Assembly: GCA_022360655.1 (NCBI GenBank)
Contig: JAKSCK010000116.1
Coordinates: forward strand, 20,162-84,161
Direction of reading: 5' to 3'
Origin: Spirochaetales bacterium
Lineage (GTDB): Bacteria > Spirochaetota > Spirochaetia > DSM-2461
Length of the DNA: 64,000 nucleotides
Notes under the pieces: model-generated
Database searches by the model: none
What the model saw: only the letters and a program-made list of their open reading frames with translations
Told to the model about the DNA's origin: nothing
Position numbers and translations under genes: made by a program
Part shown: positions 1-64,000 of the stretch, in pieces
How positions within the stretch are numbered: position 1 is the first letter of the stretch
Layout of the letters: every line of letters starts with the position of its first letter

Positions 1-9
1 GAGAAGCCC

Positions 10-594
10 ATGAACTATGTACGAAAAATCCCAGGAGAGACGGTGTACCTCAGCCCAATGCGCCCAGATGATGCCGCTCAATATGCCCAATGGCTCAACA
101 CTCCCGAAATCAATCAATTTCTGGCATTGAGCACCTCCACCATCACAGAAAATGGGGAAAAGGCTTGGATTGAACAGATGGGAGAAAAAACGGTGTTTGC
201 CATTGTGCGCCAGGAGGATGATGCGCTCTTGGGAAATGTGGCTCTTGATACCCTGGATATTCTTAATTCAACGGGAGAGGCAGGGATTTTTATTGGAGAT
301 TCAGCCTGTCATGGGAAAGGTTATGGAACAGAAGCCTTGGCCTTACTCCTGGGTTATGCTTTTGCCAATCTCAATTTAGAATCCGTGATGATTCGAGTGT
401 TCCCTTGGAATCCACGGGCCCAAAAGGCGTATGAGAAAGTGGGATTCCAACCCGTTGGAGTTCTGAGAAAGGCCGTCAAACGTTATGGTAAAAGTTGGGA
501 TGTACCCGTTTTTGACATCACAGCAGAGGATTTTGCCCAAGGGCCATGGAAGCGATTTCTTCCAAAGCCCCCTCACCAAGCCCACTCTTCATAA
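10..594 (+). CDS. GNAT family N-acetyltransferase (RimJ/RimL-like)
   Basis: 194-aa ORF. GNAT-style core segments (AGIFIGDSACHGKGYGTEAL, RAQKAYEKVGFQPVG). Confidence 0.85.
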   Translation: MNYVRKIPGETVYLSPMRPDDAAQYAQWLNTPEINQFLALSTSTITENGEKAWIEQMGEKTVFAIVRQEDDALLGNVALDTLDILNSTGEAGIFIGDSACHGKGYGTEALALLLGYAFANLNLESVMIRVFPWNPRAQKAYEKVGFQPVGVLRKAVKRYGKSWDVPVFDITAEDFAQGPWKRFLPKPPHQAHSS

Positions 595-608
595 CAATTT
601 CTAGCACC

Positions 609-677
609 AAAGGATTGGGCAAACAGAACGTCTGAAGCATGTTGTTCCTGAATTGACGTTCTCAAACCCAATCCTTT
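609..677. terminator. Nested long hairpin between convergent gene ends (candidate bidirectional terminator)
   Basis: Outer arms aaaggattggg (609-619) / cccaatccttt (667-677) are perfect 11 bp. Inner arms agaacgtc (625-632) / gacgttct (655-662) are perfect 8 bp. Lies between the GNAT stop (594) and the LysE stop (681); ttt follows on the + strand. Confidence 0.5.
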
Positions 678-680
678 TGC

Positions 681-1283
681 TTAAATCCAAAGAAAAATCA
701 CAGAAGCGGCTGTGAGCAGACCCAGCCCCAAACGGAGTCTTTTTCCCTTTCCTGGAGCCTCCAAGAGTTTGCCAGCCACCGTTCCAAAGAATCCCCAAAG
801 GGAGATTCCAAAAGGGGCAATGAGGGCAAAGCACAACATCACCATAAGCGCTCCCAGCCAGTAGTTTTCCGCCATTTGAGGATAGATGGCCATGGTGGTG
901 AGGGTCATCACATACACTTTGGGATTGAAATACTGAAAACCAAAACCAGTGAAAAATCCAGCTGGTTTCTCTTCTTGAGTCCCTTCCCTCTCTTCATTTT
1001 TTCCCTGTGAAAAAGCGATTTTCCACGCAAGATACAGAATAAAAACGCTACCTGCAATCTCTAAGATTTGGCTGATTTGAGGAAATCTCTCAAAGAGAAG
1101 TCCTAATCCAAGGGCACAGAGAAGCAACTGGCTTAAGACTCCACAAACCATCCCTGCAATAAGGGGAACAAGACTTCGATGACCAAAACGCGCTCCTGTG
1201 GCTGTGACAAGCATGTTGTTCGGACCAGGTGTGGCTGTCATCATCACCACATACAAAGCAAGGGAAAAGAGATTCGTAGGCAT
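681..1283 (-). CDS. LysE/RhtB family amino-acid exporter
   Basis: Start moved to the ATG at 1283 (MPTNLFSLALYVVMMTATPGPNN...), preceded by GGAGG. The TPGPNN motif and multi-TM profile are typical of LysE translocators. Confidence 0.85.
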   Translation of the reverse strand: MPTNLFSLALYVVMMTATPGPNNMLVTATGARFGHRSLVPLIAGMVCGVLSQLLLCALGLGLLFERFPQISQILEIAGSVFILYLAWKIAFSQGKNEEREGTQEEKPAGFFTGFGFQYFNPKVYVMTLTTMAIYPQMAENYWLGALMVMLCFALIAPFGISLWGFFGTVAGKLLEAPGKGKRLRLGLGLLTAASVIFLWI

Positions 1284-1310
1284 GACTCGCCTCCAACAAA
1301 AGGATGCCTC

Positions 1311-1368
1311 ACCATATTTCAATTTGAAAAACCATATCAGATACAATTCCTAGCCAATCAAACCATAA
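1311..1368. promoter_or_regulatory. Three direct ACCATA(T/A) repeats in the divergent LysE/MocR intergenic region (candidate MocR operator)
   Basis: accatat at 1311-1317 and 1331-1337, accataa at 1362-1368. MocR/GabR-type regulators are known to bind spaced direct repeats. Confidence 0.35.
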
Positions 1369-1386
1369 CAGATTAAAATCCAATGG

Positions 1387-2808
1387 ATGAATTCAGCAGG
1401 ATTTCTCTATGAACGGATTGTTTCTGATACCCAAAAGGACTTTGAACGAGGCATCATTTCCCCTGGTGACAAACTGCCTTCATTGCGAGAAATTGCCAAA
1501 CGTTATGGCTGTTCTGTGGCATCAGCCACCCGGGCTTATGAAGAGTTGGAAATCCAGGGCTGTGTTCAGGCAAGGCAAAAATCGGGGTATTATGCCCTTG
1601 AACTTCCCCAACTGGCCCTTCCCCGGCCTCAAGATGATGATTTCCCGCTGATTGCTGAGGATGGAGAGTCGCCACTGCTCTTGCATAAGATTCTTGAATC
1701 CGCCGCAAATCCCGCAGCCCTCCCCCTTGGAGCTGGTCTTCCACATGAATCCCTTCTGCCTTTGGGGGCACTCTCCCGTTCCCTGTCTCGATGCACTGCC
1801 CGAGATGGTGGAGGTTTTGCTCGCTATTCAGCTCCTGGGGGTCATCTTGCTCTTCGAGAACGGATTGCAGCTCTGATGCGCCGCCGGAATTGTTTTGTGA
1901 ATCCTCAAGAAATCACCATCACCAATGGCTGCACGGGTGCCATGCACTTGGCCATCATGCATTTCACCAAAGAGGGAGACACGGTGGCAGTGGAAAGTCC
2001 GGTGTATCCTGGGATTTTGCAAATGCTGCACCAAACACGCCGCCGGATTTTGCCCCTTCCAACTTCACCAATTCATGGTGTGGATAGAGAAGCTCTTCAT
2101 CAAGTTTGCAAAACCCGCCAGGTACAGGCTGCGGTTGTGAGTGCCGTGCACCAAAATCCCCTGGGCTTTGTGATGGATGAACAAAGTCGAAAAGAGTTGG
2201 TGCACATGGCCGGGGAAACAGGGGTACCTCTGATTGAAGATGATATCTATGGAGAACTTGGCTTTCAGAGTGAGCGTCATGCTCCCATCAAAGCCTTTGA
2301 TGAAGATGGGCATGTTGTTCTTTGTTCATCATTTTCTAAAACCCTGGCTCCAGGAATGCGAATTGGTTGGATTTGTGGAGGAAAGGAACATCAAGAACTC
2401 CGTGGCCAGAATGTGGCCACAAATCTTGGTCCAAGCCCACTGATGCAAGCGGCCTTAGCCGATTATCTTGATGGGGGGGGATACTTCCGTCATCTCGGAG
2501 CATTGGGAAAGGCACTCTCTCGTCAAAAAGCCCAGATGCGGGATTTACTCGCTCATTCACTTCCTAAAGGGACATGCCTTTCCTCTCCTGCTGGAGGTTA
2601 CTATTTATGGGTAGAACTTCCCAAAGAAATCAAAGCCCTGACTCTCTTTCATAGGGCTCATTCAGAGGGAATTGGCATTGCTCCCGGTCCGGCCTTTTCC
2701 AGTGGATCTCGTTTTCAAAACTGCATACGAATCAGTTTTGGCACTCCCATCACAGAAGAAACAAAAGTGGGAATCTCCCGTTTAGGTGCATTAGCAAAAG
2801 AATGCTAG
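1387..2808 (+). CDS. MocR/GabR-type transcriptional regulator (GntR HTH fused to a PLP aminotransferase-like domain)
   Basis: 473 aa. N-terminal GntR-type HTH (LPSLREIAKRYGCSVASATRAYEELE) plus a fold-type I aminotransferase-like body (SFSKTLAPGMRIGW). Divergent from the LysE exporter. Confidence 0.88.
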   Translation: MNSAGFLYERIVSDTQKDFERGIISPGDKLPSLREIAKRYGCSVASATRAYEELEIQGCVQARQKSGYYALELPQLALPRPQDDDFPLIAEDGESPLLLHKILESAANPAALPLGAGLPHESLLPLGALSRSLSRCTARDGGGFARYSAPGGHLALRERIAALMRRRNCFVNPQEITITNGCTGAMHLAIMHFTKEGDTVAVESPVYPGILQMLHQTRRRILPLPTSPIHGVDREALHQVCKTRQVQAAVVSAVHQNPLGFVMDEQSRKELVHMAGETGVPLIEDDIYGELGFQSERHAPIKAFDEDGHVVLCSSFSKTLAPGMRIGWICGGKEHQELRGQNVATNLGPSPLMQAALADYLDGGGYFRHLGALGKALSRQKAQMRDLLAHSLPKGTCLSSPAGGYYLWVELPKEIKALTLFHRAHSEGIGIAPGPAFSSGSRFQNCIRISFGTPITEETKVGISRLGALAKEC

Positions 2809-3863
2809 AGGGGAAGCACACACGATGGAGAACCAATCTCCATGCTTCCAGACCAATCACCAGCAGGCCATCCTGTGGGAGGATCAAAGGGACGAAAAGC
2901 CATTCGATGATCATCTTGAGCCGCCACATACAATCCTTCATGGGAAAAACTGATATCCCGAGGGGTTCGTCCAGGAGAAGAGAATCGCATCACCAACTCA
3001 AGCATAGGGCTGGAGTCAATGCGAATGCGGAAGATGGAAATGGAATCATCAAACCGGCTTGAAATGGCAAGAGTATTCCCCGAAGGATGAATCTTTATAG
3101 CGGCAGGGGCCGCAATTCCTTGTTGTGAGGGTTCGCAGGCCAAATGCTGCTCCAACAGCTTCATTGAACCATCTTCTTGCCGGATTCGTGCAACATAGAG
3201 GTGAGGAGCGAGCTCACAAAGAATGAAAGCCCAATCCCCAGAGGGGTGAAGAGCAAGGTGTCGAGGACCGGTTCCTGGAGGAGCCACCAATGCGGTTTGT
3301 GGATGAGCTCCTGCCCGAGACACATCGTGCATCCAAACCCGATCACTTCCCAAATCACACACATAAATTTTATCACCATGGAGAGAAGGAAGAATCTGAT
3401 GGGCATGAGCTGAGGCCTGACGTTCTCCAGCAGGACCGGATCCAGCGTAGGCCACATTCCAAGCCACATCTTCCGCTCCTTGTGCTCCAAGTGAATACCC
3501 TACGGCACGCCCATCACCATAGGATGCCGTCATAATTTCATTTCGTTCCTGGTGCACACTCAGATGGCAACCTGCATTTCCAAGACCAGTACGTAGGCTT
3601 AAAAGTTCTAACGTGTTTCCCTTTCTCTGGAGGCTTGCAACCCCCCCCCCACCTGAATCGGTTTCACACACAGCATAAATCAAACCAGTTCTGGAATCTT
3701 GTGTGATGTATGAGGGATTCTTTAATCCTGTGAGTGTATCCAGGATGATCATGGAACCACTCCCCAAGATTCGCTCACAAAGATGAATGCCTTCCCCTTG
3801 AGGATCAGGAACATGCGATTTTTTACCCGTGTAAGTACCAACAAGAAAGAGTTCGTGATTCAT
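2805..3863 (-). CDS. Lactonase, 7-bladed beta-propeller (6-phosphogluconolactonase-like)
   Basis: 352 aa. N-terminus LFLVGTYTG and repeated propeller-like segments typical of the YbhE/Pgl lactonase family. Its stop overlaps the MocR stop (CTAG at 2805-2808). Confidence 0.75.
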   Translation of the reverse strand: MNHELFLVGTYTGKKSHVPDPQGEGIHLCERILGSGSMIILDTLTGLKNPSYITQDSRTGLIYAVCETDSGGGGVASLQRKGNTLELLSLRTGLGNAGCHLSVHQERNEIMTASYGDGRAVGYSLGAQGAEDVAWNVAYAGSGPAGERQASAHAHQILPSLHGDKIYVCDLGSDRVWMHDVSRAGAHPQTALVAPPGTGPRHLALHPSGDWAFILCELAPHLYVARIRQEDGSMKLLEQHLACEPSQQGIAAPAAIKIHPSGNTLAISSRFDDSISIFRIRIDSSPMLELVMRFSSPGRTPRDISFSHEGLYVAAQDDHRMAFRPFDPPTGWPAGDWSGSMEIGSPSCVLPL

Positions 3864-3912
3864 AGAAAAATCCTGATGTGTTCAAAGAGGAAGTGCAAGG
3901 TACTCATCTGCC

Positions 3913-5307
3913 TCAGCTACGTTTTCCATAGGTAAACAGATTGTTGAAGGACTCTGCGAGTCCTGGATGAGCAAACACCATATCCTGCAAATCTGAGGCA
4001 CAAAGACCTCCTGCCATGGCCAGTTGAAGCATCGTGGCCACTTCTCCTCCCTCCATTCCTACAATCGCCGCTCCCAATAGATGATCATCCCGAGGAGAAA
4101 CAAGAACTTTGAGTAAACCCGCTGTTTCACCAGCTTCCATGGCTCGAGCAACCCGTGAATACGGCATCATGTAAAGGTGATAGGGGATTTGAGACTGAAG
4201 AGCCTGTTTTTCGGATAAACCAATTCGTCCCAGTTGCGGATCTGTAAAGACGGTGTATGGAACAGGACGTCCATGGATTCCAGTGCGTTCTCCAGCCCCT
4301 GGTAAATCCCAAAGATCACGAAGAACACGATAATCATCATAGGCAATATGAGTGAAAGCAGGTCCTCCCTTGCAATCACCAACGGCCCAGATTCCCTCTG
4401 TCGTTGTCGACAGCGCTCCATCCACATGAATAGAACCTGAAGAATCCCGTTCAACACCCGTGTTCTCAAGCCCAAGATTCTCCACCTGAGGGGCTCTCCC
4501 CACAGCACAAAGAACATGATGGGCTTCCACTGGTGAAAGGTCCATTCCCTCTTCATTCACCAGATTCAACCGAAACCCACGGTCTTGTGGTAGAAACTCT
4601 TTGGGCTGGGTACCAGTAAGAATGGTGATGCCCTCGGATTCTAAGGCCTCCGTTAAACTGAGGGCCACATCCTCATCCTCTCTGGAGAGAATATGCTTCC
4701 CACGATGCACCACTGTGACGGAACTCCCCATACGTCGAAAGATTTGGGCAAATTCCAACCCAATGTACCCCCCTCCAAGAACAAGAAGATGCGGAGGAAG
4801 ATCATCAAGAACCTGAATACCAGAAGAATCGGAATATGGGATGTTGTGGAGGCCTGGGATATTGGGAATGACAGGAGCTCCACCTACATCAAGAACAATG
4901 CGAGGAGCTGTAATGGTTTGACCAGAGTCCATCAATTTTAAAAGATGTGGGTCAATGAACTGTGCGCGTTCTTGAAGAAAATCGATGCCCTTGGTTTGCT
5001 CATATCCACGATGAGAGGCCCGTCTAAACTGCCCAACAAGGGCATCTCGACGACGGCGCATGACGGTCCAATCAAATGAGAACGATGTGGATTGTGCACC
5101 CCATTCACCACTTGTCCGTGCGTTGTGAATCACACGAGCTCCTGCCACAAGTGTTTTTGTGGGAGTGCAGCCAACATTGACACAGGTTCCCCCGGCATGA
5201 TTCTCTTCCACAACAGCCACTCGCCAACCCTTTTTGGCTGCTCCTCGAGAAAGGGGAGAAGCGGTTTGTCCCGCCCCAACAATGATGAGATCATACTGCG
5301 TCATCAC
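3913..5307 (-). CDS. Class I pyridine nucleotide-disulfide oxidoreductase (flavoprotein disulfide reductase)
   Basis: 464 aa. FAD motif DLIIVGAGQTA, redox-active CxxxxC (GGTCVNVGCTPTK), second dinucleotide fold LLVLGGGYIGLE, C-terminal HP..E dimer-interface motif (FAHPGLAE). Confidence 0.88.
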   Translation of the reverse strand: MMTQYDLIIVGAGQTASPLSRGAAKKGWRVAVVEENHAGGTCVNVGCTPTKTLVAGARVIHNARTSGEWGAQSTSFSFDWTVMRRRRDALVGQFRRASHRGYEQTKGIDFLQERAQFIDPHLLKLMDSGQTITAPRIVLDVGGAPVIPNIPGLHNIPYSDSSGIQVLDDLPPHLLVLGGGYIGLEFAQIFRRMGSSVTVVHRGKHILSREDEDVALSLTEALESEGITILTGTQPKEFLPQDRGFRLNLVNEEGMDLSPVEAHHVLCAVGRAPQVENLGLENTGVERDSSGSIHVDGALSTTTEGIWAVGDCKGGPAFTHIAYDDYRVLRDLWDLPGAGERTGIHGRPVPYTVFTDPQLGRIGLSEKQALQSQIPYHLYMMPYSRVARAMEAGETAGLLKVLVSPRDDHLLGAAIVGMEGGEVATMLQLAMAGGLCASDLQDMVFAHPGLAESFNNLFTYGKRS

Positions 5308-5320
5308 TCAACCTCACTCT

Positions 5321-6076
5321 CTAGGTTTTCTCCACCTTCGAATGGGATGCCCAGGACTTTTCAAGTCGACCTAAAATCCCATTCAGGAAAAGAGCCATAA
5401 GGGCTGAAGCTGCAGCACCTTGAAAAACCCAAGCCGGATTATCTCGTATCAGCCCTGCCACAATCGGAGAACCTAAACCTCCGGCACCAGCAAGAGCTCC
5501 AATGGTGGCCGTTCCCACATTAATCACCACACTGGTGCGAATTCCAGCGCTAATCACAGGAAGAGCCAGGGGAAGTTCGATTTGAAGAAGAACCTGAAAC
5601 CGTGTCATTCCCATTCCTTGCGCCGCCTCAAGAACCGCAGAAGGAAGGTTTTCCAATCCAGCAAGCGTGTTATCCAAAACGGGTAAGACACTGTAAAGCA
5701 CCAAGGCCAAGAGGACCGGTTGAAATCCAAAGCCCACAAAGGGAATGGCCAAGGCAAGAACGGCTGCTGGCGGAACGGTTTGGGCCAGAGCAGAAGCATC
5801 CCGAACCAGAGGAAGAAAGGTTCGTCCAGCAGGACGTGTGGCTGCGATGCCCACTCCGATTCCAATGATTGTTGCTAATCCAGCCGCCGCAAGAGACAAC
5901 CACAAATGCTCGAGAGCCAAAACCGCAAGCATTTTACGTGGAAACACAGGATCTTGAGCCTCTGGAAAAGGAACACTCAAGACAGGACTCAGGATACTGG
6001 GAATCAAAAGAATGAGCATGAACAGCATTCCGAGAGCAGACCCCAGGAATTGACGATAGGACCATGGAGTCTTCAC
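5321..6076 (-). CDS. Osmoprotectant (glycine betaine/choline type) ABC transporter permease, short subunit (YehW-like)
   Basis: 251 aa multi-TM BPD-type permease. GTG start overlaps the upstream ATPase stop (GTGA). Confidence 0.85.
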   Translation of the reverse strand: MKTPWSYRQFLGSALGMLFMLILLIPSILSPVLSVPFPEAQDPVFPRKMLAVLALEHLWLSLAAAGLATIIGIGVGIAATRPAGRTFLPLVRDASALAQTVPPAAVLALAIPFVGFGFQPVLLALVLYSVLPVLDNTLAGLENLPSAVLEAAQGMGMTRFQVLLQIELPLALPVISAGIRTSVVINVGTATIGALAGAGGLGSPIVAGLIRDNPAWVFQGAAASALMALFLNGILGRLEKSWASHSKVEKT

Positions 6077-7041
6077 GAAGCCACCTCTCCTGCGGCTCGT
6101 TCCAGTAAATCTTCTAGAGTCAACGTTCCCATGGAACGTCCAGCTGGTGAAAAAGCTTCCAAGGATGTTTCCCCGGCTTCCAGCATTTGGGAAAGCGCTT
6201 CTTTGAGTGTGGCATCCGTACGAATGGCCCCCACAGAGGCATCTCTTCTCGATGCCGACTTCATAGGCGTGGCATCTCCAAGAGCCTGTCCCACACTCAA
6301 ACGGGCTAAACGTCGAAGAGCTCTGTCTTCACCTGTGAAATCTCGAATGAAAGGATCGGCATTCAGCAGTAATTCTGCCGGAGGTGCAGCGGCAACCAAT
6401 CGTCCTTCATTCATCACAGCAATTCGATCCCCCAGACGAATGGCCTCATCCAAATCATGGGTGACAAACACCACTGTTTTTCCCAAGGTGGATTGAATCC
6501 GAAGAAATTCACGCTGTAAAATCTCCCGGGTTAAAGGGTCGACTGCACCAAATGGTTCATCCATCAAGAGCACTGGAGGGTCTGCAGCCAGAGCGCGAGC
6601 CACTCCCACCCGTTGAGCCTCACCACCGCTCAGATGTGCAGGCCAAGATTGGGCATAATCTTGAGGAGGAAGTCCAACGAGCTCAAGGAGTTCATGAACA
6701 CGTTGTTCAATCTTCTCTTTACTCCAACCAAGGAGCTTTGGAACGGCACCAACATTCTCAGAAACCCGCATATGGGGGAACAGCCCCACATGCTGAATCA
6801 CATAACCAATATGCCGACGGAGCTCCACTGCTGGTACATGGGACACATCACGTCCTCCGACCAGAACGCTGCCAGTCTGAGGATCCACGAGGCGATTAAT
6901 CATTTTTAAACTTGTGGTTTTCCCGCAGCCGGAGGGACCAATGAGTACCAGAAGTTCTCCCTCTGGAACCTCCAAGCTCAATTCATCCACGGCCTGCTTG
7001 TCTCCAAATCTTTTGGAAACCTTTTTCCATTCTAGGGTCAC
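6073..7041 (-). CDS. Osmoprotectant ABC transporter ATP-binding protein (YehX/OpuCA-like)
   Basis: Start reassigned to the GTG at 7041 (VTLEWKKVSKRFGDKQ...), preceded by GGAGG and overlapping the upstream permease stop (GTGA). Walker A GPSGCGKTT, signature LSGGEAQR, Walker B LLMDEP. The upstream part of the 548-aa track ORF is an out-of-frame overlap artefact. Confidence 0.9.
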   Translation of the reverse strand: MTLEWKKVSKRFGDKQAVDELSLEVPEGELLVLIGPSGCGKTTSLKMINRLVDPQTGSVLVGGRDVSHVPAVELRRHIGYVIQHVGLFPHMRVSENVGAVPKLLGWSKEKIEQRVHELLELVGLPPQDYAQSWPAHLSGGEAQRVGVARALAADPPVLLMDEPFGAVDPLTREILQREFLRIQSTLGKTVVFVTHDLDEAIRLGDRIAVMNEGRLVAAAPPAELLLNADPFIRDFTGEDRALRRLARLSVGQALGDATPMKSASRRDASVGAIRTDATLKEALSQMLEAGETSLEAFSPAGRSMGTLTLEDLLERAAGEVAS

Positions 7042-8213
7042 GAATCCCCTCCTACCGTAGATAAACCAGGTGAAACGGTGCGAAGAATCACAAATCCCCA
7101 GATTCGATCCACACCCACAGCTAAAAGAACAAGAGGTATCACACCCAAAAGAATCAAATCTGGAGCCGACTGTCCCAATCCTTGAAATATCATCATTCCA
7201 AGGCCTCCTGCTCCTATAAGCGCCGCCACAGCGGTGTTTCCCACAGCTTGAACTGACGCGGTTTTTAAGCCGGTCAGCACATAGGGAAGCGCCATGGGCC
7301 ATTGAACGCGCCAAAAGAGCTGCGGGGGAGACATTCCCATTCCCAATCCTGCTTCCAGCGCTGAATCGGGAACCTGTTCCAAACCCACAACCGTATTGCG
7401 CACAATAGGCAACAAGGCATAGAGCGTGAGAGCAATGAGGGCAGGAGCAGCCCCAATGCCCCGAACTCCAAGAGTTCTCAACAGAGGAAAGGCCTGTGAG
7501 AGAGCGGCTAACGGAGCCATCAGCAGCCCAAAAAGGGCCATGGAAGGAATGGTTTGAGCGGCATCCACAAATGACACAACGGATGCTCCGCTTCGCCCTC
7601 CTCGTGCAGCTTGCACTCCCAATGGGATTCCCAAAAGGGTGGCTCCCCCAACAGCTGTGAGGAAGAGTCGAAGATGAACCACAAATTCGGCTCCAAAACG
7701 GTCTTTCCGTGCACTCCATTCCCGCATCACAGAAATGGCCTCTCCACGCCCTCCTGAAAACAGGAGAGCTGTGGGAAGAATGAGAAGGGTCAGAAGAACC
7801 AGTCCGCCAAATCGGAAGCGAAAAATTCGGCTATGATCAATGAGAACATAGGCCGCAATGGGGAGTCCCCAAAATCCCCAGGCAGGACTGATCCTTGGAG
7901 CGGCCCCTTCCGGAAGCAAGAAACTTCCACGAACAAGCAACCAAGCCATGGCCCAAAAACATAAAAGACCGCTCCCTCCATAGAGTACAGAACGCCAGAG
8001 TGTTTTCTTCAAAAAAGAAGCCAGAAAAACAAGGATGAAAACTCCAATCAGAATCCAATTCCAGGCCCCTGCAAGCTGAAAACCTGACATAGGAATTCCA
8101 TCTACAACCCGATTCTCTTTGAGCAAAGCAAAGGGAGCAATAAGAGATATTGCTCCAGGAAGTAGAGCGGCAAGGGGAACCGGGTCAAATTCCCCTTGTT
8201 TCGCTATGATCAT
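7038..8213 (-). CDS. Osmoprotectant ABC transporter permease, long subunit with extra N-terminal TM segments (YehY-like)
   Basis: 391 aa. The C-terminal half is a BPD-type permease core (AAQTIPSMALFGLL..., EAGLGMGMSPPQLFWRVQWPMALP). The N-terminal ~170 aa are additional hydrophobic segments. Confidence 0.85.
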   Translation of the reverse strand: MIIAKQGEFDPVPLAALLPGAISLIAPFALLKENRVVDGIPMSGFQLAGAWNWILIGVFILVFLASFLKKTLWRSVLYGGSGLLCFWAMAWLLVRGSFLLPEGAAPRISPAWGFWGLPIAAYVLIDHSRIFRFRFGGLVLLTLLILPTALLFSGGRGEAISVMREWSARKDRFGAEFVVHLRLFLTAVGGATLLGIPLGVQAARGGRSGASVVSFVDAAQTIPSMALFGLLMAPLAALSQAFPLLRTLGVRGIGAAPALIALTLYALLPIVRNTVVGLEQVPDSALEAGLGMGMSPPQLFWRVQWPMALPYVLTGLKTASVQAVGNTAVAALIGAGGLGMMIFQGLGQSAPDLILLGVIPLVLLAVGVDRIWGFVILRTVSPGLSTVGGDS

Positions 8214-8215
8214 TT

Positions 8216-9160
8216 TCAGGGGATGAACCCCTTTTCAACCAACCATGCTTCGGCCACACTACGGGCCGGAATTCCTTCAACAGCAATACGTGCATTGAGA
8301 GTTTGAAGAGTCACCAAATCCAAACTTTGAAAGACCGGATTGAGAAGTGCTGCAATCTCTGGATACATCTCCATCACTTCTCGCCGTACTCGTGGGGCTG
8401 GTTCATACACCAATTGCACGCCAAGATTATCTTCCAGTACCACAAGTCCAAGGGCTGCAAGAGGACCATCCGTCCCATAGGCCATGGCGGCATTTACTCC
8501 ATCAGTGCCGCGGGCAGCAGCCTGTTCTGTTAAAGCGGTATTGCCACTGGACAGAACCAGAAGTTCATCTGTACTCAATTCAAAACCGTAGGCCTTTTGA
8601 AAAGCCGGAAGAGAATCGGGGCGACTCACAAATTCTTCCGAACCAGCCAATTTCACCCGTCCCCCACGATTCACATAATCTGCAAAATCACTCAAAGTGA
8701 CCAGGTTTTCCTGTTCTGCTAAATCCCCCCGAATGGCAATAGCCCAGGTGTTATTGGCAGGGGCTGGTTCCAGCCAAACCATGTCATAGGCTTCTTTATC
8801 AAGGGCTCGAACCGCAGCAAGAGCTTTTTTTGAATCATACCAATCTTGGCCATAGTCATTCGGTGTGAAGAACCAATTGCCATTGCCGGTGTATTCTGGG
8901 TACATGTCCACTTCACCAGTTTCCAGGGCTTTTCGAACAACATCCGTTGGTCCAAGTTCGGTTTTATCCTCAACCTCAAATCCTGCATTTGAAAGAACAA
9001 GCACCATGATGTTCCCAAGAAGTGCTCCCTCTGTATCAAATTTGGAGGCAATAGAGATTTCTCCCCTCATGGCCACATCTTCTGTTTCACCTGTTGCCAT
9101 GAGAACACCAGAGACAAGCAACACCATCAGTGTTGCTGCCAAAAGCACGCGGTTGTTCAT
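8216..9160 (-). CDS. Glycine betaine/osmoprotectant-type substrate-binding protein (OsmF/YehZ-like)
   Basis: Start set to the ATG at 9160 (MNNRVLLAATLMVLLVSGVLMA signal peptide), preceded by AAGGAG. OpuAC-type SBP features (YPEYTGN). Confidence 0.85.
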   Translation of the reverse strand: MNNRVLLAATLMVLLVSGVLMATGETEDVAMRGEISIASKFDTEGALLGNIMVLVLSNAGFEVEDKTELGPTDVVRKALETGEVDMYPEYTGNGNWFFTPNDYGQDWYDSKKALAAVRALDKEAYDMVWLEPAPANNTWAIAIRGDLAEQENLVTLSDFADYVNRGGRVKLAGSEEFVSRPDSLPAFQKAYGFELSTDELLVLSSGNTALTEQAAARGTDGVNAAMAYGTDGPLAALGLVVLEDNLGVQLVYEPAPRVRREVMEMYPEIAALLNPVFQSLDLVTLQTLNARIAVEGIPARSVAEAWLVEKGFIP

Positions 9161-9251
9161 GTCCAACTCCTTTACACTTAGTCTAGGGGGCCATGGAAAA
9201 GGATGCAAAAATCCATTGTCTCAAAAAGCGCTCTCATGGTAAGGATGCTCC

Positions 9252-10160
9252 ATGATCAATGGTGCAACTGGTGAACTCATTTCTTTGGTGGCAGTGGCGG
9301 GCTGGACCGTCAGTGCCTTGTCTTTTGAAGGAGCTGGAAGACGTGTGGGTTCCATCCCCGTCAACATCCTTCGCCTGGCCCTTGCGGCAATCATCATTGC
9401 TCTGGTGAATCTCCTACGAGGATTTACCCCTTGGCCCCCAGGAGTCACAAGCACTCAAGCTCTGTGGTTGATGGCATCCGGCTTTGTGGGATTCTTTTTG
9501 GGCGATCTTTTGCTCTTTCGCTCCTTTCTGAGCATTGGAGCACGCTTAGCCATGCTCGTGATGAGCCTCTCCCCTCCCATTTCGGCTCTCCTTGATGGCC
9601 TCGTTTTTGGTCAAGGGCTGAATGCCGGCGATGGATTAGGAATGAGTCTTGCTGTGCTAGGAGTTGCCTTGGCAGCAACAGCTCGAACCCAAAATGCTGC
9701 AGGACCACCAACAGCAACAAAATCTCGCCGATGGTTGGGTTTTTTGCTGGCCTTTGGTGGTGCCCTAGGACAAAGTGGCGGAATGATTTTAGGGAAATTG
9801 GGTATGGGCACTCATGACCCATTGGCAGCCACATTTCTCCGAACTCTGGGAGGAATGGCGGGATTTATTCCGTTGGTGCTTCTCACCGGAGCCACAGGTC
9901 GGGTCATCAAGGCCCTTGGCGATGGAAAAGCCATGAGCAGACTCAGCCTTGGAACCATTGCTGGTCCAGTCATTGGGGTGAGTGCCGTTCTTCTGGCTCT
10001 ACGCTACAGCCCCGCTGGTGTGGTGTCTTCCATCACGGCTGTGGTTCCTGTGGTGATTATTCTACCGTCTATGGTGTTCATGAAGGATAAACCACAACCT
10101 CGGGAAATATTAGGAGCCATTGTGGCTGTTTCAGGAGTGGCGGTGCTGTTCCTCACATAA
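9252..10160 (+). CDS. DMT superfamily (EamA-like) transporter
   Basis: 302 aa, about 10 hydrophobic segments, two-repeat EamA-like organisation. Confidence 0.8.
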   Translation: MINGATGELISLVAVAGWTVSALSFEGAGRRVGSIPVNILRLALAAIIIALVNLLRGFTPWPPGVTSTQALWLMASGFVGFFLGDLLLFRSFLSIGARLAMLVMSLSPPISALLDGLVFGQGLNAGDGLGMSLAVLGVALAATARTQNAAGPPTATKSRRWLGFLLAFGGALGQSGGMILGKLGMGTHDPLAATFLRTLGGMAGFIPLVLLTGATGRVIKALGDGKAMSRLSLGTIAGPVIGVSAVLLALRYSPAGVVSSITAVVPVVIILPSMVFMKDKPQPREILGAIVAVSGVAVLFLT

Positions 10161-10166
10161 CAAAAC

Positions 10167-10183
10167 GGGGCGCGCAGCGCCCC
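10167..10183. terminator. GC-rich hairpin between convergent genes
   Basis: ggggcgc-gca-gcgcccc, a perfect 7-bp stem 7 nt after the EamA stop, followed by tggaatttt. Confidence 0.6.
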
Positions 10184-10235
10184 TGGAATTTTAAAACAGG
10201 TCAGGAAACAAACCCTGAGGAACGAGGGGTCGGTA

Positions 10236-10826
10236 TTACAATTCTTTTGATAAACGCATTGTGGCAAAATCTTGAGGCCGATGAAAATCAGGATTGGCCG
10301 AACTTAAGGGCACCCAAGACAGATAATGAGGCTGGGGAAGAGCATCACCACATTTATAAATGTTGGCCCGTAATTCTGAGACCTCCCAGTGTTCTAAACC
10401 AACAGCCTGAGGGGGAATTCCCATTCGTAACCACCAAGAACCATCCTCAGGGCATTCCTCCCGTCCAACATGGCTTCCCTCAATCTGTATAAGGCGGCCT
10501 TGTTCTTCACTCAAATCGTGACGATGTTCCCTCCCCTCACCTGAGGCAAAGAGCAGGCAACCTAAGGGGTTGGCCTCCAGGTTGTAATAGGTGTTTTCTC
10601 CTGACAAGGAAAAGAAAAACTCCACACAACTGTCCTGGTGCACCTGCCATGGATTGGTTTCCTGGGCACGGAGAACAGGTTCATCCACTTCAAAGGTGAG
10701 GGTAAAAAGGGTTGGGGACCAGTTCATTGAAACCGTGGCTTGTGCAGGGCTAGGAAAGGCCTTTCCCCACTGTTCTTTCAGGGAAATTGAGGCACTCTTT
10801 GTGCCTGTCGGGATGGAAATTTCCAT
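10236..10826 (-). CDS. CBM9-like (carbohydrate-binding family 9-like) protein, no signal peptide
   Basis: 196 aa. DSCVEFFFS and YYNLEANPLG segments resemble the CBM9_2/DOMON-like fold family. No N-terminal hydrophobic leader. The ATG overlaps the upstream stop (TAATG). Confidence 0.55.
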   Translation of the reverse strand: MEISIPTGTKSASISLKEQWGKAFPSPAQATVSMNWSPTLFTLTFEVDEPVLRAQETNPWQVHQDSCVEFFFSLSGENTYYNLEANPLGCLLFASGEGREHRHDLSEEQGRLIQIEGSHVGREECPEDGSWWLRMGIPPQAVGLEHWEVSELRANIYKCGDALPQPHYLSWVPLSSANPDFHRPQDFATMRLSKEL

Positions 10827-11209
10827 TATGCACTCCTCCCAGAAGCTTTGTGGCTCATCTTGTATTGGGAGGGGCTGGCTCCCATGTATTTTCGAAACAA
10901 TCGACTGAAGTAATAGGGATCATCCATACCCACAAAGGCAGCGGCATCTCCCACCTGAAGCTGAGGTTTTTCTTCCAGTAATGTGGCTGCACGATGCATT
11001 TTGGCCTGAAGATAATGCCGTTTGAAAGGGGAGCCGGTTTCCCGAACCAGTTTATCTCGTACGGATTCTGGGGCATAACCAAAACGTCCAGCCACTTCTG
11101 CTAAGCTCAGGGGACGGCGGCAGTTTCGCTGGATCCACTCCACCATTTCTTGTGAACTCGGAGTTTTGAAACAGGGCGTTTTCCCTCCCCCCCCTTGAAG
11201 ACTTCTCAC
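10826..11209 (-). CDS. AraC-type helix-turn-helix protein, DNA-binding domain only
   Basis: 127 aa with the double-HTH AraC C-terminal domain only (PLSLAEVAGRFGYAPESVRDKL... VGMDDPYYFSRLFRKYMGASPSQY). GTG start overlaps the kinase stop (GTGA). Alternative ATG at 11146. Confidence 0.7.
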   Translation of the reverse strand: MRSLQGGGGKTPCFKTPSSQEMVEWIQRNCRRPLSLAEVAGRFGYAPESVRDKLVRETGSPFKRHYLQAKMHRAATLLEEKPQLQVGDAAAFVGMDDPYYFSRLFRKYMGASPSQYKMSHKASGRSA

Positions 11210-12312
11210 ACTCGCACCTCAGCAAGTCGTTGAACCGTGTCTTTCATGGCCGTCATTTGCTGCTCGATGGACTGGCATAAGGCCACCTGAGTGCGGCAAC
11301 GAACAAGATTGTGTTCTGGATAGGCCACTTTAAAATACTTGTTGCCTTCCAGATAATCCGTGAGAAAGCGAATCCCCACTTCCATGGTCATGAGTAAACC
11401 TCCTTCTGGCAGATGAAGGATTTCCTGCTCATTCATGAAGGCTCTCCCATTCTCTAAAAAGCCATCAGCTAAGGCCTTGAACATGGAGAAGTCCATGTTC
11501 ACCTCTTGGGGGTGGGGATGGTCTTCTGGAACAGGGCTGGTGGATGTTCGCACCAAGTCCCCAAAATCATAGAGTGATAAACCAGGCATGGATGTGTCCA
11601 AGTCAATCACACACAGTCCCTGATCCGTGGCATCATCAATCAGGATATTGTTGAGTTTGGTGTCATTGTGCACCACTCGTACTGGAAGCTCTCCCGCATC
11701 CCGTAGGCCCGTCAGGAGACGCACGGTTTGTTCATGGGAGCGGAAGTAATCCAATTCGGCGGCCACATCAGCTAATCGGCTAGCCGGTGCAGCTTGGGCC
11801 GCTTCCACTAGACGGGCATACCGGAGAGGTGTTTCATGGAAATTTTGAATGGTTTCCTTCAAAGGCCTTCCAGGAAGATCGGCCAGAAGGCGCTGATATT
11901 CGGCAAAACAACGGCCCGCTTCCCGGGCCTGCTGAGGATTTTGCACCACTTCATGGCCAGAAGCCCCTTCAATGAAGAGGTAGCAACGCCAGATTCCCCC
12001 TTCATCATCCTTCACCCAAGATTTTCCCTGTTTTGTTGGGACAAGGCTCAAAACACGACGGGATAAATCCGCCATACCTTCTGCTTTGGCTCGCTGTTGA
12101 AGGTGATGGCAGATGCGTTCCACATTTTCCATCAACTCTTGCGGCTGAGGAAACACATTCTCATTAATGCGTTGAAGCAAATAGGCCATGGGTCTACCGG
12201 CTTGATGACACACGACTCGATAGGTTTGATTGATATGACCATTTCCATAGGGAAGAGCTTCTTGGAAATCCCCATAGATGGCAAAGGAATCAATAAGTTC
12301 TTTAAAATCCAT
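11206..12312 (-). CDS. nahK: N-acetylhexosamine 1-kinase-like phosphotransferase (NahK/APH family)
   Basis: Start set to the ATG at 12312 (MDFKELIDSF), preceded by AAGGAG. Strong motif agreement with Bifidobacterium NahK as I remember it: YGNGHINQTY, VVHNDTKLNNILID, IDLDTSMPG, RFLTDYLEG, YPEHNLVRCRTQ. Confidence 0.8.
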   Translation of the reverse strand: MDFKELIDSFAIYGDFQEALPYGNGHINQTYRVVCHQAGRPMAYLLQRINENVFPQPQELMENVERICHHLQQRAKAEGMADLSRRVLSLVPTKQGKSWVKDDEGGIWRCYLFIEGASGHEVVQNPQQAREAGRCFAEYQRLLADLPGRPLKETIQNFHETPLRYARLVEAAQAAPASRLADVAAELDYFRSHEQTVRLLTGLRDAGELPVRVVHNDTKLNNILIDDATDQGLCVIDLDTSMPGLSLYDFGDLVRTSTSPVPEDHPHPQEVNMDFSMFKALADGFLENGRAFMNEQEILHLPEGGLLMTMEVGIRFLTDYLEGNKYFKVAYPEHNLVRCRTQVALCQSIEQQMTAMKDTVQRLAEVRV

Positions 12313-12461
12313 TTTTTCTCCTTTGAGCCTCATGCAAAACAGGCCTCTTGAAAAACTCAACATCAGGCAGAAAAACAAATCCTTACAAAAAAAGAAAATA
12401 TTATTTCCTGCTGCCAAATTGATTCCCATTATCCGGGTTCTTTCTGGCGTAAAAATCTCTA

Positions 12462-12496
12462 TTTTTGATGATCTTTAGAGGAGAAATCATCAAAAA
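12462..12496. repeat. 11-bp perfect inverted repeat in the divergent promoter region
   Basis: tttttgatgat (12462-12472) / atcatcaaaaa (12486-12496) with a 13-nt spacer. Lies between the NahK operon start and the AraC regulator start. Confidence 0.6.
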
Positions 12497-12634
12497 ATTG
12501 CCCCGTTTTTTTGTATCAGGAGTCTTTTCCCATGGAAAAGTGAACTCACAAAATTCCGGGTTAAGAAGAGATTATCGGAGGAATGACCAAAAAAGTCGTT
12601 GATTTGTCGACAATTTGTGTCTAATAATCCATAT

Positions 12635-13621
12635 ATGTCGGAGAAACTCCTCACCACTCTTTCCGCTCCTTCCAACAGCATGGAAGAAAAAAACAGCCTG
12701 AGAGTTGATGGATACAGATCCACCGAATTGCAGGATGTTCTTCAAATACGCCGTCTTTTTACAATTCACTATTTTGAGTACACCAAAGATTTCTCCTTTC
12801 CTGGAGAAGCCCATGATTTCTGGGAACTGTGTTATGTGGACAACGGAGTGGTTGAAGTTCAGGCAGGTGAAAGAGAATGCCTTTTATTCAAAGGGGATGC
12901 CATCATTCATCCCCCCAGAGAATTCCACTCCATCCAGGCTGATGGACGAACAGCTCCCAACCTTGTGGTGCTGTCCTTTGCCTGCGATAGCCCGCTGATG
13001 AATCGTTTTGCCGATCGGGTTCTGCACATTGATGCTCGGCACCGGGAATGTTTGGGCCGCATTCTTTGGGAAGCCCGGGGGGTCTTTCATGAACCCTTTG
13101 ATGATCCCCTCACCGATGGACTAGACCGATTGGACTCTCCCTCTTTTGCTGGAGAGCAGATGATTCGACTTCAATTGGAACTGCTGCTATTAGAAATTCT
13201 GCGGGAAGAAGAGGCTCCCAACACCCAGGAACCTCATCCCACCAGTTCAAAAGGTGGAGCAGAACGCACCTTCAATGCGGCTGTGCACCTTCTCTTAGAG
13301 AATATGGACCGTACTCTTTCCGTGGATGAAATTTGTTCCACTGTTGGTTGCTGCCGTTCCCGACTCCATGATGTGTTCAAGGCCAAAACTGGTCGCGGGC
13401 CCGGAGAATATGCCAAGCGGCTTAAACTGGAACGAGCCAAGCAGATGATCCGGGAAGGCAACCGAAATTTTAGTGAAATTGCCACAGCTCTTGATTACTC
13501 CTCCATCCAACATTTTTCCAAGGTGTTCAAACGCTATGAAGGCATGACCCCCAGTGCCTATTCCTCATCCGTGAAGCTCCGATCCCAGGCTCCTCCAGAG
13601 TCCTTCTACAACCTCAAATAG
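12635..13621 (+). CDS. AraC family transcriptional regulator (cupin sensor plus AraC HTH)
   Basis: Cupin-like N-domain (GDAIIHPPREFHSIQ) and C-terminal AraC HTH (LSVDEICSTVGCCRSRLHDVFK..., YSSIQHFSKVFKRYEGMTPSAY). Start uncertain: TTG 12599, ATG 12635 or ATG 12680, none with a clear SD. Confidence 0.8.
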   Translation: MSEKLLTTLSAPSNSMEEKNSLRVDGYRSTELQDVLQIRRLFTIHYFEYTKDFSFPGEAHDFWELCYVDNGVVEVQAGERECLLFKGDAIIHPPREFHSIQADGRTAPNLVVLSFACDSPLMNRFADRVLHIDARHRECLGRILWEARGVFHEPFDDPLTDGLDRLDSPSFAGEQMIRLQLELLLLEILREEEAPNTQEPHPTSSKGGAERTFNAAVHLLLENMDRTLSVDEICSTVGCCRSRLHDVFKAKTGRGPGEYAKRLKLERAKQMIREGNRNFSEIATALDYSSIQHFSKVFKRYEGMTPSAYSSSVKLRSQAPPESFYNLK

Positions 13622-13681
13622 GCTCCGCACCTCCTTTGTTCCAACAAAGAACTGGAGTCTCCTCATCCCATCGCGTACTCT

Positions 13682-16600
13682 ATGCCCATGACCACTCCCC
13701 TGAGCCCCATCACCCAGCATTGGTTCACCACCCACGTTGGCTCTCCCACTCCCATTCAGACTCAAACCTGGCCCAAAGTGGCCTCTGGCCACCATGTTCT
13801 TGCCGTTGCCCCCACTGGAAGTGGAAAAACCTTAGCGGCGTTCATGGTGGCCTTGGATCAGCTGTTCAATTCATCCAAAGATTTCGGGCAAGCCGACCCC
13901 TCAGGGCCGCAGATTCTCTATATTTCTCCACTCAAAGCATTAGGAACCGATGTGAAAGAGAACCTTGCGGCGCCCCTTCGGGGTTTAAAGGAGGCCTATG
14001 CCCAAAACGGAATCCATCGGGATATCCGAATTGGAGTTCGTAATGGGGATACCAGCCCTTCGGAACGGCGGCGTCAGTTCACCAAACCTCCCCATATTCT
14101 GGTCACCACCCCTGAGAGCCTTGGCATTCTTTTGCTTTCAGAAAACGGACGCCGCCTTCTCTCCAAAGTCCGCACCTGCATCCTGGATGAAATCCATGCC
14201 ATTGCCCCCACCCGCCGTGGAACCCTCCTCTCCGTAGCCCTGGAACGACTCACCACCTTGGCCGGTGAGTTCCAACGCCTTGGTCTTACCGCAACAGTCA
14301 ATCCCTTAGAAAAGGCCGCATCCTATCTAGGAGGGTTTTTTCCCGCAGAACAGGACTTTGCCCCCCGTCCCGTTCACATCATTCGCCCCCAAGAGGCCAA
14401 AAAGATTCAAATCATTGTGGAAGACATCGGTCAGCCACCAGCTCCTAACCAGGAAGCTGATCAAAGCTGGCGGGACCTGGCTCAACGGCTCAAAAAGCAA
14501 GCTCAGGGAAAGCGGGCCACCCTGGCCTTCATAGACAGTCGGAAATGGGCCGAAAAATTGGCACGCTTTATGAATGAAGGAGAAGAAGAGCCCTTTGCCT
14601 GGGCCCACCATGGTTCTCTCTCCAAAGACATGCGTCGCTTGGTGGAAGGACGCCTAAAAAAAGGGGAAATTAAAACGGTGGTGGCCACTGGGTCATTAGA
14701 GCTTGGAATTGATGTAGGCCCCCTGGATGAAGCAGCCCTCATTGGCACGCCCTCTTCCCCCTCCACCCTTCTTCAGCGCGCCGGCCGTGCCGGACACCAA
14801 CCCGGTGAAACCAGTGTGGCACGCATCTTTCCCATCACCCCCTCCGATCTTCTTGCGGCCACAGCTCTCGCAAAAATGGCCCAAGAAGGAGAGATTGAGG
14901 AACTTCTCATTCCAGAGAACCCCTTAGACATGGCCGCACAAAGTCTTCTGGCCCTCTGTGTGGAACACCCCCGTTCCCCTCAAGAATTGTATGAGCTCCT
15001 TCGCCAATCTTGGAGTTTTCACCGTCTGCCGCAACAGGATTTTGACAATGTTTTGGCCATGCTTCAGGGGCGCTATGCCGGCACACGCCTCAATGCTCTT
15101 CGCCCTCAACTCTATAAAGATGAGCAAAAACTTGTGGCTCGCCCCGGAACCCGTCTTCGGCTCTATGCTGGTGGAGGAGCCATTCCAGATTTAGGAATGT
15201 ATAACGTCCGGGAACAAGGCTCCGATACAGTCATTGGGGTTCTGGATGAAAAGTTTGTCTGGGAATCCCAGATTGGTGCCGTCTTTGCTTTAGGAAATCG
15301 GCGATGGAGAATGGCCAACATTGATGAGAAGCAGGTCACCGTGGTTCCCACCAATTCCCCTGAAACCACCGAGGCCTTCTGGCGAGCAGAAGGGGCATCT
15401 CGAAGTCCTCAGGCTGCTCAATGCATAGGATTGTTCCTAGAGCAGGCCAGCCAATGTCTCTCTCAGAACCCAGAACACCTTCCCCAGCTGCTCATGCAGG
15501 ACTGGAACCTGAATGCAGAAGCGGCTGCCCATCTTTCGGATTACCTTCAGTCCCAAGAACGACGTAGTGGAACGGCTCTCCCTCATCACCATCGAATTGT
15601 GGCAGAAGTGGCCACCGATCCCCGAATAGGACATGATCCAGAGTCGCGGAGCCTCTTTTTACACCTTCCATTTGGTGCCCGAGTCAACCGTCCCCTTGCT
15701 CTGGCTCTTCAAGCCTCATGGCAATCCAAAGGTGCTTCTTGTTCCGTCCCTTCCATCACAGATGATGCCGTGGTTTTCACCGTGGCTCAGCGGGATGCCC
15801 AAGATTTCATTCATCAACTCTACACCCTCACCAATCCTGAAAAATTGCTCCGGCAATCCTTGGAATCCACGCCCTTTTTTGGGGGGCGATTCCGAGAAGT
15901 GGCTGGCCGAGCTCAGCTTCTCCCAGCATCCACTCCACGGAAGCGCCAACCCTTATGGATGACTCGACAGCGTGCCCGTGCCCTCATGGAGGCCACCGCT
16001 CCCTACCCGGACTTTCCCCTTTTTGCTGAAGTGTGGCGGAGCTGTCTTCAGGATGACTTTGCCATGGAGCATCTGGGAATGCTTTTGGCTGGTATCCAAG
16101 AAGGCCAAATTGATGTGGTGGTGACTCATACACCGGCTCCCAGCCCTTTTTCCAACTCCGTTGTTCGCCGCCGCCTGGGCGAACGCATGACCAGCAACAT
16201 GCAAGACCAAGGAGAGGTTCGATTTTCCAGTGCCCTGGACTCTCAAGAAATCCAACGCTTGGTGGGAGCCTCCGCACTCCGTCCACGGATTCCCTCCACC
16301 CTTTCCACCCGACTTCATCAGCGTCGTCAACGCCTAGAAACCGGGTACGCCCCAAAAAGTCCAGAAGCCCTAGCGGCCTGGGTGGCAGAACGCGAGGCCT
16401 TTTCTCACACGGAATGGACCGCTCTCTTTGATGCCACCCTCAAAGAATCAGGATGCACTCGGAAAAAAATGGACGCCTCCCACCTTCTTAAAGCAATAAG
16501 CTTGGGTCCAAACAAGGCCCCTTGGTACATCATCCCAGAGGCCCAAGAGGAATGGCAGAGCGCATTTCAAACCAATGAAAATCAACAGCTGCTCCATCCC

Positions 16601-18055
16601 ACAGAAGCCGCAAACCTCCTAGCATTCTGGATTCGGGGAAGGGGTCCCCAACCTCTATCAACCATTCTCCGTACCTTTGGACTTCCCGAATCTCAGGCTC
16701 TTCCCCTCCAAGAGGCATTAGAGAGCCTTCCAGGAGAATCCATCATTGTGGATGCCCTGAGTGAAGATTCTCAAGAACATGAGGTGCTTGATGCAGAAGG
16801 ATTGGAGATTCTTCTCCGCTGGAGGCGCCGCAGCAATCGCAACACAGATGCTCCCCTTCCCTCACACCGCCTGGCCCCCTTCTTGGCTCACAGGCAAAAC
16901 TTGGATTGTCCCCAAGGAGGCTGGGAAGGATTGGGACAGGCCCTCAGCATCTTAGAAGGGTTGCCCCATAATGCTCAGAGCTGGGAAACCAGCCTCCTGC
17001 CCAGCCGGGTGCAAGGCTATCAGCCAAGAGATTTGGATGGCATGGTAAAAGAGGAGCGATTGACCTGGATTGGCGCCCCAGGAAAAACGGTGCTCTTTCT
17101 CACCGATGAGGGGGGATGGCGCTTCCCCTCTCCTCCTCCCATTCCCAACACCACAGGGGTGTTTCCCAGTCCCTCGGATGGTGAACTCAGCTTCTGGGAG
17201 ATGGCTGAACGCCTTCAAACCGACAGTGCCCAAACCAGCCAAGCCCTATGGGAACAGGTTTGGACCGGGCATCTAACCTGTGGAGACATGGATGTTCTCC
17301 GAAAAGCGGCCGCGGCTGGATTCCGTACCCCCAAAATTACCAAAGGTCAGCCACCCCGGGGTGGTTTGAGGGGATGGCGGGCAGGCCGCCCCATATCCTC
17401 CGCCTGGTATGCCCCCTCCTTTGCCCAAGAACCAGAGGATGCCTTGGAACAAGATCAGCTGAGCCGCGAACGCATCCGCTTGCTTCTCCGACGCTGGGGA
17501 GTGCTCACCCGTCCTCTCTTAGAACGAGAAATTCCCCCATGGCACTGGAACCAGCTGGAACGCACCCTTCACCTGATGGAACTCTCCGATGAACTCTTGG
17601 GGGGGCGGTGGTTTGAAGATTTGCCCATGCCCCAATTCCTTTCACCAGATGCTCTCCCGTTGTGGAGAAGCGGTGCCATTCCTGGAGGATCCTGGGTGAT
17701 GGAAGCCACAGATCCCGCCTCTCCCTGCGGAATCCCTGGGATCAAAGCACCCACAGCCCGCCGGGAGGGCCATTGGCTGGCCTGGGATGGAGATGGCTGC
17801 TGGTGCTGCACCGTCAAGGTGGGCTCCAAAGCCTTGGAAACCCCAGAACCCATTCCCAAAAATCTTGGGCCCGCTCTGCGTCATCTTGTCACGCGTCTCA
17901 CCGAACGCTCTGTGGCCCCCCTGCCCCGAGTCAGCATTCAGAAATGGAATGGACAGTCCACCGATGGGGTGGCCAAGCATCTGGAAGAAGCGGGATTTCA
18001 TCCCACTGGCAATGACCGCTGGGTGGCTCATCCCCGACCCATAGGACTGCGCTAA
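13682..18055 (+). CDS. lhr: Lhr-type large ATP-dependent helicase (DEAD/DEAH box superfamily 2)
   Basis: 1457 aa. Motif I APTGSGKT, motif II DEIH, motif III TAT, motif VI QRAGRAGH, and the long C-terminal extension typical of Lhr. Confidence 0.9.
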   Translation: MPMTTPLSPITQHWFTTHVGSPTPIQTQTWPKVASGHHVLAVAPTGSGKTLAAFMVALDQLFNSSKDFGQADPSGPQILYISPLKALGTDVKENLAAPLRGLKEAYAQNGIHRDIRIGVRNGDTSPSERRRQFTKPPHILVTTPESLGILLLSENGRRLLSKVRTCILDEIHAIAPTRRGTLLSVALERLTTLAGEFQRLGLTATVNPLEKAASYLGGFFPAEQDFAPRPVHIIRPQEAKKIQIIVEDIGQPPAPNQEADQSWRDLAQRLKKQAQGKRATLAFIDSRKWAEKLARFMNEGEEEPFAWAHHGSLSKDMRRLVEGRLKKGEIKTVVATGSLELGIDVGPLDEAALIGTPSSPSTLLQRAGRAGHQPGETSVARIFPITPSDLLAATALAKMAQEGEIEELLIPENPLDMAAQSLLALCVEHPRSPQELYELLRQSWSFHRLPQQDFDNVLAMLQGRYAGTRLNALRPQLYKDEQKLVARPGTRLRLYAGGGAIPDLGMYNVREQGSDTVIGVLDEKFVWESQIGAVFALGNRRWRMANIDEKQVTVVPTNSPETTEAFWRAEGASRSPQAAQCIGLFLEQASQCLSQNPEHLPQLLMQDWNLNAEAAAHLSDYLQSQERRSGTALPHHHRIVAEVATDPRIGHDPESRSLFLHLPFGARVNRPLALALQASWQSKGASCSVPSITDDAVVFTVAQRDAQDFIHQLYTLTNPEKLLRQSLESTPFFGGRFREVAGRAQLLPASTPRKRQPLWMTRQRARALMEATAPYPDFPLFAEVWRSCLQDDFAMEHLGMLLAGIQEGQIDVVVTHTPAPSPFSNSVVRRRLGERMTSNMQDQGEVRFSSALDSQEIQRLVGASALRPRIPSTLSTRLHQRRQRLETGYAPKSPEALAAWVAEREAFSHTEWTALFDATLKESGCTRKKMDASHLLKAISLGPNKAPWYIIPEAQEEWQSAFQTNENQQLLHPTEAANLLAFWIRGRGPQPLSTILRTFGLPESQALPLQEALESLPGESIIVDALSEDSQEHEVLDAEGLEILLRWRRRSNRNTDAPLPSHRLAPFLAHRQNLDCPQGGWEGLGQALSILEGLPHNAQSWETSLLPSRVQGYQPRDLDGMVKEERLTWIGAPGKTVLFLTDEGGWRFPSPPPIPNTTGVFPSPSDGELSFWEMAERLQTDSAQTSQALWEQVWTGHLTCGDMDVLRKAAAAGFRTPKITKGQPPRGGLRGWRAGRPISSAWYAPSFAQEPEDALEQDQLSRERIRLLLRRWGVLTRPLLEREIPPWHWNQLERTLHLMELSDELLGGRWFEDLPMPQFLSPDALPLWRSGAIPGGSWVMEATDPASPCGIPGIKAPTARREGHWLAWDGDGCWCCTVKVGSKALETPEPIPKNLGPALRHLVTRLTERSVAPLPRVSIQKWNGQSTDGVAKHLEEAGFHPTGNDRWVAHPRPIGLR

Positions 18056-18122
18056 GATCCAACACCCCGAAGGGGTCAATATCCCCCCTCCCCTTTCCCC
18101 TCCAAGGGTGTACACTTGGGCC

Positions 18123-19157
18123 ATGATGGATTTGCGTTCAGATACCGTGACCCGCCCCTGTTCCAAAATGCGAGAGGCCATGGCCCAGGCGGAAGTCGGA
18201 GATGATGTTCTCCGGGAAGACCCCACAATTCAGAAGCTTGAAGAGCAAGCTGCCATGCTCACAGGAAAGAAAGCCGCCCTCTTTTGCCCCTCCGGCACCT
18301 TTGCCAATCAACTGGCCCTCTTCACCTGGACCAAAACCGGAGAAGAGGTGTACCTCAACGAAAATGCTCACATCATTCAGCATGAAGCCGGAGCCTCTGC
18401 CCACATCTCTGGGGCCTTTCTCCGCCCCATCCCTCCCCAAAATCATCCATGGATTGAATGGGAGGACATCCAGAGCCGCATTCGCCCAGTCAGGGATCAG
18501 CACTTTCCCATCCCCGCGCTGGTCTGTCTGGAAAATGCCCTTTCCGATGGCACCGTCCAACCTATTGATTCCATGAAGCGCATCTATGAAGGAGCCCGAA
18601 ACCAGGGATTGCACATTCACACCGACGGTGCCCGGCTCTTCAATGCCGCCTTGGCCTTACAGGTGTCCCCCAAGGAGATTGCCGCCTGCACCGATTCCCT
18701 CATGTTCTGCCTTTCCAAAGGTTTAGGAGCCCCAGTGGGCAGCCTTCTTTGCGGCTCACAAAACTTCATTGATGAAGCCTTTTACAAACGGAAAATCATG
18801 GGAGGAGCCATGCGCCAAGCGGGAATCCTGGCCGCCGCCGGGCTTGTGGCCTTAGAAGACGGAGTTCAAGGCCTCCAAAAAGACCACCAAAAAGCCCAAG
18901 AATTGGCTCAGGCCTTTTCCGCCATTCCTGGAATACAGGTTCTCACACCTCAGCCCCAAATCAATATGGTGTTTCTCAAACTTCCCAAGCCCTCCCAGGG
19001 TGAGCTGTTCTTACGCACCCTCAAAGATGCTGGGATTCTCACCTATCCACCGGAAAATGATGTGTTTCGTTTTGTCCTCCACCGCGATGTGGAGGAGGCA
19101 CCCTTCCATCAATTTCTCACCCAACTCCCCGCCCTGATGGGCAAGGTCCTTCGATGA
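18123..19157 (+). CDS. ltaE: Low-specificity L-threonine aldolase
   Basis: MDLRSDTVTRP N-terminus, GDDVLREDPT, PSGTFANQLAL and CLSKGLGAPVG (PLP-lysine region) are typical of the threonine aldolase / beta-eliminating lyase family. Confidence 0.88.
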   Translation: MMDLRSDTVTRPCSKMREAMAQAEVGDDVLREDPTIQKLEEQAAMLTGKKAALFCPSGTFANQLALFTWTKTGEEVYLNENAHIIQHEAGASAHISGAFLRPIPPQNHPWIEWEDIQSRIRPVRDQHFPIPALVCLENALSDGTVQPIDSMKRIYEGARNQGLHIHTDGARLFNAALALQVSPKEIAACTDSLMFCLSKGLGAPVGSLLCGSQNFIDEAFYKRKIMGGAMRQAGILAAAGLVALEDGVQGLQKDHQKAQELAQAFSAIPGIQVLTPQPQINMVFLKLPKPSQGELFLRTLKDAGILTYPPENDVFRFVLHRDVEEAPFHQFLTQLPALMGKVLR

Positions 19158-19651
19158 AGAAACCCCGACTGTTTTTGGATTTAGATGGCGTTCTCGCCGA
19201 TTTTGATGCCGGAGTTCAGCAAGTGGCCGGATGTCCCCCCTCAGATCTGCCACCCCAGCGTCTCTGGCCCCTTCTGGCTCGCAGTTCCGATTTTTACAAC
19301 CGTCTTCCCTGGACCCAAGATGGAAAGCATCTGTGGGAAACGGTGAAGCATCTGAATCCCGTGATTGTCACCGGACTTCCCCGAGGCAAATGGGCCGAAC
19401 CCCAGAAGCGCAGCTGGTGTGCGCGGGAACTTGGCTCCCATGTGCCTGTTCTCTGCGGCATGGCCCGAATCAAAGGCCAGATTGCCTTAGATTGGCTGGA
19501 TGAACATGAGGAAGAAGAATGCTTGCCTGTTCTGGTGGATGACCGCATCACCGCCCAGCAAAGTTGGGAAGACATGGGGGGGCATTATGTGCTTCATTTG
19601 AATGCCCAAGAATCCTTGAAAAAACTAGCGAGTCTGGGTTTTTCTCTCTGA
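19154..19651 (+). CDS. HAD superfamily 5'(3')-deoxyribonucleotidase-like phosphatase
   Basis: 165 aa. DLDGVLADF catalytic motif I. ATGA overlap with ltaE. Confidence 0.7.
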   Translation: MKKPRLFLDLDGVLADFDAGVQQVAGCPPSDLPPQRLWPLLARSSDFYNRLPWTQDGKHLWETVKHLNPVIVTGLPRGKWAEPQKRSWCARELGSHVPVLCGMARIKGQIALDWLDEHEEEECLPVLVDDRITAQQSWEDMGGHYVLHLNAQESLKKLASLGFSL

Positions 19652-19661
19652 TTTAAACCGA

Positions 19662-19686
19662 CCCCGTCGGGAGGCACCCGCCGGGG
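19662..19686. terminator. GC-rich hairpin after the HAD gene
   Basis: ccccgtcggg (19662-19671) / cccgccgggg (19677-19686), 10-bp stem with one mismatch, 5-nt loop. No clear U-tract. Confidence 0.4.
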
Positions 19687-20005
19687 TGAAGAGAGGCGAT
19701 ACGGCTCAACCGTCACTGGAAACCCCATAGAAAACCGTGGTTTCTAAGGCACTCAAGCTAGGGGCTATGTTCCTTAAAATCGGATAACCGGTTACTCCAA
19801 CCCAAATACTGATATCACTGAAACCTGTGAAAGATAGGGACAATCTTCCATTCTCAGCACAACCAGTCATCCCATATGGTCATACAAAAAGGAGTACCAA
19901 CAATATGGACTCTACGCATGCAGGCTCCACTGAAAAAGTATACTTCACTGGCATTTCGTAGGATTTCCCCTCTCCCAGATCATTGAGAAAACAAGACGAA
20001 AATCC

Positions 20006-21112
20006 TTATGACTTTCGCTGTTTCCTTACACTTAGAAACTCCTGAGGAAGTTGTTCTGGAGTGGTATCCAGAATATAGGCCACCAAATTTTGACCAAGGG
20101 ATGTGATGCGTTCCCGTACAAGGCTGTAGGTATAGTTCCGATTATCTTTTGTATGCTCTTGAATCAATCCGGCCGCTTTTAATCTTGAGAGATGCCGGGA
20201 AACCACAGAAGAGCAAAGTCCCAAACGTTGAGCCAGCCACTTCCCGTTCACAACCTGTTCATTGAGCGCAATGTATTTGAGCATACGAAGACGTTTATCA
20301 TCTCCCAAAGCTTTGAACACCTCAAGAACTCCTTCTTTGAGTTCTCGCCGGGCCTTGAGGGATTCCTCCACGCGATTCCCATTGTAAAGAACCACCATTT
20401 TCCCATCACGATAGAATGTGACGGAACGACAGCTTTGCATTCGGCTAGATGGTATGAACTCCACTCGCTTGAAAGGTTGCCAATGGGGGAGAGGATCTGG
20501 AATAGGTTTATCTCCGCATAAACGTTTATACATTCCTTCTATTCCTAACCGGGAAAGATCATTGCCATTCTCTCGAATACTTCCCTCCCAAGATTGTTTT
20601 AAAGCAGGAATTTCCTGGGAAAAAACCTGTTCCCAATAGGTGGTCCAAAGATCCAACAAATCAAGACGGAATTGAGGAATATTTTCTGCCCAACGCAAAT
20701 CCATGTACCATCGGGCATCATGACAATCTCCCCATTCTTCAATGATTTTCGCAATTTCTTGGATGTGAGGCTCGGAAGAAAGCTTGGAATACTCTGGCAA
20801 ACTTCCCAAGAGGTACCAAACAAAATCCCGTAAGGGCATGGCTTTCACCCAAGAAAGAAAACCAGAAACATCATGATAATCCTCCCATGCACAGGCGAAC
20901 TCCGTAAAAATCACACCATGATTGAAGGGTTTATACAGTGCTTCTACTTGCTCACGAAAGGATGAACCAAGCTGGTTTTTGACAGGTTCATGAATATTTG
21001 GAGGGCACCAGGGCATGCTCAACTGCTGCAACGAAACAAGCATCTCATGAAGGGGGCTGGCCGCGAAAACCGCCATGGCCTCCACGGACTGAAAAGACTG
21101 TTGGACCGGCAT
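20006..21112 (-). CDS. ArsR-type HTH regulator with a large uncharacterised N-terminal domain (DUF5937-like architecture)
   Basis: 368 aa. C-terminal ArsR/SmtB winged helix (FKALGDDKRLRMLKYI...LAQRLGLCSSVVSRHLSRLKAAGLI). About 260 aa of N-terminal region with no motif I recognise. AGGAG SD. Confidence 0.7.
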   Translation of the reverse strand: MPVQQSFQSVEAMAVFAASPLHEMLVSLQQLSMPWCPPNIHEPVKNQLGSSFREQVEALYKPFNHGVIFTEFACAWEDYHDVSGFLSWVKAMPLRDFVWYLLGSLPEYSKLSSEPHIQEIAKIIEEWGDCHDARWYMDLRWAENIPQFRLDLLDLWTTYWEQVFSQEIPALKQSWEGSIRENGNDLSRLGIEGMYKRLCGDKPIPDPLPHWQPFKRVEFIPSSRMQSCRSVTFYRDGKMVVLYNGNRVEESLKARRELKEGVLEVFKALGDDKRLRMLKYIALNEQVVNGKWLAQRLGLCSSVVSRHLSRLKAAGLIQEHTKDNRNYTYSLVRERITSLGQNLVAYILDTTPEQLPQEFLSVRKQRKS

Positions 21113-21130
21113 AACGGCTCCTAAGAAAAA

Positions 21131-21370
21131 CTAGAACACGAGTCCCCGATTCTGATCACCTTCTGGTTGAGGGGCAAGAAATTCCTTCCATGCGTTTCGG
21201 AATGCCTGTGCCGCAAATCGAAAAGCACGAAGATAATTCATCACCTTTCGTCCAGGAAATTGGAAGAACTTCTGATGGTATCTTCGGATTCTTTTGGCTT
21301 TCCGAAATTCCTCCACCAGCTCTTGGGACTGTCTCTCATAATACAGGAGAAAGTACACATCCTGAAACAT
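21131..21370 (-). CDS. Small basic hypothetical protein (79 aa)
   Basis: ATG at 21370 lies 5 nt after GGAGG. Ends 18 nt before the ArsR-like gene. F/R/K/Q-rich, no TM segment. No family recognised. Confidence 0.45.
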   Translation of the reverse strand: MFQDVYFLLYYERQSQELVEEFRKAKRIRRYHQKFFQFPGRKVMNYLRAFRFAAQAFRNAWKEFLAPQPEGDQNRGLVF

Positions 21371-21397
21371 CATTGCCTCCATTGCTGGCTTAATTGC

Positions 21398-21421
21398 ACA
21401 TTTGCATATTTGTGCAAATGT
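21398..21421. promoter_or_regulatory. 9-6-9 perfect inverted repeat upstream of the small ORF / ArsR-like operon (candidate operator)
   Basis: acatttgca (21398-21406), tatttg, tgcaaatgt (21413-21421); 28 nt upstream of the 21370 start. Confidence 0.45.
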
Positions 21422-21469
21422 AAAGATACCAGGACTATACGTGCTGCTCGTCTTGGGGTCAAGTTGAAT

Positions 21470-22150
21470 TCAGAAAAGAATTTGCTTGGTGGCCTCCTGC
21501 CAATCCCGAACAATCATCATTCGAGAATCGTCCACATCCCCCCCTTGAGGGGAAAACCAGCAGGCGCACAAACCACAATTCAAGGCCCCTTGAACATCGG
21601 CCGTCCGTTTATCTCCAATCATCAGCACGGTCTCCGGATCAGAAATCTTTCCCATTTTCAGAGCCTGATGAAAAAAGACAGGGGAAGGTTTGGCAGCACC
21701 AACATCCTCTGAAACCACAACGAGCTGAAAGAACTTGTCCATACCAGATGCCTTGAGACGACCTCGTTGAACATCGCCTATTCCATTGCTCGCAACAGCA
21801 AGAGAAAAGAGTTGTGATGCCTTTTCTAAAAAATCAAGGGCTCCAGGAAGGACAGCATTGGATTGAGAAAGATGGGTTAAATAGGATTGGTTAAAGAGTT
21901 CAGGAGAGTGAAACCACCCCACAGCCTTCTCAAACTGACAGGCACGTTCCAAAGGCAATTCTTTTGGTTGAATTTTACCAGCCTCTAGGGCCGCCCATAG
22001 GCCATCATTGATAGTCTTATAAATATCATAAGTCTCTTCAGTGAGTTCGCACTGAGCATCCTGTGCCGTGGCTGTTAATGCCATGGCTTCACAGGCTTTA
22101 AAATCTAGAAGCGTATCGTCAATATCAATGAAAAGCCAATCGTATTCCAT
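21470..22150 (-). CDS. HAD-IA family hydrolase (YjjG-like nucleotidase/phosphatase)
   Basis: 226 aa. Motif I FIDIDDTLLDF, motif III/IV region MIGDKRTADVQGALNCG. Confidence 0.8.
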   Translation of the reverse strand: MEYDWLFIDIDDTLLDFKACEAMALTATAQDAQCELTEETYDIYKTINDGLWAALEAGKIQPKELPLERACQFEKAVGWFHSPELFNQSYLTHLSQSNAVLPGALDFLEKASQLFSLAVASNGIGDVQRGRLKASGMDKFFQLVVVSEDVGAAKPSPVFFHQALKMGKISDPETVLMIGDKRTADVQGALNCGLCACWFSPQGGDVDDSRMMIVRDWQEATKQILF

Positions 22151-22181
22151 ATTCTAGAGAATACCATGAAGCCAAACAGAA

Positions 22182-22790
22182 TTACGTTGTATTCCGTCCA
22201 TCCAAAAAAGACTCTTCCACTCTCGTTGCGACTTCGTGCCAATGATTTTTCATCTCTTCCCTTGCCTTGGCATGAGGAAGTTTTTCATGATGAAATGTGA
22301 TACCGCAACGAACATCTTTCGATGTAAAACGAATCTGCAATAGGGAATGGGCTTCCCAATCAGGATGTTCATATCGCATGCGAAGATGGGAATGATGCTG
22401 ATATGTGGTGATCCGAATTGTGCAGCCATCAGCGCTCTTCGCAACAAGATTCTGCAAATCCCAGTTTTGAGTGATGAAATGATTCCCCATCATTAAGTTA
22501 AAGCCGTCAGGTGAATCGAAAACAGCCCAAAGAACCTCGAGAGGTGCTGAGATGGTGCGGCTTACACCAATTTGGAAACGACCATCTGCGGTTTGTCCCA
22601 GCACACGTCGCCCTATGTGCCTCTCATAAAGCACCACAACCTGCTGGCTCCACCAAGGACCCAACCCTTCCTTTTCAAGAATTGCAACAAGGGCTTTATG
22701 ATCAAGATTTCTGCCATTTTGTGCCGTTAACCAGAAAAACCAGTCACGGATCTGACGTCCTGTGGCTTGGAACACCTTATCCTTGTCCAT
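22182..22790 (-). CDS. DUF4287-like N-terminal domain fused to an SRPBCC/AHSA1-like domain protein
   Basis: Start set to the ATG at 22790 (MDKDKVFQATGRQIRDWF...), just downstream of the NSS gene stop. The architecture call is from memory of these families. Confidence 0.5.
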   Translation of the reverse strand: MDKDKVFQATGRQIRDWFFWLTAQNGRNLDHKALVAILEKEGLGPWWSQQVVVLYERHIGRRVLGQTADGRFQIGVSRTISAPLEVLWAVFDSPDGFNLMMGNHFITQNWDLQNLVAKSADGCTIRITTYQHHSHLRMRYEHPDWEAHSLLQIRFTSKDVRCGITFHHEKLPHAKAREEMKNHWHEVATRVEESFLDGRNTT

Positions 22791-22813
22791 AAGACAAGGA
22801 TAAGGGATGAAAT

Positions 22814-24166
22814 CTAGCCCCAGAAGGAACGGATGATCAAAACAGTAACCAGTACTGGACAAATGAACTTCACATAGAATGGCCAAATTTTCCAGAACAC
22901 GCTGTTCTCAATTTGAGGTGATCCCTGTCGGATCTCCGAGAGGACAGAATCCCGTTTCCACACCCAGCCCACATAAAGAGCAAAAACCAAGCTGAGGGTT
23001 GGCTGAAGAATTTTGGTGGAGAGGTCAATGATGAATCCAAAGAGAAGACCAAAGTTCAAGCAAATCAATATGCTGATGGCCAAGGTCAGACCCGAAACCA
23101 AAATAACAGCTCTCCGGCGAGGTTGCTTCTTTTCTTCCACAAGGTAAGCCACAGCAGGTTCCAGCATGGAAATCGAAGAGGTGAGAGCGGCAATGCTCAT
23201 AAGAGCAAAGAACACCAAAGAAACAGGAGCCCGCAAACCTCCCATGGTTGAGAAGAGCCCAGGAAGCACCGTGAGAACAAGAGTATCAGAATTCAAAAGA
23301 TTCCCAGCCTCATCAAAAATAGCAACACCATTGTTCGCCGCCACATACATGGCTGGAATAATCAACAGTCCGGCTAAGAATGCAACACCTGTATCCACAA
23401 GCACCACTTGTGAAGCCAATCGGGGAATATTCTCATTTCGACTCAGGTAGGATCCATAAATCATCATGGTTCCCACACCAATGGACAAGGAGAAAAAGGC
23501 CTGACCGAGAGCATCCAGAATGAGGCCCATATGACCAATTCGTGAAAAATCTGGAACAAGATAACGCCGAAGACCTTCAACAGCCCCCTCTTGGAACAGC
23601 ATGAAAATCACACTCCCACCCAAGAGGATGAAAAGCATGGGCATCAATCGGCGAGACCATTTTTCAATTCCATCTCGAACACCAGCAAAGAGAATTAACG
23701 CTGTCAGTACAGCAAAGACTATAGCCATGGTGATGTTTCGAGAAACAGAAAAGCTGGAGAACCATGTGGCGGCTCCATCAAAACCAAGAAGGGAGGCAAT
23801 AGGTTCTGCTCCAGATCCAAGGAACCATCCAGCCACAATTCCGTAAAATGACAGAATAAGGATTCCTGCTAGCATTCCTGCCACACCAAAGAAAACACCA
23901 GCTCGCCGCCCGTTTTTCCCCGGAGCAATTTTTGAGAGTGATCCAACAGTGCTGCTCTGCCCATGACGACCAATCAGGAGTTCGGCAACAAGCATGGGAT
24001 ACCCCAGCACAAAAACCAGCAGAAGATAAATTAACAAGAAAGCGCCACCGCCATTACTTGCTGCTTGAGTAGGGAATCCCCAGATGTTCCCGACGCCCAC
24101 CGCTGATCCTGCGGCCGCCATAACAAACCCAATACGGGATCCAAAGACTCCACGATCCTTTTCCAT
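22814..24166 (-). CDS. Sodium-dependent transporter, NSS (SNF) family
   Basis: Start at the ATG 24166 after AAGGAG. Hallmark GSAVGVGNIWGFP motif, about 11-12 TM segments. Confidence 0.9.
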   Translation of the reverse strand: MEKDRGVFGSRIGFVMAAAGSAVGVGNIWGFPTQAASNGGGAFLLIYLLLVFVLGYPMLVAELLIGRHGQSSTVGSLSKIAPGKNGRRAGVFFGVAGMLAGILILSFYGIVAGWFLGSGAEPIASLLGFDGAATWFSSFSVSRNITMAIVFAVLTALILFAGVRDGIEKWSRRLMPMLFILLGGSVIFMLFQEGAVEGLRRYLVPDFSRIGHMGLILDALGQAFFSLSIGVGTMMIYGSYLSRNENIPRLASQVVLVDTGVAFLAGLLIIPAMYVAANNGVAIFDEAGNLLNSDTLVLTVLPGLFSTMGGLRAPVSLVFFALMSIAALTSSISMLEPAVAYLVEEKKQPRRRAVILVSGLTLAISILICLNFGLLFGFIIDLSTKILQPTLSLVFALYVGWVWKRDSVLSEIRQGSPQIENSVFWKIWPFYVKFICPVLVTVLIIRSFWG

Positions 24167-24331
24167 GAGTACTCCTTGATTTCCATGAATCTCTAGCGAT
24201 TGGCTTATGATTCTATTTGTAGAAATATCTGTCAAGCACGATTCTTTTGAATATCAGCCTTCTAGCATCCCTGGAAAAAGATTCATCATTCGTGAATTGC
24301 TTTCCAAACTGTGGTGTCTATGCTTAGGGTT

Positions 24332-25312
24332 ATGAGCGATATCAGCAAGTCAAAGTTCACGCTTAATCAGCCCACACCATCCACTCCCCCTCTCCCCAAA
24401 AACCCATGGATGGTGATGATTGCCGATGATGAACAAATGGTTCATGAAATCACCCGCCAGGTTCTTCGGTCCCTTGAATATGATGAACGTCCAGTCCAAT
24501 TCATCAGTGTCTATTCAGGGAAGGAGGCCATAGAAACCATCCAGTCTCGCAAAGATATTGCCGCCATTCTTTTGGATGTGGTGATGGAAAGTGATGAGGC
24601 TGGACTCGAGGTGGCCCGATTTATTCGCCAGGATCTAAAAAACCACTCCACACGTATTATCCTACGAACGGGACAGGCTGGGATGGCCCCGGAAAGACGG
24701 GTCATCATGGACTATGACATCAATGACTACAAAGATAAAACCGAACTCACCGCAACAAAACTTTCCACATCCATAGTGGCATCCCTTCGAGATTATAAGC
24801 TCATCACCCGATTGGAACGATGCCTCAAGGGTATGGAAAATGTGGTGGCAACCCTCCATGAACTTTTGAAGGTTCGATCTTTTGAACGATTTTCGGAAGG
24901 AATCCTCACCCAGGTTCTGTCCTTATTGGATTTGGATGAAAGTGGATTGTATGTGGATGCCTATGGTTGTACCGCTCAAGGAGCCCATGGAGATTACCGG
25001 GTGATTGCAGGAACAGGAGAATTTGCCAATCCACAATTAAAATCAGGAAATGCGCGCCTTCCCCAAGAGGTTCTTCATGTTCTTGATCAGGCCACGGAAC
25101 AAAAGAACCATATTTATCTCGAAGATGAGCTTGTTGGATACATTCCCTCTCGAAGCAATGAAATTGCCCGCCTCCTCTACTTGAGAGGAGTGAAAGGTCT
25201 TTCGCAAGATCACCATGTGCTGCTGGAAACCCTCCTCAACAACGTCACAACAGCGCTGGATACGGTGCTCGAATTGGAACAGATCGATCAATCCTCTAAG
25301 GAGGGGGTATGA
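24332..25312 (+). CDS. Response regulator: receiver domain plus GAF-like (DUF3369-type) C-terminal domain, no recognisable output domain
   Basis: Receiver features (MIADDE..., ILLDVVM phospho-Asp region, INDYKDK). C-terminal ~170 aa without HTH or an enzymatic motif. Start uncertain (GTG 24311, ATG 24320 or 24332). Confidence 0.75.
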   Translation: MSDISKSKFTLNQPTPSTPPLPKNPWMVMIADDEQMVHEITRQVLRSLEYDERPVQFISVYSGKEAIETIQSRKDIAAILLDVVMESDEAGLEVARFIRQDLKNHSTRIILRTGQAGMAPERRVIMDYDINDYKDKTELTATKLSTSIVASLRDYKLITRLERCLKGMENVVATLHELLKVRSFERFSEGILTQVLSLLDLDESGLYVDAYGCTAQGAHGDYRVIAGTGEFANPQLKSGNARLPQEVLHVLDQATEQKNHIYLEDELVGYIPSRSNEIARLLYLRGVKGLSQDHHVLLETLLNNVTTALDTVLELEQIDQSSKEGV

Positions 25313-26499
25313 AAAAGGTTCTGAACTGTGGGATTCCCTGTCACCATAAGGCTCTTTCAGAACGGCATAAAGACGAAACTTTCTTGATGGACAAGGATGG
25401 AACCATTCTTCGGGTAGGAGCCCAAGGGCCAAAGAAACTTGGATTAAAGACAGGTTTACAGGCTAAGGATGTGTTCCATCAATATCCTGATGCACTCACT
25501 CCTCTTATACGGGCTTTGAATGGACGCGCTGGACGGAGTCTTCTCACCCATAATCAAAAGCGCTTTGAGATTATTTTCACCCCTGTGAAAGATAAAGACG
25601 GAATAACAACAGGAGTCACGGGCGAAATCCATGATGTCACTGAACGTCAAAAGGGGCCTCAGGTATCGGCCCAATCTCTATTAATGGCCAATACCCAGCT
25701 GGAGCAAAGACTTCAAGGCATGCAACTTCGACTTGAAGAAGATGAACCCATGTCCACTCTTGGGAGGATGGTGGCAGGTGTCACCCATGAAATTAATACA
25801 CCTGTTGGAATTGCAAAAACAGGAATCTCCTTCATTGAAGAGAAAATCGAAGAAATCCAAAACCTGTTTTCCACTGGAAAGATGTCTCTTTCCCACCTAG
25901 AAGAAGGACTTGCTATCATTGCTGAAAGTGCATCCAGCGCCCATAGAAGTCTTGATAGAGCGGTTGAAATGATTCGGAGTTTTAAGAACATTGCCGTGGA
26001 TCAGCATTGTGAGGACATACGCGTTTTTAATTTGAAAGAAGCCGTTGAAGAAATACTCGTGAGCTTTCGGAACATGCTCAAACATGCACGGTGTGAAGTG
26101 GAAGTGGGCTGTGATCCCAACATCTATGTTGAGAGTTCCCCTGGGATTCTTTTTCAAATCATCACAAATCTTGTACGCAATACGCTGAGCCATGGCATCC
26201 CTAAGTCAGGAACACCTCTCATCCGCATCCAACTAGGCGATGAAAACAACATGCTCGCACTTCGCTATGAGGACAACGGTCCCGGCCTCAATGAAGAAGG
26301 GCACCAAAAAATCTTTGAGGCCTTCTACACAACCCGACGCGAGTCAGGTGGGACAGGTTTGGGAATGCACATTCTCTACAACATGATCACCCATGCTCTT
26401 GGGGGAACCATAGAATGTCCACCTTCCTCACCTGAAGAAGGTTTTATTTGCTCCATTCGCTATCCTGTGGAGTTTGCTGCCCGATCCCAAGTTCATTGA
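25309..26499 (+). CDS. Cytoplasmic PAS-domain sensor histidine kinase
   Basis: 396 aa, no TM segment. H-box VAGVTHEINTPVG. HATPase N/G boxes (NLVRNTLSHG, DNGPGL, GGTGLGM). ATGA overlap with the response regulator. Confidence 0.88.
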   Translation: MKKVLNCGIPCHHKALSERHKDETFLMDKDGTILRVGAQGPKKLGLKTGLQAKDVFHQYPDALTPLIRALNGRAGRSLLTHNQKRFEIIFTPVKDKDGITTGVTGEIHDVTERQKGPQVSAQSLLMANTQLEQRLQGMQLRLEEDEPMSTLGRMVAGVTHEINTPVGIAKTGISFIEEKIEEIQNLFSTGKMSLSHLEEGLAIIAESASSAHRSLDRAVEMIRSFKNIAVDQHCEDIRVFNLKEAVEEILVSFRNMLKHARCEVEVGCDPNIYVESSPGILFQIITNLVRNTLSHGIPKSGTPLIRIQLGDENNMLALRYEDNGPGLNEEGHQKIFEAFYTTRRESGGTGLGMHILYNMITHALGGTIECPPSSPEEGFICSIRYPVEFAARSQVH

Positions 26500-26501
26500 A
26501 A

Positions 26502-27530
26502 TCACGTACTGGATCGAATCAAGAGTTCAGGCGGAAAGTAACAGTGTGGATTTGAGGTGCATTCCTCATCAAAAAGCAGGGAATGCAGCTGATGGCAGGC
26601 CGCTTCTGTGAGACGCTCTCGGGGTTGATGGATGGTGGTGAGGGCAGGCATGGCCATACGGCTGACGGGACTATCATCAAATCCAATAACTTTGAGATTT
26701 TGTGGAATGGAAACTCCATGCTCTCTTGCTGCATTCAGAAAGCCAAAGGCCATGAGATCGGCCTGCACAAACACCCCATCATAGTGGAGCCACTGTTCTG
26801 GCATTTGCTCAAAGAGTCGATATCCAGCCTCATAACTGCATTCACAATCAAAAATCTCTGGAGAAGAAAAACCTTTTTTTTGGAGACTCTGACAAAACCC
26901 CTCCGTTCGAGGTTTTGATTCTTCAGAAGGGGAATGTATCTGAACCGTGGCCATGCGCTGGCATCCCACATCCATCAGGTGCTGAGCAGCAAGATGTCCT
27001 CCAAGAACATCATCACAAAAAAATCCATCAACACCTTCCATCACAGGGTTTTGGGGATGCATATGCACATGCACTAAGGGAAGGTGGCGTTCGGCAATCA
27101 AAGCATAATCTTCATGCCTCACATCCGGATGAACAATCACAAAACCATCAACCTTGTTCTGACGAATCAAACGTGCCAAATTGCTTTGACCGTCATGGCT
27201 TCGATACGCCTCAACAAGGAGGGCATCAAGTCCAACAGCCTCTAGGTTATGACGTAAGTCCCGGAACAGTTCATTGGTGTAGAGAGAAACTCGAAACTCA
27301 TCAAGCACAGAGGGATACACCACACCAACAAGACCAGTCCGTCGGTTTTTCATCCGGCGAGCCCCTTCATTGAACTCAAAGCCCACCCGGTCTGCAATCT
27401 CCCGGATGTGTTTTTTTGTTGCAGAGTTCACCAAAGGACTGTCATTGAGGGCACGAGAAACTGTGGAATGACTCACACCTGCAAGTCGAGCCACATCTTT
27501 AATCGTGAGTTCGCCCCTTCCCTTCATCAT
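26502..27530 (-). CDS. LacI family transcriptional regulator
   Basis: HTH TIKDVARLAGVSHSTVSRALN plus a periplasmic-binding-fold core. The ATG overlaps the GH4 stop (TAATG). Confidence 0.9.
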   Translation of the reverse strand: MMKGRGELTIKDVARLAGVSHSTVSRALNDSPLVNSATKKHIREIADRVGFEFNEGARRMKNRRTGLVGVVYPSVLDEFRVSLYTNELFRDLRHNLEAVGLDALLVEAYRSHDGQSNLARLIRQNKVDGFVIVHPDVRHEDYALIAERHLPLVHVHMHPQNPVMEGVDGFFCDDVLGGHLAAQHLMDVGCQRMATVQIHSPSEESKPRTEGFCQSLQKKGFSSPEIFDCECSYEAGYRLFEQMPEQWLHYDGVFVQADLMAFGFLNAAREHGVSIPQNLKVIGFDDSPVSRMAMPALTTIHQPRERLTEAACHQLHSLLFDEECTSNPHCYFPPELLIRSST

Positions 27531-28891
27531 TAACGGATGTACCCCACCCACTGACGCTGAGCATCCAACATTGTATCCACCATATCTCCCATTCCTTCAA
27601 ATCGGTGCACCACGGGACAAGCCAAAACGGCTTGAAGAACAAGATCACGACTCCCGGATAAGACCGCATCAGCCAGGATGTCATAAACTCCTGCATAGTT
27701 CCGAATAAGAGCACCAAACCCCTTGGGATACTGATCAAATCGCACGGCTTCTAAGCCCTTTCCCCGAACAATCGCAGGCACTTCCACAGCCACATCATTG
27801 GGAAAATCAGGGATGGCTCCCTTATTCAAAATATTCACAGCGGATTCTTCATAGCCGGAATCAGACACGATACCATCCATGATGGGAACCACTCGCTCAT
27901 GCATCTCTTCTGAAATTTCTGACCAGTTTCGATTTCCCAAGGCATGCCGATAGAAATCATAAAAATCAAGAATACCTTTGTGATCGGAAGCATCCTGGGC
28001 CCAAGCAATGTACTCACCAAGGTGACTATCCGTGGTAATGGGAAGGAGATTATAGGTTTCCATAATTCTTCGGAAGAGCGTTCGGTCTGACCACGGACGG
28101 AAGCTTTCCTCAATATCCATTTTCCACCGCTCTGTGGCCCCTTCCGTCTCTGGGATTTCCCCTGTTCGACGTGTGTAATCCCAAACTTCACTAAAACCAG
28201 GTTCCCGTTCAAAAAAGCTTGGAGCCTTTGCAAGAACGTCCGGATATGCGTCTTTACCACTGTCTTTATATGATGCTTCTAAAAGAACACTGAAGTGATT
28301 CAGACCAGCCGCACGGTACTGAATATTGGATAATTCTGTTCCTAGAATGGGAGGAAGATAACGTTCAAGTGAGGCGATTTCATGACAAAGTCCAACAAAC
28401 TTCAACTGTGGATGTTTACGGAGAACAGTTGTGGTGATGGCTGTCATTGGATTGGAATAATTAAAGACTGTTGCCTCAGGGCAAATCTCCATCACATCAT
28501 CACAAATGGCCATGATGGGAGGAATGATGCGCAGAGCATGGAAGATTCCTCCAGGACCACCATTCTCACCATAGACTTGTGGAACACCAAACTGCAGGGG
28601 GATTTTCCAATCCACATCCCATAAAGCAAAACGATCCCCCACCTCAATCGAAATGATGACAAAATCGGCACCTTTCAAAGCTTCTTTACGATTCGTTGTG
28701 GCCGTGACTGTAAAATCCAGCCCCCGATCCGCAATATGCTTTTCTGCCGTGCGATGCACCATGGCCAGAGTTTCAGCATTGATATCCATCAGGGCAATTT
28801 CTGCTCCACGAAGCACAGAACTCTGAAAAATATCACCAAGAGTTCCATATCCAAACTGAGCACTTCCTGCACCAAACAGAGCAATCTTCAT
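27530..28891 (-). CDS. Glycoside hydrolase family 4 (NAD/Mn-dependent alpha-glucosidase/alpha-galactosidase type)
   Basis: Start at the ATG 28891 after GGAGG. MKIALFGAGSAQF Rossmann N-terminus, NYSNPM and GLCHE motifs typical of GH4. Confidence 0.88.
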   Translation of the reverse strand: MKIALFGAGSAQFGYGTLGDIFQSSVLRGAEIALMDINAETLAMVHRTAEKHIADRGLDFTVTATTNRKEALKGADFVIISIEVGDRFALWDVDWKIPLQFGVPQVYGENGGPGGIFHALRIIPPIMAICDDVMEICPEATVFNYSNPMTAITTTVLRKHPQLKFVGLCHEIASLERYLPPILGTELSNIQYRAAGLNHFSVLLEASYKDSGKDAYPDVLAKAPSFFEREPGFSEVWDYTRRTGEIPETEGATERWKMDIEESFRPWSDRTLFRRIMETYNLLPITTDSHLGEYIAWAQDASDHKGILDFYDFYRHALGNRNWSEISEEMHERVVPIMDGIVSDSGYEESAVNILNKGAIPDFPNDVAVEVPAIVRGKGLEAVRFDQYPKGFGALIRNYAGVYDILADAVLSGSRDLVLQAVLACPVVHRFEGMGDMVDTMLDAQRQWVGYIR

Positions 28892-28960
28892 AACAATCCT
28901 CCATATTACAAACGTACACATCATCTATTTCATTATTCAATAAATAATTAAGCTTTTTTA

Positions 28961-28974
28961 TGCATACGTGTGCA
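28961..28974. promoter_or_regulatory. LacI-type operator candidate upstream of the GH4-LacI operon
   Basis: tgcatacgtgtgca: 14-bp palindrome with a central CG and one mismatched pair, 70 nt upstream of the GH4 start. Confidence 0.45.
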
Positions 28975-29103
28975 ATAAAAGACTACAAAAAGGAGACCAT
29001 CCTCGTCAATTCACATCCCAGAAGAATCGACAAGATTCCCTCTCGGTCTCATCAACCTATTCAGATTCTTTCCATATTGCGTTCTGATGAATCGCTGGAT
29101 TTG

Positions 29104-30084
29104 CTAATAACCGTCGCGAACAACATGAGATGGTCTTCCGTGAAGAATGATGCCCTGAATATTTTCAAAAACCCCTTCTAATTGACCAATTTTTCCTTCA
29201 GTAGTGTGACTGGCAGCATGAGGTGAAAGAATGACATTGGACAATTCATGAAAGGGATAAGCGGAAGGATGCGCTTCCCCATGAAAGGGACGGGGATATC
29301 GATACCACACATCTAAACCTGCAGAACTCAAAACTCCAGTATGAAGCGCCTCATAAAGATCTGCCTCATGCACGACACTCCCCCGACCCACATTCACTAA
29401 GCACCCTCCCTGCATGAGTCGAAGCTGTTCCATTCCCACAAGCGAACGGGTTTCTGAAGTTTCCGGTAAGGTGATGACACAGAGAGCGGCATGCGCCATG
29501 GCTTCATCTAGACGATGCGTGATACGAGCAAAACCGGCCGGTCTGGGGCGATCCGACTGCCGTCGAAAACCAACAATATTGGATGTGAACACAGTGAGAA
29601 GTTGAGCAAGAGCACAAGCCACAGCTCCTGCTCCGAGAATGCATACTTTTTTATCTCGCAAAGAAGTCCAAAGAGCAAAGGGCTTTACCAAACCTTTTTG
29701 ACGGTGCCATTTTCCTTGACGCAAACCTTCATCAAATTCATGAAGGCGTCCCATAGCAGCTAAGGCTAAGGCCAGGGCTTTTTCTGCCACAAGTGGAGCA
29801 TTCCCATGGCTGCATGCCACTCGAATTCCCTGACGGTTTAACAGGTCCAAGGGAAGTGAATCCACACCGGCAAAAGGCACAAGTATCCAACGCAGTGAAC
29901 TTGCATGATGAAGTAGGCTCTCATCCACTCTGTGGTCAACAAGGATATGAGCCTCTTTTATCATGCTGCGCTTTTCTTCTGAATTTCTGGCCACAAGAAT
30001 TTGATGCGAAGGCCACTGGGCGGCAAAGCTCTTCATGTGCTCTGGAAAGTCCATAGCAAGATGGGTGTGAAAAACAATCGTCAT
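29104..30084 (-). CDS. D-isomer-specific 2-hydroxyacid dehydrogenase family protein
   Basis: 326 aa. NAD fold ILGAGAVACALAQLL. Catalytic-region motifs (VNVGRGSVV, LSPHAA). Confidence 0.85.
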   Translation of the reverse strand: MTIVFHTHLAMDFPEHMKSFAAQWPSHQILVARNSEEKRSMIKEAHILVDHRVDESLLHHASSLRWILVPFAGVDSLPLDLLNRQGIRVACSHGNAPLVAEKALALALAAMGRLHEFDEGLRQGKWHRQKGLVKPFALWTSLRDKKVCILGAGAVACALAQLLTVFTSNIVGFRRQSDRPRPAGFARITHRLDEAMAHAALCVITLPETSETRSLVGMEQLRLMQGGCLVNVGRGSVVHEADLYEALHTGVLSSAGLDVWYRYPRPFHGEAHPSAYPFHELSNVILSPHAASHTTEGKIGQLEGVFENIQGIILHGRPSHVVRDGY

Positions 30085-30369
30085 AATTCCAAGAGTCTAA
30101 AATTCCGTGATCTGGAAAAAAAGCATCCACAAAAATATTTTCAACTCCCATTCAATCCATCTCATGAATTTCTGATTCCACCGTTGGTGCTTGTTGACGG
30201 TGAAAAATTGAAGCCGATACACTAATAAAGAATCCATGAATACTGATCAGGGAGAAATCATCACGAAAGACAGCCAAGAATCCATGGAAAACATGCCCTG
30301 AAAAAGCACCACGAACTCTTTGGTTAACAAAGCAAAAAGGCGGTTTCCGCCTATGAAAAGGAGTAGAAA

Positions 30370-31653
30370 ATGAAAAAGAGTGTTCTGATTGGACTTCTGA
30401 TTGCCATTCTTCCTTTTGCCCTCTTTGCCAATGGGGAATCTGAAAGCATGGAAGAAACGAAGGTTGTCACCATGACCGGTCCTTTTGTGGATAATGATGC
30501 CATCAAATTTGATGCGGCGGTGGCCGCTTTTGAGGAAGAGACGGGCATAGACATCCAGTATGAGGGTTCTAAAGAGTTTGAAGCTTCCATTGCAATTCGT
30601 GTGGAAGGAGGCAATCCTCCTGATGTGGTGGACTTTCCTCAACCTGGACTCCTGGCCAACTTTGTTGCAAAAGGGCATGTTATTGACCTGAGCTCTGTTC
30701 TCGATATGAACAAAGTCAAAAGCAATTACATCCAAAGCTGGCTGGACATGGCCACCATGGAATCCCCCGATGGTCCCATCATGGCTGGTGTTTGGAACCG
30801 CGTGAATGGAAAGTCTTTGGTTTGGTACAACAAAGCAGAATTTGATGCTGCAGGTTATGAAATCCCAGAAACATGGGAAGAGTTAGAAACACTCCAAAAA
30901 GCCATTCTTGCCGATGGAGATTCCCCCTGGGCCATGGGCATTGAATCCGGTGCCGCCACAGGTTGGCCCATGACGGATTGGGTAGAAGAGATGATGCTTC
31001 GTACCACCAGCCTGGAAAATTATGATCAATGGGTTGCCGGTGATTTGAAGTTTGACTCCCCAGAAGTTCGTGAAGCCATTAAGGCTGTGACAGACATCTG
31101 GTTTGCCGATGGTATGGTCTACGGTGGACGCAGTGCCATTGCCACCACAAGTTTTGGAGATGCTCCAAAAGTCATGTTTGAAAACCCACCAAAAGCCTGG
31201 CTTCATAAGCAAGGGAATTTCATCACCACCTTCTTCCCCGAAAATTTGGTGGCAGGAACCGATTATGATTTCTTCTACCTTCCCAGTGTGAAAGCTCAGT
31301 ATGGCAAACCCGTTCTTGTGGCTGGAGATATCTATGCCATGTTCAATGACAGACCAGAAGTCCGCGAAGTGATGCAGTTTTTTGCTTCAGGGGAATCCAT
31401 CAAAGAATGGGTGAAAGCCGGAGGGGCCATTTCTCCCCACAAAGATTCCCAACTGGATTGGTACACCAATGATGTGGATCGAAAGGTGGCAGAAGTCATT
31501 CAAAATGCCACAAGTGTTCGCTTTGATGGTTCCGATTTAATGCCTGGTGAAGTGGGGGCGGGGTCATTCTGGAAGGAAATGACCGCCTATGTTTCTGGCA
31601 CAAAAAGTCTTGATGAAGCCTTAGCTGCCATTGACGCATCCTGGCCACGTTAA
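30370..31653 (+). CDS. CUT1 sugar ABC transporter substrate-binding protein (alpha-glucoside AglE-like)
   Basis: 427 aa. Signal peptide MKKSVLIGLLIAILPFALFA, AAGGAG SD, family-1 solute-binding profile. Confidence 0.85.
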   Translation: MKKSVLIGLLIAILPFALFANGESESMEETKVVTMTGPFVDNDAIKFDAAVAAFEEETGIDIQYEGSKEFEASIAIRVEGGNPPDVVDFPQPGLLANFVAKGHVIDLSSVLDMNKVKSNYIQSWLDMATMESPDGPIMAGVWNRVNGKSLVWYNKAEFDAAGYEIPETWEELETLQKAILADGDSPWAMGIESGAATGWPMTDWVEEMMLRTTSLENYDQWVAGDLKFDSPEVREAIKAVTDIWFADGMVYGGRSAIATTSFGDAPKVMFENPPKAWLHKQGNFITTFFPENLVAGTDYDFFYLPSVKAQYGKPVLVAGDIYAMFNDRPEVREVMQFFASGESIKEWVKAGGAISPHKDSQLDWYTNDVDRKVAEVIQNATSVRFDGSDLMPGEVGAGSFWKEMTAYVSGTKSLDEALAAIDASWPR

Positions 31654-31687
31654 TTCTCTCCACATGTGAAAATTAAAACTTCATGAC

Positions 31688-31709
31688 GACCACCCCATGA
31701 GGGGTGGTC
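31688..31709 (+). terminator. Intercistronic hairpin after the SBP gene (attenuator/mRNA stabiliser)
   Basis: gaccacccc-atga-ggggtggtc, a perfect 9-bp stem between the SBP and the first permease gene. Confidence 0.55.
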
Positions 31710-31734
31710 TATTGGATTCTACGCCGGAGGTTTC

Positions 31735-32817
31735 ATGATTCAAAATCTTAAGCCCCAGTATCGTTATCCCCTTCTCATCGCACTTCTTCTCTTCACAGTA
31801 CTCTATCTTGGGGGCGGATTTCGTCTATCCCAAAACCTCCAAGAGCAAGCAGTCCTTCTCACCTTATTTGCCGTTTTTTGGGGATTAAGTTCTGTGGCTC
31901 TTCTCTACATTGTGCTCAATGCCATTGCCGAATCCCTTCCACGTCCCCTTCGAAGAATGGCTGTGGCTCTTGTCTTTGCAGGTCCAGCGATGGCTCTTCT
32001 CATTTGGGCCCTGGTGCTCCCAACCCTCCGCTCGCTTCGCTTGAGTTTTCTTGATGCCAATGGAAAAGAATTTGTTGGTTTAGAAAATTTTCGCTTTGCC
32101 TTCACTGATCCCATCATGATTGAAGCCTTTGGCAACAATCTACTCTGGATGATCTTTGGAACATTGTTCTGTGTGCTTGGAGGTTTACTCATCGCTGTTC
32201 TGGCCGATCAAAATCGGTATGAGAAACTAATAAAATCCCTGATTTTCATGCCCATGGCCATCTCTTTTGTGGGGGCTGGTGTGATTTGGAAATTCATGTA
32301 CTCCTACCGTGGAGAAGGCATCAACATTGCAGAGATTGGGCTATTAAACGCCTTGGTGGTGGCACTCGGGGGAGAGGCTCAACCGTGGCTACTTTTGCCC
32401 TTGTGGAATAATTTCTTTCTCATAGCCATCATGGTTTGGCTTCAAACCGGCTATGCCATGGTCATCATCTCATCGGCCATCAAAGCCATTCCTGAATCCT
32501 TGAATGAAGCCGCACGAGTGGATGGAGCCAATGGAGTGCGTATTTTTGCCTCCATCACAGTCCCTTCCATCATGCCCACCATTGTGACCGTTTCCACCAC
32601 CATTCTGATTTTCAGTCTCAAACTCTTTGACATTGTTCGTGTCATGACCGGAGGAAATTTTGGCACCAATGTCATTGCCAATGAATTTTATCTCCGTCAA
32701 TTCACCTATGGAAACTCTGGGCAGGCCTCTGCCATCGCTGTGGTTCTCTTGGTTGTGATCATCCCGGTACTGGCCTACAACCTGCATCAATTCCGGGGAA
32801 GGAAGGCTCTCAAATGA
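31735..32817 (+). CDS. Sugar ABC transporter permease (AglF/MalF-like)
   Basis: 360 aa, multi-TM, EAA-loop region (ESLNEAARVDGANGVRIF). GGAGG SD. Confidence 0.88.
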   Translation: MIQNLKPQYRYPLLIALLLFTVLYLGGGFRLSQNLQEQAVLLTLFAVFWGLSSVALLYIVLNAIAESLPRPLRRMAVALVFAGPAMALLIWALVLPTLRSLRLSFLDANGKEFVGLENFRFAFTDPIMIEAFGNNLLWMIFGTLFCVLGGLLIAVLADQNRYEKLIKSLIFMPMAISFVGAGVIWKFMYSYRGEGINIAEIGLLNALVVALGGEAQPWLLLPLWNNFFLIAIMVWLQTGYAMVIISSAIKAIPESLNEAARVDGANGVRIFASITVPSIMPTIVTVSTTILIFSLKLFDIVRVMTGGNFGTNVIANEFYLRQFTYGNSGQASAIAVVLLVVIIPVLAYNLHQFRGRKALK

Positions 32818-33902
32818 ACACCAAAAATCCATTTTGGCGTGGTGTGATTGGTTTAATTCTTCTGATGCTGGTTCTTCTCTGGACCATCCCGACTCTTGGT
32901 GTGTTCATCACCTCATTCCGCGATTCTCAAGACATCTACTCCTCAGGATGGTGGACCATCCTCCCCCATAAAGATTGGGTGAAAGTGGATGAATTCCAAC
33001 TTCCTGATGATACCAATCCCAATGAACCGGTCACCATTGAAGGTCAAACGGCAGATTTTGACCAATGGCGCCAAGGTGTTCTTGTCTCAGAAACTCGACG
33101 TCTGCAGTGGTATGGAAACAAACGCTCCCGGAAAATAGAGGTGTTCCAGGAACAATGGGTGGGATTTGGCGCCAATCTCACCTTTCAGAACTACAAAGAT
33201 GTGCTTTCTACAGGACAAGTGAGCTACCAAGATGCGCAGGGAAACACCATTCGTCGCCAAGGAAACAACTTCACAGCCGCGGTCCTGAATTCTTTGGCCG
33301 TCAGTATTCCTGCTACCGTCATTCCCATACTGATTGCCGCTTTTGCCGCCTATGCCTTTGCTTGGATGGAATTCCCAGGACGCCGTCCCTTGTTCATTAT
33401 GGTGGTGGCCTTATTGGTTGTCCCACTTCAAATTGCCCTCATTCCCATACTCCGGGATTACACCCGTTGGGGGCTCAATGGAACATTTGTGAGCATGTGG
33501 CTGGCCCATACAGGCTTTGGACTGCCTCTTGCTGTGTATCTGCTCTACAACTATGTGAGCACACTCCCCAGAGACATCTTTGAATCAGCCTATCTTGATG
33601 GAGCCACACCCTTTAACACATTTGTTCGGCTTGTACTTCCCTTATCCATCCCGGCATTAGCCAGTTTTGCCATTTTTCAATTCCTCTGGGTTTGGAATGA
33701 CTATTTGGTGGCCCTGGTCTTTCTTGGAGACAAGCATCGAGTCATGACCTCAGCCCTGGCTGCCATGGTAGGAGAGAAAGGCCAGGATTGGCATCTACTC
33801 ACATCCGGAGCCTTTTTGAGCATGATACTTCCCCTCACCGTCTTTTTTGCCCTGCAGCGATTCTTTGTCCGCGGCCTGATGGCGGGGTCTGTCAAAGGGT
33901 AA
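32814..33902 (+). CDS. Sugar ABC transporter permease (AglG/MalG-like, long periplasmic loop)
   Basis: 362 aa. ATGA overlap with the upstream permease. EAA-loop region (FESAYLDGATPFNTF). Confidence 0.88.
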   Translation: MNTKNPFWRGVIGLILLMLVLLWTIPTLGVFITSFRDSQDIYSSGWWTILPHKDWVKVDEFQLPDDTNPNEPVTIEGQTADFDQWRQGVLVSETRRLQWYGNKRSRKIEVFQEQWVGFGANLTFQNYKDVLSTGQVSYQDAQGNTIRRQGNNFTAAVLNSLAVSIPATVIPILIAAFAAYAFAWMEFPGRRPLFIMVVALLVVPLQIALIPILRDYTRWGLNGTFVSMWLAHTGFGLPLAVYLLYNYVSTLPRDIFESAYLDGATPFNTFVRLVLPLSIPALASFAIFQFLWVWNDYLVALVFLGDKHRVMTSALAAMVGEKGQDWHLLTSGAFLSMILPLTVFFALQRFFVRGLMAGSVKG

Positions 33903-33928
33903 AGAGTTTTATCCAGTTCTTAGAACGA

Positions 33929-33955
33929 CCCCCACCCCTCTCAAAGGGGCGGGGG
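33929..33955. terminator. GC-rich hairpin between convergent genes
   Basis: cccccacccc-tctcaaa-ggggcggggg, a 10-bp stem with one mismatch. Confidence 0.5.
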
Positions 33956-33963
33956 AATAGAAT

Positions 33964-34953
33964 CTAATGGACGATTTCCCAAGATCCACTCTTCTCTGAA
34001 CGGAAAACAGCATCAATGGCCGCCATGTTGGCCACGGCATCTTCTAAAGGAGTTGGTGCAGGACCACCCTGACGGACTGCTGAGGCAAAGGCCTCAAACA
34101 TTTGCTGATACTGATCAGCAGGGCCACAGGCAATCTCTCTATATCCCAAGCCATTGTCCACCCGAAGAGTCAAAGGAACATCAGGATAAGCATTGAAGGG
34201 GAGCAACAATTCCAGGCTTCCTCCACTTCCATACACTGTGACTTTTTGACGAGGTGCCATACGAGTCCCCACTGTAAAACTCATATGAGCCTGCCCAAAA
34301 TCCATCAATGCCGAAGTAAGCACATCGGTTCCATCCACGTCATCTCGCTGAAGAAGAGAAACCACACGCTGGGGTTCACCCCCAAGAAGGAATCGTGCAG
34401 AAGAGATGGCATAACACCCAATGTCATACAACCCTCCACCACCGGTTACCAATTGGTTGCGAATGTTCTGAGGATCTGCATTTTTATAGGAAAAAACAGT
34501 TTGAATCGAAAGTACTTGGCCAATTTCCCCAATCTCCATCAGCTCTTTTGCCCGTTGCCATTGGGGATGAAAGCGATACATGAAGGCTTCCATACCCACC
34601 ACCCCCTTTTGGGCCACATACTGCGCCACATCCAAAGCTTCATGGCGGTTCATGGCAAAAGGTTTTTCACAAATCACCGCTTTACCAGCATCCGCACATT
34701 TTTTTGTCCACTCGCCATGGGAATCATTGGGAAGGGGAATGTAAACAGCCTCCACCTCTGGATCATCAAGGACAGCTTCATAGGAACCATATCCCTTTTC
34801 AAAACCCCAGGTAGCAGCTGTGGATGCAGCCCGTTCTGCGGAACGAGATCCTAAGGCAACAAGACGAATGGACTCAGACTTCAGGAGTGGAAGACGAAGT
34901 CGGAGTCCATAATGACGAGAGACGCCAAGAACACCTAAACCAAGTGGTTTCAT
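33964..34953 (-). CDS. Gfo/Idh/MocA family oxidoreductase
   Basis: 329 aa. N-terminal Rossmann LGLGVLGVSRH..., EKP motif (VICEKPFA). Confidence 0.85.
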   Translation of the reverse strand: MKPLGLGVLGVSRHYGLRLRLPLLKSESIRLVALGSRSAERAASTAATWGFEKGYGSYEAVLDDPEVEAVYIPLPNDSHGEWTKKCADAGKAVICEKPFAMNRHEALDVAQYVAQKGVVGMEAFMYRFHPQWQRAKELMEIGEIGQVLSIQTVFSYKNADPQNIRNQLVTGGGGLYDIGCYAISSARFLLGGEPQRVVSLLQRDDVDGTDVLTSALMDFGQAHMSFTVGTRMAPRQKVTVYGSGGSLELLLPFNAYPDVPLTLRVDNGLGYREIACGPADQYQQMFEAFASAVRQGGPAPTPLEDAVANMAAIDAVFRSEKSGSWEIVH

Positions 34954-35060
34954 GAGAGATCCTTTCCAACCTCATCGTTGGCTCATCCATTGTAGGAGAT
35001 GTGGATGGGGTGAACAATCAATGGTCCTCTTCATCCAACTCACCTTGGTGAATTGCACTC

Positions 35061-35090
35061 AAAAGGGTGGCCATGAAAACATGGCCACCC
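35061..35090 (-). terminator. Rho-independent terminator of the GH31 operon
   Basis: gggtggccatg-aaaa-catggccaccc, a perfect 11-bp stem 13 nt after the GH31 stop, followed by TTTT on the minus strand. Confidence 0.8.
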
Positions 35091-35102
35091 TCTAACCCTT
35101 AT

Positions 35103-37508
35103 TCAAATCTCATTTGAATAAGGGTCGTCCAAAAGAATCTCACTTAAAGCTCCAAACAATATGGGTGAGAGCTGGAGGGCCCATAGAGCGGAAAGCAGAG
35201 CTGAGGTTTTCCCCAGTTTTTGACATAGAGAATGGATTGTGTCTTTGAGGTCATAACTGATTTCCCCTCGATGAAGAAGGGAGAACACTTCATCCAACCA
35301 TTGATCCCGCCCACGTTTGGCAACCTCAACATGAAGCACATAACCTTTTTGGGGAGAATAGGAAGGAATTGAAATGTGAAGCGAGGAGGTTGGGGCATCA
35401 TAGGTCCATGGAAGCTCCTGCTCTAGGGAATGTTCATTCATCTCCCTCATTCTTATGGAAGGGGCCTCTGGACATTCTACCCCTCGAAGACAAATTCGCA
35501 TCTCTCGATGAGGGGGAAGAGCGTCCAAGGCTCCTTGAACGGGATGAAGATAAAGGGCATTTTCCGAAGCCAGAAGATTCTCAAGGCGGGTGCTGGCCCG
35601 TCCATGCTCTCCATCTTCCTTCAAAGTAAAATCCCCATTGCCACCAGCAAATACCAGCCATTCAAGATGCTCTGGATGATGAACTGAATTGTCTCCAGAA
35701 TCCAAAACACTCATGGGAATCACAGCACCACATTTTGCCAGAACAAGCTGATTCTCAATGTCTCGATACATCACACGGCGCCCTCCTCCCTGATAATGGC
35801 GCCCTGTAAAGAAATCACACCACAAGCCAGGAGGAAGCCACAATTCAGCTTCTGTCACCTGCAGCTGAGCATCTCGAGGAGTTGTGAGAGCTCGAACCAT
35901 GAGGGAATCGCCAAAATAGTATTGATGGGGACAGCCATAACTCTCCGCCTGATTGGGATGATGGTAGTAAAGAGGAGTGAGGAAGGGACGCCCCTCTTCC
36001 GCAAGTTGGCAATTCAGGGTGTAGAGATATGGTACCAGTTCATGGCGAAGACGAAGATACCGTCCCATGATGTGCTCATATTCTGCGGGATAATTCCATG
36101 GTTCCTTGGCATTGAAATGACTGCGGGAACTATGAAGGCGGCAAATCGGGCTAAAGACTCCAAATTGCAGCCATCGTACACTGAGTTCAGAGTCCCGTGT
36201 GCCCTGCATGTGTCCGCCAATGTCGTGACTCCACCAGTTGTAACCAGCATTGGCAGCCGTCGAAGTAAAATAGGGCTGAAAGGCCAACGAATCCCAAGAG
36301 ATGACCGTGTCACCCGAGAAGCCAACAGGATAACGGTGACTCCCAAAACCAGCATACCGGGAAAGGATAAGAGCCTCTTTCCCTCGCCGTTTCATATCAA
36401 CCGTATGATAATGATTCAGAAGCCAAAGTGGATCCATTCCTTCTTGGGAAGAGGCACTTCCCTGCTGCCAATCAATCCACCAAAAATCCACACCTTCCTC
36501 TTCCAAAGGGTGATGAAGGAAGCGGAAATAGGCCTGCATAAACTGTGGATCTTCCAGGCGAAGAGGAAGTGTTTCATCACTCTTGGGATTCACACCCAAA
36601 AATTGGGCCATCTCTGGATAGGCCTTTTCATAGCTTCGCACTCCACTCGCGGGATGAAGATTCAAAGAAACCTGAAGATGATTTTGGTGCAACTTTTCCA
36701 TGAATTCTCTGGGCTCAGGGATTAAGTCATGGTTCCAAGTGTACCCCGTCCAACCTCCGCCAAAGCGCTCTTCAACATCCACAATGTGCCAGTCCATATC
36801 AATGACACCAACAGAGAAGGGTATGTTGTTTTCACGAAACCGCTTGATGAGAGCCAGATACTCCTCTTGGGTATAGGGCCAGTACCGACTCCACCAATTG
36901 CCAAGGGCATAGCGTGGAAGTCTGGGTGTCGCCCCACTGAGCTGGAAGTAATCCCGCATCAACCCAAAATAATCATGACCATAGCCAAAGAAGTATCCAT
37001 CTATGGCATCCTGTTGATTCCGTGGAACGGGAAGATCACCTTCAAACACAAGGGTGTTGGAATCATCCAGATAAGAGAAACCATCTTGGGAGACGAGCCC
37101 CTCATCTAAGGGAATGGCACCATCGGCTTCATCAAGGGTACGCGTGGTTCCCTTCAGTGTTTTGAGAGGCTGTCCAAAGCGCCAACGGCTCCCATGAACA
37201 TGGCAATCTGCTTTCAGGGCAACTTCCAAAGAGTTTTCCCGAAACTCCCCGCCACTGTAACGAAGAGTGAGATGGGGTGTATCAATCACCAACCCATCCT
37301 CTCTTTGATCAACACGGTAAGAAACAGAGGGGAAGTCCCGCTGCTGAACCAGACGAGTTGGTCGATCCTCGAAAAGACCTTGAGGTGAAAACTCCATCCG
37401 AATCAATTGGGATGTGAGTATTGTGAAACGGAAATTTTCACCAGTGACAGTATTTCCGTCCTTTGTAAGGAGCCCATCATCGGGGGCTTTACTGGATGCA
37501 CTTCGCAC
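35103..37508 (-). CDS. Glycoside hydrolase family 31 (alpha-glucosidase/alpha-xylosidase type)
   Basis: 801 aa. GH31 signatures GVIDMDWH, FWWIDWQQG, WSHDIGGH. GTG start preceded by GGAAGGA. Confidence 0.9.
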   Translation of the reverse strand: MRSASSKAPDDGLLTKDGNTVTGENFRFTILTSQLIRMEFSPQGLFEDRPTRLVQQRDFPSVSYRVDQREDGLVIDTPHLTLRYSGGEFRENSLEVALKADCHVHGSRWRFGQPLKTLKGTTRTLDEADGAIPLDEGLVSQDGFSYLDDSNTLVFEGDLPVPRNQQDAIDGYFFGYGHDYFGLMRDYFQLSGATPRLPRYALGNWWSRYWPYTQEEYLALIKRFRENNIPFSVGVIDMDWHIVDVEERFGGGWTGYTWNHDLIPEPREFMEKLHQNHLQVSLNLHPASGVRSYEKAYPEMAQFLGVNPKSDETLPLRLEDPQFMQAYFRFLHHPLEEEGVDFWWIDWQQGSASSQEGMDPLWLLNHYHTVDMKRRGKEALILSRYAGFGSHRYPVGFSGDTVISWDSLAFQPYFTSTAANAGYNWWSHDIGGHMQGTRDSELSVRWLQFGVFSPICRLHSSRSHFNAKEPWNYPAEYEHIMGRYLRLRHELVPYLYTLNCQLAEEGRPFLTPLYYHHPNQAESYGCPHQYYFGDSLMVRALTTPRDAQLQVTEAELWLPPGLWCDFFTGRHYQGGGRRVMYRDIENQLVLAKCGAVIPMSVLDSGDNSVHHPEHLEWLVFAGGNGDFTLKEDGEHGRASTRLENLLASENALYLHPVQGALDALPPHREMRICLRGVECPEAPSIRMREMNEHSLEQELPWTYDAPTSSLHISIPSYSPQKGYVLHVEVAKRGRDQWLDEVFSLLHRGEISYDLKDTIHSLCQKLGKTSALLSALWALQLSPILFGALSEILLDDPYSNEI

Positions 37509-37531
37509 AATCTATCCTTCCAGATGTTCCC

Positions 37532-38356
37532 TCACCCTTTGACAGAAGAGGATGAAAGACCATCAATGAACTGCTTTTGAAAAATAATATAAATCAGCAC
37601 AACAGGAATAATGGAAATGGCTGTTGCCGCAAAAAGTCCGCCATAATCTGTGCTGTAACGCCCGTTGAACAATCGAAGCCCAACGGCAAGAACCTGTTTT
37701 CCCTCTGAATTCATCACCAAAAACGGCCAAAGATAATCTTCCCAAGACCAGAGAAACTGGAAAATCACAATGCTGGCAATCGCATTCCGTGACATGGGGA
37801 AAACAATTCGATGAAGCACATACCACTCAGAGGCACCATCAATCCGAGCCGCCTGAAGCATGGCATCTGGAAGAGATGTGAGGGATTGCTTCATCATGAA
37901 TATCCCAAAACCACTGACCGCAGCAGGAATCACCAAGGCTGAATACATATCAATCCAACCAATTTTCAGCATCAGGCTGTATTTGGGAATGATGGTCACA
38001 AACCACGGAATCATCATGGTCCCCAACACCAAGCCAAAGACCAGTTTTCGCCCTCGGAATCGACCTTTCTCTAAAACAAAGCCACCAAGAGTACTTGTGT
38101 AACCAACAAGTACCGTGATGAGAACAGTGACAAAAAGACTATTAGCAAAATACCGCATGAAATGAAACTGGGTTTGAACTTTTAAATAATTATCAAACGT
38201 GAAATTTTGGGGCCATAGCGTTGGATGTATGGCATTGATTTCTGCATTGGTTTTGAAGGATGAGAGAAGCATCCAAACAAAGGGGGCTATGGTCATCATC
38301 ACCATAAAAATCAAGCAAAGATGAATCAAAAAACTCACAAGCTTTTGCTTTTTCAT
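37532..38356 (-). CDS. Sugar ABC transporter permease (MalG-like)
   Basis: 274 aa, 6 TM, EAA loop (MLQAARIDGASEWYVL). Confidence 0.88.
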   Translation of the reverse strand: MKKQKLVSFLIHLCLIFMVMMTIAPFVWMLLSSFKTNAEINAIHPTLWPQNFTFDNYLKVQTQFHFMRYFANSLFVTVLITVLVGYTSTLGGFVLEKGRFRGRKLVFGLVLGTMMIPWFVTIIPKYSLMLKIGWIDMYSALVIPAAVSGFGIFMMKQSLTSLPDAMLQAARIDGASEWYVLHRIVFPMSRNAIASIVIFQFLWSWEDYLWPFLVMNSEGKQVLAVGLRLFNGRYSTDYGGLFAATAISIIPVVLIYIIFQKQFIDGLSSSSVKG

Positions 38357-39231
38357 GCGTTTTCTCCTCGTTGATTGACTCGAAAAGACAGCAATGTGAG
38401 AAGACCAATGAGAAGGAACATCGCAAAGGAGATGGCGGATGCATAGCCAAATTTATATTTCATAAAGGCCTCATCGTAGATGAGATAAGACGATAAATAT
38501 GTGGATGTTCCTGGCCCTCCATTGGTCATCACCAGAATTTGAATATAGGCCTGGAGATAGGCAATCAGGGATGTGATGAAAATGAACAGGCTCATAGGTT
38601 TCAATAAAGGCAGAGTGATTTTTTTAAATTGCACCCAGCTTGAAGCTCCATCCATTCTTGCCGCTTCATAACAGTCCTTGGGCAGTGTATACAAACCCGC
38701 TAAATACAAAACAACGGCATAGCCATAATCTTTCCAAGCCGTCATGGTCATCACAGCAGGAAGAGCCAATGATTTGCTGTAGAGCCAATTGATTTGAGTC
38801 CCCAAAATTTGATTCACCAAACCAAACTGAGGGTTATAAAGCCATAACCATACAAAGGATACCGCCACCAGAGGAGTCACGACTGGCATGTAAAATGCGG
38901 CTCGAAAAAAGTTTTTTGCCCGAGTCAAACCAGAAAATAAGGCCGACGCAATAACCAAGCCAAGAATCATCCTTGCAGCAATCACAACAAAGGAAAAAAC
39001 AAGTGTATTTCTTAAGCTGCTCCAAAATAATTCGTTGGTCAAAAGTCGTTGATAATGAGAAAAACCTGTAAAAGAGAATGTTCCTCTTAAAGGATTCCAA
39101 TCATGAAAACTTCCCACAAATGCAATGAGCATCGGAAGAACAAGGAACAAGGTGTAGTGCAGAATTAAGAGAAAAAGACAAACACCTGTCGGAGTAAAAA
39201 ATCGGCGTAATGGAAAGGACTTCTGTTTCAT
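38353..39231 (-). CDS. Sugar ABC transporter permease (MalF-like)
   Basis: 292 aa, 6 TM, EAA loop (CYEAARMDGASSWVQF). ATGA-type overlap with the downstream permease. Confidence 0.88.
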   Translation of the reverse strand: MKQKSFPLRRFFTPTGVCLFLLILHYTLFLVLPMLIAFVGSFHDWNPLRGTFSFTGFSHYQRLLTNELFWSSLRNTLVFSFVVIAARMILGLVIASALFSGLTRAKNFFRAAFYMPVVTPLVAVSFVWLWLYNPQFGLVNQILGTQINWLYSKSLALPAVMTMTAWKDYGYAVVLYLAGLYTLPKDCYEAARMDGASSWVQFKKITLPLLKPMSLFIFITSLIAYLQAYIQILVMTNGGPGTSTYLSSYLIYDEAFMKYKFGYASAISFAMFLLIGLLTLLSFRVNQRGENA

Positions 39232-39331
39232 CAGTTAACCAGAACTCAACGCTCTGGAATCTCCTTATCGCAATTTGGAATGAGGCAACTTCAACCAAAG
39301 GGTTCTATGAAGTGATCCGGAGATGAGAACG

Positions 39332-39364
39332 ATCCTCATTCCATGTTCATCATGGAATGAGGAT
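39332..39364 (-). repeat. 14-bp perfect stem-loop in the SBP-permease intercistronic region
   Basis: atcctcattccatg-ttcat-catggaatgaggat. Confidence 0.7.
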
Positions 39365-39444
39365 GGAAACCAAGAACGTTTCCGCCATGTTCTGGACCGA
39401 ACAAACCATGGATCATCCACATGGCTTGTTCAATCACAAACAAC

Positions 39445-39481
39445 TCAAAAACTCCCTTGCCGCATCATAAACAGCAAGGGA
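39445..39481 (-). terminator. Rho-independent terminator/attenuator just after the SBP gene
   Basis: tcccttgc (39453-39460) / gcaaggga (39474-39481) 8-bp stem, followed on the minus strand by GTTTTTGA. Starts 11 nt after the SBP stop. Confidence 0.6.
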
Positions 39482-39491
39482 AGCAAAAGAG

Positions 39492-40877
39492 TTATCGAGT
39501 TGTATTCATTTCTTTGGCATATTTGTACTGGCGTTCCGTTGTGACAAAATCCGAACCCTGCATGTCCTCAACAATCAAGGCATTCCCTTTTTCTAAAGTC
39601 TCTTCAACAGACATCTCATTGAAAACCACATCTTCAAAAATCTGTTGCATCTGCGTCTCAATCACTCCCGGGAAGGGACCTGGCCAAACAAGCCGCTCAA
39701 CATTGGGAGCCAACGCCTTCATCACAGGATGAGCCTTCACATCCTCGTCATTCACAAGGGTCTTTTTTGCTGGGAAAATCGAATAACGCAAACACAGCTC
39801 TTTCATGGCCTCATCATTGGACATGAAATAGCGCACAAAGGCCTGAGCCACTTCCTGAGACGCTTCATCTGCTGTTCCACTGATGCCTAAAGTGGATTCA
39901 CCGTTGTAGCGGTCATAAGCCACTGGCACATCGCGAGAAGGAGTGGGTACAGCAAAGACTCCAAATTGAACATCGGGATAGTTGCTGAGCATCTGGTTGT
40001 AATACCAACCCCATTTATACACCATGGCTGATTGACCTTGACCAAAGCTCTCTCCATCAGAGATGCCAAAGTCCTTAGAACCAACACCCTGTTCTTCATA
40101 CAAATCAATCAGGAATTGAAAGTTTTCTGCCGTGATGGAATTGTCCATGGCCAGGGTTTGAAGATCCTCGTCAAACATCATCTGACCTTTCTGGTAATTC
40201 AAACCAATGATCATCGATTTCACATCTTTGTTGTAATTGAATCCCGCTTGGATCAATCGGCCATCATCATCATAACGCGTGAGTTTTTGAGCAACAGAAG
40301 CAAACTCATCCCAAGTTTTGGGGATGTCACTGTCATTCAGGCCAGCAGCTGCCCACATGTCCTTGTTGTAGAAGATGCTTCCTGACATCATTCCGTAGTC
40401 AATGTAATACACCTGTCCATCAATCACGTGTCCTTCGACGCCGCTAAAGTCGGCCTTTAAATCTTCTAACGCAATATCATAGGGCTGAAGATAATTCACA
40501 AGATTCTCATGCTGAGAATTATGGATGCAGAACATGGCCGGACCAGTGCCATTCTGAAGAGCAAGGGGAAGTTTGGTCCAATAATCTTGCCAAGGTTGAC
40601 TCACCACCTTGATGCTCACATTGGGGTAAATTTCACTGAAGGAATCCGCAATGCCTCGGAAAATTTCTTCCGCATCCCAAACCCAAAATTCCACTTCAAT
40701 CGGTTCACCATTATTCATCAGGACATTGGGATCAAACTGGACATTGGCACCAAGAATCTCTAATCCCTTCTCAGCTGTGCTGTCATGTTTCAGATTTGTT
40801 TTTCCTGCATCTCCACCCCAGCATCCAGCAATCAAGAGTGCGGCTGCCAGCAGAACAGCTCCCATTGTTTTCTTCAT
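39492..40877 (-). CDS. CUT1 sugar ABC transporter substrate-binding lipoprotein
   Basis: Start reassigned to the ATG 40877 after GGAGG. Signal peptide with lipobox MKKTMGAVLLAAALLIAGC. 461 aa family-1 SBP. Confidence 0.88.
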   Translation of the reverse strand: MKKTMGAVLLAAALLIAGCWGGDAGKTNLKHDSTAEKGLEILGANVQFDPNVLMNNGEPIEVEFWVWDAEEIFRGIADSFSEIYPNVSIKVVSQPWQDYWTKLPLALQNGTGPAMFCIHNSQHENLVNYLQPYDIALEDLKADFSGVEGHVIDGQVYYIDYGMMSGSIFYNKDMWAAAGLNDSDIPKTWDEFASVAQKLTRYDDDGRLIQAGFNYNKDVKSMIIGLNYQKGQMMFDEDLQTLAMDNSITAENFQFLIDLYEEQGVGSKDFGISDGESFGQGQSAMVYKWGWYYNQMLSNYPDVQFGVFAVPTPSRDVPVAYDRYNGESTLGISGTADEASQEVAQAFVRYFMSNDEAMKELCLRYSIFPAKKTLVNDEDVKAHPVMKALAPNVERLVWPGPFPGVIETQMQQIFEDVVFNEMSVEETLEKGNALIVEDMQGSDFVTTERQYKYAKEMNTTR

Positions 40878-40900
40878 GATTTCCTCCAATTCTTCCGTCG

Positions 40901-40920
40901 TAGGTTTAACGTTAAACCTA
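40901..40920. promoter_or_regulatory. Perfect 20-bp palindrome, LacI-type operator O1
   Basis: taggtttaacgttaaaccta is identical to its reverse complement, with a central CG. Lies 24 nt upstream of the SBP start codon. Confidence 0.65.
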
Positions 40921-40954
40921 TGTTTCAAAAAAAATCGACAGACTTGTCGACGCA

Positions 40955-40974
40955 TAGGTTTAACGGTAAACTTC
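40955..40974. promoter_or_regulatory. Imperfect second copy of the operator, O2, overlapping a candidate lacI promoter
   Basis: taggtttaacggtaaacttc has 17 of 20 identical to O1; centres are 54 bp apart. Possible -35 ttgtcg (40945-40950) and -10 taaact (40968-40973) with a 17-nt spacer. Confidence 0.5.
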
Positions 40975-41037
40975 AAGTGTTTTACACCTGAGGAAACTGA
41001 ATTGTCAACAAAAAAAAAGCCCGGCACAGAACCCGCC

Positions 41038-42090
41038 ATGACCATCAAGGACATTGCTCGAATCTCTGGAGTCACTCCAACAACAGTCTCCAATGTGATC
41101 AACAAACGAACCAGTCGAGTCTCCTCTGTGACGGTTCAGAAAGTTCTCTCTGTCATTGAACAAACTGGTTACATCCCCAATCGAAATGCCCGGGCTCTTG
41201 CCAGCAAATCCACACGAATCATTGGTGTGATTTTCCCCAAGGTGGCCGAAGGCCTTCTCCAAGATCCCTTCCACTCTCAACTTCTCAGTGGAATTGAAGC
41301 CGAAATTCGCCGCTGTGATTACTACTTGATGATTCACTCCATCTCCTCTTATCGCGATTTATACAACCTGATGGGAAACTGGAATGTGGATGGCATCATT
41401 GTGCTGAGTCTCCTGGATAATGAATCCCTTTGCCCTCAACGCATGGAATCCATCCCAACCGTTTTTATTGATGCCTATGATGTCATTGGAACCTTTCCAA
41501 ACATTGGATCACAAGATTATGAAGGAGCAATGCTGGCCACCAATCACCTCATCCAACAAGGGCATTCGCGCATTGGATTCATTGGCTATGATTCGGTGAT
41601 CATCTCACGAGCTTCTGTCATTTCTCAACGCATCAAAGGCTTTACCCAAGCCCTAGAAGACGCCCACATACCCTATTCCCCAAACAAGGATATCTTCACC
41701 TGCGGGCATGTCAAAAAAGCGACAGGGGAGGAAAGAAGGTCTCTTTTATCGTTCATCAAACAGCATTCTGCGGTTTTTGTGAGTGCAGATATTCTGGCCG
41801 TTGAAATCATGAAAATCCTTCGAGAGGAAGGCATCAATATCCCCAACGATCTTTCCATCATTGGGTATGACAACCTTCCCGTCTCGGAGTTGGTGAGCCC
41901 AACCCTCTCCACCATTTCCCAAAATATCCCACAAAAAGGGGCATTGGCAGCGCAGCAGCTCATCATGCAGATTGAGGGAGAGACTCCAACCAGTCCAATC
42001 CCTCCCCTCTCCAATTCTCTTGTTCTACGGGAATCAGTGGCACAATTCCCTGGTGAAGAGCCTTCGCTTCATCATCCTCGACCTAAGTGA
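41038..42090 (+). CDS. LacI family transcriptional regulator
   Basis: Start reassigned to the ATG 41038 (MTIKDIARISGVTPTTVSNVINK...). 350 aa. The upstream part of the track ORF is antisense to the SBP gene. Confidence 0.9.
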   Translation: MTIKDIARISGVTPTTVSNVINKRTSRVSSVTVQKVLSVIEQTGYIPNRNARALASKSTRIIGVIFPKVAEGLLQDPFHSQLLSGIEAEIRRCDYYLMIHSISSYRDLYNLMGNWNVDGIIVLSLLDNESLCPQRMESIPTVFIDAYDVIGTFPNIGSQDYEGAMLATNHLIQQGHSRIGFIGYDSVIISRASVISQRIKGFTQALEDAHIPYSPNKDIFTCGHVKKATGEERRSLLSFIKQHSAVFVSADILAVEIMKILREEGINIPNDLSIIGYDNLPVSELVSPTLSTISQNIPQKGALAAQQLIMQIEGETPTSPIPPLSNSLVLRESVAQFPGEEPSLHHPRPK

Positions 42091-44633
42091 TAGAGAGTCC
42101 GAAGCTCAATTCCGTCTATCCATTCTTCCCCGTTTTCCATCGAGAGCTCCCTCTCCTCAGGGAGGAACTCCAGTTGTCTGCGACTCCCAGGAAGAAGATC
42201 AAAGCCATTGTCCTTAAATCGACCCCTCACCGGGGTGTTTAAGGTCACCGCAAAAGCAGGAGCCTGGCACTCCACTTCAACGGTCCATGGGGATGATCCA
42301 GGCCCCAGAGATATTTTTGGATCTTGGAATTCACAATCACGCGGCACGGTCAAAAACAAGGTGGATTGAATGGGCTCATGCCCCTCAGGTTCCCACTGTG
42401 CCAGAGCAAAAACATGGGTCAATTCCTCCGCCACGACATCATCCGCACTGGTACAAAAGAGCGGGGAAGTGAAGGTCTTTCGACCATCCTCCGAAGAGAG
42501 AGATTTCAATTCTTCAGAGAAAAAAGGTTGAGAACAGTTTGCAGGACAGCATGTGAGCCCCTTGTGATACACGCGTTTTTCTTGTCCATCAAAGCCAAGA
42601 ATTTTAACCGTGAGCTCTCCACGAACCTCATCCATCGTATCATTCAAACCATGAACATGAAGCTGTCCATCTTTCTTGTACACAGCCAATCCAACCGGTG
42701 CAAAGAACCGCTTTGCAGCATAATGAAGGAGCTTCCAAGTCCCGTCATATTCAATACTCGACCATGATGCCACTGGCCAAAGATCATTCAATTGCCAATA
42801 CAGAGCTCCCATGCTGATGGGACGTTGACTTCGCCAATACTCCACAGCAGTTCGTATGGCCCAGGCCTGCTGAACCTGACTCAGCCAAAGAAATTCATCA
42901 AAAGCTGTTGGCATATGAAAATACCGCGCCATTGTCGTCAAAATAATGGAATTTCCTGCTGGATTTTTCTGATGATGCCGCATCACCGTCGATGTTACAT
43001 TCCAATCCTTCTCTTGCGCAAAAGAAGCAATGGTGCGCATACCTGGAAAAGACTGAAAACCAAACTCACTGCAGAATCGGGGGGTGATGTCATAGTAAGA
43101 TTCAAAGGGCAATCCTCCATGCCACACACTCCAGTAGTGCATGTCACCTTTTGTGTCATCATGCCAGCAATCAGAGTAATCACCTTCTCCAGCCGATGGA
43201 GAGGAGGGCCACCAAGTGCGCTCAGGATCGAGCTCTCGCACAACCCGGCCAACAACACCCTCATTCAGTCGGTCATAGTCCACCAAGTATCGATCCCGAT
43301 TCGCCTTGGATTCGGGATACCATGTCAGTGCACCAAGATCCTCATTGTTTCCGCACCAAAGGGCAATGCAGGGATGGTGAGCAAGCCGTTTTATCTGATG
43401 CTCCACTTCAGCCTCAACTTCCGCCAAGAACTTGGGGTGAGCCGGATAAAGGGAGCAGGAAAACATCATGTCGTGCCAAACCAATAATCCCAATTCATCA
43501 CAGAGATCATAAAAAATATCTCGCTCAAACTGGCCACCGCCCCAGAGTCGGATCATATTCATATTGGCTTCAACCGCATCTTGGAGCAAACGTTCATACA
43601 CCTCTGGAGTTTGCTTTGCTGGCATGGCATCCACAGGAATCCAGTTGGCTCCCTTGGCAAAAATATCTCGTCCATTCACCCGGAAGAACATGCTTCTTCC
43701 AACATCATCGTCTTCCACCACCACATCCACGGTACGGTAGCCAAAACGGCGAGTATGGCTCTCTTGCTCTACCTCAACCTCTGCAGTGGAGAGAGGCTGG
43801 CCTCCATGGCCAGCAGGCCACCACAATTCAGGAGAAGAAACCTGAAAACAGCATTCCACCTGGTTCTGCCCAGGTTGGACAGAAAAACGAATCATTTTCT
43901 TTTGCTCATCTAAAGTAAACAAAAACTCAAGTTCTTTTTCCTGATAAGCGGTGTATTCACATTGCAGCACAACTTCCCAGTGTTTCCCATGAGATTGGGG
44001 CCTCACCCGAAGATAATCCACCTGGCCACTGCCCCCAAATGAAAGCGTAGGGGCTTCATACATCCCACCTGTTAAAAGCGTTGGACCCCAGTCCCACCCC
44101 CCATGACAGGCCACTTTACGAATGAGATTTCGATGATCCCAATCCCAGGGAAGCCATTTGGAGTGGGGGATGGGATAGGGCAATTGAGCGGCTTCTTGGG
44201 CCGCAGCCTGAACAGGTGAATGAATGATGACTTCCAATTGATTCATCCCCACCATCAGCGCGGATTCAACAGAAAAACGATGCCGACGAAACATGTTTTG
44301 GCATGTCCCAAGAGAGATTCCATTAAGAATGATCTCAGCCACAGTATCAAGAAACTCAAACGTAATGGTTGCCGGATTTCCAGACATCCATTGGGATTCT
44401 CGAATCTCAAATTCCGTTTTAAGACTCCAATCCGTGTGCCCCACCCAAACCCAATCCAGCTCATGCCGGTCTTTGTAAGGATGGGGAAGACACCCCGCAG
44501 CCAAAAGATCAGAAGCAATATCCCCCGGTACCGAGGCCTGAAGGCTGGAAGGAAGATGACGGGACTCCTCAGGCATTGAGGGGGATTCCACCGCATGGAG
44601 AGTCCAATGTGAATCAAGTCGTAAGGTTTGCAT
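42072..44633 (-). CDS. Glycoside hydrolase family 2, beta-mannosidase-like (exo-beta-glucosaminidase not excluded)
   Basis: 853 aa. GH2 clan-A motifs WCGNNE (acid/base region) and FCSEFGFQSFP (nucleophile region), HYWSVWHG. No signal peptide. Its 3' end overlaps the LacI 3' end by 19 nt. Confidence 0.82.
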   Translation of the reverse strand: MQTLRLDSHWTLHAVESPSMPEESRHLPSSLQASVPGDIASDLLAAGCLPHPYKDRHELDWVWVGHTDWSLKTEFEIRESQWMSGNPATITFEFLDTVAEIILNGISLGTCQNMFRRHRFSVESALMVGMNQLEVIIHSPVQAAAQEAAQLPYPIPHSKWLPWDWDHRNLIRKVACHGGWDWGPTLLTGGMYEAPTLSFGGSGQVDYLRVRPQSHGKHWEVVLQCEYTAYQEKELEFLFTLDEQKKMIRFSVQPGQNQVECCFQVSSPELWWPAGHGGQPLSTAEVEVEQESHTRRFGYRTVDVVVEDDDVGRSMFFRVNGRDIFAKGANWIPVDAMPAKQTPEVYERLLQDAVEANMNMIRLWGGGQFERDIFYDLCDELGLLVWHDMMFSCSLYPAHPKFLAEVEAEVEHQIKRLAHHPCIALWCGNNEDLGALTWYPESKANRDRYLVDYDRLNEGVVGRVVRELDPERTWWPSSPSAGEGDYSDCWHDDTKGDMHYWSVWHGGLPFESYYDITPRFCSEFGFQSFPGMRTIASFAQEKDWNVTSTVMRHHQKNPAGNSIILTTMARYFHMPTAFDEFLWLSQVQQAWAIRTAVEYWRSQRPISMGALYWQLNDLWPVASWSSIEYDGTWKLLHYAAKRFFAPVGLAVYKKDGQLHVHGLNDTMDEVRGELTVKILGFDGQEKRVYHKGLTCCPANCSQPFFSEELKSLSSEDGRKTFTSPLFCTSADDVVAEELTHVFALAQWEPEGHEPIQSTLFLTVPRDCEFQDPKISLGPGSSPWTVEVECQAPAFAVTLNTPVRGRFKDNGFDLLPGSRRQLEFLPEERELSMENGEEWIDGIELRTLYHLGRG

Positions 44634-44818
44634 TTTTCATCCTCGTATTCTTTCCATCTTCATTTTTCATTTCACCTTCAGAAGACGGGTTAGTTCTTTT
44701 TTCAAACCAAAATAATCTATATGAGCCATATATAAAAGAATAAAAAGTATTTAGTTGACATAATAAACCAACCCCAATTACTCTGTCGACAACAAACATC
44801 ATGAGATTCTAGAGGGCT

Positions 44819-46009
44819 ATGGCACAGATACGAAAACCACGAATGATTAACACCTCCCGCATTCTTCGAGGGCTTTGGCTCTCCAGGCGAGTGAGTCGTA
44901 TCGGCCTTTCTCGGGATTTAGGACTCAACAAATCCACCATCACCAACATTGTGAATGAGCTGATTGAAGGAGGACTTGTGCGAGAAGCCTCCGCCGGTGT
45001 AGCCGGACCTCAAGGAGGAAGAAAGCCCGTTCATATCGAATTGAATCCACAGTATGGATATGTTCTTGGTTTAGAGATTCGACCTGAATCCTACACGGCC
45101 GTTGCCGTTGATCTTGCTGGAGATATTCTTTTTTCTCGCACAGAACGGCTTGATAGCCATCTTGAGAATTTTCAAAACAATGCCGTGGAGCTACTTCATA
45201 AAATTCCTCAAGAACTTCAATGGCTCAGCATTCCCATACTTGGAGCTGGCATTGGGATTTCGGGCATTGTGGATACCAAACAGGGAACCATCCTAGGTTC
45301 CATTCCCTTGGGCATCACAAAGATGCTGCCCTTCACACAAGCCATCACATCGCAATTCGATTTTCCCATTTTCATTGAAAATGACGCCAACTGCTGTGCT
45401 TGGGGAGAATTGGCTTTTCACCGTACCCAAAAACTCAAAAACTTCATCTTCACCCTTGTCGAATTCCACGATAATGAACGCAAATACTTTTATGAAAATA
45501 CATCCGTTGGTTTTGGAATGGTTTTTAACGGAAATGTGTACAAGGGAAATCGCTTCTCAGCGGGAGAATTTCACAGTGTCTTCTGTCACCCAGAGGACAA
45601 AGGACAGTTCCGCATCTCCAATGCTCGGGAACGAATAGAAGAAGTTCCCGAACACCTTGAAGCACTGGTTGAGGAGCTTTGCAAGCATCTGGCGCTCTTT
45701 GTGAATACGTTCAACCTGGGGCAAATATTCCTTGGGGGCGACATTGAACGTCACCAAAACTTGGTCACCCCCATCCTCCTCAAGGCCATAGAACAGAACT
45801 GGGCCTATGACAGCCCTGTGGAATGTGAAATTCGCTTTTCCACCCTTGGTAATAAATCTGTGGCCTATGGAGCCGCAGGAATGGTTTTAGAACAACTCTT
45901 TGCCGATCCAGATTCCGCTACCGCTGCAGGCATCCACGCGATGGGTCAGCGCGGAACTTTACTTGGTTTCATTGATTCAGAAAAAAAGGGCTCAAAAGAG
46001 CTCTCATAA
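44819..46009 (+). CDS. ROK family transcriptional regulator (NagC/XylR-like)
   Basis: 396 aa. N-terminal wHTH (ISRIGLSRDLGLNKSTITNIVNELIEGGLV) plus a ROK sugar-kinase-like fold (ENDANCCAWGE). Confidence 0.88.
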   Translation: MAQIRKPRMINTSRILRGLWLSRRVSRIGLSRDLGLNKSTITNIVNELIEGGLVREASAGVAGPQGGRKPVHIELNPQYGYVLGLEIRPESYTAVAVDLAGDILFSRTERLDSHLENFQNNAVELLHKIPQELQWLSIPILGAGIGISGIVDTKQGTILGSIPLGITKMLPFTQAITSQFDFPIFIENDANCCAWGELAFHRTQKLKNFIFTLVEFHDNERKYFYENTSVGFGMVFNGNVYKGNRFSAGEFHSVFCHPEDKGQFRISNARERIEEVPEHLEALVEELCKHLALFVNTFNLGQIFLGGDIERHQNLVTPILLKAIEQNWAYDSPVECEIRFSTLGNKSVAYGAAGMVLEQLFADPDSATAAGIHAMGQRGTLLGFIDSEKKGSKELS

Positions 46010-46037
46010 TATCTCCCTAAGGGGAATGGAGGAAACA

Positions 46038-47321
46038 ATGAAAAAAGCGCTCGCATTTTTGTTTGTCTGCCTGGCGCTCACCGGCATGGCCTTTGCCAAT
46101 GGTGCCGATGAAAAAGGCGATTCTGAGCGAATCACCCTGAATGTGATGGGTTACGGCGATAACTCAAACCAAGAAGGAATCAGCTGGCGACGAATGGTCA
46201 CCACCTTCCAAGAAGAGAATCCCAACATCACCATTGTGGATGAGCTCTTGTATGACCAAGCCTACCATCAGAAGGTCACAGCCCGTCTTGCAGCAGGTGA
46301 TGCTCCTCACTTGGCCTACATGGGTGCCGATGCACGCTGGGGAGCTCCCTGGAAAGAAGCGGGAATGCAGATTGATAACCGCCCCTACATTGATACCAAT
46401 CTTTTTGACATGAATCTCATTCCTGAAATGGGCCCCAACGGTGAACGTTATTATCTTCCCATTGGAACCTCCAACATCACCACCGTTCTTTTCATGAATG
46501 AACCTCTTGTTCAATCTCTTGGATTCGCCGCCCCTGAAACCTATGCAGATTTGGTTGCCATGGTCCCCGCAGCCAAGGCTGCCGGACTTCAGGTTGTATC
46601 CATCGATGGGGCAGATGGATGGGCCTGGGGCTCCTGCCTCCTATCCGCCCTCATTGCTCGAACCTCTGGTGACACTCAATGGGTATCCAAAGCCGTTGCT
46701 GGTGAGAACGCCTTTGATGATGAGGCCATGGTGAAGGCTCTGGGCTTGATTGAAACCATGGTGGCTGACGGTGTTATTGATTCCAAGAATGTTCTGGTGG
46801 ACTACGGCTCCAACATCTCTGCTTTTTCCAATGAACAGGCTCTCTTCTTTGTTCAAGGTCAATGGGCCGCCGGTGGTGTGGAAAATACCGATGTTCGAAA
46901 TTCCATGAAACTCATGGCCTGGCCCACTCTTCCCGGACAGAAGAGTGGTATGGAAGGTTCAGTTGCTGCAGCATGGAGTGTTGGATACGGTCTCACAAAA
47001 CGAGCGGAAGATGACGGTGTGCAAGAGGCCGCTGCCAAGTTCCTGGCCTATGTGAATCGCGTGGAAGAATCCACTCAACGCCTGCGGGACGGAGCCATTG
47101 TGGCCCCTGTGAACAAGGGCTACGTGGTTCCTGATGACCTTCCTGTGGAAGTGGCTCAGAAAGTGGCTCTGGCTCAAAGCTCTCTGAACACAGAAGTGAT
47201 TGATGCCTTCCTGACCGGACCTCCCAACGACGCATTGAATGCCGGCATGCAGAAAATTGCTGCTGGTGAAGCAACCGCTGCTGAGGTTGCGGCTGAGGTG
47301 GAAGCCCTGGCTCGTCAGTAA
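46038..47321 (+). CDS. CUT1 sugar ABC transporter substrate-binding protein
   Basis: Start set to the ATG 46038, 5 nt after GGAGG. Signal peptide MKKALAFLFVCLALTGMAFA. 427 aa. Confidence 0.88.
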   Translation: MKKALAFLFVCLALTGMAFANGADEKGDSERITLNVMGYGDNSNQEGISWRRMVTTFQEENPNITIVDELLYDQAYHQKVTARLAAGDAPHLAYMGADARWGAPWKEAGMQIDNRPYIDTNLFDMNLIPEMGPNGERYYLPIGTSNITTVLFMNEPLVQSLGFAAPETYADLVAMVPAAKAAGLQVVSIDGADGWAWGSCLLSALIARTSGDTQWVSKAVAGENAFDDEAMVKALGLIETMVADGVIDSKNVLVDYGSNISAFSNEQALFFVQGQWAAGGVENTDVRNSMKLMAWPTLPGQKSGMEGSVAAAWSVGYGLTKRAEDDGVQEAAAKFLAYVNRVEESTQRLRDGAIVAPVNKGYVVPDDLPVEVAQKVALAQSSLNTEVIDAFLTGPPNDALNAGMQKIAAGEATAAEVAAEVEALARQ

Positions 47322-47330
47322 AAAGTACCA

Positions 47331-47362
47331 AGGGTGTCAGAGGTCTCTGGCACCCTTTTTTT
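47331..47362 (+). terminator. Rho-independent terminator/attenuator after the SBP gene
   Basis: agggtgtcaga-ggtc-tctggcaccct (11-bp stem with one G-U pair) followed by tttttt. Confidence 0.8.
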
Positions 47363-47437
47363 GTCAGAGACCTCATCGGCCCGCTCCAGAAACCTGTTTG
47401 GGAGCAGACCGATACGGCCTGTGGCCGAGGAGAACCC

Positions 47438-48352
47438 ATGAATCCACGTGACAAACGAAAATTGCTCGGCTATGCCGGGTTTATCGCTCCAGGATTGGCC
47501 ATCTATTTATTTATTGTGGCCTATCCTGTCATTTACTCCATAGGATTGAGTTTCACTGACTACAATCCAAATCGTGGAGGAGAATGGAGTTTTGTTGGCC
47601 TTCTCCAGTACAAAACCATGTTCTCTAATCCTATGTTCTGGCATTCCCTTAAAAACAACATGATTGTGGTAGCAGTGAGTGCCTTTGGCCAAATCCCCAT
47701 TGGATTTGCCTTGGCTTACATTTTGTACCGAGGACTTGTGAAAGGAAGGGATTTCTTTCAATCCATGGTATTTCTTCCCCAATTCCTTTCCCCTATTGTG
47801 ATTGGGATTCTCTTCCGAAAACTGGTTGGTGCCGATGGACCTGTTTCCCGCCTTCTTCAACTCATGAGTGGCGATCCTGGGAAACAATTCACCCTCATGC
47901 TCAAAAGTGGGACGGTTATGCTTCCCATAGCCTTTGCTCTCTTATGGATGTACACCGGTTTTTACATGGTGATCTTTCTGGCCAATCTGCAAAAAATTGA
48001 TTCCCATGTTATTGAAGCGGCCAAGATTGATGGGGCCAGTGAAACTCAAATATTTGGAAGGGTTATTGTTCCCATGCTTTCCGGAACCATTCTTGTCACA
48101 ACCATCCTGGCCATTGCCGGCTCCCTCAAGGGATTTGATCTGATTTTTGCCATCACCACAGAAGGACTCCAGCGAAACAACGCCATGGTACTTCCTATTT
48201 TCATGTATCAAACGGCATTCCAGGATTACACCAACACCATGCGCTTTGCCTTTGGATCTGCCATTTCCAATGCCATTGTGGTGATTTCTGTGGCCCTCAT
48301 TGGTGTGGCCAATGCCGTTGCCAAGCGCTTTAACGCAGGGGAGATTGGCTGA
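47438..48352 (+). CDS. Sugar ABC transporter permease (MalF-like)
   Basis: 304 aa, EAA loop (VIEAAKIDGASETQIF). Confidence 0.88.
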   Translation: MNPRDKRKLLGYAGFIAPGLAIYLFIVAYPVIYSIGLSFTDYNPNRGGEWSFVGLLQYKTMFSNPMFWHSLKNNMIVVAVSAFGQIPIGFALAYILYRGLVKGRDFFQSMVFLPQFLSPIVIGILFRKLVGADGPVSRLLQLMSGDPGKQFTLMLKSGTVMLPIAFALLWMYTGFYMVIFLANLQKIDSHVIEAAKIDGASETQIFGRVIVPMLSGTILVTTILAIAGSLKGFDLIFAITTEGLQRNNAMVLPIFMYQTAFQDYTNTMRFAFGSAISNAIVVISVALIGVANAVAKRFNAGEIG

Positions 48353-49449
48353 TGAAAACTCAAGAAAATCACAACTTCCGCGTTGGAACCATCCTCTCCT
48401 ACATCCTCTTTCTGGGATGGACCCTCCTCACCATCCTCCCTCTCTTCTGGATGGCCTACTCTTCCTTCAAATCCAATGAAGAACTCACCCGTGACATCTA
48501 TGCCTTTCCCAAAGATCTCTTTGAAAACGTGGATGATGAATATGTGGTCATTGCTCCCTCTTTGAATCTGATGATGCCGAAAGAGGTGCGTTCAGCCACC
48601 TCTGAATACCTCATCATTGAATCCACAAGCATTGCTCCTAATCGCCTTCTCATGGTGCATTACCTCCCCAAAAAAGACTTAGATCCTCATGTGGCCCAAA
48701 GAAAAACTGGGGACAAAATTTACGTCAATGAACTTCCTCGGCGACTCCAACGTCAGGTGAATCGCACCACAATCTGGTTCAATTACACCTCAGCCTTCCG
48801 ACGTGGTGCCCTGGGAGGAAAATTCCTCAACAGCATTCTTTATGCCAGTGTGTCCACATTCTTGATGGTGTTTTTCAGTCTCATGATTGGTTACGCTGTG
48901 AGTAAATTCCCCTTCAAGAAGCTCTCAGCTGTGGTGATGGGTTTGATTGGTGTGGGATATCTCATCAGCACCAATTCGGTCATCATCCCTCTCTTCCTCA
49001 TGCTCTCCAACCTGTCACTCACCGATACCCATGTTGGCATCATCTTGGTGTACACCGCCTTTGGTATTCCCATGTCGGTGCTCCTGGCCTCACAATTCAT
49101 ACGCGGCCTCCCCGACAGCCTCATTGAATCCGCGGAAATTGATGGTGCTGGAATGTTCCGAGCCTTTCGAAGCATCATCATTCCCATGACGGTTCCCGTC
49201 ATCATTACCATCTCCATCATCAATGCCCTGGGAATCTGGAATGAATTCCTGTTGGTTCTGGTCCTGGCCAGCAAGGAAATCACCAAATCTTTGCCTGTGG
49301 GTGTGTACTCATTCTCCAGTCTCACCAGCACTCAACTGGGATGGCAATTAGCCGCCTTGGTGATTGCCACCCTTCCCACCATGCTGGTGTACTTCTCCTT
49401 CAATAGGAGAATCACACGAGGCGTGGTGGCAGGAGCTGTAAAAGGTTAA
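48352..49449 (+). CDS. Sugar ABC transporter permease (MalG-like with a ~100-aa periplasmic insertion)
   Basis: 365 aa. TGATG overlap with the upstream permease. EAA loop (LIESAEIDGAGMFRAF). Confidence 0.88.
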   Translation: MKTQENHNFRVGTILSYILFLGWTLLTILPLFWMAYSSFKSNEELTRDIYAFPKDLFENVDDEYVVIAPSLNLMMPKEVRSATSEYLIIESTSIAPNRLLMVHYLPKKDLDPHVAQRKTGDKIYVNELPRRLQRQVNRTTIWFNYTSAFRRGALGGKFLNSILYASVSTFLMVFFSLMIGYAVSKFPFKKLSAVVMGLIGVGYLISTNSVIIPLFLMLSNLSLTDTHVGIILVYTAFGIPMSVLLASQFIRGLPDSLIESAEIDGAGMFRAFRSIIIPMTVPVIITISIINALGIWNEFLLVLVLASKEITKSLPVGVYSFSSLTSTQLGWQLAALVIATLPTMLVYFSFNRRITRGVVAGAVKG

Positions 49450-49614
49450 GCATTTCCGGCCCCCCGCAGGGGTCGGATTACACCACCCCGATTTGTCCAT
49501 GGACTCACCTCACAGAGTGATGCAAAGATGGTAAGTGCGGAGGCTTCTCCTTGCTGCCTCAAAGAAGGGCAAACCAAGGAAGACTCCACTGGAACACATT
49601 CACAGGAGTCCCAT

Positions 49615-50796
49615 ATGTTGAAGGGTAACGCCCTCGTCGGCCAGTCCGGCGGCCCCACCAGCGTCATCAATTCCAGCCTTCAAGGCGTCATTCAAGCCGC
49701 GAAAGCTTCTTCTGTCATTGAGACAGTTTATGGAATGAAATTCGGAATCGACGGCTTCATGGCTGATCAGTTGTGGAATCTCAGCACCCAAAGTGATGCC
49801 GTGGTGGCAGGATTGTCCTCCACCCCCTCATCCGCTCTTGGCTCCTCCCGTTACAAACTCAAAGATGCAGACCTCCCTGCCGTGCGGGATGCCTTGGAGC
49901 GCCATAATATTCGCTATTTCTTCCTCATTGGTGGAAATGACACCATGGATACCGTCCATCGTGTGGAAGCCTACTGCCGAGAAAATGGGTATGAGCTACG
50001 CGGCATTGGCATTCCCAAAACCGTGGACAATGACCTCTTTGGCACAGACCATACCCCCGGCTATCCCTCTGCTGCTCGCTACAATGCCCTTTGTGTTCAG
50101 CAGTCTGGCCGATTAGCCCGGGACATGCGAAAAGTGGATTCTTTTGTGGTGTATCAAACCATTGGGCGTGATGCCGGTTGGCTTGCCGCTGCCACGGCCC
50201 TGGCCAGAAAAGAAGAGGGAGACGCCCCCCACCTCATCTACTGCCCCGAACGCCCCTTTGATAAAGAAGCGTTCTTAGAAGATGCCCAGGCCTGCATCAA
50301 AAAGCATGGCTTTGTCAGTGTGGTGGTGAGTGAAGGCCTCAAATATGCCGATGGCACTCCCGTAAGTGCCTCAGGAACCCAAGATAAATTTGGCAACACC
50401 GAATACGGTGCCATGGGTGGTTCCAGTGTGGGCCTCAATGTCCACAAGATTCTGGCCGAAGCCACCGGCCTCCGGGGAGAATTCCAAATCACCGAATCCC
50501 TTCCCATGTGTGCCATTGACCGGGCCGAAGCTGCGGACATTGAACGTGCCAATGGTTGTGGAAAAGAAGCCGTACGCCTGGCGGAAGCTGGAGAAACCGG
50601 CTTCATGGTCACCATTGATCGCACAGATTCTGGCTTCACCTACGGCAAAGCCCCCCTCTCCTCTGTGGCCGTGCGTGCCAAAGAAATGCCCGAAGAAATG
50701 ATCAACGACCGGGGAAATGACATCACCGAAGCCTTCATGGACTACATCCGTCCCTTGGTCACCCCCCTTCCTGAATACGTGAGTTTGGAGGCCTAG
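49615..50796 (+). CDS. PfkA-family phosphofructokinase paralog with PPi-type active-site residues
   Basis: Start at the ATG 49615 after CAGGAG. GQSGGPTSVIN, IGGNDT (Asp at the position that is Gly in ATP-PFKs) and IPKTVDND (Lys at the position that is Gly in ATP-PFKs). Confidence 0.8.
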   Translation: MLKGNALVGQSGGPTSVINSSLQGVIQAAKASSVIETVYGMKFGIDGFMADQLWNLSTQSDAVVAGLSSTPSSALGSSRYKLKDADLPAVRDALERHNIRYFFLIGGNDTMDTVHRVEAYCRENGYELRGIGIPKTVDNDLFGTDHTPGYPSAARYNALCVQQSGRLARDMRKVDSFVVYQTIGRDAGWLAAATALARKEEGDAPHLIYCPERPFDKEAFLEDAQACIKKHGFVSVVVSEGLKYADGTPVSASGTQDKFGNTEYGAMGGSSVGLNVHKILAEATGLRGEFQITESLPMCAIDRAEAADIERANGCGKEAVRLAEAGETGFMVTIDRTDSGFTYGKAPLSSVAVRAKEMPEEMINDRGNDITEAFMDYIRPLVTPLPEYVSLEA

Positions 50797-50797
50797 A

Positions 50798-51580
50798 ATG
50801 AGTCGTTTTGCCAAAAATCTGCTCATCATCCAGGCCCATCCTGATGATGCTGAGGCCTGGAGTGCCGGAACCCTCTCCCTTCTGAAGGACAAAGGCTGGA
50901 CCATCACCATTGCCTCCCTCACCGCTGGCAACATGGGTGGCGTGGGCATGAGTGAAGAAGAAACCGTGGCCACCCGCGTGGAAGAAGCCAAGGCTGCCGC
51001 CGCCGCCCTGGGCGCTAACTTCCACTGTTTTATGCGTCGGGATGCCTATCTTTTTGACAGCGAAGAACTCCGCATTGAAGTGGTGTCCTTGATTCGCAAG
51101 GTCAAAGCTGGTGTGGTGATTACCCATGCCCCCTTTGATTACCATCAAGACCACCGCACCACCTGCCAGGTGGTGGATGCTGCTGCCATTGTGTCCTCCC
51201 TCCCCAATGTTCCCAGCCCGGAACCTCCCCTGGACATCACTCCTTTGCTTTACCATGGCATGCCCATGAGCCTTTCTGACCCATTGGGAAATCCTGTCCC
51301 GGAACCCCACTTTTTTGTGGACATTTCTGGGAAGCCCATGGAAAAGAAAATGGAAATGCTCACCCACCATAAAACCCAGCAGGATTTGATGCGCCTCATG
51401 CACAAAATGGACGACTTCTTTGGGGAAATGCGCATCTTCAACGCCGAACTCGGCGCCATGGTGGGATGTGCAGAAGCCGAATGCTACTGGCAGCATCTTG
51501 GGGGGGGGTACCAAAAAGATCCTCTGCTCCAAGAGGAACTGGCCCCCTACATTCGCCACAGAGAAGAAAACCAGAAATAG
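50798..51580 (+). CDS. PIG-L/LmbE family de-N-acetylase
   Basis: 260 aa. AHPDD motif (LLIIQAHPDDAEAW) and HxDH motif (DYHQDHRTT). The ATG is 1 nt after the PFK stop. Confidence 0.85.
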   Translation: MSRFAKNLLIIQAHPDDAEAWSAGTLSLLKDKGWTITIASLTAGNMGGVGMSEEETVATRVEEAKAAAAALGANFHCFMRRDAYLFDSEELRIEVVSLIRKVKAGVVITHAPFDYHQDHRTTCQVVDAAAIVSSLPNVPSPEPPLDITPLLYHGMPMSLSDPLGNPVPEPHFFVDISGKPMEKKMEMLTHHKTQQDLMRLMHKMDDFFGEMRIFNAELGAMVGCAEAECYWQHLGGGYQKDPLLQEELAPYIRHREENQK

Positions 51581-51586
51581 ATTGTG

Positions 51587-51624
51587 GAACCATTTCATCC
51601 CGGCAGAGGCCCATGGAATGGTTC
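51587..51624 (+). terminator. Hairpin directly after the PIG-L gene
   Basis: gaaccatttcat (51587-51598) / atggaatggttc (51613-51624), 12-bp stem with one G-U pair. No U-tract. Confidence 0.4.
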
Positions 51625-51844
51625 TCATCACAGATTGGACCAAAAAAGCAGTCGCTGAGGAACATCCTCACCTTGCTTCTTCTTTTTTCCACTCTGTCCT
51701 AGACTAGGAAGCACCAAGAATCCTGCTCATCCAACAAAGATTCTTGGATCAGAACTTTTGGCCCAATCCCATCCCAAAGGATGAATCCGGCCAATGGAGG
51801 ATTGGAACCTTCGTCAGACCAAGGTTCCCAACATAGGAGATCTC

Positions 51845-52852
51845 ATGAACAATACCGACGCCAAATACACCCGTTTTGCCCTCTGTAAAGAGATGCTGGA
51901 AACCCCCGATGTGATGCGCAACTTCAATGCCGAATCCGTAGCCCCCCTGGCTGCCCTGGTCAAAGATGCCTCCAAAATCATGCTCACCGGAGAAGGGTCC
52001 AGCCGCATCTTCCCCGCCAAACGCGCCATTGTGGAAGCCCTGCGCCAGGGTCTCACGGCTCCTGTCACCGAAGGCGCCACCCAGGCCATGGAATATAGAC
52101 TCAGTGACTATGGCATCCTTGGCGCTTCCAACTCCGGACGCACACGGGAACTGGTTCGCCTCTTCCGCAAACTCCGAGAAGAAGGCCATAAACAGTTGGC
52201 CGGCCTCTGTGCCCACCCCAACACCCCCTTAGAAGAGGCCTCTGACGCCTACATGGTTCTGGGTTGCGGTAATGAAGAAGCCGTGGCCGCCACCAAGAGC
52301 GTAGCCGAGCAGGCCATGGCCTGGCAGACCCTCTTTGCCTCCCTCAATGGCCAGGAACTCCCCCCCGTGGAACAGGGAGCCGCCGCTGTGCAGCAAGCCC
52401 TCACCGTGGACGTTCCTGAAGAATTCAGCAGCGCCATGGCCAATGCCCGCACCATCTTCTTTGCCGGACGCAATGACGGCGTGGCCGAAGAACTCACCCT
52501 CAAAACCAATGAGATTGTCCGCAAAACCTCCGATTTCCTCGAAGGCACCTATGTGGCCCACGGAATTGAGGAAATCATGCGGGAAGATGACGTCATCATT
52601 CTGGTGAACCCCTTCCCCGAAGAAGAAGAGAAGATTCGCGAGTGTGTGGCTCAAGGTGTTGGCGCCAAAGTCTTTGCCATTGCCTCACGTGACACCCTCT
52701 TCCCCACCCTTCGCGTCCCCGAAGCGGGAGAATGGAATGAATACGTCCTCCTGGCCGCCGGTTGGAACCTCCTGGTAGAAGCCGGAATTGCCGCCGGAAT
52801 TGACCTGGACAAACCCGAACGCGCCCGTAAAGTCGGTAACGAAGTCGACTAA
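51845..52852 (+). CDS. Double-SIS-domain sugar-phosphate isomerase/deaminase-like protein (GlmS isomerase-domain, GlmD/AgaS/FrlB type)
   Basis: Start at the ATG 51845, 4 nt after AGGAGA. SIS motifs (IMLTGEGSSRIF, GASNSGRTRE, EEAVAATKS). 335 aa and no glutaminase domain. Confidence 0.8.
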   Translation: MNNTDAKYTRFALCKEMLETPDVMRNFNAESVAPLAALVKDASKIMLTGEGSSRIFPAKRAIVEALRQGLTAPVTEGATQAMEYRLSDYGILGASNSGRTRELVRLFRKLREEGHKQLAGLCAHPNTPLEEASDAYMVLGCGNEEAVAATKSVAEQAMAWQTLFASLNGQELPPVEQGAAAVQQALTVDVPEEFSSAMANARTIFFAGRNDGVAEELTLKTNEIVRKTSDFLEGTYVAHGIEEIMREDDVIILVNPFPEEEEKIRECVAQGVGAKVFAIASRDTLFPTLRVPEAGEWNEYVLLAAGWNLLVEAGIAAGIDLDKPERARKVGNEVD

Positions 52853-52892
52853 ACCATAATCTCCAGAATCCTCTCTTGTTGATTTTGGAGAA

Positions 52893-52911
52893 GCCCCGCC
52901 TCTGGCGGGGC
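52893..52911 (+). terminator. GC hairpin after the SIS gene
   Basis: gccccgcc-tct-ggcggggc, a perfect 8-bp stem 41 nt after the stop. No U-tract. Confidence 0.4.
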
Positions 52912-53046
52912 CGGGCTATCCGGGGCTCCGGCTCTCGCCTTCGGCCCCGCATGCGCGGGTCCCCTGCGGGCCCCTCCTATCCCTCTTCCACACCTCTTTT
53001 CCCACCATGGGTGACCTGGGCACCAGAGCACCGTTATACTTCCCCC

Positions 53047-55116
53047 ATGAGTGAATTGCGCCTGCGCCCCTTGGATAGACTCGGCTTTGATTTTGTTCCT
53101 CCCCTCAGCGGTCATGAATCTCCCTCCGATCCCCCCCTTCCTGGCCGCCCGCTCACCCCCGAGGAAATCCACATCTTAGAGAAGCAAGGAAACCAGGCCG
53201 ATGACTGGAGCCACCTGCGTGTTCGAGAGGGTTTTTCCCCAAAACGTGTCCAAAACTGCCAATTCTACGGCATGGTGAGCCTGGGTGCCCTCTCTCCTTC
53301 CTACCTGGAATTCCATGACCTTCGCCTTCCCGTCGGCCTCTCCAACTGCACCATTGTGTCCAGCATCCTGGGGGACAACGTGGCTCTCCACAACCTAGGT
53401 TTTCTCTCCCGTTTTGAGATTGGAAATCGCTGCATCCTGTTCAACATTGATGAAATGATCACCACCGACCATGCCAAATTTGGCAACGGCGTGGTGATGG
53501 ATGGTGAGGATGAAGAGGTGCGCATCTGGCTGGAATTGGCCAATGAAAATGGGGGCCGCAAAGTGCTACCCTTTGATGGGATGCTCCCTGCTGATGCCTG
53601 GATTTGGTCCAAGTACCGGGGAGATGAGACACTCATGAACCGCTTTGTGGCCATGACCAATGCGCAACATTCCAGCACCCGAGGGAAACGCGGCCGCATC
53701 GCCAATGACGTTGTCATCAAAGATTGCCGCATCCTCAAAGATGTGCGGATTGGCCAACGGGCCTATGTGAAGGGATGCAACAAGCTCAAAAACCTCACCG
53801 TGAACAGCGATGCTCAACGCCCCACCCAGTTGGGAGAAGGTTGTGAATTGGTGAATGGCATTGTGGGCTATGGTTGCCGCATTTTTTACGGTGTGAAAGC
53901 CGTACGATTCATCCTGGGCGACCATGCCAACCTCAAATACGGAGCCCGACTCATCAACTCTATTCTTGGATCCAATTCCACCATCAGTTGCTGTGAAGTG
54001 CTCAACTCCCTCATCTTTGGCTCCCATGAACAGCACCACAACTCCTCCTTTCTTTGCGCCACCGTTCTGCAGGGACAAAGCAACATGGCCTCCGCCGCCA
54101 CCGTGGGCTCCAATCACAATTCCCGATCCAATGATGGAGAAATTGTGGCCAACAGAGGCTTCTGGCCAGGCCTGAGCGTGAGTCTCAAACACAACTCCCG
54201 CTTTGCCGCCTACTGCCTGGTGGCCAAAGGAGCCTACCCGGCCGAATTGGATGTGCAGCTTCCTTTCTCCTTGGTCTCCAACAGTCCTGATTCTTCGGAA
54301 TTGGTGCTCATGCCTGGATACTGGTTCCGCCACAACATGTATGCCTTGGCCCGCAATTCGGCCAAAGCCAGGGCTCGAGATGCGCGGCTGATTCGCCACC
54401 AAGAGCTGGAATACCACTGGCTGGCTCCAGACACCGTAGACCAAATGCGAAGAGCCCGCCGGCTCTTGGAAGAGTGGTGCCCCCAAGGCAAAGAATTTCT
54501 TGAAACTCAAGAGATGGAGGCCATCACGCTTTCCGGAGAAAGATGGGTGGAGAACTCCACCCGACCGGTGCGCATACTGCGCGCCGGAAGAGGCTGGCAG
54601 GATTACGGCCGCCTCATTCGCTACTATGCCGTCACCACCCTCGCAGAAGCATCTGGTGCTCCTGACAGCCCTTCTTCAACATCCCCTTGGATCAACTTGG
54701 GTGGGCAATTGGTGAGAGAACACGATTTATCGCAATTGATGGACGATGTTCGCCAGGAGCGTCTGAGCACCTGGGAGGATGTTCATCATCGTTACCAGGA
54801 GCTGGGAAAGAACTACTCCAAGGCCAAAGAGGCCCATGCTCGCCGCATTCTTTGGGAGGAAGTTCCAGAAAGTCAGGGGCTGCTCACCAAGGATCTTCTC
54901 GAGGAAGCTCTTCATACTGCGGCATTCTTGCACAATGGAATTCGAGAAAGTCGAATGAAGGATGATGTGAATCCCTTTCGGCACATCACCTTTGATGATG
55001 AGGCTGAAAAAGATGCCGTATTGGGCACTCTGAAAGACAACCCCTTCCTTGAAGAAGCAGAACGGGATTATCAACGCACCAAAAACATTCTGGAAAACGG
55101 TTTCAAAACACTCTAA
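53047..55116 (+). CDS. DUF4954-like large uncharacterised protein with beta-helix-like repeats
   Basis: 689 aa from the ATG 53047 (an alternative in-frame ATG at 52951 lies inside the GC-rich leader). The N-terminal LTPEEIHILEKQGNQADDWSHLRV resembles the conserved DUF4954 N-terminus as I recall it. The central region has short repeats of hydrophobic-x-x-x-x-hydrophobic periodicity. Confidence 0.6.
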   Translation: MSELRLRPLDRLGFDFVPPLSGHESPSDPPLPGRPLTPEEIHILEKQGNQADDWSHLRVREGFSPKRVQNCQFYGMVSLGALSPSYLEFHDLRLPVGLSNCTIVSSILGDNVALHNLGFLSRFEIGNRCILFNIDEMITTDHAKFGNGVVMDGEDEEVRIWLELANENGGRKVLPFDGMLPADAWIWSKYRGDETLMNRFVAMTNAQHSSTRGKRGRIANDVVIKDCRILKDVRIGQRAYVKGCNKLKNLTVNSDAQRPTQLGEGCELVNGIVGYGCRIFYGVKAVRFILGDHANLKYGARLINSILGSNSTISCCEVLNSLIFGSHEQHHNSSFLCATVLQGQSNMASAATVGSNHNSRSNDGEIVANRGFWPGLSVSLKHNSRFAAYCLVAKGAYPAELDVQLPFSLVSNSPDSSELVLMPGYWFRHNMYALARNSAKARARDARLIRHQELEYHWLAPDTVDQMRRARRLLEEWCPQGKEFLETQEMEAITLSGERWVENSTRPVRILRAGRGWQDYGRLIRYYAVTTLAEASGAPDSPSSTSPWINLGGQLVREHDLSQLMDDVRQERLSTWEDVHHRYQELGKNYSKAKEAHARRILWEEVPESQGLLTKDLLEEALHTAAFLHNGIRESRMKDDVNPFRHITFDDEAEKDAVLGTLKDNPFLEEAERDYQRTKNILENGFKTL

Positions 55117-55125
55117 ATCGAAAAT

Positions 55126-55145
55126 CCCCGGCGCAAGCGCCGGGG
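55126..55145. terminator. Bidirectional GC hairpin between convergent genes
   Basis: ccccggcg-caag-cgccgggg, a perfect 8-bp stem. An A-run upstream gives a U-tract for the minus-strand ClC transcript. Confidence 0.65.
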
Positions 55146-55158
55146 TCGGTCTAAACCA

Positions 55159-56463
55159 TTAATCCTCACTCAGGGCGGCATCATAAAGAGTATGATGGCG
55201 GTTCACTTGGAAGGAAAAAATGGCCGCCAGAGCAGCGGGAAATCCCAGATGAGAACCAAAGACTTCTGACACCAAGATGGCCGCGGCCAGGGGAACATTG
55301 AGCGATCCAGCCAGAACACCGGCCATACCCGCTCCTTGGAGCAAATGCAAATCCGTAAGGTTTCCAGTGAATCCAAATAGGGCACCAACAGCGGTTCCTA
55401 AAAGCATCCCCATGGTGGCCAGGGGAGTAAAAAATCCAGCACTTTGCCCGCTCCCTACCGTCAAAGCCACAGCCAAGGCTTGGACCACAATGAGAACAAG
55501 AGCGGCAAAAGCAATGGGAAAGGCCGGTCCAAAGCGTCCCAGGGTCATGGCTGGATCCATGGCAAGCGAATGCACCAAGCCCACACCATTGCCCATCATC
55601 TGTGGATTCACCAGCCAAAGCAGAAGTACGGCCACAAAGGTGGCGGACGCAAAACGAATCTCCACCCCTTTTTGTTTGCTCCGTCCCATACGTTTGGAAA
55701 GCCAGAGATAAAAGCGCTCAAAAAGATGGCTGGCCAGAGCTGCTAAAAGCCCCACCACAAGGAGGGGAAACAGAAGCTCCCATTGAACCTGAATGGAGGG
55801 CGTGTAGAGTTCGTAAAGCGGACGGAATCCAAAACTCCGCGCTAAAAAGGAGGCCACAGAAGCGGCCAGAACAGCAGGAAAAAGGTCACTGTAACGCATA
55901 TTGCGTTTTTGAATGATTTCCACCGCAAAGACGCCACTTCCAATGGGTGCTCCTGTGACAGAAGCCATGACACTGGCCAAGCCGCAAATGGCTGCATTCC
56001 GCACCAGGGCTCGTTGTTCATCATCATCAAGGGGAATCGTGGAAACCAAACTGGATGTGAATCCCGCACTCACTCGCCCAAGAGGACCCACCACGCCCCC
56101 ACTTCCCCAAGTTCCTAGGGTGGCAAAAGAGGAAAACACTTTCACCACACCGGCCCGGAATGGCAATCGTCCACCATGCTCCCGAATCCCCCGAATGTAA
56201 GATGGGATTCCCTCTCCTCGGCTTTCCGGAGCCAATCGACTGATGGCTGCGGCTAAAATTGCGCCCAGAACAGCAATGAGCGGAAGAGGATAAGTACTGG
56301 TGGCCTGTTTTACCGCGGAAAGCCCCATTGTGAAGGCCATGGTGAGGCCAGAACCAAGGATTCCTGCCACCAGTGCAAGAAGAAGCCAACTTCCCAAGTA
56401 GCGCAATGAACGTCGGCCGGCTTCACTGCGGAAAATGAGATCCATAGTCCTATATCGGTTCAT
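55159..56463 (-). CDS. ClC family voltage-gated chloride channel / H+-Cl- antiporter
   Basis: ClC selectivity-filter-like motifs (GEGIPS, GVVGPLG, GFFTP), about 10-12 TM. Start uncertain (TTG 56493, ATG 56463, ATG 56445). Confidence 0.85.
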   Translation of the reverse strand: MNRYRTMDLIFRSEAGRRSLRYLGSWLLLALVAGILGSGLTMAFTMGLSAVKQATSTYPLPLIAVLGAILAAAISRLAPESRGEGIPSYIRGIREHGGRLPFRAGVVKVFSSFATLGTWGSGGVVGPLGRVSAGFTSSLVSTIPLDDDEQRALVRNAAICGLASVMASVTGAPIGSGVFAVEIIQKRNMRYSDLFPAVLAASVASFLARSFGFRPLYELYTPSIQVQWELLFPLLVVGLLAALASHLFERFYLWLSKRMGRSKQKGVEIRFASATFVAVLLLWLVNPQMMGNGVGLVHSLAMDPAMTLGRFGPAFPIAFAALVLIVVQALAVALTVGSGQSAGFFTPLATMGMLLGTAVGALFGFTGNLTDLHLLQGAGMAGVLAGSLNVPLAAAILVSEVFGSHLGFPAALAAIFSFQVNRHHTLYDAALSED

Positions 56464-56521
56464 TTTGAATGAATTTGCATATGAATCATCCAAAGAAGAG
56501 AAAACACGTCATCAATCTTTT

Positions 56522-56547
56522 ATGACTATTTATTCAAATATAGTCAT
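56522..56547. promoter_or_regulatory. 8-10-8 perfect inverted repeat in the ClC/TetR divergent region (candidate TetR operator)
   Basis: atgactat (56522-56529) / atagtcat (56540-56547). Confidence 0.35.
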
Positions 56548-56684
56548 TGATTCACAGAAAATGATTTGCTATGCTCCACATCATCCAGACACTTTTCAAC
56601 CACCAAAGCATTGGGGGTAGTCTCTACAAATCTAGGTAATGAGGAATCTCCGCAACCGAATGAGAGAAACCATGGAGGCAAAGC

Positions 56685-57302
56685 ATGCCCAAGGCTTTCA
56701 CAAGTCAAGAACGACAAAAACTTCAGCGGCAACTGATGGACATTGGCCGTCAGCTCTTTGGACGATATGGATACGCCAAAACCAGCATGGACTTGGTGTG
56801 CCATGAAGCACGTATTGGCAAGGGAACTCTGTATTCCTTTTGGCCAAACAAAGAAAGCTATTTTTTTGCCTGTTTCGAAGAAGAACAACAAATCTTTCAA
56901 GAAGAGGTGATTGCACCTGTTTTCCAAGAACCACTCTCCCTTCCCCAGGCCTTTGGAGAAATCTTCAAGAAAACCCATCAGCAGATTCAGAACTATCCGG
57001 TTCTTCACATTGGAATGGATGTCATTCTCATTGAACAAATCATGAGGCGAGTCTCTCCTGAGGTGATTGCGCATCACGATGAGAAGGATAAGAATCGTTT
57101 AAATCAACTCTTTCCAAACAAGGATTTTCCCATCCCACCAGAACTGATGGATGGTGTGTTTAAGGCCCTTTTAACTCCGGCATTCCATCAACAATTTGTT
57201 GGAGAGAAAGAGTTTCCAGAGGTCATTGAACTCCTTGGAGACCTTCTCACAGCAGGTCTTCAATCCCTCTCAAAAAACAAGAAAGAGTGTTTCCATGATT
57301 AA
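56685..57302 (+). CDS. TetR/AcrR family transcriptional regulator
   Basis: 205 aa. N-terminal TetR HTH (GYAKTSMDLVCHEARIGKGTLYSFWPNKE). GGAGG SD. Its 3' end overlaps the ABC ATPase start by 8 nt. Confidence 0.88.
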   Translation: MPKAFTSQERQKLQRQLMDIGRQLFGRYGYAKTSMDLVCHEARIGKGTLYSFWPNKESYFFACFEEEQQIFQEEVIAPVFQEPLSLPQAFGEIFKKTHQQIQNYPVLHIGMDVILIEQIMRRVSPEVIAHHDEKDKNRLNQLFPNKDFPIPPELMDGVFKALLTPAFHQQFVGEKEFPEVIELLGDLLTAGLQSLSKNKKECFHD

Positions 57303-58143
57303 CGTTGAAAATCTTCAATTCACGTACCCGAAGCAAGAGCAGCCCGTCCTCACTCAGTTCCACATGGCCATTCAGCCGGGAGAAATCTACTGCTTACTTG
57401 GCCCCTCCGGTACAGGAAAAAGCACCATTGTAGGAATACTCACCGGAGCCATCTTGGGCTATGAGGGGAAGGTTTCTGTTGCAGGCAACACACCAGGTTC
57501 AGGCAATGGTGATTTTCAGAGAAGGATAGGTGTGTGTTTTGAAGCCCCGTATTTCTATCCTCGACTCACCGCAAAAGAAAATCTTCTGGCCATTGGAAAT
57601 CTTTATGGAACCCCTTTGAGGAAAATCCTCCCCATCATGGAGCGCCTTGGCCTCCAAGAAGCCATAAACCTTCCCGTTAATCAGTTTTCAAAATGAATGA
57701 AAACACGTCTTTCCCTTGTACGGGCCCTTCTTCACAATCCAGAGATTCTTTTTTTGGATGAACCCACTGGAGGGCTTGATCCACAGCTCAGTGATGATGT
57801 TCTTCAATGCATACAGGACGAGCAAAAATCTGGAAGAACCATTCTTCTCACCTCCCATGATATGGGAGCTGTAAGCAAGATTTGTCATCGTGTAGGCTTT
57901 CTCCACCACGGACACATCCAACAAGAAGGCAGGCCGAGGGAACTGGCACAGAAGTATGGATCTGCCCAAGTGGAATTGCGCCTGGGACAGGGGGGTGATG
58001 AAATCATACACCACTTCCCACTCCAAAATTTGCGCCATAATTCCGATTTTCTCTCCTTACTTGATCACCCCCATCTCCAGTCCATCCACAGTCAGGAAGC
58101 CTCACTGGAAGACATTTTCTGCCAGGTGATGGAGGTATTATGA
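57295..58143 (+). pseudogene. ABC-2-type exporter ATP-binding protein interrupted by a single in-frame TGA (57694-57696)
   Basis: Walker A GPSGTGKST and Q-loop lie before the stop. The signature region reads [13 protein letters not shown]. Walker B ILFLDEP and H-loop TSHD follow in the same frame. There is no other lesion. Confidence 0.8.
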
Positions 58144-58838
58144 GGGCCGTTCAACTAATCTTGGCCGAGGGCCAGCGGCTCTGGAGGGCAGGGATTCCTC
58201 TGCTGTTTCTTGGTCTTCCTTTTCTTTGGGGGATGCTCTCCCGAATTTTAGAACGTCCTTGGAAGCAATGGGTGCTGCTGGGGGGTGGAGTGATGGATCT
58301 CTGTGTGATGGGGACTCTGTTCACCGGAGCACTGTTCCTCCGAGAAAAGAGTTGGGGAATCACAAGGCTTTGGAGAATCACTCCAATGTCCTTGAGTCAT
58401 TGGTTGATCACACGTTTGATGTGGATCATTGGACTGGGGATACTTGGAGCGCATGTTCTTCTCATCAGTTCTGGGACGTCATTATCTCTCTTTCAGTACG
58501 TTCAATTTATGGCATCAACTTCAGTCTTTGCTGCTGTTGGGGCTCTGATTGGGATGTTCACTGCAACCCTCACGCAAGATACCGTGACATATACAGTGAT
58601 TGGAGGCTCAATAGCAGGTCTCCTATCGTGTCCTCCCATTGGGGATGTGATGCTCCCATCGTGGCTTTGGGGTGTGATGGGACCAATGGCTCCTGCATGC
58701 CGAATTCTTATGCATTCATTAGAACTCTCACAAACTCCTCATTCTTGGGGTTGGATTCCTCCCACCACCATCATTTTGTTTTGGATGATTCTGATGATTT
58801 GTTTCACAAAACAACGGATTCTCTCCCATTGGTCATGA
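58140..58838 (+). CDS. ABC-2-type exporter permease subunit (membrane protein)
   Basis: 232 aa, about 6 hydrophobic segments. ATGA overlap with the ATPase gene. Confidence 0.65.
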   Translation: MRAVQLILAEGQRLWRAGIPLLFLGLPFLWGMLSRILERPWKQWVLLGGGVMDLCVMGTLFTGALFLREKSWGITRLWRITPMSLSHWLITRLMWIIGLGILGAHVLLISSGTSLSLFQYVQFMASTSVFAAVGALIGMFTATLTQDTVTYTVIGGSIAGLLSCPPIGDVMLPSWLWGVMGPMAPACRILMHSLELSQTPHSWGWIPPTTIILFWMILMICFTKQRILSHWS

Positions 58839-58851
58839 GGGAAGAAAAGGC

Positions 58852-59598
58852 ATGATTCAATCAAAAAATCACCATCATCGATTCGTCTTCCACGTCTTCT
58901 TAAAAAATCTCTTTAAGAATCCTTTACTCATCCTTTTTCTTTGCTTATCTCCTCTCATGGGAGGAATGCAAGGTTTTCTCTCTCATCTTCAAAATGCATG
59001 GATTCAAAAGGAATGGTTTGCCACCGTTATAAACCTTTTTTCCGCAGTATTGCCTGCATTCCCAGCCTATTTTATTGGACTGATGATGTCACTCATGAGT
59101 CTTGATGAACGTGATGAGGGCATGTGGAATGTCTTTCAAGTCACTCCCATCCAGCCTCATACTCTTGTCAAAGAAAGATGCATCCATTCCTTCTTTCTGG
59201 CTTCACTGGCATTCCTCACCATGTTCTTGACAAGTGGCCCCTCTTGGGTTCCTCCTTGGCCATCACTTCTCCTGGGAACCCTGTTCTCAGGTATGCAATC
59301 CATGATGTATTTGCTGGCCCTCTTGCATGTGGCTCAGGATTCTGTAAAAGGATTGGTTTGGGGAAAATTAATAGGATTATTCCTTCTCCTTCCTTTGTTC
59401 AATCGCGTGCTCACCACTCCCATAAAAATAGGGCTCTTTCTTTTTCCCACAGCATGGATGGAAAGACTCACTCAAGGGCCAACGCCCTCACCAAACATAT
59501 TGGGAATAGCCCTATTGATTCATATTCTCTGGCTCTCCATTCTTGTTTTCCCAATGTTCTCAGCCAAAACCAAAAAGTTTGGCCCCCAATGCCCTTGA
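58852..59598 (+). CDS. Second ABC-2-type exporter permease subunit (membrane protein)
   Basis: 248 aa, about 6 hydrophobic segments, 13 nt after the first permease. Confidence 0.6.
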   Translation: MIQSKNHHHRFVFHVFLKNLFKNPLLILFLCLSPLMGGMQGFLSHLQNAWIQKEWFATVINLFSAVLPAFPAYFIGLMMSLMSLDERDEGMWNVFQVTPIQPHTLVKERCIHSFFLASLAFLTMFLTSGPSWVPPWPSLLLGTLFSGMQSMMYLLALLHVAQDSVKGLVWGKLIGLFLLLPLFNRVLTTPIKIGLFLFPTAWMERLTQGPTPSPNILGIALLIHILWLSILVFPMFSAKTKKFGPQCP

Positions 59599-59607
59599 TT
59601 TCGAACG

Positions 59608-60378
59608 CTATGGAAGACGATCTGGTTGGATAGAGTTCAAGGATTTCCACATATTCCAAAGCTTTCGTTGGCTTCCCCCCGTTAGCTGTTGCAACACCTT
59701 TGCCACTTCCTGACGGCGTGAGTCCCCTGCCCAAGGACAAACACATGAATCCACAGGCCAATTCTGTTGCTTCACCATTCGCTCAATCACGGATTCCTGA
59801 AGAAGAATCAGTGGGCGAATAATGGACGGTGCTTGGCTTTGTTCTGGCTTAAGGAGTGGGGGCATGGCGGCAAGCTGAGCATTCCACGTCATGTTCATCA
59901 GCAGGGTGATCAGGGAGTCATCCATATGGTGGCCTAGGGCCACTTTGGTATAGCCTTCCCTCTGGGCATAATCCAAAAGAATCCGACGCCGTTCCCGTGC
60001 ACATCCAAAACAGGTGGGAGTGTCCTTTTGGAGCTGATGGTTTTTTATTGGATGGGGAAGAATCTCGAGGGGAAGCTTCCAGCTCTCCATTAAACAACGG
60101 AGATCCTGAAGATGAGTCGGTGAACCCATTCCTGAATCCACATGGAGGGCGCATGCTTGAAAGGGAATGGAAAAACCCTTGGACTTCATGGCCAAATTCC
60201 AGGCCAAGGCCAATGAGTCTTTGCCACCTGAAAGAGCAATTAAAACCCTATCTCCATGTTGAATCAGTCCATACTCCATGATGGCCCGTGTCATCCGTTT
60301 ATCCACTTCTTTTTGGGCTGAAGTCATGTGCCAAAATCTCCCTGTTTTTGTTTTGTGAAAAAAGTTTGTCTGTTCCAT
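59608..60378 (-). CDS. ttcA: PP-loop ATPase, tRNA 2-thiocytidine biosynthesis TtcA family
   Basis: PP-loop SGGKDS, CFGC and ALGHHMDD motifs, C-terminal cysteines (CVCPW). Start set to the ATG 60378 so the gene does not run into the tRNA gene. Confidence 0.8.
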   Translation of the reverse strand: MEQTNFFHKTKTGRFWHMTSAQKEVDKRMTRAIMEYGLIQHGDRVLIALSGGKDSLALAWNLAMKSKGFSIPFQACALHVDSGMGSPTHLQDLRCLMESWKLPLEILPHPIKNHQLQKDTPTCFGCARERRRILLDYAQREGYTKVALGHHMDDSLITLLMNMTWNAQLAAMPPLLKPEQSQAPSIIRPLILLQESVIERMVKQQNWPVDSCVCPWAGDSRRQEVAKVLQQLTGGSQRKLWNMWKSLNSIQPDRLP

Positions 60379-60441
60379 GAATTGATTTTCCAAAAGCTGT
60401 TGACACCTCACGCCGTTTTTTCGTATTGTACGCCTACGCAA

Positions 60442-60514
60442 GCCGCTGTAGCTCAGTTGGTAGAGCAGTGGACTGAAAATCCATGTGTCAAGAGTTCAAA
60501 TCTCTTCGGTGGCA
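60442..60514 (+). tRNA. tRNA-Phe (anticodon GAA), no encoded CCA
   Basis: Hand-folded cloverleaf: acceptor gccgctg/cggtggc, D arm gctc-agttggta-gagc, anticodon arm gtgga-ctGAAaa-tccat, variable loop gtgtc, T arm aagag-ttcaaat-ctctt, discriminator A. Confidence 0.93.
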
Positions 60515-60516
60515 GG

Positions 60517-60545
60517 GACCCTTCCTTCGGGAAGGGTCTTTTTTT
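60517..60545 (+). terminator. Rho-independent terminator of tRNA-Phe
   Basis: gacccttcc-ttcg-ggaagggtc, a perfect 9-bp stem with a UUCG loop, followed by ttttttt. Confidence 0.9.
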
Positions 60546-60882
60546 ATCTCCCAAAAAATCATCACCATTGATACTGAACGCCATCTCTTTTTCTCTCTCT
60601 TTTATCAGATACTGATTCCATTAATTTCTATGTGTGAATTCAATGCCATCGTGTTCTTTAGGAGCTCATGAAACCAATTTGATTGCCTTAAACTGCACCA
60701 AACATACCGTCAACAAAGTTCCATGGCATTCCCAGAGAAATGAATCTTGCATGCTTTGCCACTCATTTTAAGGGGGGATAGACCTGAGATTTTTCATGGA
60801 ATAAGAATTGGATGAAAAGTCCCAATATCCTTCCAACAAAGGATTCGTCTTTCAAAAAGGGGATGGAAGTACCTTTTTAAGC

Positions 60883-61629
60883 TTAGGGCTCTTCTTGTTC
60901 TGCTTGTTCCAAGGGTGTGCCATCGAAAGGACAAACATCCCGCTCTGAATCATAAAAAATGGCTCCACACTCAGGACAACGGGAATACACGCCAGAATGC
61001 TGAAATTTGAGCTGTTGAACGCCATCATGACGCAGCCACAACAAAGAATAGGTTCCAAACTCTTCATCCAAGCCACCTAAAAACCCATCACTTTTAAGAA
61101 ACACATCTTGAGTGGTTCCATCGGTAAGAGTGAGACGAGCTGGACGATAACCCGGGAGAGGAGGAGTGGAAGACGCAAAAGATCCTTCAAAGGAATCCTC
61201 TGACGCCCGAAACCGAACATCACGGGACTCCCCTCCAAATGAAAGAACGCCCTCTTGAAAATCGTCTAACTCCCGTCCTCCAAAGACACCTTGAAATTCT
61301 ACTTGAGCAATGCGCCGGAATGACAAGGGGTATGTGATGGCTCCCTGACTCCCCCCCCGTCTTACCCAGAAAAAGTACTTTCGACCTTCTGGCGGAGCCG
61401 ATCCTCGGAGAGTACCAAAATCTCCATTTTCATTGGGCCAGAGAGCCTCTTCTCCCTCATAAATGGAAACATCAAAGAGTCGATATTGTTCCCCATCAGC
61501 CATTTTTGCTTCTAAGGCAAAAAAGTCATTGAACTCCAGTCCATCTGGAAACTGAAGCGTTTGTGCTCCAAGGTTCCCAATCAAAACCAAGGGAAGAGTC
61601 CAAAGAATCAGGGAACGTCCCATATTCAT
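60883..61629 (-). CDS. Exported hypothetical protein with a C-terminal CxxC...CxxD zinc-ribbon-like motif
   Basis: 248 aa. Signal peptide SLILWTLPLVLIGNLGAQ. C-terminal RCPECGAIFYDSERDVCPFDG. The ATG 61629 overlaps the RNase stop (ATGA); the alternative ATG 61623 has better spacing from GGAGG. Confidence 0.55.
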   Translation of the reverse strand: MNMGRSLILWTLPLVLIGNLGAQTLQFPDGLEFNDFFALEAKMADGEQYRLFDVSIYEGEEALWPNENGDFGTLRGSAPPEGRKYFFWVRRGGSQGAITYPLSFRRIAQVEFQGVFGGRELDDFQEGVLSFGGESRDVRFRASEDSFEGSFASSTPPLPGYRPARLTLTDGTTQDVFLKSDGFLGGLDEEFGTYSLLWLRHDGVQQLKFQHSGVYSRCPECGAIFYDSERDVCPFDGTPLEQAEQEEP

Positions 61630-63509
61630 GCCTCCAGTTTCTCCACAATGGTAAACAGCACTGTGGATTCTGCCACATCAGCCTCTTTAAGCTTGAGTCG
61701 GACCCATGTCCCAGGAGCCATTTCTCCTTTCACAGCCACCCGTGTTTCCAGGGCAATTTCTGGAAGAAGGAAAAATCCCTGGCGTTCACGCCTGTCCACC
61801 ATGATGGCCTCACACGTGTATCCAGGGCGAGCCTTGAGCCAATGAATCTTCCAAAAAAGATTGGAACGACGTTCACTTTGCACCAAGCTGCCTGATCGTG
61901 TTTCATAGGCAGCTAATCCTTGGAGAACATCCTCCGCTTCAAGAATCTCTCCCCCAAGGATGGCCTGACGAATCTGCTGACTGGCAATGAGATCTGGGTA
62001 ACGACGAAGCGGACTGGTCACACGAGAATAGGTTTCCAAGCCCAAACCAGAATGCGGAGAGCACTCCAGGGTGGTTCGACTCCTCTTCATTCCCCGCCGT
62101 TTGGCAAATTGAGCCACATAATCTGGTTGCTCTGTATTGAGGCTTACCTCTTGAGAGGAGGTAGCATCATCCCTTTTCTCACCAGAGGAATCGGAGATTT
62201 CTTGAACGGCAAATGGGATGGGAAGTTGGCGCTCTTGGCACCACTGTGCCGCATAGGTGCCTGCCATCAACATGGCTTCTGTCACCACTTCACGGCTCTT
62301 TCGTTCCGGCAAGGAGGTGATGCTGACTTCACCATTCTCATTCACTCGGACTTTCACTTCAGGCATGCGGATGGAAATGGCCCCAGCAGACTGTCGGCGT
62401 TGATGAAATGCCTCTGTAAATCGGCGCATGGTAGCAAAAGGCTCTTCCTGCATACGCTCATCGGCTTGCGCATAGGTGAGACGCGTGACGCGAACCGTTG
62501 TAAGGTGAATGGAAAACTCTTGAGGCACTCCATCTTCATCCATCAAAAACGCATAGGAAAGAGCTGGAGATGTGGGATGCAATCCCAAGCCCAAAGTTTC
62601 TGCGGCCTGAGGAGGAAGCATCGGCACTGTTTTTTCGGGAAGATAAAGGCTACTCGACCGTTCTCTTGCCACTTCATCCGCAAGAGAACCAGCAGGGACA
62701 AGAGAGGCCGCATCAGCAATGTGCACCCAGAAACGTTCCCCATCCCATGCCACCGCATCATCCGGATCTTTGTTTCCCTCATCATCAATGGCAAAAGCCT
62801 CAACCGATGTGAGATCGAGTCGGGGAACCTCTTGGGGAATCTCTAAGGCCACATCTGGTGCCTCAAGAGGTACTCCAAGCCTCAAAGGGTGGGGATTCCA
62901 GGTACCATCAACAGCACCAGAGGCCAGCATGGTACGATGGGCATTTTCTGGAGATTGTGTTTTTCCAAGGGCTTTGAGAATTCGTGATCCCTTACTTTTT
63001 CCAAGGGCATACATTTCCAAATCTCGAAGAAATGGTTCATCCGCTTCTCGATCAATACGATGAGTTTTGAAGCGTTGAATGAAATCTTCCCATTTTGCCT
63101 CTGCCTCTGCTTTTTCCGCATCGGCTTGCTTGCGTGCAATGACAGACTGCTCATCCGCTACAATGATGGCCTCCGGTGTCCCTTGAAACCACGGTGTGCG
63201 GTTCAACAGTTTAAAAGCCATCCATGCGGTTGAAGGGGTATGTTCGCCATACACAATCTCTGCAAGCTCTGTCAAAGAAGGAGTTTCCCCCTGCAACAAT
63301 TCCCAGGCTTCTTCTGGCTGTCCTTCTGGCGCTTGAGATTCAAGATCAGGGAAACCCACAGTGGGACCAGGATGAAGTATCAAAACATCCTTTTCCCGAA
63401 CACTCCGTGTTTTCCCTCCAGGAAGCTGTATGTCAATTTTATCACCAGCTCCAGTGACCAGAGCTGGTGATTGTTTATAAAGGACAAGACTATCTTTGGT
63501 CAGTTTCAT
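61626..63509 (-). CDS. RNase II/R family 3'-5' exoribonuclease (RNB domain)
   Basis: Start set to the ATG 63509 after AGGAGA. RNB-domain motifs (DDEGNKDPDDAV, RVTSPLRRYPDL). Confidence 0.85.
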   Translation of the reverse strand: MKLTKDSLVLYKQSPALVTGAGDKIDIQLPGGKTRSVREKDVLILHPGPTVGFPDLESQAPEGQPEEAWELLQGETPSLTELAEIVYGEHTPSTAWMAFKLLNRTPWFQGTPEAIIVADEQSVIARKQADAEKAEAEAKWEDFIQRFKTHRIDREADEPFLRDLEMYALGKSKGSRILKALGKTQSPENAHRTMLASGAVDGTWNPHPLRLGVPLEAPDVALEIPQEVPRLDLTSVEAFAIDDEGNKDPDDAVAWDGERFWVHIADAASLVPAGSLADEVARERSSSLYLPEKTVPMLPPQAAETLGLGLHPTSPALSYAFLMDEDGVPQEFSIHLTTVRVTRLTYAQADERMQEEPFATMRRFTEAFHQRRQSAGAISIRMPEVKVRVNENGEVSITSLPERKSREVVTEAMLMAGTYAAQWCQERQLPIPFAVQEISDSSGEKRDDATSSQEVSLNTEQPDYVAQFAKRRGMKRSRTTLECSPHSGLGLETYSRVTSPLRRYPDLIASQQIRQAILGGEILEAEDVLQGLAAYETRSGSLVQSERRSNLFWKIHWLKARPGYTCEAIMVDRRERQGFFLLPEIALETRVAVKGEMAPGTWVRLKLKEADVAESTVLFTIVEKLEA

Positions 63510-64000
63510 GGTTCTCCTGCATTCGACACCGGGCTTCCCGGAATCGTTCGAACGCAGAAGCGAGTTCTTCAAGGGCTGTTTTCACCCCTTCACGCAATCC
63601 TTCGTCCACAACTGATCCCGTAGCCTTGGCTCTTTTTTCCAGACGGAGGGCAACTTCAGCCATCTCATCAGCCATCAGATTCATGGCCCCTCCTTTGATG
63701 GAATGGGCTTCACGGTGCAGACTCTCCGCATCGCGATCATCGAAGGCTTTTTGGGCTCGTTCAAATCGGGAAGGAACATCCTCACAGAATCCATCAATCA
63801 GTTCTGCAACCACATCCTTCTCACCATCAAACTCGCCAAGGAGATCAGTATAACGGAGGACAGCCGGTGCCGGAACCAACACGTTCCCTCCCTCGGAAAC
63901 TTGATCACGACTCCCAGAACTTGGCAAAGACGGTGTTGCTGGAAAGTCTGCATCCTGGAAAGAAGAATCAGCTGGAGACGAAAGTCCCAAGGATGATGCC
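63490..64000 (-). CDS. Hpt (histidine phosphotransfer) domain, 3' end of a gene that continues beyond the window
   Basis: Hpt motif HREAHSIKGGAMNL. The reading frame stays open to the window edge (the only in-window start is a TTG at 63990), so this is probably the C-terminus of a larger hybrid sensor protein. The stop overlaps the RNase gene start by 20 nt. Confidence 0.7.
   Translation of the reverse strand, partial: ASSLGLSSPADSSFQDADFPATPSLPSSGSRDQVSEGGNVLVPAPAVLRYTDLLGEFDGEKDVVAELIDGFCEDVPSRFERAQKAFDDRDAESLHREAHSIKGGAMNLMADEMAEVALRLEKRAKATGSVVDEGLREGVKTALEELASAFERFREARCRMQENHETDQR

Follow-up and report, generated by a model that had tools for sequence, protein, structure and literature searches.

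Organization of the locus

The stretch of DNA analysed (hereafter the window) comprises 64,000 nucleotides of a Spirochaetales MAG and contains a row of eight plus-strand genes which the preliminary description had assigned to a route of amino-sugar or glycoside catabolism. The features of this row, of its surroundings and of a gene pair elsewhere in the window are the following.

10236..10826, minus strand: CBM9_2 (PF16011) protein
11206..12429, minus strand: NahK-like N-acetylhexosamine 1-kinase, upstream of the CBM9_2 gene and co-directional with it
42072..44633, minus strand: GH2 beta-mannosidase without signal peptide, divergent from the ROK gene
44634..44818, no strand: divergent control region between the GH2 and ROK genes, putatively regulatory
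44819..46009, plus strand: ROK-family transcription regulator (NagC/Mlc-like), ROK domain with N-terminal MarR-type HTH
46038..47321, plus strand: secreted solute-binding protein of a CUT1-type sugar ABC importer (SBP_bac_1)
47330..47357, plus strand: 12-bp hairpin followed by a T-run, 3' of the binding-protein gene, attenuator- or terminator-like
47438..48352, plus strand: ABC permease 1 (BPD_transp_1; 81% identity in locus L082)
48352..49449, plus strand: ABC permease 2 (BPD_transp_1; 71% identity in locus L082)
49615..50796, plus strand: PfkA-family PPi-type kinase with altered acceptor site (PF00365, PRK14072), first gene of the trio
50798..51580, plus strand: PIG-L/LmbE (CE14) zinc de-N-acetylase (PF02585, 89.5 bits), second gene of the trio
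51845..52852, plus strand: double-SIS, GlmS-isomerase-like sugar-phosphate deaminase/isomerase (two SIS domains), third gene of the trio
52853..53010, plus strand: GC-rich structured spacer between the SIS and DUF4954 genes, including the hairpin GCCCCGCCUCUGGCGGGGC (fold -79.4 kcal/mol, z -3.7)
53011..53040, plus strand: promoter-like site of the DUF4954 gene (GTGACC, 18 nt, TATACT)
53047..55116, plus strand: DUF4954 protein (PF16314, 188 bits, cut-off 26)
55126..55145, no strand: perfect 8-bp GC hairpin, terminator-like, where the DUF4954 and ClC channel genes converge

The eight co-directional open reading frames were recovered at the positions first reported, as were the gaps of 28 nt between the ROK and binding-protein genes and of 1 nt between the stop codon of the PFK-like gene and the ATG of the PIG-L gene. 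The frame of the binding protein is nested in a longer TTG frame, that of the PFK-like protein in an ATG frame beginning at 49528, that of the SIS protein in a frame beginning at 51794 and that of DUF4954 in a TTG frame beginning at 52876; comparison with orthologues supports the start codons originally chosen. Pfam and NCBIfam profiles searched against the row found no NagA, NagB or NagK gene, as previously described, and no ABC ATPase gene. The preliminary description had called the importer ATPase-less. CUT1-type sugar importers ordinarily lack an ATPase gene of their own, and two further ATPase-less sets occur within the window.

The GH2 enzyme encoded divergently from the ROK gene is a genuine beta-mannosidase of the cytoplasm. 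It has the Pfam domains Glyco_hydro_2_N2 and Ig_mannosidase, its best PDB match is BtMan2A (2je8/2vjx, E 1e-149), while the exo-beta-glucosaminidase CsxA reaches only 46 bits, and its N-terminus (MQTLRLDSHW) carries no signal peptide. The same divergent GH2-ROK layout is found in L082, the locus of a relative, where a GH20 gene has been inserted. The region between the two genes is putatively regulatory; it contains TTGACATAATAAACCAAC, common to the window and L082, and the 6-3-6 palindrome TATATGAGCCATATA at 44718. The ROK protein has Mlc and NagC as its top NCBIfam matches (70 bits, far under cut-off); it is a regulator rather than a kinase, its phosphate-1 motif being degenerate (LGLEIRPES) in the translation. 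The solute-binding protein has the signal peptide MKKALAFLFVCLALTGMAFA and shows weak NCBIfam matches to CPR_0540-type and NgcE chitobiose/GlcNAc binding proteins.

The PFK-like kinase

The PFK-like protein scores 405 bits against the NCBIfam PRK14072 PPi-PFK profile, for which the cut-off is 273, is approximately 50% identical to the structures 3k2q and 3hno, and retains D104 and K124 (the PPi signature), T125, D127, R171 and E222. Its acceptor site is altered by four replacements, R243 to E, R252 to M, M169 to I and E167 to Q, which are invariant in its best 120 homologues. Some 120 other representatives of the family lack these replacements, and 83-91% of them keep R243 and R252. The clade also has a specific insertion of 5-7 residues, and the alignment of the 120 homologues shows no compensating basic residue. 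In E. coli PfkA, R243 and R252 hold the 6-phosphate of Fru-6-P, and it is clear from the alignment that these phosphate-binding arginines have been lost. The activity on ketose 6-phosphates proposed in the preliminary description is therefore unlikely, because both arginines are replaced across the whole clade. The sugar kinase that seemed to be missing from the row and its "PFK" are probably the same gene, which makes this protein a candidate kinase of free hexosamine (GlcN or GlcNAc).

A kinase of the trio type is fused to CBM9_2 in P0444, and the CBM9_2 family adjoins the trio in L103 and L104. The CBM9_2 gene of the window lies beside the NahK-like gene, NahK being a kinase of free GlcNAc, and this neighbourhood was counted for the kinase reading; the NahK-like protein belongs to the APH family (PDB 4wh1/4ocj, E 3e-80).

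The deacetylase and the SIS protein

Both motifs reported for the PIG-L protein, AHPDD and HQDH, are present in its translation. Its top PDB matches are the diacetylchitobiose deacetylases of Thermococcales (8bgn, 3we7, 3wl4; E 3e-14 to 2e-13). Among NCBIfam profiles BshB1 matches best (94 bits, cut-off 182) and scores slightly above any catabolic profile. For the SIS protein, the top PDB matches are the NagB-II GlcN6P deaminase (8eol/3hba), the isomerase domain of GlmS and PH0510. Its NCBIfam matches are limited to GlmS, GlmD (34 bits, cut-off 580) and NagB-II (32 bits, cut-off 430), with none to FrlB or AgaS. When aligned with GlmS it retains S-x-SG-x-T, VAATKS, E..LK..E, HG and the C-terminal Lys, showing that the predicted catalytic residues of a GlmS-type isomerase/deaminase are kept. 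Indeed, the predicted catalytic residues are seen to be retained in all three enzymes of the trio.

Conservation of the trio

The order and spacing of the PFK-like, PIG-L and SIS genes recur in at least nine independent contigs from two phyla, more than chance would give, and the co-localisation expected from the preliminary description is strongly conserved. The same order with tiny gaps is found in the window, L081, L082 and L092-L094, and the PIG-L and SIS genes are present in L090 and L095, two loci truncated on their upstream side. The trio also occurs in L103, in L104 (a locus of a Bacteroidetes MAG, together with GH92) and in L105 (Spirochaeta isovalerica, 3' of a NagC-like ROK gene), while L085 has PIG-L and SIS genes without a PFK-like gene nearby. 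Sixteen equal-sized contigs are common to the PFK-like and SIS matches, among the best 120 of each. The conserved core is thus the trio and not the whole eight-gene row, and the row is a real sugar-import locus built around this widely conserved unit. Two true ROK sugar kinases lie beside the trio in L104 and a syntenic hexokinase is found about 10 kb away in the spirochaete relatives L083 and L087, and therefore a separate kinase is available.

The DUF4954 gene

The DUF4954 protein is modelled as a left-handed beta-helix (LbH) with a helical C-terminal DUF6819 domain (AF2 pLDDT 84, pTM 0.87), and its structural matches are to the generic LbH fold only. The promoter-like site in front of the gene is the local form of a conserved TTGACATATTCC-N17-GGTATAAT element, which is kept with or without the trio upstream (alignment A3, 11 loci). 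The gene is solitary in L083, L084, L086, L087 and L089, sister genomes with a solitary copy having the trio at another site; it is not beside the trio in L103, where it lies elsewhere in the same genome, nor in L104 and L105. In L092 and L094 the SIS gene and the DUF4954 gene are set apart by PIN toxin genes or by a spacer of 1 kb. The recurrent linkage to PIG-L, SIS and PFK genes that had been suggested does not extend beyond one small clade, and the DUF4954 gene is best regarded as a neighbour with its own putative promoter, not as a member of the catabolic module.

Proposed pathway and alternatives

The three-gene unit probably degrades N-acetylglucosamine along a route not described before. 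The best explanation, to which we would give an even chance, is the ROK-repressed uptake and breakdown of a small GlcNAc glycoside, with the trio converting GlcNAc to Fru-6-P and DUF4954 standing apart. The binding protein and the two permeases would import the glycoside, with the ATPase encoded elsewhere, and the cytoplasmic beta-mannosidase, joined in the relative by the GH20 hexosaminidase, would release free GlcNAc. PIG-L would then strip the acetyl group to give GlcN, the PfkA-family enzyme would phosphorylate this to GlcN-6-P with PPi as donor, and the double-SIS enzyme would yield Fru-6-P and NH3. DUF4954 would be a separately transcribed housekeeping gene, located downstream by chance in this lineage. 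The substrates, the order of the steps, the PPi donor and the acceptor of the kinase are those that we infer. Man-beta-1,4-GlcNAc, or chitobiose-type pieces derived from N-glycans or chitin, would be the likeliest substrates, as suggested by the GH2 beta-mannosidase and by the GH20 of the relative; it is only the neighbouring glycosidases that point to their identity. If the trio does take GlcNAc to Fru-6-P, it would stand in for NagK, NagA and NagB by non-orthologous replacement. Against this explanation count the separate kinases available in relatives, the L085 locus with its PIG-L and SIS genes but no PFK-like gene nearby, the BshB1 score of PIG-L and the low GlmD and NagB-II scores of the SIS protein.

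The preliminary description had instead envisaged a genuine PPi-phosphofructokinase, with GlcN phosphorylated by a hexokinase or ROK kinase encoded elsewhere and the SIS product, Fru-6-P or Tag-6-P, converted to the 1,6-bisphosphate. This is possible but doubtful. The PRK14072 score, the identity to PPi-PFKs from structural genomics and the retention of all catalytic and donor residues agree with it, as do the hexokinase and ROK kinases mentioned above and the expectation that the SIS step yields Fru-6-P; moreover, a different mode of Fru-6-P binding is conceivable on sequence alone. Nonetheless, the acceptor site is changed throughout the clade with no new basic residue, profiles of the window find no aldolase of the tagatose route, and there is no obvious reason for a housekeeping glycolytic enzyme to be welded to PIG-L by a 1-nt gap in two phyla. 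A part of the preliminary description stands, namely the amino-sugar locus, the affinities of PIG-L and SIS, the lack of NagA, NagB and NagK genes in the row and the co-localisation of the trio, while the role given to the PFK, the link to DUF4954 and any special meaning of the ATPase-less importer do not.

Another N-acetylated substrate, whether GalNAc or ManNAc, a GlcNAc conjugate of the bacillithiol/mycothiol type, or an N-acetylated Amadori compound (fructosamine) handled by FrlB-like SIS chemistry, has in our judgement a slim chance of being the true one. The BshB1 match of PIG-L, an SIS protein that has diverged too far for a GlmD, NagB-II or AgaS label, and the NahK-like kinase of the window, of a type accepting both GlcNAc and GalNAc, would be in line with such a substrate, but the BshB1 score is well under its cut-off, the SIS profile matches include neither FrlB nor AgaS, profiles of the window reveal no glycosyltransferase or ligase of thiol biosynthesis nearby, and the beta-mannosidase, GH20, GH92 and sugar importers fit fragments of N-glycans or chitin. 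It is unlikely, if somewhat less so, that DUF4954 is co-transcribed with the SIS gene and belongs to the pathway, where GlcN-phosphate might be its substrate, at the point at which catabolism and UDP-GlcNAc synthesis part. About 9 of 13 close relatives have it next to PIG-L/SIS, the shortest gap being 64 nt. Independently, 53 of 63 Bacteroidota loci have it directly 3' of full-length glmS, whose product shares the isomerase fold, and its LbH fold resembles that of sugar N-acyltransferases. Against this stand the solitary genes, the interruptions in L092 and L094, the separation from the trio in three loci and a promoter conserved whatever lies upstream, and the spirochaete adjacencies may all come from one insertion event.

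Comparison with known systems

The kinase is closest to the short PPi-PFKs of PRK14072 (3k2q, 3hno), to which the identity extends over the full length with GGxD[ST], PKTVDNDL, GR and SEG kept, and differs from them by the replacements and the insertion of its clade. In the Aga/Gam route of E. coli, the SIS deaminase AgaS is followed by PfkA acting on tagatose-6-P. The pairing of an SIS amino-sugar-6-P deaminase with a PfkA-type kinase is shared, but the window has no AgaS-family match, tagatose-bisphosphate aldolase, PTS or NagA/AgaA, and its kinase lacks the 6-phosphate arginines that the tagatose-6-P reaction would need.

No description of the glmS-DUF4954 gene pair of Bacteroidota was found in the literature searched, in which the "missing" GlcN-1-P acetyltransferase of Bacteroidetes is discussed (PMC4358021). 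In both settings DUF4954 comes directly after a same-strand gene whose product has a GlmS-type isomerase domain. In the window, however, the gene before it belongs to a catabolic trio and encodes an SIS deaminase that lacks a glutaminase part, sister genomes do not conserve the adjacency and DUF4954 has its own putative promoter.

The net conversion of GlcNAc to Fru-6-P, acetate and NH3 by a single kinase, deacetylase and deaminase would be that of the NagK/NagA/NagB pathway, and the regulator is likewise a NagC-like ROK protein. All three enzymes of the window nevertheless come from other families, and deacetylation likely precedes phosphorylation, the reverse of the Nag order. Among solved structures, the SIS protein of the window comes nearest to the SIS-type deaminase of the Shewanella NagB-II variant (8eol/3hba); it falls far below the NagB-II cut-off.

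A close parallel is the chitinolytic route of Thermococcales, with the diacetylchitobiose deacetylase Dac and GlmA (PMC9779004). There, as is proposed for the window, PIG-L/CE14 deacetylation comes first, the free amino sugar is phosphorylated and a GlmS-isomerase-like double-SIS enzyme deaminates it, with NagA and NagB unused; no solved structure is nearer to the window PIG-L than Dac, and PH0510, the Pyrococcus GlmD homologue, is among the SIS matches. The archaeal route also includes an ADP-dependent sugar kinase and the GlcN-6-P deaminase GlmD. The window system differs in being bacterial, in having a beta-mannosidase and no exo-beta-glucosaminidase, in its PfkA-family PPi-type candidate in place of an ADP-dependent glucokinase, in an SIS protein far under the GlmD equivalog cut-off and in the fixed operon formed by the trio genes. 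If the proposed pathway is true, the trio would follow a logic like that of Dac and GlmD in Thermococcus with a new kind of kinase.

Gene content of the locus

The preliminary description of this locus had set out a row of eight plus-strand genes, and all eight open reading frames were found at the coordinates it gave, four of them inside longer mechanical ORFs, with the chosen starts matching those of the orthologues. Both of the gaps that it reported are correct (28 nt between the ROK and binding-protein genes, and 1 nt between the PFK-like and PIG-L genes), and every family label was borne out by Pfam and NCBIfam profile searches.

Genes of the row and of the region upstream of it
30370-33902, plus strand: further ATPase-less sugar ABC importer set
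35103-41105, minus strand: further ATPase-less sugar ABC importer set
42072-44633, minus strand: GH2 glycosidase, divergent from the ROK gene
44819-46009, plus strand: ROK protein
46038-47321, plus strand: solute-binding protein
47438-48352 and 48352-49449, plus strand: two permeases
49615-50796, plus strand: PFK-like protein
50798-51580, plus strand: PIG-L protein
51845-52852, plus strand: SIS protein
53047-55116, plus strand: DUF4954 protein

The ROK protein carries an N-terminal MarR_2/MarR-type HTH followed by a ROK domain (Pfam), which identifies it as a ROK transcription regulator. Its ATP motif is degenerate, with LGLEIRPES in place of DxGxT, and it falls under the NagC and Mlc equivalog cut-offs (70 bits). 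Considered as the missing kinase of the pathway, it was ruled out by the HTH domain, the degenerate motif and its Mlc/NagC-like profile matches.

The importer parts of the row, an SBP_bac_1 binding protein and two BPD_transp_1 permeases (Pfam), are those of a putative CUT1 importer. No ABC ATPase is encoded in the row, and of the window ORFs scanned, the sole one with ABC_tran (6073-7719) has an OpuAC-type binding-protein gene close by; the ATPase of the importer is assumed to be shared and encoded elsewhere. Given that two further ATPase-less sugar importer sets are found farther upstream, a row without an ATPase is ordinary in this genome. One of these sets has a GH4 glycosidase and a LacI regulator for neighbours (26502-28924), a GH31 glycosidase goes with the other, and this upstream region also holds a GFO/IDH/MocA gene. 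A mechanical LacI ORF at 40651-42090 (plus strand) overlaps the binding-protein ORF at 39492-41105 (minus strand), and its true start is later, given that the LacI domain begins at residue 131. Directly 3' of the binding-protein gene of the row, a strong 12-bp hairpin followed by a T-run is found at 47330-47357 (plus strand); it could raise the binding-protein transcript above that of the permeases. The spacers were also searched for riboswitches and other known RNAs, and the only Rfam match in the entire window is one tRNA.

The GH2 protein is, as judged from its sequence, a genuine beta-mannosidase (BtMan2A, E 1e-149), and it has no signal peptide. An exo-beta-glucosaminidase at this position would complete a Thermococcus-type route; this assignment was rejected, given that beta-mannosidases match at 500 bits and the exo-beta-glucosaminidase CsxA at just 46 bits. 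Genes for a ClC channel (convergent) and for RNase II lie downstream of the row, as does the end of a hybrid sensor kinase. The ORF at the end of the window, examined as a possible hexokinase, is the Hpt end of this sensor kinase. In relatives, a eukaryote-type hexokinase follows the RNase II gene (21772-22094 in locus L083, where it also follows sensor kinase genes, and 13054-14424 in locus L087), and by synteny the copy belonging to the window would lie just past position 64000.

A conserved trio of genes

Genomic contexts were fetched for homologues of the DUF4954, SIS and PFK-like proteins, and the window proteins were mapped onto them. The PFK-like, PIG-L and SIS genes form a fixed trio with constant order and tiny gaps across the homologous loci. 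The full trio is present in the window and in loci L081, L082, L092, L093 and L094, while L090 and L095, from which the upstream part is missing, show the PIG-L and SIS genes. In L103 the trio comes after a ROK gene, a binding-protein gene and two permease genes; in L104, from a Bacteroidetes MAG, the neighbours of the trio are two ROK kinase genes, a CBM9_2 gene and a gene for a GH92 alpha-mannosidase, placed on its flanks; and in L105, from Spirochaeta isovalerica, it follows a NagC-like ROK gene. L082 reproduces the entire arrangement of the window, with a GH20 hexosaminidase added between permease and trio. When the best 120 SIS matches are compared with the best 120 PFK matches, 16 same-sized contigs (including contigs of 3.6, 7.1 and 7.8 kb) are common to both, indicating that the same contigs carry both genes.

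The spacer between the PIG-L and SIS genes of the window (51581-51844) is 264 nt long, whereas most relatives have about 15-50 nt there. No noteworthy ORF lies in it, only a weak hairpin (51656-51670), and it could be the remnant of an insertion or deletion.

A CBM9_2 domain (PF16011) adjoins the trio in L103 (10142-10735) and L104 (6163-6813), and in P0444, a homologous protein of 632 aa from a Spirochaetales MAG, it forms the N-terminal part of a fusion with a trio-type PFK-like kinase. The only solved relative of this domain is uncharacterised (PDB 4jpq). CBM9_2 may be a fourth component of the module, for example a sugar-binding or anomer-handling helper.

Acceptor site of the PFK-like protein

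The PFK-like protein lies well above the curated cut-offs of its family (PF00365, 151 bits versus 30.9; PPi-type PRK14072, 405 versus 273), and public records label the gene "diphosphate--fructose-6-phosphate 1-phosphotransferase". For alignment it was set against the canonical PPi-PFKs 3k2q and 3hno and against E. coli PfkA, whose sequence was confirmed to be that of PDB 1pfk. In E. coli PfkA numbering, the PFK-like protein retains D104 and K124, which form the PPi-donor signature, as well as T125, the catalytic base D127, R171 and E222. The motifs GGNDT, PKTVDNDL, IGR and SEG are present and are invariant in the best 120 homologues.

The acceptor site has changed. R243 and R252, which by structure and mutant work are ligands of the 6-phosphate of Fru-6-P in E. 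coli PfkA, are replaced by E and M, and H/Y249, M169 and E167 by S, I and Q. Throughout the clade, E, M, S and I stand at positions 243, 252, 249 and 169 of the acceptor site; the substitution pattern is found without exception in all 120 closest homologues, and among about 130 family representatives collected by exhaustive search it is confined to the small clade of the query. The other family representatives retain R243 in 83%, R252 in 91% and M169 in 88% of cases. When 60 members of the clade were compared with 122 other sequences, no new conserved basic residue emerged that would replace those lost, indicating that a basic acceptor pocket has become acidic or neutral and that the machinery of phosphoryl transfer is intact. 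R162 was considered as a third lost phosphate ligand and set aside, given that PRK14072 proteins vary at this position, where the alignment is also uncertain. Since the residues that bind the 6-phosphate have been replaced, the protein was not filed as a Fru-6-P kinase, and the ketose-6-phosphate kinase role first ascribed to this paralogue is at odds with the E/M pair at R243/R252 in the whole clade.

PIG-L and SIS proteins

The PIG-L protein (PF02585, 89.5 bits versus 28.2) has the AHPDD and HQDH zinc and catalytic motifs, which align to those of the Thermococcales diacetylchitobiose deacetylases (Dac) and place it in CE14. These deacetylases are also its best PDB matches, though at just E 3e-14 and 56 bits. 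Against the bacillithiol deacetylase BshB1 model it reaches 94 bits, below the TIGR04001 equivalog cut-off of 182.5, and there is little support for a trio that acts on other substrates such as GalNAc, thiol conjugates or fructosamines.

The SIS protein, with two SIS stretches in Pfam, is most like the NagB-II GlcN-6-P deaminase, the GlmS isomerase domain and Pyrococcus PH0510 among PDB sequences. Aligned with C-terminal halves of GlmS, it retains the phosphate loop S-x-S-G-x-T, VAATK and the equivalents of E481/K485/E488, H504 and the C-terminal K603, that is, the residues of a GlmS-type isomerase or deaminase. It is far under the equivalog cut-offs of GlmD (NF041128, 34 bits versus 580) and NagB-II (NF046059, 32 versus 430), and is part of a separate subfamily that is large (more than 5500 matches) and includes Planctomycetota and Bacteroidales.

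Proposed route and alternatives

The catabolism of GlcNAc requires a kinase, a deacetylase and a deaminase. We propose on sequence grounds that the PFK-like protein is the sugar kinase of this pathway, given that the substrate of the SIS enzyme has to be phosphorylated and that no other kinase is encoded in the row. The PIG-L protein would convert GlcNAc to GlcN, the PFK-like enzyme would phosphorylate GlcN to GlcN-6-P, probably with PPi, and the SIS protein would turn GlcN-6-P into Fru-6-P and NH3; it is possible that the first two steps occur in the reverse order. To judge from the neighbouring genes only, the imported material may be Man-beta-1,4-GlcNAc or chitobiose-like pieces of N-glycan or chitin, as suggested by the importer and the cytoplasmic beta-mannosidase and, in L082 and L104, by GH20 and GH92 respectively.

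Indirect support for a sugar kinase comes from CBM9_2, which in relatives adjoins the trio or is fused to a trio-type kinase and, in the window, adjoins a clear homologue of NahK, a kinase of free GlcNAc and GalNAc.

The NahK-like region of the window
10236-10826, minus strand: CBM9_2 (PF16011) gene, just downstream of the NahK homologue and on the same strand
11206-12429, minus strand: NahK-like N-acetylhexosamine 1-kinase (PDB 4wh1/4ocj, E 3e-80)
12599-13621, divergent from the NahK-like gene: AraC-type regulator

The NahK-like and CBM9_2 genes suggest that the same organism has a separate salvage branch through GlcNAc or GalNAc 1-phosphate.

The main alternative is the scheme of the preliminary description, under which the paralogue would be a true PFK and another locus would encode the sugar kinase. 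This is possible: the protein passes the NCBI PPi-PFK model, the trio of L104 has ROK kinases on its flanks, and a hexokinase is syntenic in relatives. What a true PFK leaves unexplained is the loss of both arginines in an entire clade that is tightly bound to this operon. That a PPi-type clade of the PfkA family has been rebuilt as a kinase of free hexosamine (GlcN or GlcNAc), making with the PIG-L protein and the GlmS-like deaminase a self-sufficient GlcNAc module without NagK, NagA or NagB in Spirochaetota, Bacteroidota and Planctomycetota, whose kinase carries a glycolytic PPi-PFK label in all present annotation, is a possible reading of these sequences, at less than even odds.

The DUF4954 gene

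The last gene of the row encodes a nearly complete DUF4954 domain (PF16314, 188 bits versus 26.2, profile positions 2-431 of 433) together with DUF6819. It had been counted as a member of the module. No linkage of DUF4954 to the PFK, PIG-L or SIS genes was found in a set of 80 genome loci, and the gene stands alone in L083/L084, L086, L087 and L089; in the genomes of L083 and L086, the SIS gene of the trio is on the same multi-megabase contig but more than 9 kb away. Two PIN-domain toxin genes (8675-9070, minus strand, and 9593-9961, plus strand) lie between SIS and DUF4954 in L092, and a 1-kb spacer separates them in L094. The common backbone is a minus-strand GFO/IDH/MocA gene, DUF4954, a minus-strand ClC gene and, farther on, RNase II, with or without sugar genes, which appear to have been inserted 5' of a DUF4954 gene that was there before them.

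A conserved element, TTGACATATTCC-N17-GGTATAAT, is found 8-10 nt 5' of ATGAGT (alignment A3: 11 loci, 70-125 nt before the DUF4954 start) and is kept regardless of whether a trio lies upstream. Its copy in the window is a promoter-like site at 53011-53040, with the -35 hexamer degraded to GTGACC, and a strongly structured spacer (z -3.7) precedes it. Given that the element ends 8-10 nt before the ATG, the DUF4954 mRNA may be leaderless or nearly so. Since DUF4954 stands alone in relatives, has its own promoter-like element and is separable from SIS, a role for it in the pathway is unlikely, its place in the row of the window notwithstanding.

The family is very large, with more than 8000 matches, and strongly conserved: Spirochaetes and Chitinophagaceae members are 48% identical, numerous H, N, S, R, K, E and D positions are invariant, and even Treponema pallidum has the protein (PMC6953169). 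In Bacteroidota, 53 of the 63 loci with enough flank have a full-length glmS as the next gene upstream of DUF4954, on the same strand and at a median gap of about 40 nt (range -3 to about 270 nt).

Examples of the glmS-DUF4954 pair
L003, 8160-9995 and 10001-12226, same strand: glmS then DUF4954, an example from loci L002-L080
L088, 6160-10253: pair in the same arrangement as in the Bacteroidota loci
L102, 8127-12112: pair in the same arrangement as in the Bacteroidota loci

No description of this gene pair was found in the literature searched, in which DUF4954 has passing mentions in two papers and no report on its function. A GlmU that lacks the acetyltransferase domain is reported for 30 of 45 Bacteroidetes genera (PMC4358021), and this, together with the glmS pairing, makes DUF4954 a reasonable candidate for the missing acetylation. 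As a lead, it may be the hexosamine-phosphate N-acetyltransferase that is missing from these organisms. The pairing offers a testable candidate answer to a question raised in that work (PMC4358021), namely by what means glucosamine phosphate is acetylated in Bacteroidetes whose GlmU is a uridyltransferase only.

An AF2 model built with 117 sequences (pLDDT 84, pTM 0.87) predicts a left-handed beta-helix that carries inserts and is joined to a helical C-terminal domain; for this model Foldseek returned only generic LbH proteins (acyltransferases, gamma-carbonic anhydrases, eIF2B-epsilon). The DUF4954 profile had no match at E <= 1 among PDB sequences. A GlmU-like ranking by fold did not prove robust: 17 GlmU top matches obtained with a 20-sequence model (pLDDT 69) gave way to none below E 1e-3 with the 117-sequence model, which calls for caution on fold searches with weak models. 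With the shallow 20-sequence alignment, the most conserved motifs, HEQHHNSS and GSNHNSR, were at pLDDT <50, and they folded confidently with 117.

Comparison with known systems

The literature searched contained nothing relevant on a PFK/PIG-L/SIS combination, a PPi-dependent glucosamine or hexosamine kinase or a Bacteroidetes GlcN-P acetyltransferase; that the trio includes a truly new enzyme activity is put forward tentatively, at somewhat less than even chances. The earlier interpretation holds as regards an amino-sugar locus with a co-localised trio, and is not supported as regards the acceptor of the PFK-like protein and the membership of DUF4954. If the proposed kinase assignment is true, bacteria would have a third way to burn GlcNAc, with families all other than those of NagK, NagA and NagB, and metabolic reconstructions of Spirochaetes, Bacteroidota and Planctomycetes may count a false glycolytic enzyme and miss an amino-sugar pathway. 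We know of no PfkA-fold enzyme that phosphorylates a phosphate-free sugar, and this would be the first, possibly with PPi as donor.

The proposed trio route would work like the Thermococcus Dac/GlmD pathway and would achieve the same net chemistry as NagK/NagA/NagB. Nevertheless, it belongs to neither: it has a different kinase, different glycosidases and another operon structure, and the trio proteins score below the equivalog cut-offs for GlmD, NagB-II and BshB1. Compared with the Fru-6-P kinases, the PFK-like protein is a member of the PfkA family by fold and profile but lacks the acceptor-site residues that define them.

Follow-up and report, generated by a model that had tools for sequence, protein, structure and literature searches.

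The window, i.e., the whole 64,000-nt stretch of DNA analysed here, contains on its plus strand a run of genes in the order ROK regulator, solute-binding protein, two permeases, PPi-dependent phosphofructokinase, PIG-L deacetylase, SIS protein and DUF4954 (Table 1). The DUF4954 gene is the final gene of this run, in agreement with the original prediction, which had placed it at the end of a sugar locus. The true start of the solute-binding protein is probably located downstream of the listed TTG. The SIS-only protein is, judged by its sequence, likely a GlcN-6-P deaminase of the NagB-II/GlmD type. No ATPase gene for the ABC importer is present in the window locus, and a sugar kinase is encoded neither there nor in the related L157 and L158 loci. 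An Rfam search with the structured spacer upstream of DUF4954 gave no match.

Table 1. Genes and protein regions at the DUF4954 locus (window coordinates)
Feature	Position	Strand	Basis
GH2 beta-mannosidase, divergently transcribed	42072..44633	-	E ~1e-149 to BtMan2A-type beta-mannosidases
ROK-family regulator with N-terminal wHTH (NagC/Mlc-like)	44819..46009	+	profile matches
Sugar ABC importer: solute-binding protein and two permeases	45900..49449	+	ORF list, profile matches
PPi-dependent phosphofructokinase paralogue	49528..50796	+	NF010675, 404.8 bits vs. cut-off 273
PIG-L family de-N-acetylase	50798..51580	+	best solved relatives are archaeal diacetylchitobiose deacetylases
SIS-only, GlmS-C-terminal-like protein	51794..52852	+	profile and similarity matches
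G+C-rich structured spacer (194 nt), SIS gene to DUF4954	52853..53046	+	fold z-score -3.66
DUF4954/DUF6819 protein gene (689 aa), family clade B	53047..55116	+	translation, Pfam, homologues, tree
Predicted N-terminal beta-rich region and two helices, residues 34-215	53146..53691	+	AF2 secondary structure
Predicted left-handed beta-helix core, residues 216-422, superposing on the GlmU acetyltransferase domain	53692..54312	+	AF2, Foldseek, profile-profile
Family-wide invariant block in helix loops, presumed active site	53995..54195	+	84-sequence alignment
C-terminal helical domain, residues 425-689 (DUF6819 at 538-624)	54319..55113	+	Pfam, alignment, AF2
G+C-rich terminator-like hairpin between convergent DUF4954 and ClC genes	55126..55145	.	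sequence

On translation, the gene is an uninterrupted ORF, while its opposite strand is crowded with stop codons; the protein segments quoted in the original prediction are recovered at residues 36-59, 218-252 and 262-325 of the product. The frame is already open from a TTG at position 52876, but ATG-53047 is the supported start because homologues align from residue 1 of its product (M1 invariant, coverage 99-100%). The protein matches Pfam DUF4954 (PF16314) at residues 34-476 with 187.9 bits (cut-off 26.2, E 3.5e-55), i.e., the earlier label 'DUF4954-like' is borne out above the gathering threshold, and DUF6819 (PF20683) with 25.1 bits (threshold 23.5). A cytoplasmic location, also proposed earlier, agrees with the lack of a transmembrane segment or signal peptide (top Kyte-Doolittle 19-residue mean 1.22, polar N-terminus).

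DUF4954 is a large family: the protein search returned more than 8,000 matches, which group into about 300 clusters at 50% identity. Between phyla, identity is 45-50% over 700 aa. Our literature search for DUF4954, PF16314 or TP0851 found no functional study (DUF4954 is mentioned only incidentally, in two papers, and PF16314 never), and searching the PDB with the protein and with its 84-sequence profile returned only short left-handed beta-helix (LbH) matches and no solved relative. This agrees with the earlier statement that no member is characterised.

Predicted fold and invariant residues

A first AF2 run with 34 sequences gave a poor model (pLDDT 65) and was replaced by a run with 84 sequences (pLDDT 93.1, pTM 0.92). 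The resulting model places a left-handed, hexapeptide-type beta-helix between the beta-rich N-terminal region and the helical C-terminal domain, such that both the beta-helix expected from the sequence periodicity and the helical C-terminal third noted earlier are recovered. The Foldseek comparison suggested with the original prediction likewise returned LbH enzymes as top PDB matches: the 13 top-ranked ones are without exception LbH domains of GlmU, and LpxD, LpxA and QdtC come next. The best GlmU superpositions align about 200 columns with an rmsd of 3.4-4.7 Å, and profile-profile alignment to the GlmU LbH gives a probability of 95-96% (E 1e-9). This likeness is one of fold only, and no confident match to a characterised enzyme family emerged that would contradict the original prediction. 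The hexapeptide repeats are degenerate in sequence, with both Pfam Hexapep (20 bits vs. cut-off 27) and LbH_EIF2B (34 vs. 54) below threshold. At the sequence level, residues ~258-328 are most similar to LbH domains without catalytic function, namely those of eIF2B epsilon/gamma and of mannose-1-P guanylyltransferases (GDP-mannose pyrophosphorylases); these domains are short, serve oligomerisation or regulation, follow a nucleotidyltransferase domain and do not have the invariant polar block of DUF4954.

Within the 84-sequence alignment, which reaches down to 28% identity, 24 residues are invariant, mostly His, Glu, Asp, Arg, Lys, Asn and Ser. The block in the helix loops comprises E317, H327, H331, S334, F335, G343, N346, G354-S355-N356, N358, R360, E365, G371-F372-W373 and L376. 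Further invariant positions are E167, part of an NENGGR motif in the N-terminal region, and N430, K440, D462, R636 and D639 in the C-terminal domain. This pattern looks enzyme-like, and we presume the loop block to be the active site. H327 and H331 could bind metal; gamma-class carbonic anhydrases, for comparison, give profile matches at chance level only (E 0.04-4) and are not among the top 50 fold matches.

Relating these residues to GlmU is ambiguous. The better-scoring profile alignment pairs the catalytic His363 of GlmU with Y281, i.e., the catalytic His is not placed, while a second register, counted by spacing, puts E317/H331/R360 opposite GlmU E349/H363/K392. Given the two possible registers, we dropped the transfer of catalytic residues by alignment and claim no active-site equivalence. 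Moreover, the invariant motifs HEQHH, GSNHNSR, DGE and GFWPG fall in loop insertions that are missing from GlmU, which counts against an acetyltransferase.

Known families related by fold or pathway were compared as well. DUF4954 shares the ~200-residue beta-helix with the GlmU C-terminal domain (EC 2.3.1.157; PDB 4fce, 2oi6, 1hm8), its best structural match, but does not have the N-terminal nucleotidyltransferase domain; it adds instead the beta-rich region, which shows neither a Rossmann-type nucleotidyltransferase domain nor an NTP_transferase match, and a 265-residue helical C-terminal domain. An assignment as GlmU or as alternative or archaeal GlmU (TIGR01173, TIGR03991/TIGR03992) was rejected, given that NTP_transferase, TIGR01173 and TIGR03991 are not matched. 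The LbH acyltransferases LpxA, LpxD and QdtC have the same fold but are much smaller, act on nucleotide sugars, carry other motifs and are not linked to genes for GlcN-6-P enzymes. Both a GNAT-fold GNA1 (no Acetyltransf match) and a NagA/amidohydrolase-fold deacetylase (no Amidohydro match) were discarded, since the model is an LbH.

Gene neighbourhood and phyletic distribution

The family tree has three deep clades. The window protein belongs to clade B, which also takes in Treponema pallidum, Chitinophagales and some Planctomycetota copies. Among 57 evenly sampled DUF4954 loci, 25 encode GlmS, NagB, an SIS-type deaminase or NagA at most five genes away (NagB 14, GlmS 9, SIS deaminase 2, NagA 1), and full-length glmS is found immediately upstream in 58 of the 80 best-hit loci. 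The PIG-L - SIS - DUF4954 module is repeated in relatives at 62-63% identity. That is, the neighbourhood with a deacetylase and a deaminase, which had been considered an unusual pairing, is recurrent rather than peculiar to the window, and we regard this linkage as a conserved and informative feature of the family. Overall, four GlcN-6-P enzymes that are not homologous to one another are repeatedly found as neighbours of DUF4954, in each of the three clades and in at least two phyla. To explain NagB adjacency on the tree takes at least four independent gains or losses, and GlmS adjacency at least three; the neighbour labels cluster there more strongly than in any of 200 shuffles.

A murI - DUF4954 - SIS order was seen in Bacteroidota, one locus has NagA directly upstream, and an HAD-phosphatase::DUF4954 fusion was found, which we count in favour of an acetyltransferase. 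Within clade A, an ACP and an HMGL-like acetyl-condensing enzyme directly follow DUF4954 in five loci; neither gene was found near clade-B copies. No phosphohexomutase or 3pnn-type transferase adjoins DUF4954 in 137 loci. An amino-sugar neighbour is missing from roughly half of the sampled loci, Bacteroidales and Treponema copies lie amid housekeeping genes such as hflX, nadC, dnaN and AIM24, and upstream of one 63%-identical relative there is no sugar locus. Four extra metagenome-contig contexts were uninformative except for one further glmS-upstream case.

With regard to phyletic pattern, a GlmU-like gene is present in 0/25 clade-B genomes compared to 59/126 others (151 Spirochaetota; Fisher p 1.6e-6, kinship ignored). 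This exclusion is confined to clade B and directed at GlmU-like genes generally, i.e., clade B is anticorrelated with the N-terminal (uridylyltransferase) domain of GlmU and not specifically with the acetyltransferase domain. GlmS is missing from 7 of the 25 clade-B genomes, which again counts against an acetyltransferase. All 7/7 Spirochaetota genomes with full-length GlmU also carry DUF4954 of clade A or C, and among 201 Bacteroidota only 19 have DUF4954 while none has the GlmU acetyltransferase domain; both observations rule out that DUF4954 complements this domain in all lineages. Bacteroidetes commonly hold just the uridylyltransferase half of GlmU, a gap that was taken to mean that most are auxotrophs (PMC4358021). 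We likewise find Treponema, Bacteroides and Chitinophagales without GlmU acetyltransferase. In Leptospira-like genomes, GlmU consists of the N-terminal part only and DUF4954 is absent, and many relatives are devoid of both the GlmU acetyltransferase domain and DUF4954; another acetyltransferase must therefore exist in such lineages and could be present in the window organism, too. A stand-alone acetyltransferase beside N-terminal-only glmU was found in none of 20 genomes; the conserved genes downstream presumably correspond to B. subtilis gcaD-prs-ctc-pth, as matched by sizes only.

The genome of the window organism encodes GlmS and NagA as well as, both away from the locus, a 591-aa phosphohexomutase and a divergent 297-aa nucleotidyltransferase, while neither GlmU nor alt-GlmU was found. 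A complete 1.14-Mb T. pallidum-like genome keeps GlmS, a phosphohexomutase, a divergent nucleotidyltransferase and DUF4954, with the nucleotidyltransferase being of a conserved 3pnn type in both genomes. It encodes no NagA, NagB, PIG-L, GlmU, other hexapeptide protein or deaminase besides GlmS, such that only an anabolic hexosamine role is left for DUF4954 there. Three other candidates were rejected: eukaryote-type UAP (PF01704) is absent from both genomes; the 379-aa NTP-transferase near glmS in the window organism is ManC-like; and its other hexapeptide protein matching GlmU is flanked by genes for a DegT aminotransferase and a UDP-GlcNAc 2-epimerase and is a nucleotide-sugar tailoring enzyme rather than a GlmU substitute.

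Proposed function and alternatives

Our leading but tentative interpretation, held at slightly less than even confidence, is that DUF4954 N-acetylates a hexosamine phosphate at the point where GlcN-6-P metabolism branches. Using its GlmU-like beta-helix, it would acetylate its substrate, most probably GlcN-6-P, at the amino group, with acetyl-CoA or possibly an acyl carrier protein as donor, and would thus be a non-homologous stand-in for both the GlmU acetyltransferase domain and eukaryotic GNA1. Within the window organism, an imported amino sugar would lose its N-acetyl group through the PIG-L enzyme and end up as GlcN-6-P, which the neighbouring SIS deaminase would convert to Fru-6-P, to be passed into glycolysis by the phosphofructokinase paralogue. 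DUF4954 would divert part of this pool, along with GlmS-derived GlcN-6-P, to GlcNAc-6-P, from which the phosphohexomutase and the 297-aa nucleotidyltransferase may produce UDP-GlcNAc. Chemistry and pathway would resemble those of GlmU, and the glmS linkage parallels the E. coli glmUS operon; GlmU, however, acts on the 1-phosphate, while a 6-phosphate is the likely substrate here. With GNA1 (EC 2.3.1.4), DUF4954 would share the reaction and its place in the pathway, i.e., acetylation ahead of an AGM1-like mutase and a separate uridylyltransferase, but GNA1 has the unrelated GNAT fold, and DUF4954 would be its analogue and not a homologue. The interpretation draws on the predicted fold, the enzyme-like conservation, the linkage to GlcN-6-P enzymes, the HAD fusion, the exclusion between clade B and GlmU-like genes, the T. 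pallidum-like genome and the published gap in Bacteroidetes. Fold, linkage, clade structure, phyletic pattern and the inventory of the reduced genome are results of the analysis, while acetyl-transfer chemistry, substrate, donor and direction are inferred. A difficulty is posed by NagA in the same genome, since together with a GlcN-6-P acetyltransferase it would result in a futile cycle unless regulated. The sub-threshold Hexapep score and the patchy distribution, including the co-occurrence with full-length GlmU, speak against the interpretation as well.

DUF4954 might instead work in the opposite direction, namely as a metal-dependent amidohydrolase or reverse acetyl-transferase that strips the N-acetyl group of GlcNAc-6-P by hydrolysis, as a NagA analogue, or onto a CoA/ACP thiol, and thereby feeds the NagB/SIS deaminase. 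Its position right after nagB in many loci mirrors the classical nagB-nagA pair, invariant H327-x3-H331 and acidic residues resemble, as we assume, the His-His-Asp metal sites of de-N-acetylases, and the clade-A loci with ACP and HMGL-like enzyme are in line with it. We nevertheless judge this quite unlikely: a PIG-L deacetylase is already present in the window locus and its relatives, NagA (an amidohydrolase TIM barrel) coexists with DUF4954 in the same genome and in the one locus where it lies directly upstream, and deacetylation would be purposeless in the T. pallidum-like genome. Furthermore, the clade-B linkage to glmS and murI is anabolic, ACP and HMGL genes do not accompany clade B, and moving the acetyl group from an amide to a thioester costs energy. 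Chemistry other than acetyl transfer at the same node is somewhat easier to envisage but still unlikely, be it transfer of a non-acetyl acyl group, a combined acetyl-/uridylyltransferase (i.e., a full GlmU analogue), phosphotransfer or isomerisation. A sugar kinase is just the step that the window, L157 and L158 loci lack, the clade-B anticorrelation concerns the N-terminal domain of GlmU, and the terminal domains of DUF4954 hold invariant residues without assigned role. Yet the N-terminal region is built of beta strands rather than as a Rossmann fold and yields no nucleotidyltransferase match, and both genomes have a separate 3pnn-type enzyme for this task; no P-loop was seen on reading the sequence by eye; we know of no LbH kinase; and every catalytic LbH protein recovered as a structural neighbour is an acyltransferase.

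If DUF4954 instead regulated or sensed hexosamine flux without catalysing a reaction, by binding GlcN-6-P, UDP-GlcNAc or the GlmS/NagB enzymes, it would have precedents in GlmR, which acts on GlmS in Firmicutes, and in the inactive GMPPA subunit for GMPPB. The similarity to non-catalytic LbH domains, the unplaced catalytic His and the patchy, replaceable distribution agree with such a role, and adjacency to GlmS and NagB suits a regulator as well as an enzyme. What makes it improbable is the active-site-like set of 24 invariant, mostly polar or ionisable residues shared by the three deep clades and by several phyla, along with the high identity between phyla, retention in a reduced genome, and an HAD fusion suggestive of sugar-phosphate metabolism. 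Least of all do we expect a function unrelated to amino sugars, for which the neighbourhood signal would reflect shared locus ancestry or chance. The loci without amino-sugar neighbours, the copies among housekeeping genes and the relative without upstream sugar locus fit this very unlikely case, but it is at odds with the repeated and independent association with four non-homologous GlcN-6-P enzymes and with the shuffling result.

Extending the acetyltransferase interpretation to the whole family is a rather doubtful step, i.e., that DUF4954 is a new beta-helix enzyme class at the GlcN-6-P node with clade B as the missing GlcN-6-P N-acetyltransferase. Clade B, the ~590-aa phosphohexomutase and the 3pnn-type uridylyltransferase might then lead to UDP-GlcNAc independently of GlmU and with the steps in eukaryotic order. 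Clades A and C, which are linked to NagB and have a private ACP and HMGL-like synthase, would carry out this chemistry as well, but within another pathway of acetyl handling; the ACP genes beside clade-A paralogues bring to mind LpxA and LpxD, whose donors are acyl-ACPs.

Peptidoglycan cannot be made without UDP-GlcNAc, and GlmU is regarded both as an enzyme of all bacteria and as a drug target. Even if the assignment is wrong, no other uncharacterised partner of NagB and GlmS is conserved as consistently as DUF4954. If it is an acetyltransferase, a large family would gain a function, the beta-helix acyltransferases a new architecture, and certain lineages a cell-wall enzyme of their own. DUF4954 is a good candidate for the acetyltransferase that GlmU-less spirochaetes such as Treponema need for their cell-wall sugar, and its biochemical assignment would fill part of the pathway hole in Treponema, Bacteroides and Chitinophagales.

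Gene model and fold of the window protein

The gene comprises 689 codons without interruption, while the opposite strand is closed. Its reading frame is open upstream as far as a TTG at 52876; ATG-53047 is the supported start because homologue alignments begin at residue 1 of its product. The three peptide stretches quoted in the original prediction are found in the protein. We also agree that it has no membrane segment or signal peptide, given its polar N-terminus and a maximal 19-residue hydropathy mean of 1.22. The Pfam families matched are DUF4954 at residues 34-476 (E 3.5e-55) and DUF6819 at 538-624; hexapeptide and eIF2B left-handed beta-helix (LbH) matches at 218-328 stay below threshold. 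The NCBIfam search gives LbH matches at chance level only.

A 34-sequence alignment resulted in a poor structure model, such that an 84-sequence alignment was used instead (pLDDT 93.1, pTM 0.92). The model bears out both structural expectations of the original prediction, i.e., it places a beta-helix at residues 216-422, with the GlmU LbH as top fold match, and a helical domain at 425-689, where a helical C-terminal third had been proposed. The N-terminal region (about 57-132) is beta-rich and two helices are found at 181-207. Three loop insertions of the beta-helix bear invariant motifs.

In a Foldseek comparison with the PDB, the 13 best matches are all GlmU entries (best match 4fce, E 4.9e-5, about 200 columns aligned; lowest rmsd 3.4-4.7 A), followed by LpxD, LpxA and QdtC. 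A PDB sequence search yields short LbH stretches only and no other sequence-related solved structure, and profile-profile alignment of the family with the GlmU LbH profile reaches a probability of 95-96% (E 1e-9). The register is ambiguous, since two pairings of catalytic residues are possible. By spacing, E317/H331/R360 lie opposite GlmU E349/H363/K392 (GlmU numbering verified); the better-scoring profile alignment places GlmU H363 opposite Y281 and leaves HEQHH, GSNHNSR, DGE and GFWPG without GlmU equivalents. Given this ambiguity, the predicted LbH fold is solid as a model-based claim, and active-site equivalence to GlmU is not established. That the protein is itself a GlmU is ruled out, as the nucleotidyltransferase domain is absent and neither Pfam nor NCBIfam gives a GlmU match at family level.

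Within the 84 sequences, with identities down to 28%, 24 residues are invariant: E167, E317, H327, H331, S334, F335, G343, N346, G354, S355, N356, N358, R360, E365, G371, F372, W373, L376, P406, N430, K440, D462, R636 and D639. Judged by conservation, this set looks like an active site rather than a scaffold.

Locus organisation and conserved neighbours

Features of the window locus (window coordinates) and of further loci discussed in the text
Feature	Location	Strand	Remarks
GH2 beta-mannosidase	upstream of + strand run		divergent
ROK regulator	44819-46009	+	
Solute-binding protein (SBP) and two permeases (sugar ABC importer)	45900-49449	+	ATPase gene absent
PPi-PFK paralogue	49528-50796	+	NF010675, 405 bits
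PIG-L de-N-acetylase	50798-51580	+	closest: archaeal diacetylchitobiose deacetylases, E 3e-14
SIS-only GlmS-C-like protein	51794-52852	+	closest: NagB-II deaminase 8eol
DUF4954 gene	53047-55116	+	last of + strand run, after SIS
ClC gene	downstream of DUF4954		convergent, beyond hairpin at 55126-55145
tRNA gene	60442-60514		sole Rfam match in window
Divergent nucleotidyltransferase, 297-350 aa	G000:C274:102226-103119 (own genome); G088:C1:1002270-1003322 (L159:1270-2322)		
DegT aminotransferase, 189-aa hexapeptide acetyltransferase, UDP-GlcNAc 2-epimerase operon	G000:C146:200533-203290 (L082:332-3089)		own genome
murI (glutamate racemase) - DUF4954 (clade B)	L116:4227-8440; L117:4935-5744		genomes G337, G345; SIS-only GlmS-like gene after DUF4954 in L116

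The window locus looks like one for uptake and catabolism of a GlcNAc-containing disaccharide via GlcN-6-P. A phosphorylated amino sugar is the substrate of the locus enzymes, yet a sugar kinase is absent from the locus. The SBP ORF as listed shares 110 nt with the 3' end of the ROK gene; its true start is therefore probably further downstream. The 194-nt spacer between SIS and DUF4954 (52853-53046) is G+C-rich, folds with a z-score of -3.66 compared to shuffles, contains a perfect GCCCCGCC/GGCGGGGC hairpin and lacks a T-tract. An Rfam search of the spacer matched no family. Attenuation, transcript processing or a REP-like nature could explain the element.

The module is kept in relatives of 62-63% identity. 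One such locus holds SBP, two permeases, PIG-L, SIS and DUF4954, a second one two permeases, GH20, PFK, PIG-L, SIS and DUF4954, and a third keeps the ClC neighbour and has no sugar genes upstream of DUF4954.

Among the 80 genome loci that match best, 58, mostly from Chitinophagales and relatives, have full-length glmS (831 bits) immediately upstream of DUF4954. We also compiled an even sample of 57 loci from Spirochaetota and Bacteroidota genomes, window included. Here, 37/57 loci have an upstream gene that runs in the same direction and is at most 300 bp away (NagB in 9/37, GlmS in 6/37). Within five genes of DUF4954, we find NagB in 14 loci, GlmS in 9, an SIS-type deaminase in 2 and NagA in 1, i.e., at least one of them in 25/57. 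Judged from the starred branches of the tree, NagB adjacency changed at least four times and GlmS adjacency at least three times, and neighbour labels cluster on the tree more than in 200/200 shuffles. Thus, the recurrent partners are four non-homologous enzymes with GlcN-6-P as common metabolite.

In clade A, ACP and an HMGL-like synthase directly follow DUF4954 in 5 loci. The order (NagA or NagB) - DUF4954 - ACP - HMGL-like synthase - NagB recurs in both phyla (L099, L112, L113, L129, L130), and this recurrent cluster points to the clade A paralogues having an acetyl-carrier pathway of their own. In two Bacteroidota clade-B loci murI is found upstream, with a SIS gene downstream in one; it seems possible that the SIS protein is an ammonia-dependent GlcN-6-P synthase in a cell-wall operon. 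A fusion of a HAD phosphatase with DUF4954 exists: the metagenomic P0209 (751 aa) carries an N-terminal HAD-family phosphatase/mutase domain before its DUF4954 + DUF6819 body. Another protein, P0199, combines a truncated DUF4954 with a sialate O-acetylesterase domain; this may reflect an assembly error or a frameshift.

Family distribution and the reduced genome

A word-indexed search gives at least 8,000 scored relatives with 45-63% identity over full length, with source names from Spirochaetes, Chitinophagaceae and other Bacteroidota, and Phycisphaerae. An exhaustive search, clustered at 50% identity, yields 1,719 clusters, of which 305 lie below 1e-30. The tree of 62 members shows three deep clades (aLRT 99-100): A (about 660-685 aa, including Bacteroidales copies), B (700-790 aa, with the window protein, Treponema and Chitinophagales copies) and C (about 615-650 aa, seen in Spirochaetota only). 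The clade B subgroup of the window protein also comprises a Spirochaetaceae MAG copy, a Phycisphaerae sequence and the Bacteroidota set; the Treponema copies fall outside it. This grouping of the window protein and the MAG copy with Phycisphaerae/Chitinophagales sequences hints at inter-phylum horizontal transfer.

DUF4954 occurs in 72/151 Spirochaetota genomes. Full-length GlmU is found in only 7/151, all of which also have DUF4954 of clades A or C. With clades assigned from Pfam score and ORF length where the genome's locus sequence was not retrieved, 25 genomes carry clade B, and none of them has any TIGR01173 match at 1e-30, compared to 59/126 of the others (Fisher p 1.6e-6, phylogeny uncorrected). 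GlmS occurs in 128/151 and is missing from 7 of the clade-B genomes. In many Leptospira-like genomes GlmU is N-terminal-only and DUF4954 is absent. In loci L223-L233 and L242 (Leptospira-like and other Spirochaetota), glmU is cut to its uridylyltransferase half within a conserved operon, and the genes 3' of it correspond in size, the only feature compared, to B. subtilis gcaD-prs-ctc-pth; DUF4954 is absent from these genomes as well.

Among 201 Bacteroidota genomes, the GlmU acetyltransferase domain is found in none and N-terminal-only GlmU in 80. Renzi et al. describe the acetyltransferase as missing in Bacteroidetes (PMC4358021). Since only 19/201 genomes have DUF4954, it cannot be the sole answer.

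The T. pallidum-like reduced genome G088 is one contig of 1,139,633 bp. Its DUF4954 gene near 922 kb agrees in position with T. pallidum WP_010882295.1 at 920,441-922,615 (PMC6953169). Whole-genome tblastn identifies GlmS (56-57% identity to E. coli), DUF4954 (43%) and orthologues of the own genome's 591-aa phosphohexomutase (42%) and 297-aa nucleotidyltransferase (40%), and no NagA, NagB, SIS deaminase, PIG-L, GlmU, UDPGP or Pfam Hexapep match. Given that amino-sugar catabolism is absent, the sole hexosamine role left for DUF4954 in G088 is between GlmS and UDP-GlcNAc, where N-acetylation is the only step without a candidate among the gene families covered here. The own genome, i.e., that of the window's source bacterium, is 90% complete; it carries this gene set and, in addition, NagA. 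Its 297-aa nucleotidyltransferase is 3pnn-like (E 4.8e-86) and weakly resembles archaeal GlmU family proteins in their N-terminal part; in spirochaetes without GlmU, it is a candidate for the GlcNAc-1-P uridylyltransferase. Such 297-350-aa proteins are common to the own, T. denticola-like and T. pallidum-like genomes; 3pnn is an uncharacterised PDB entry. From the DegT operon it follows that the source organism makes and tailors UDP-GlcNAc, though GlmU was not found in its genome.

Proposed role

Our best-supported reading, to which we give somewhat less than an even chance, is that the window protein is a hexosamine-phosphate N-acetyltransferase. Counting against it, alignment to GlmU places the catalytic residues in two conflicting ways; furthermore, both the GlmU acetyltransferase domain and DUF4954 are missing from many relatives, which must therefore have an acetyltransferase of another type. 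A different chemistry at the hexosamine-phosphate node is unlikely. Deacetylation with a metal cofactor, or acetyl transfer in reverse to ACP, is attractive for clades A and C; for clade B it is contradicted by G088 and by redundancy with PIG-L and NagA. Overall, we regard it as quite unlikely. We consider it improbable that the protein regulates GlmS or NagB without being an enzyme itself, and a function unrelated to amino sugars very improbable.

As an N-acetyltransferase, DUF4954 would act at the GlcN-6-P branch point, analogous to GNA1 and to the C-terminal domain of GlmU, and in the window it would draw on a substrate shared with the SIS deaminase. Our literature searches on the family found no functional paper, and it is catalogued as a DUF only. 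The fold is of a known kind, the LbH acyltransferase; novelty lies in the architecture, in the motifs and in the role proposed here.
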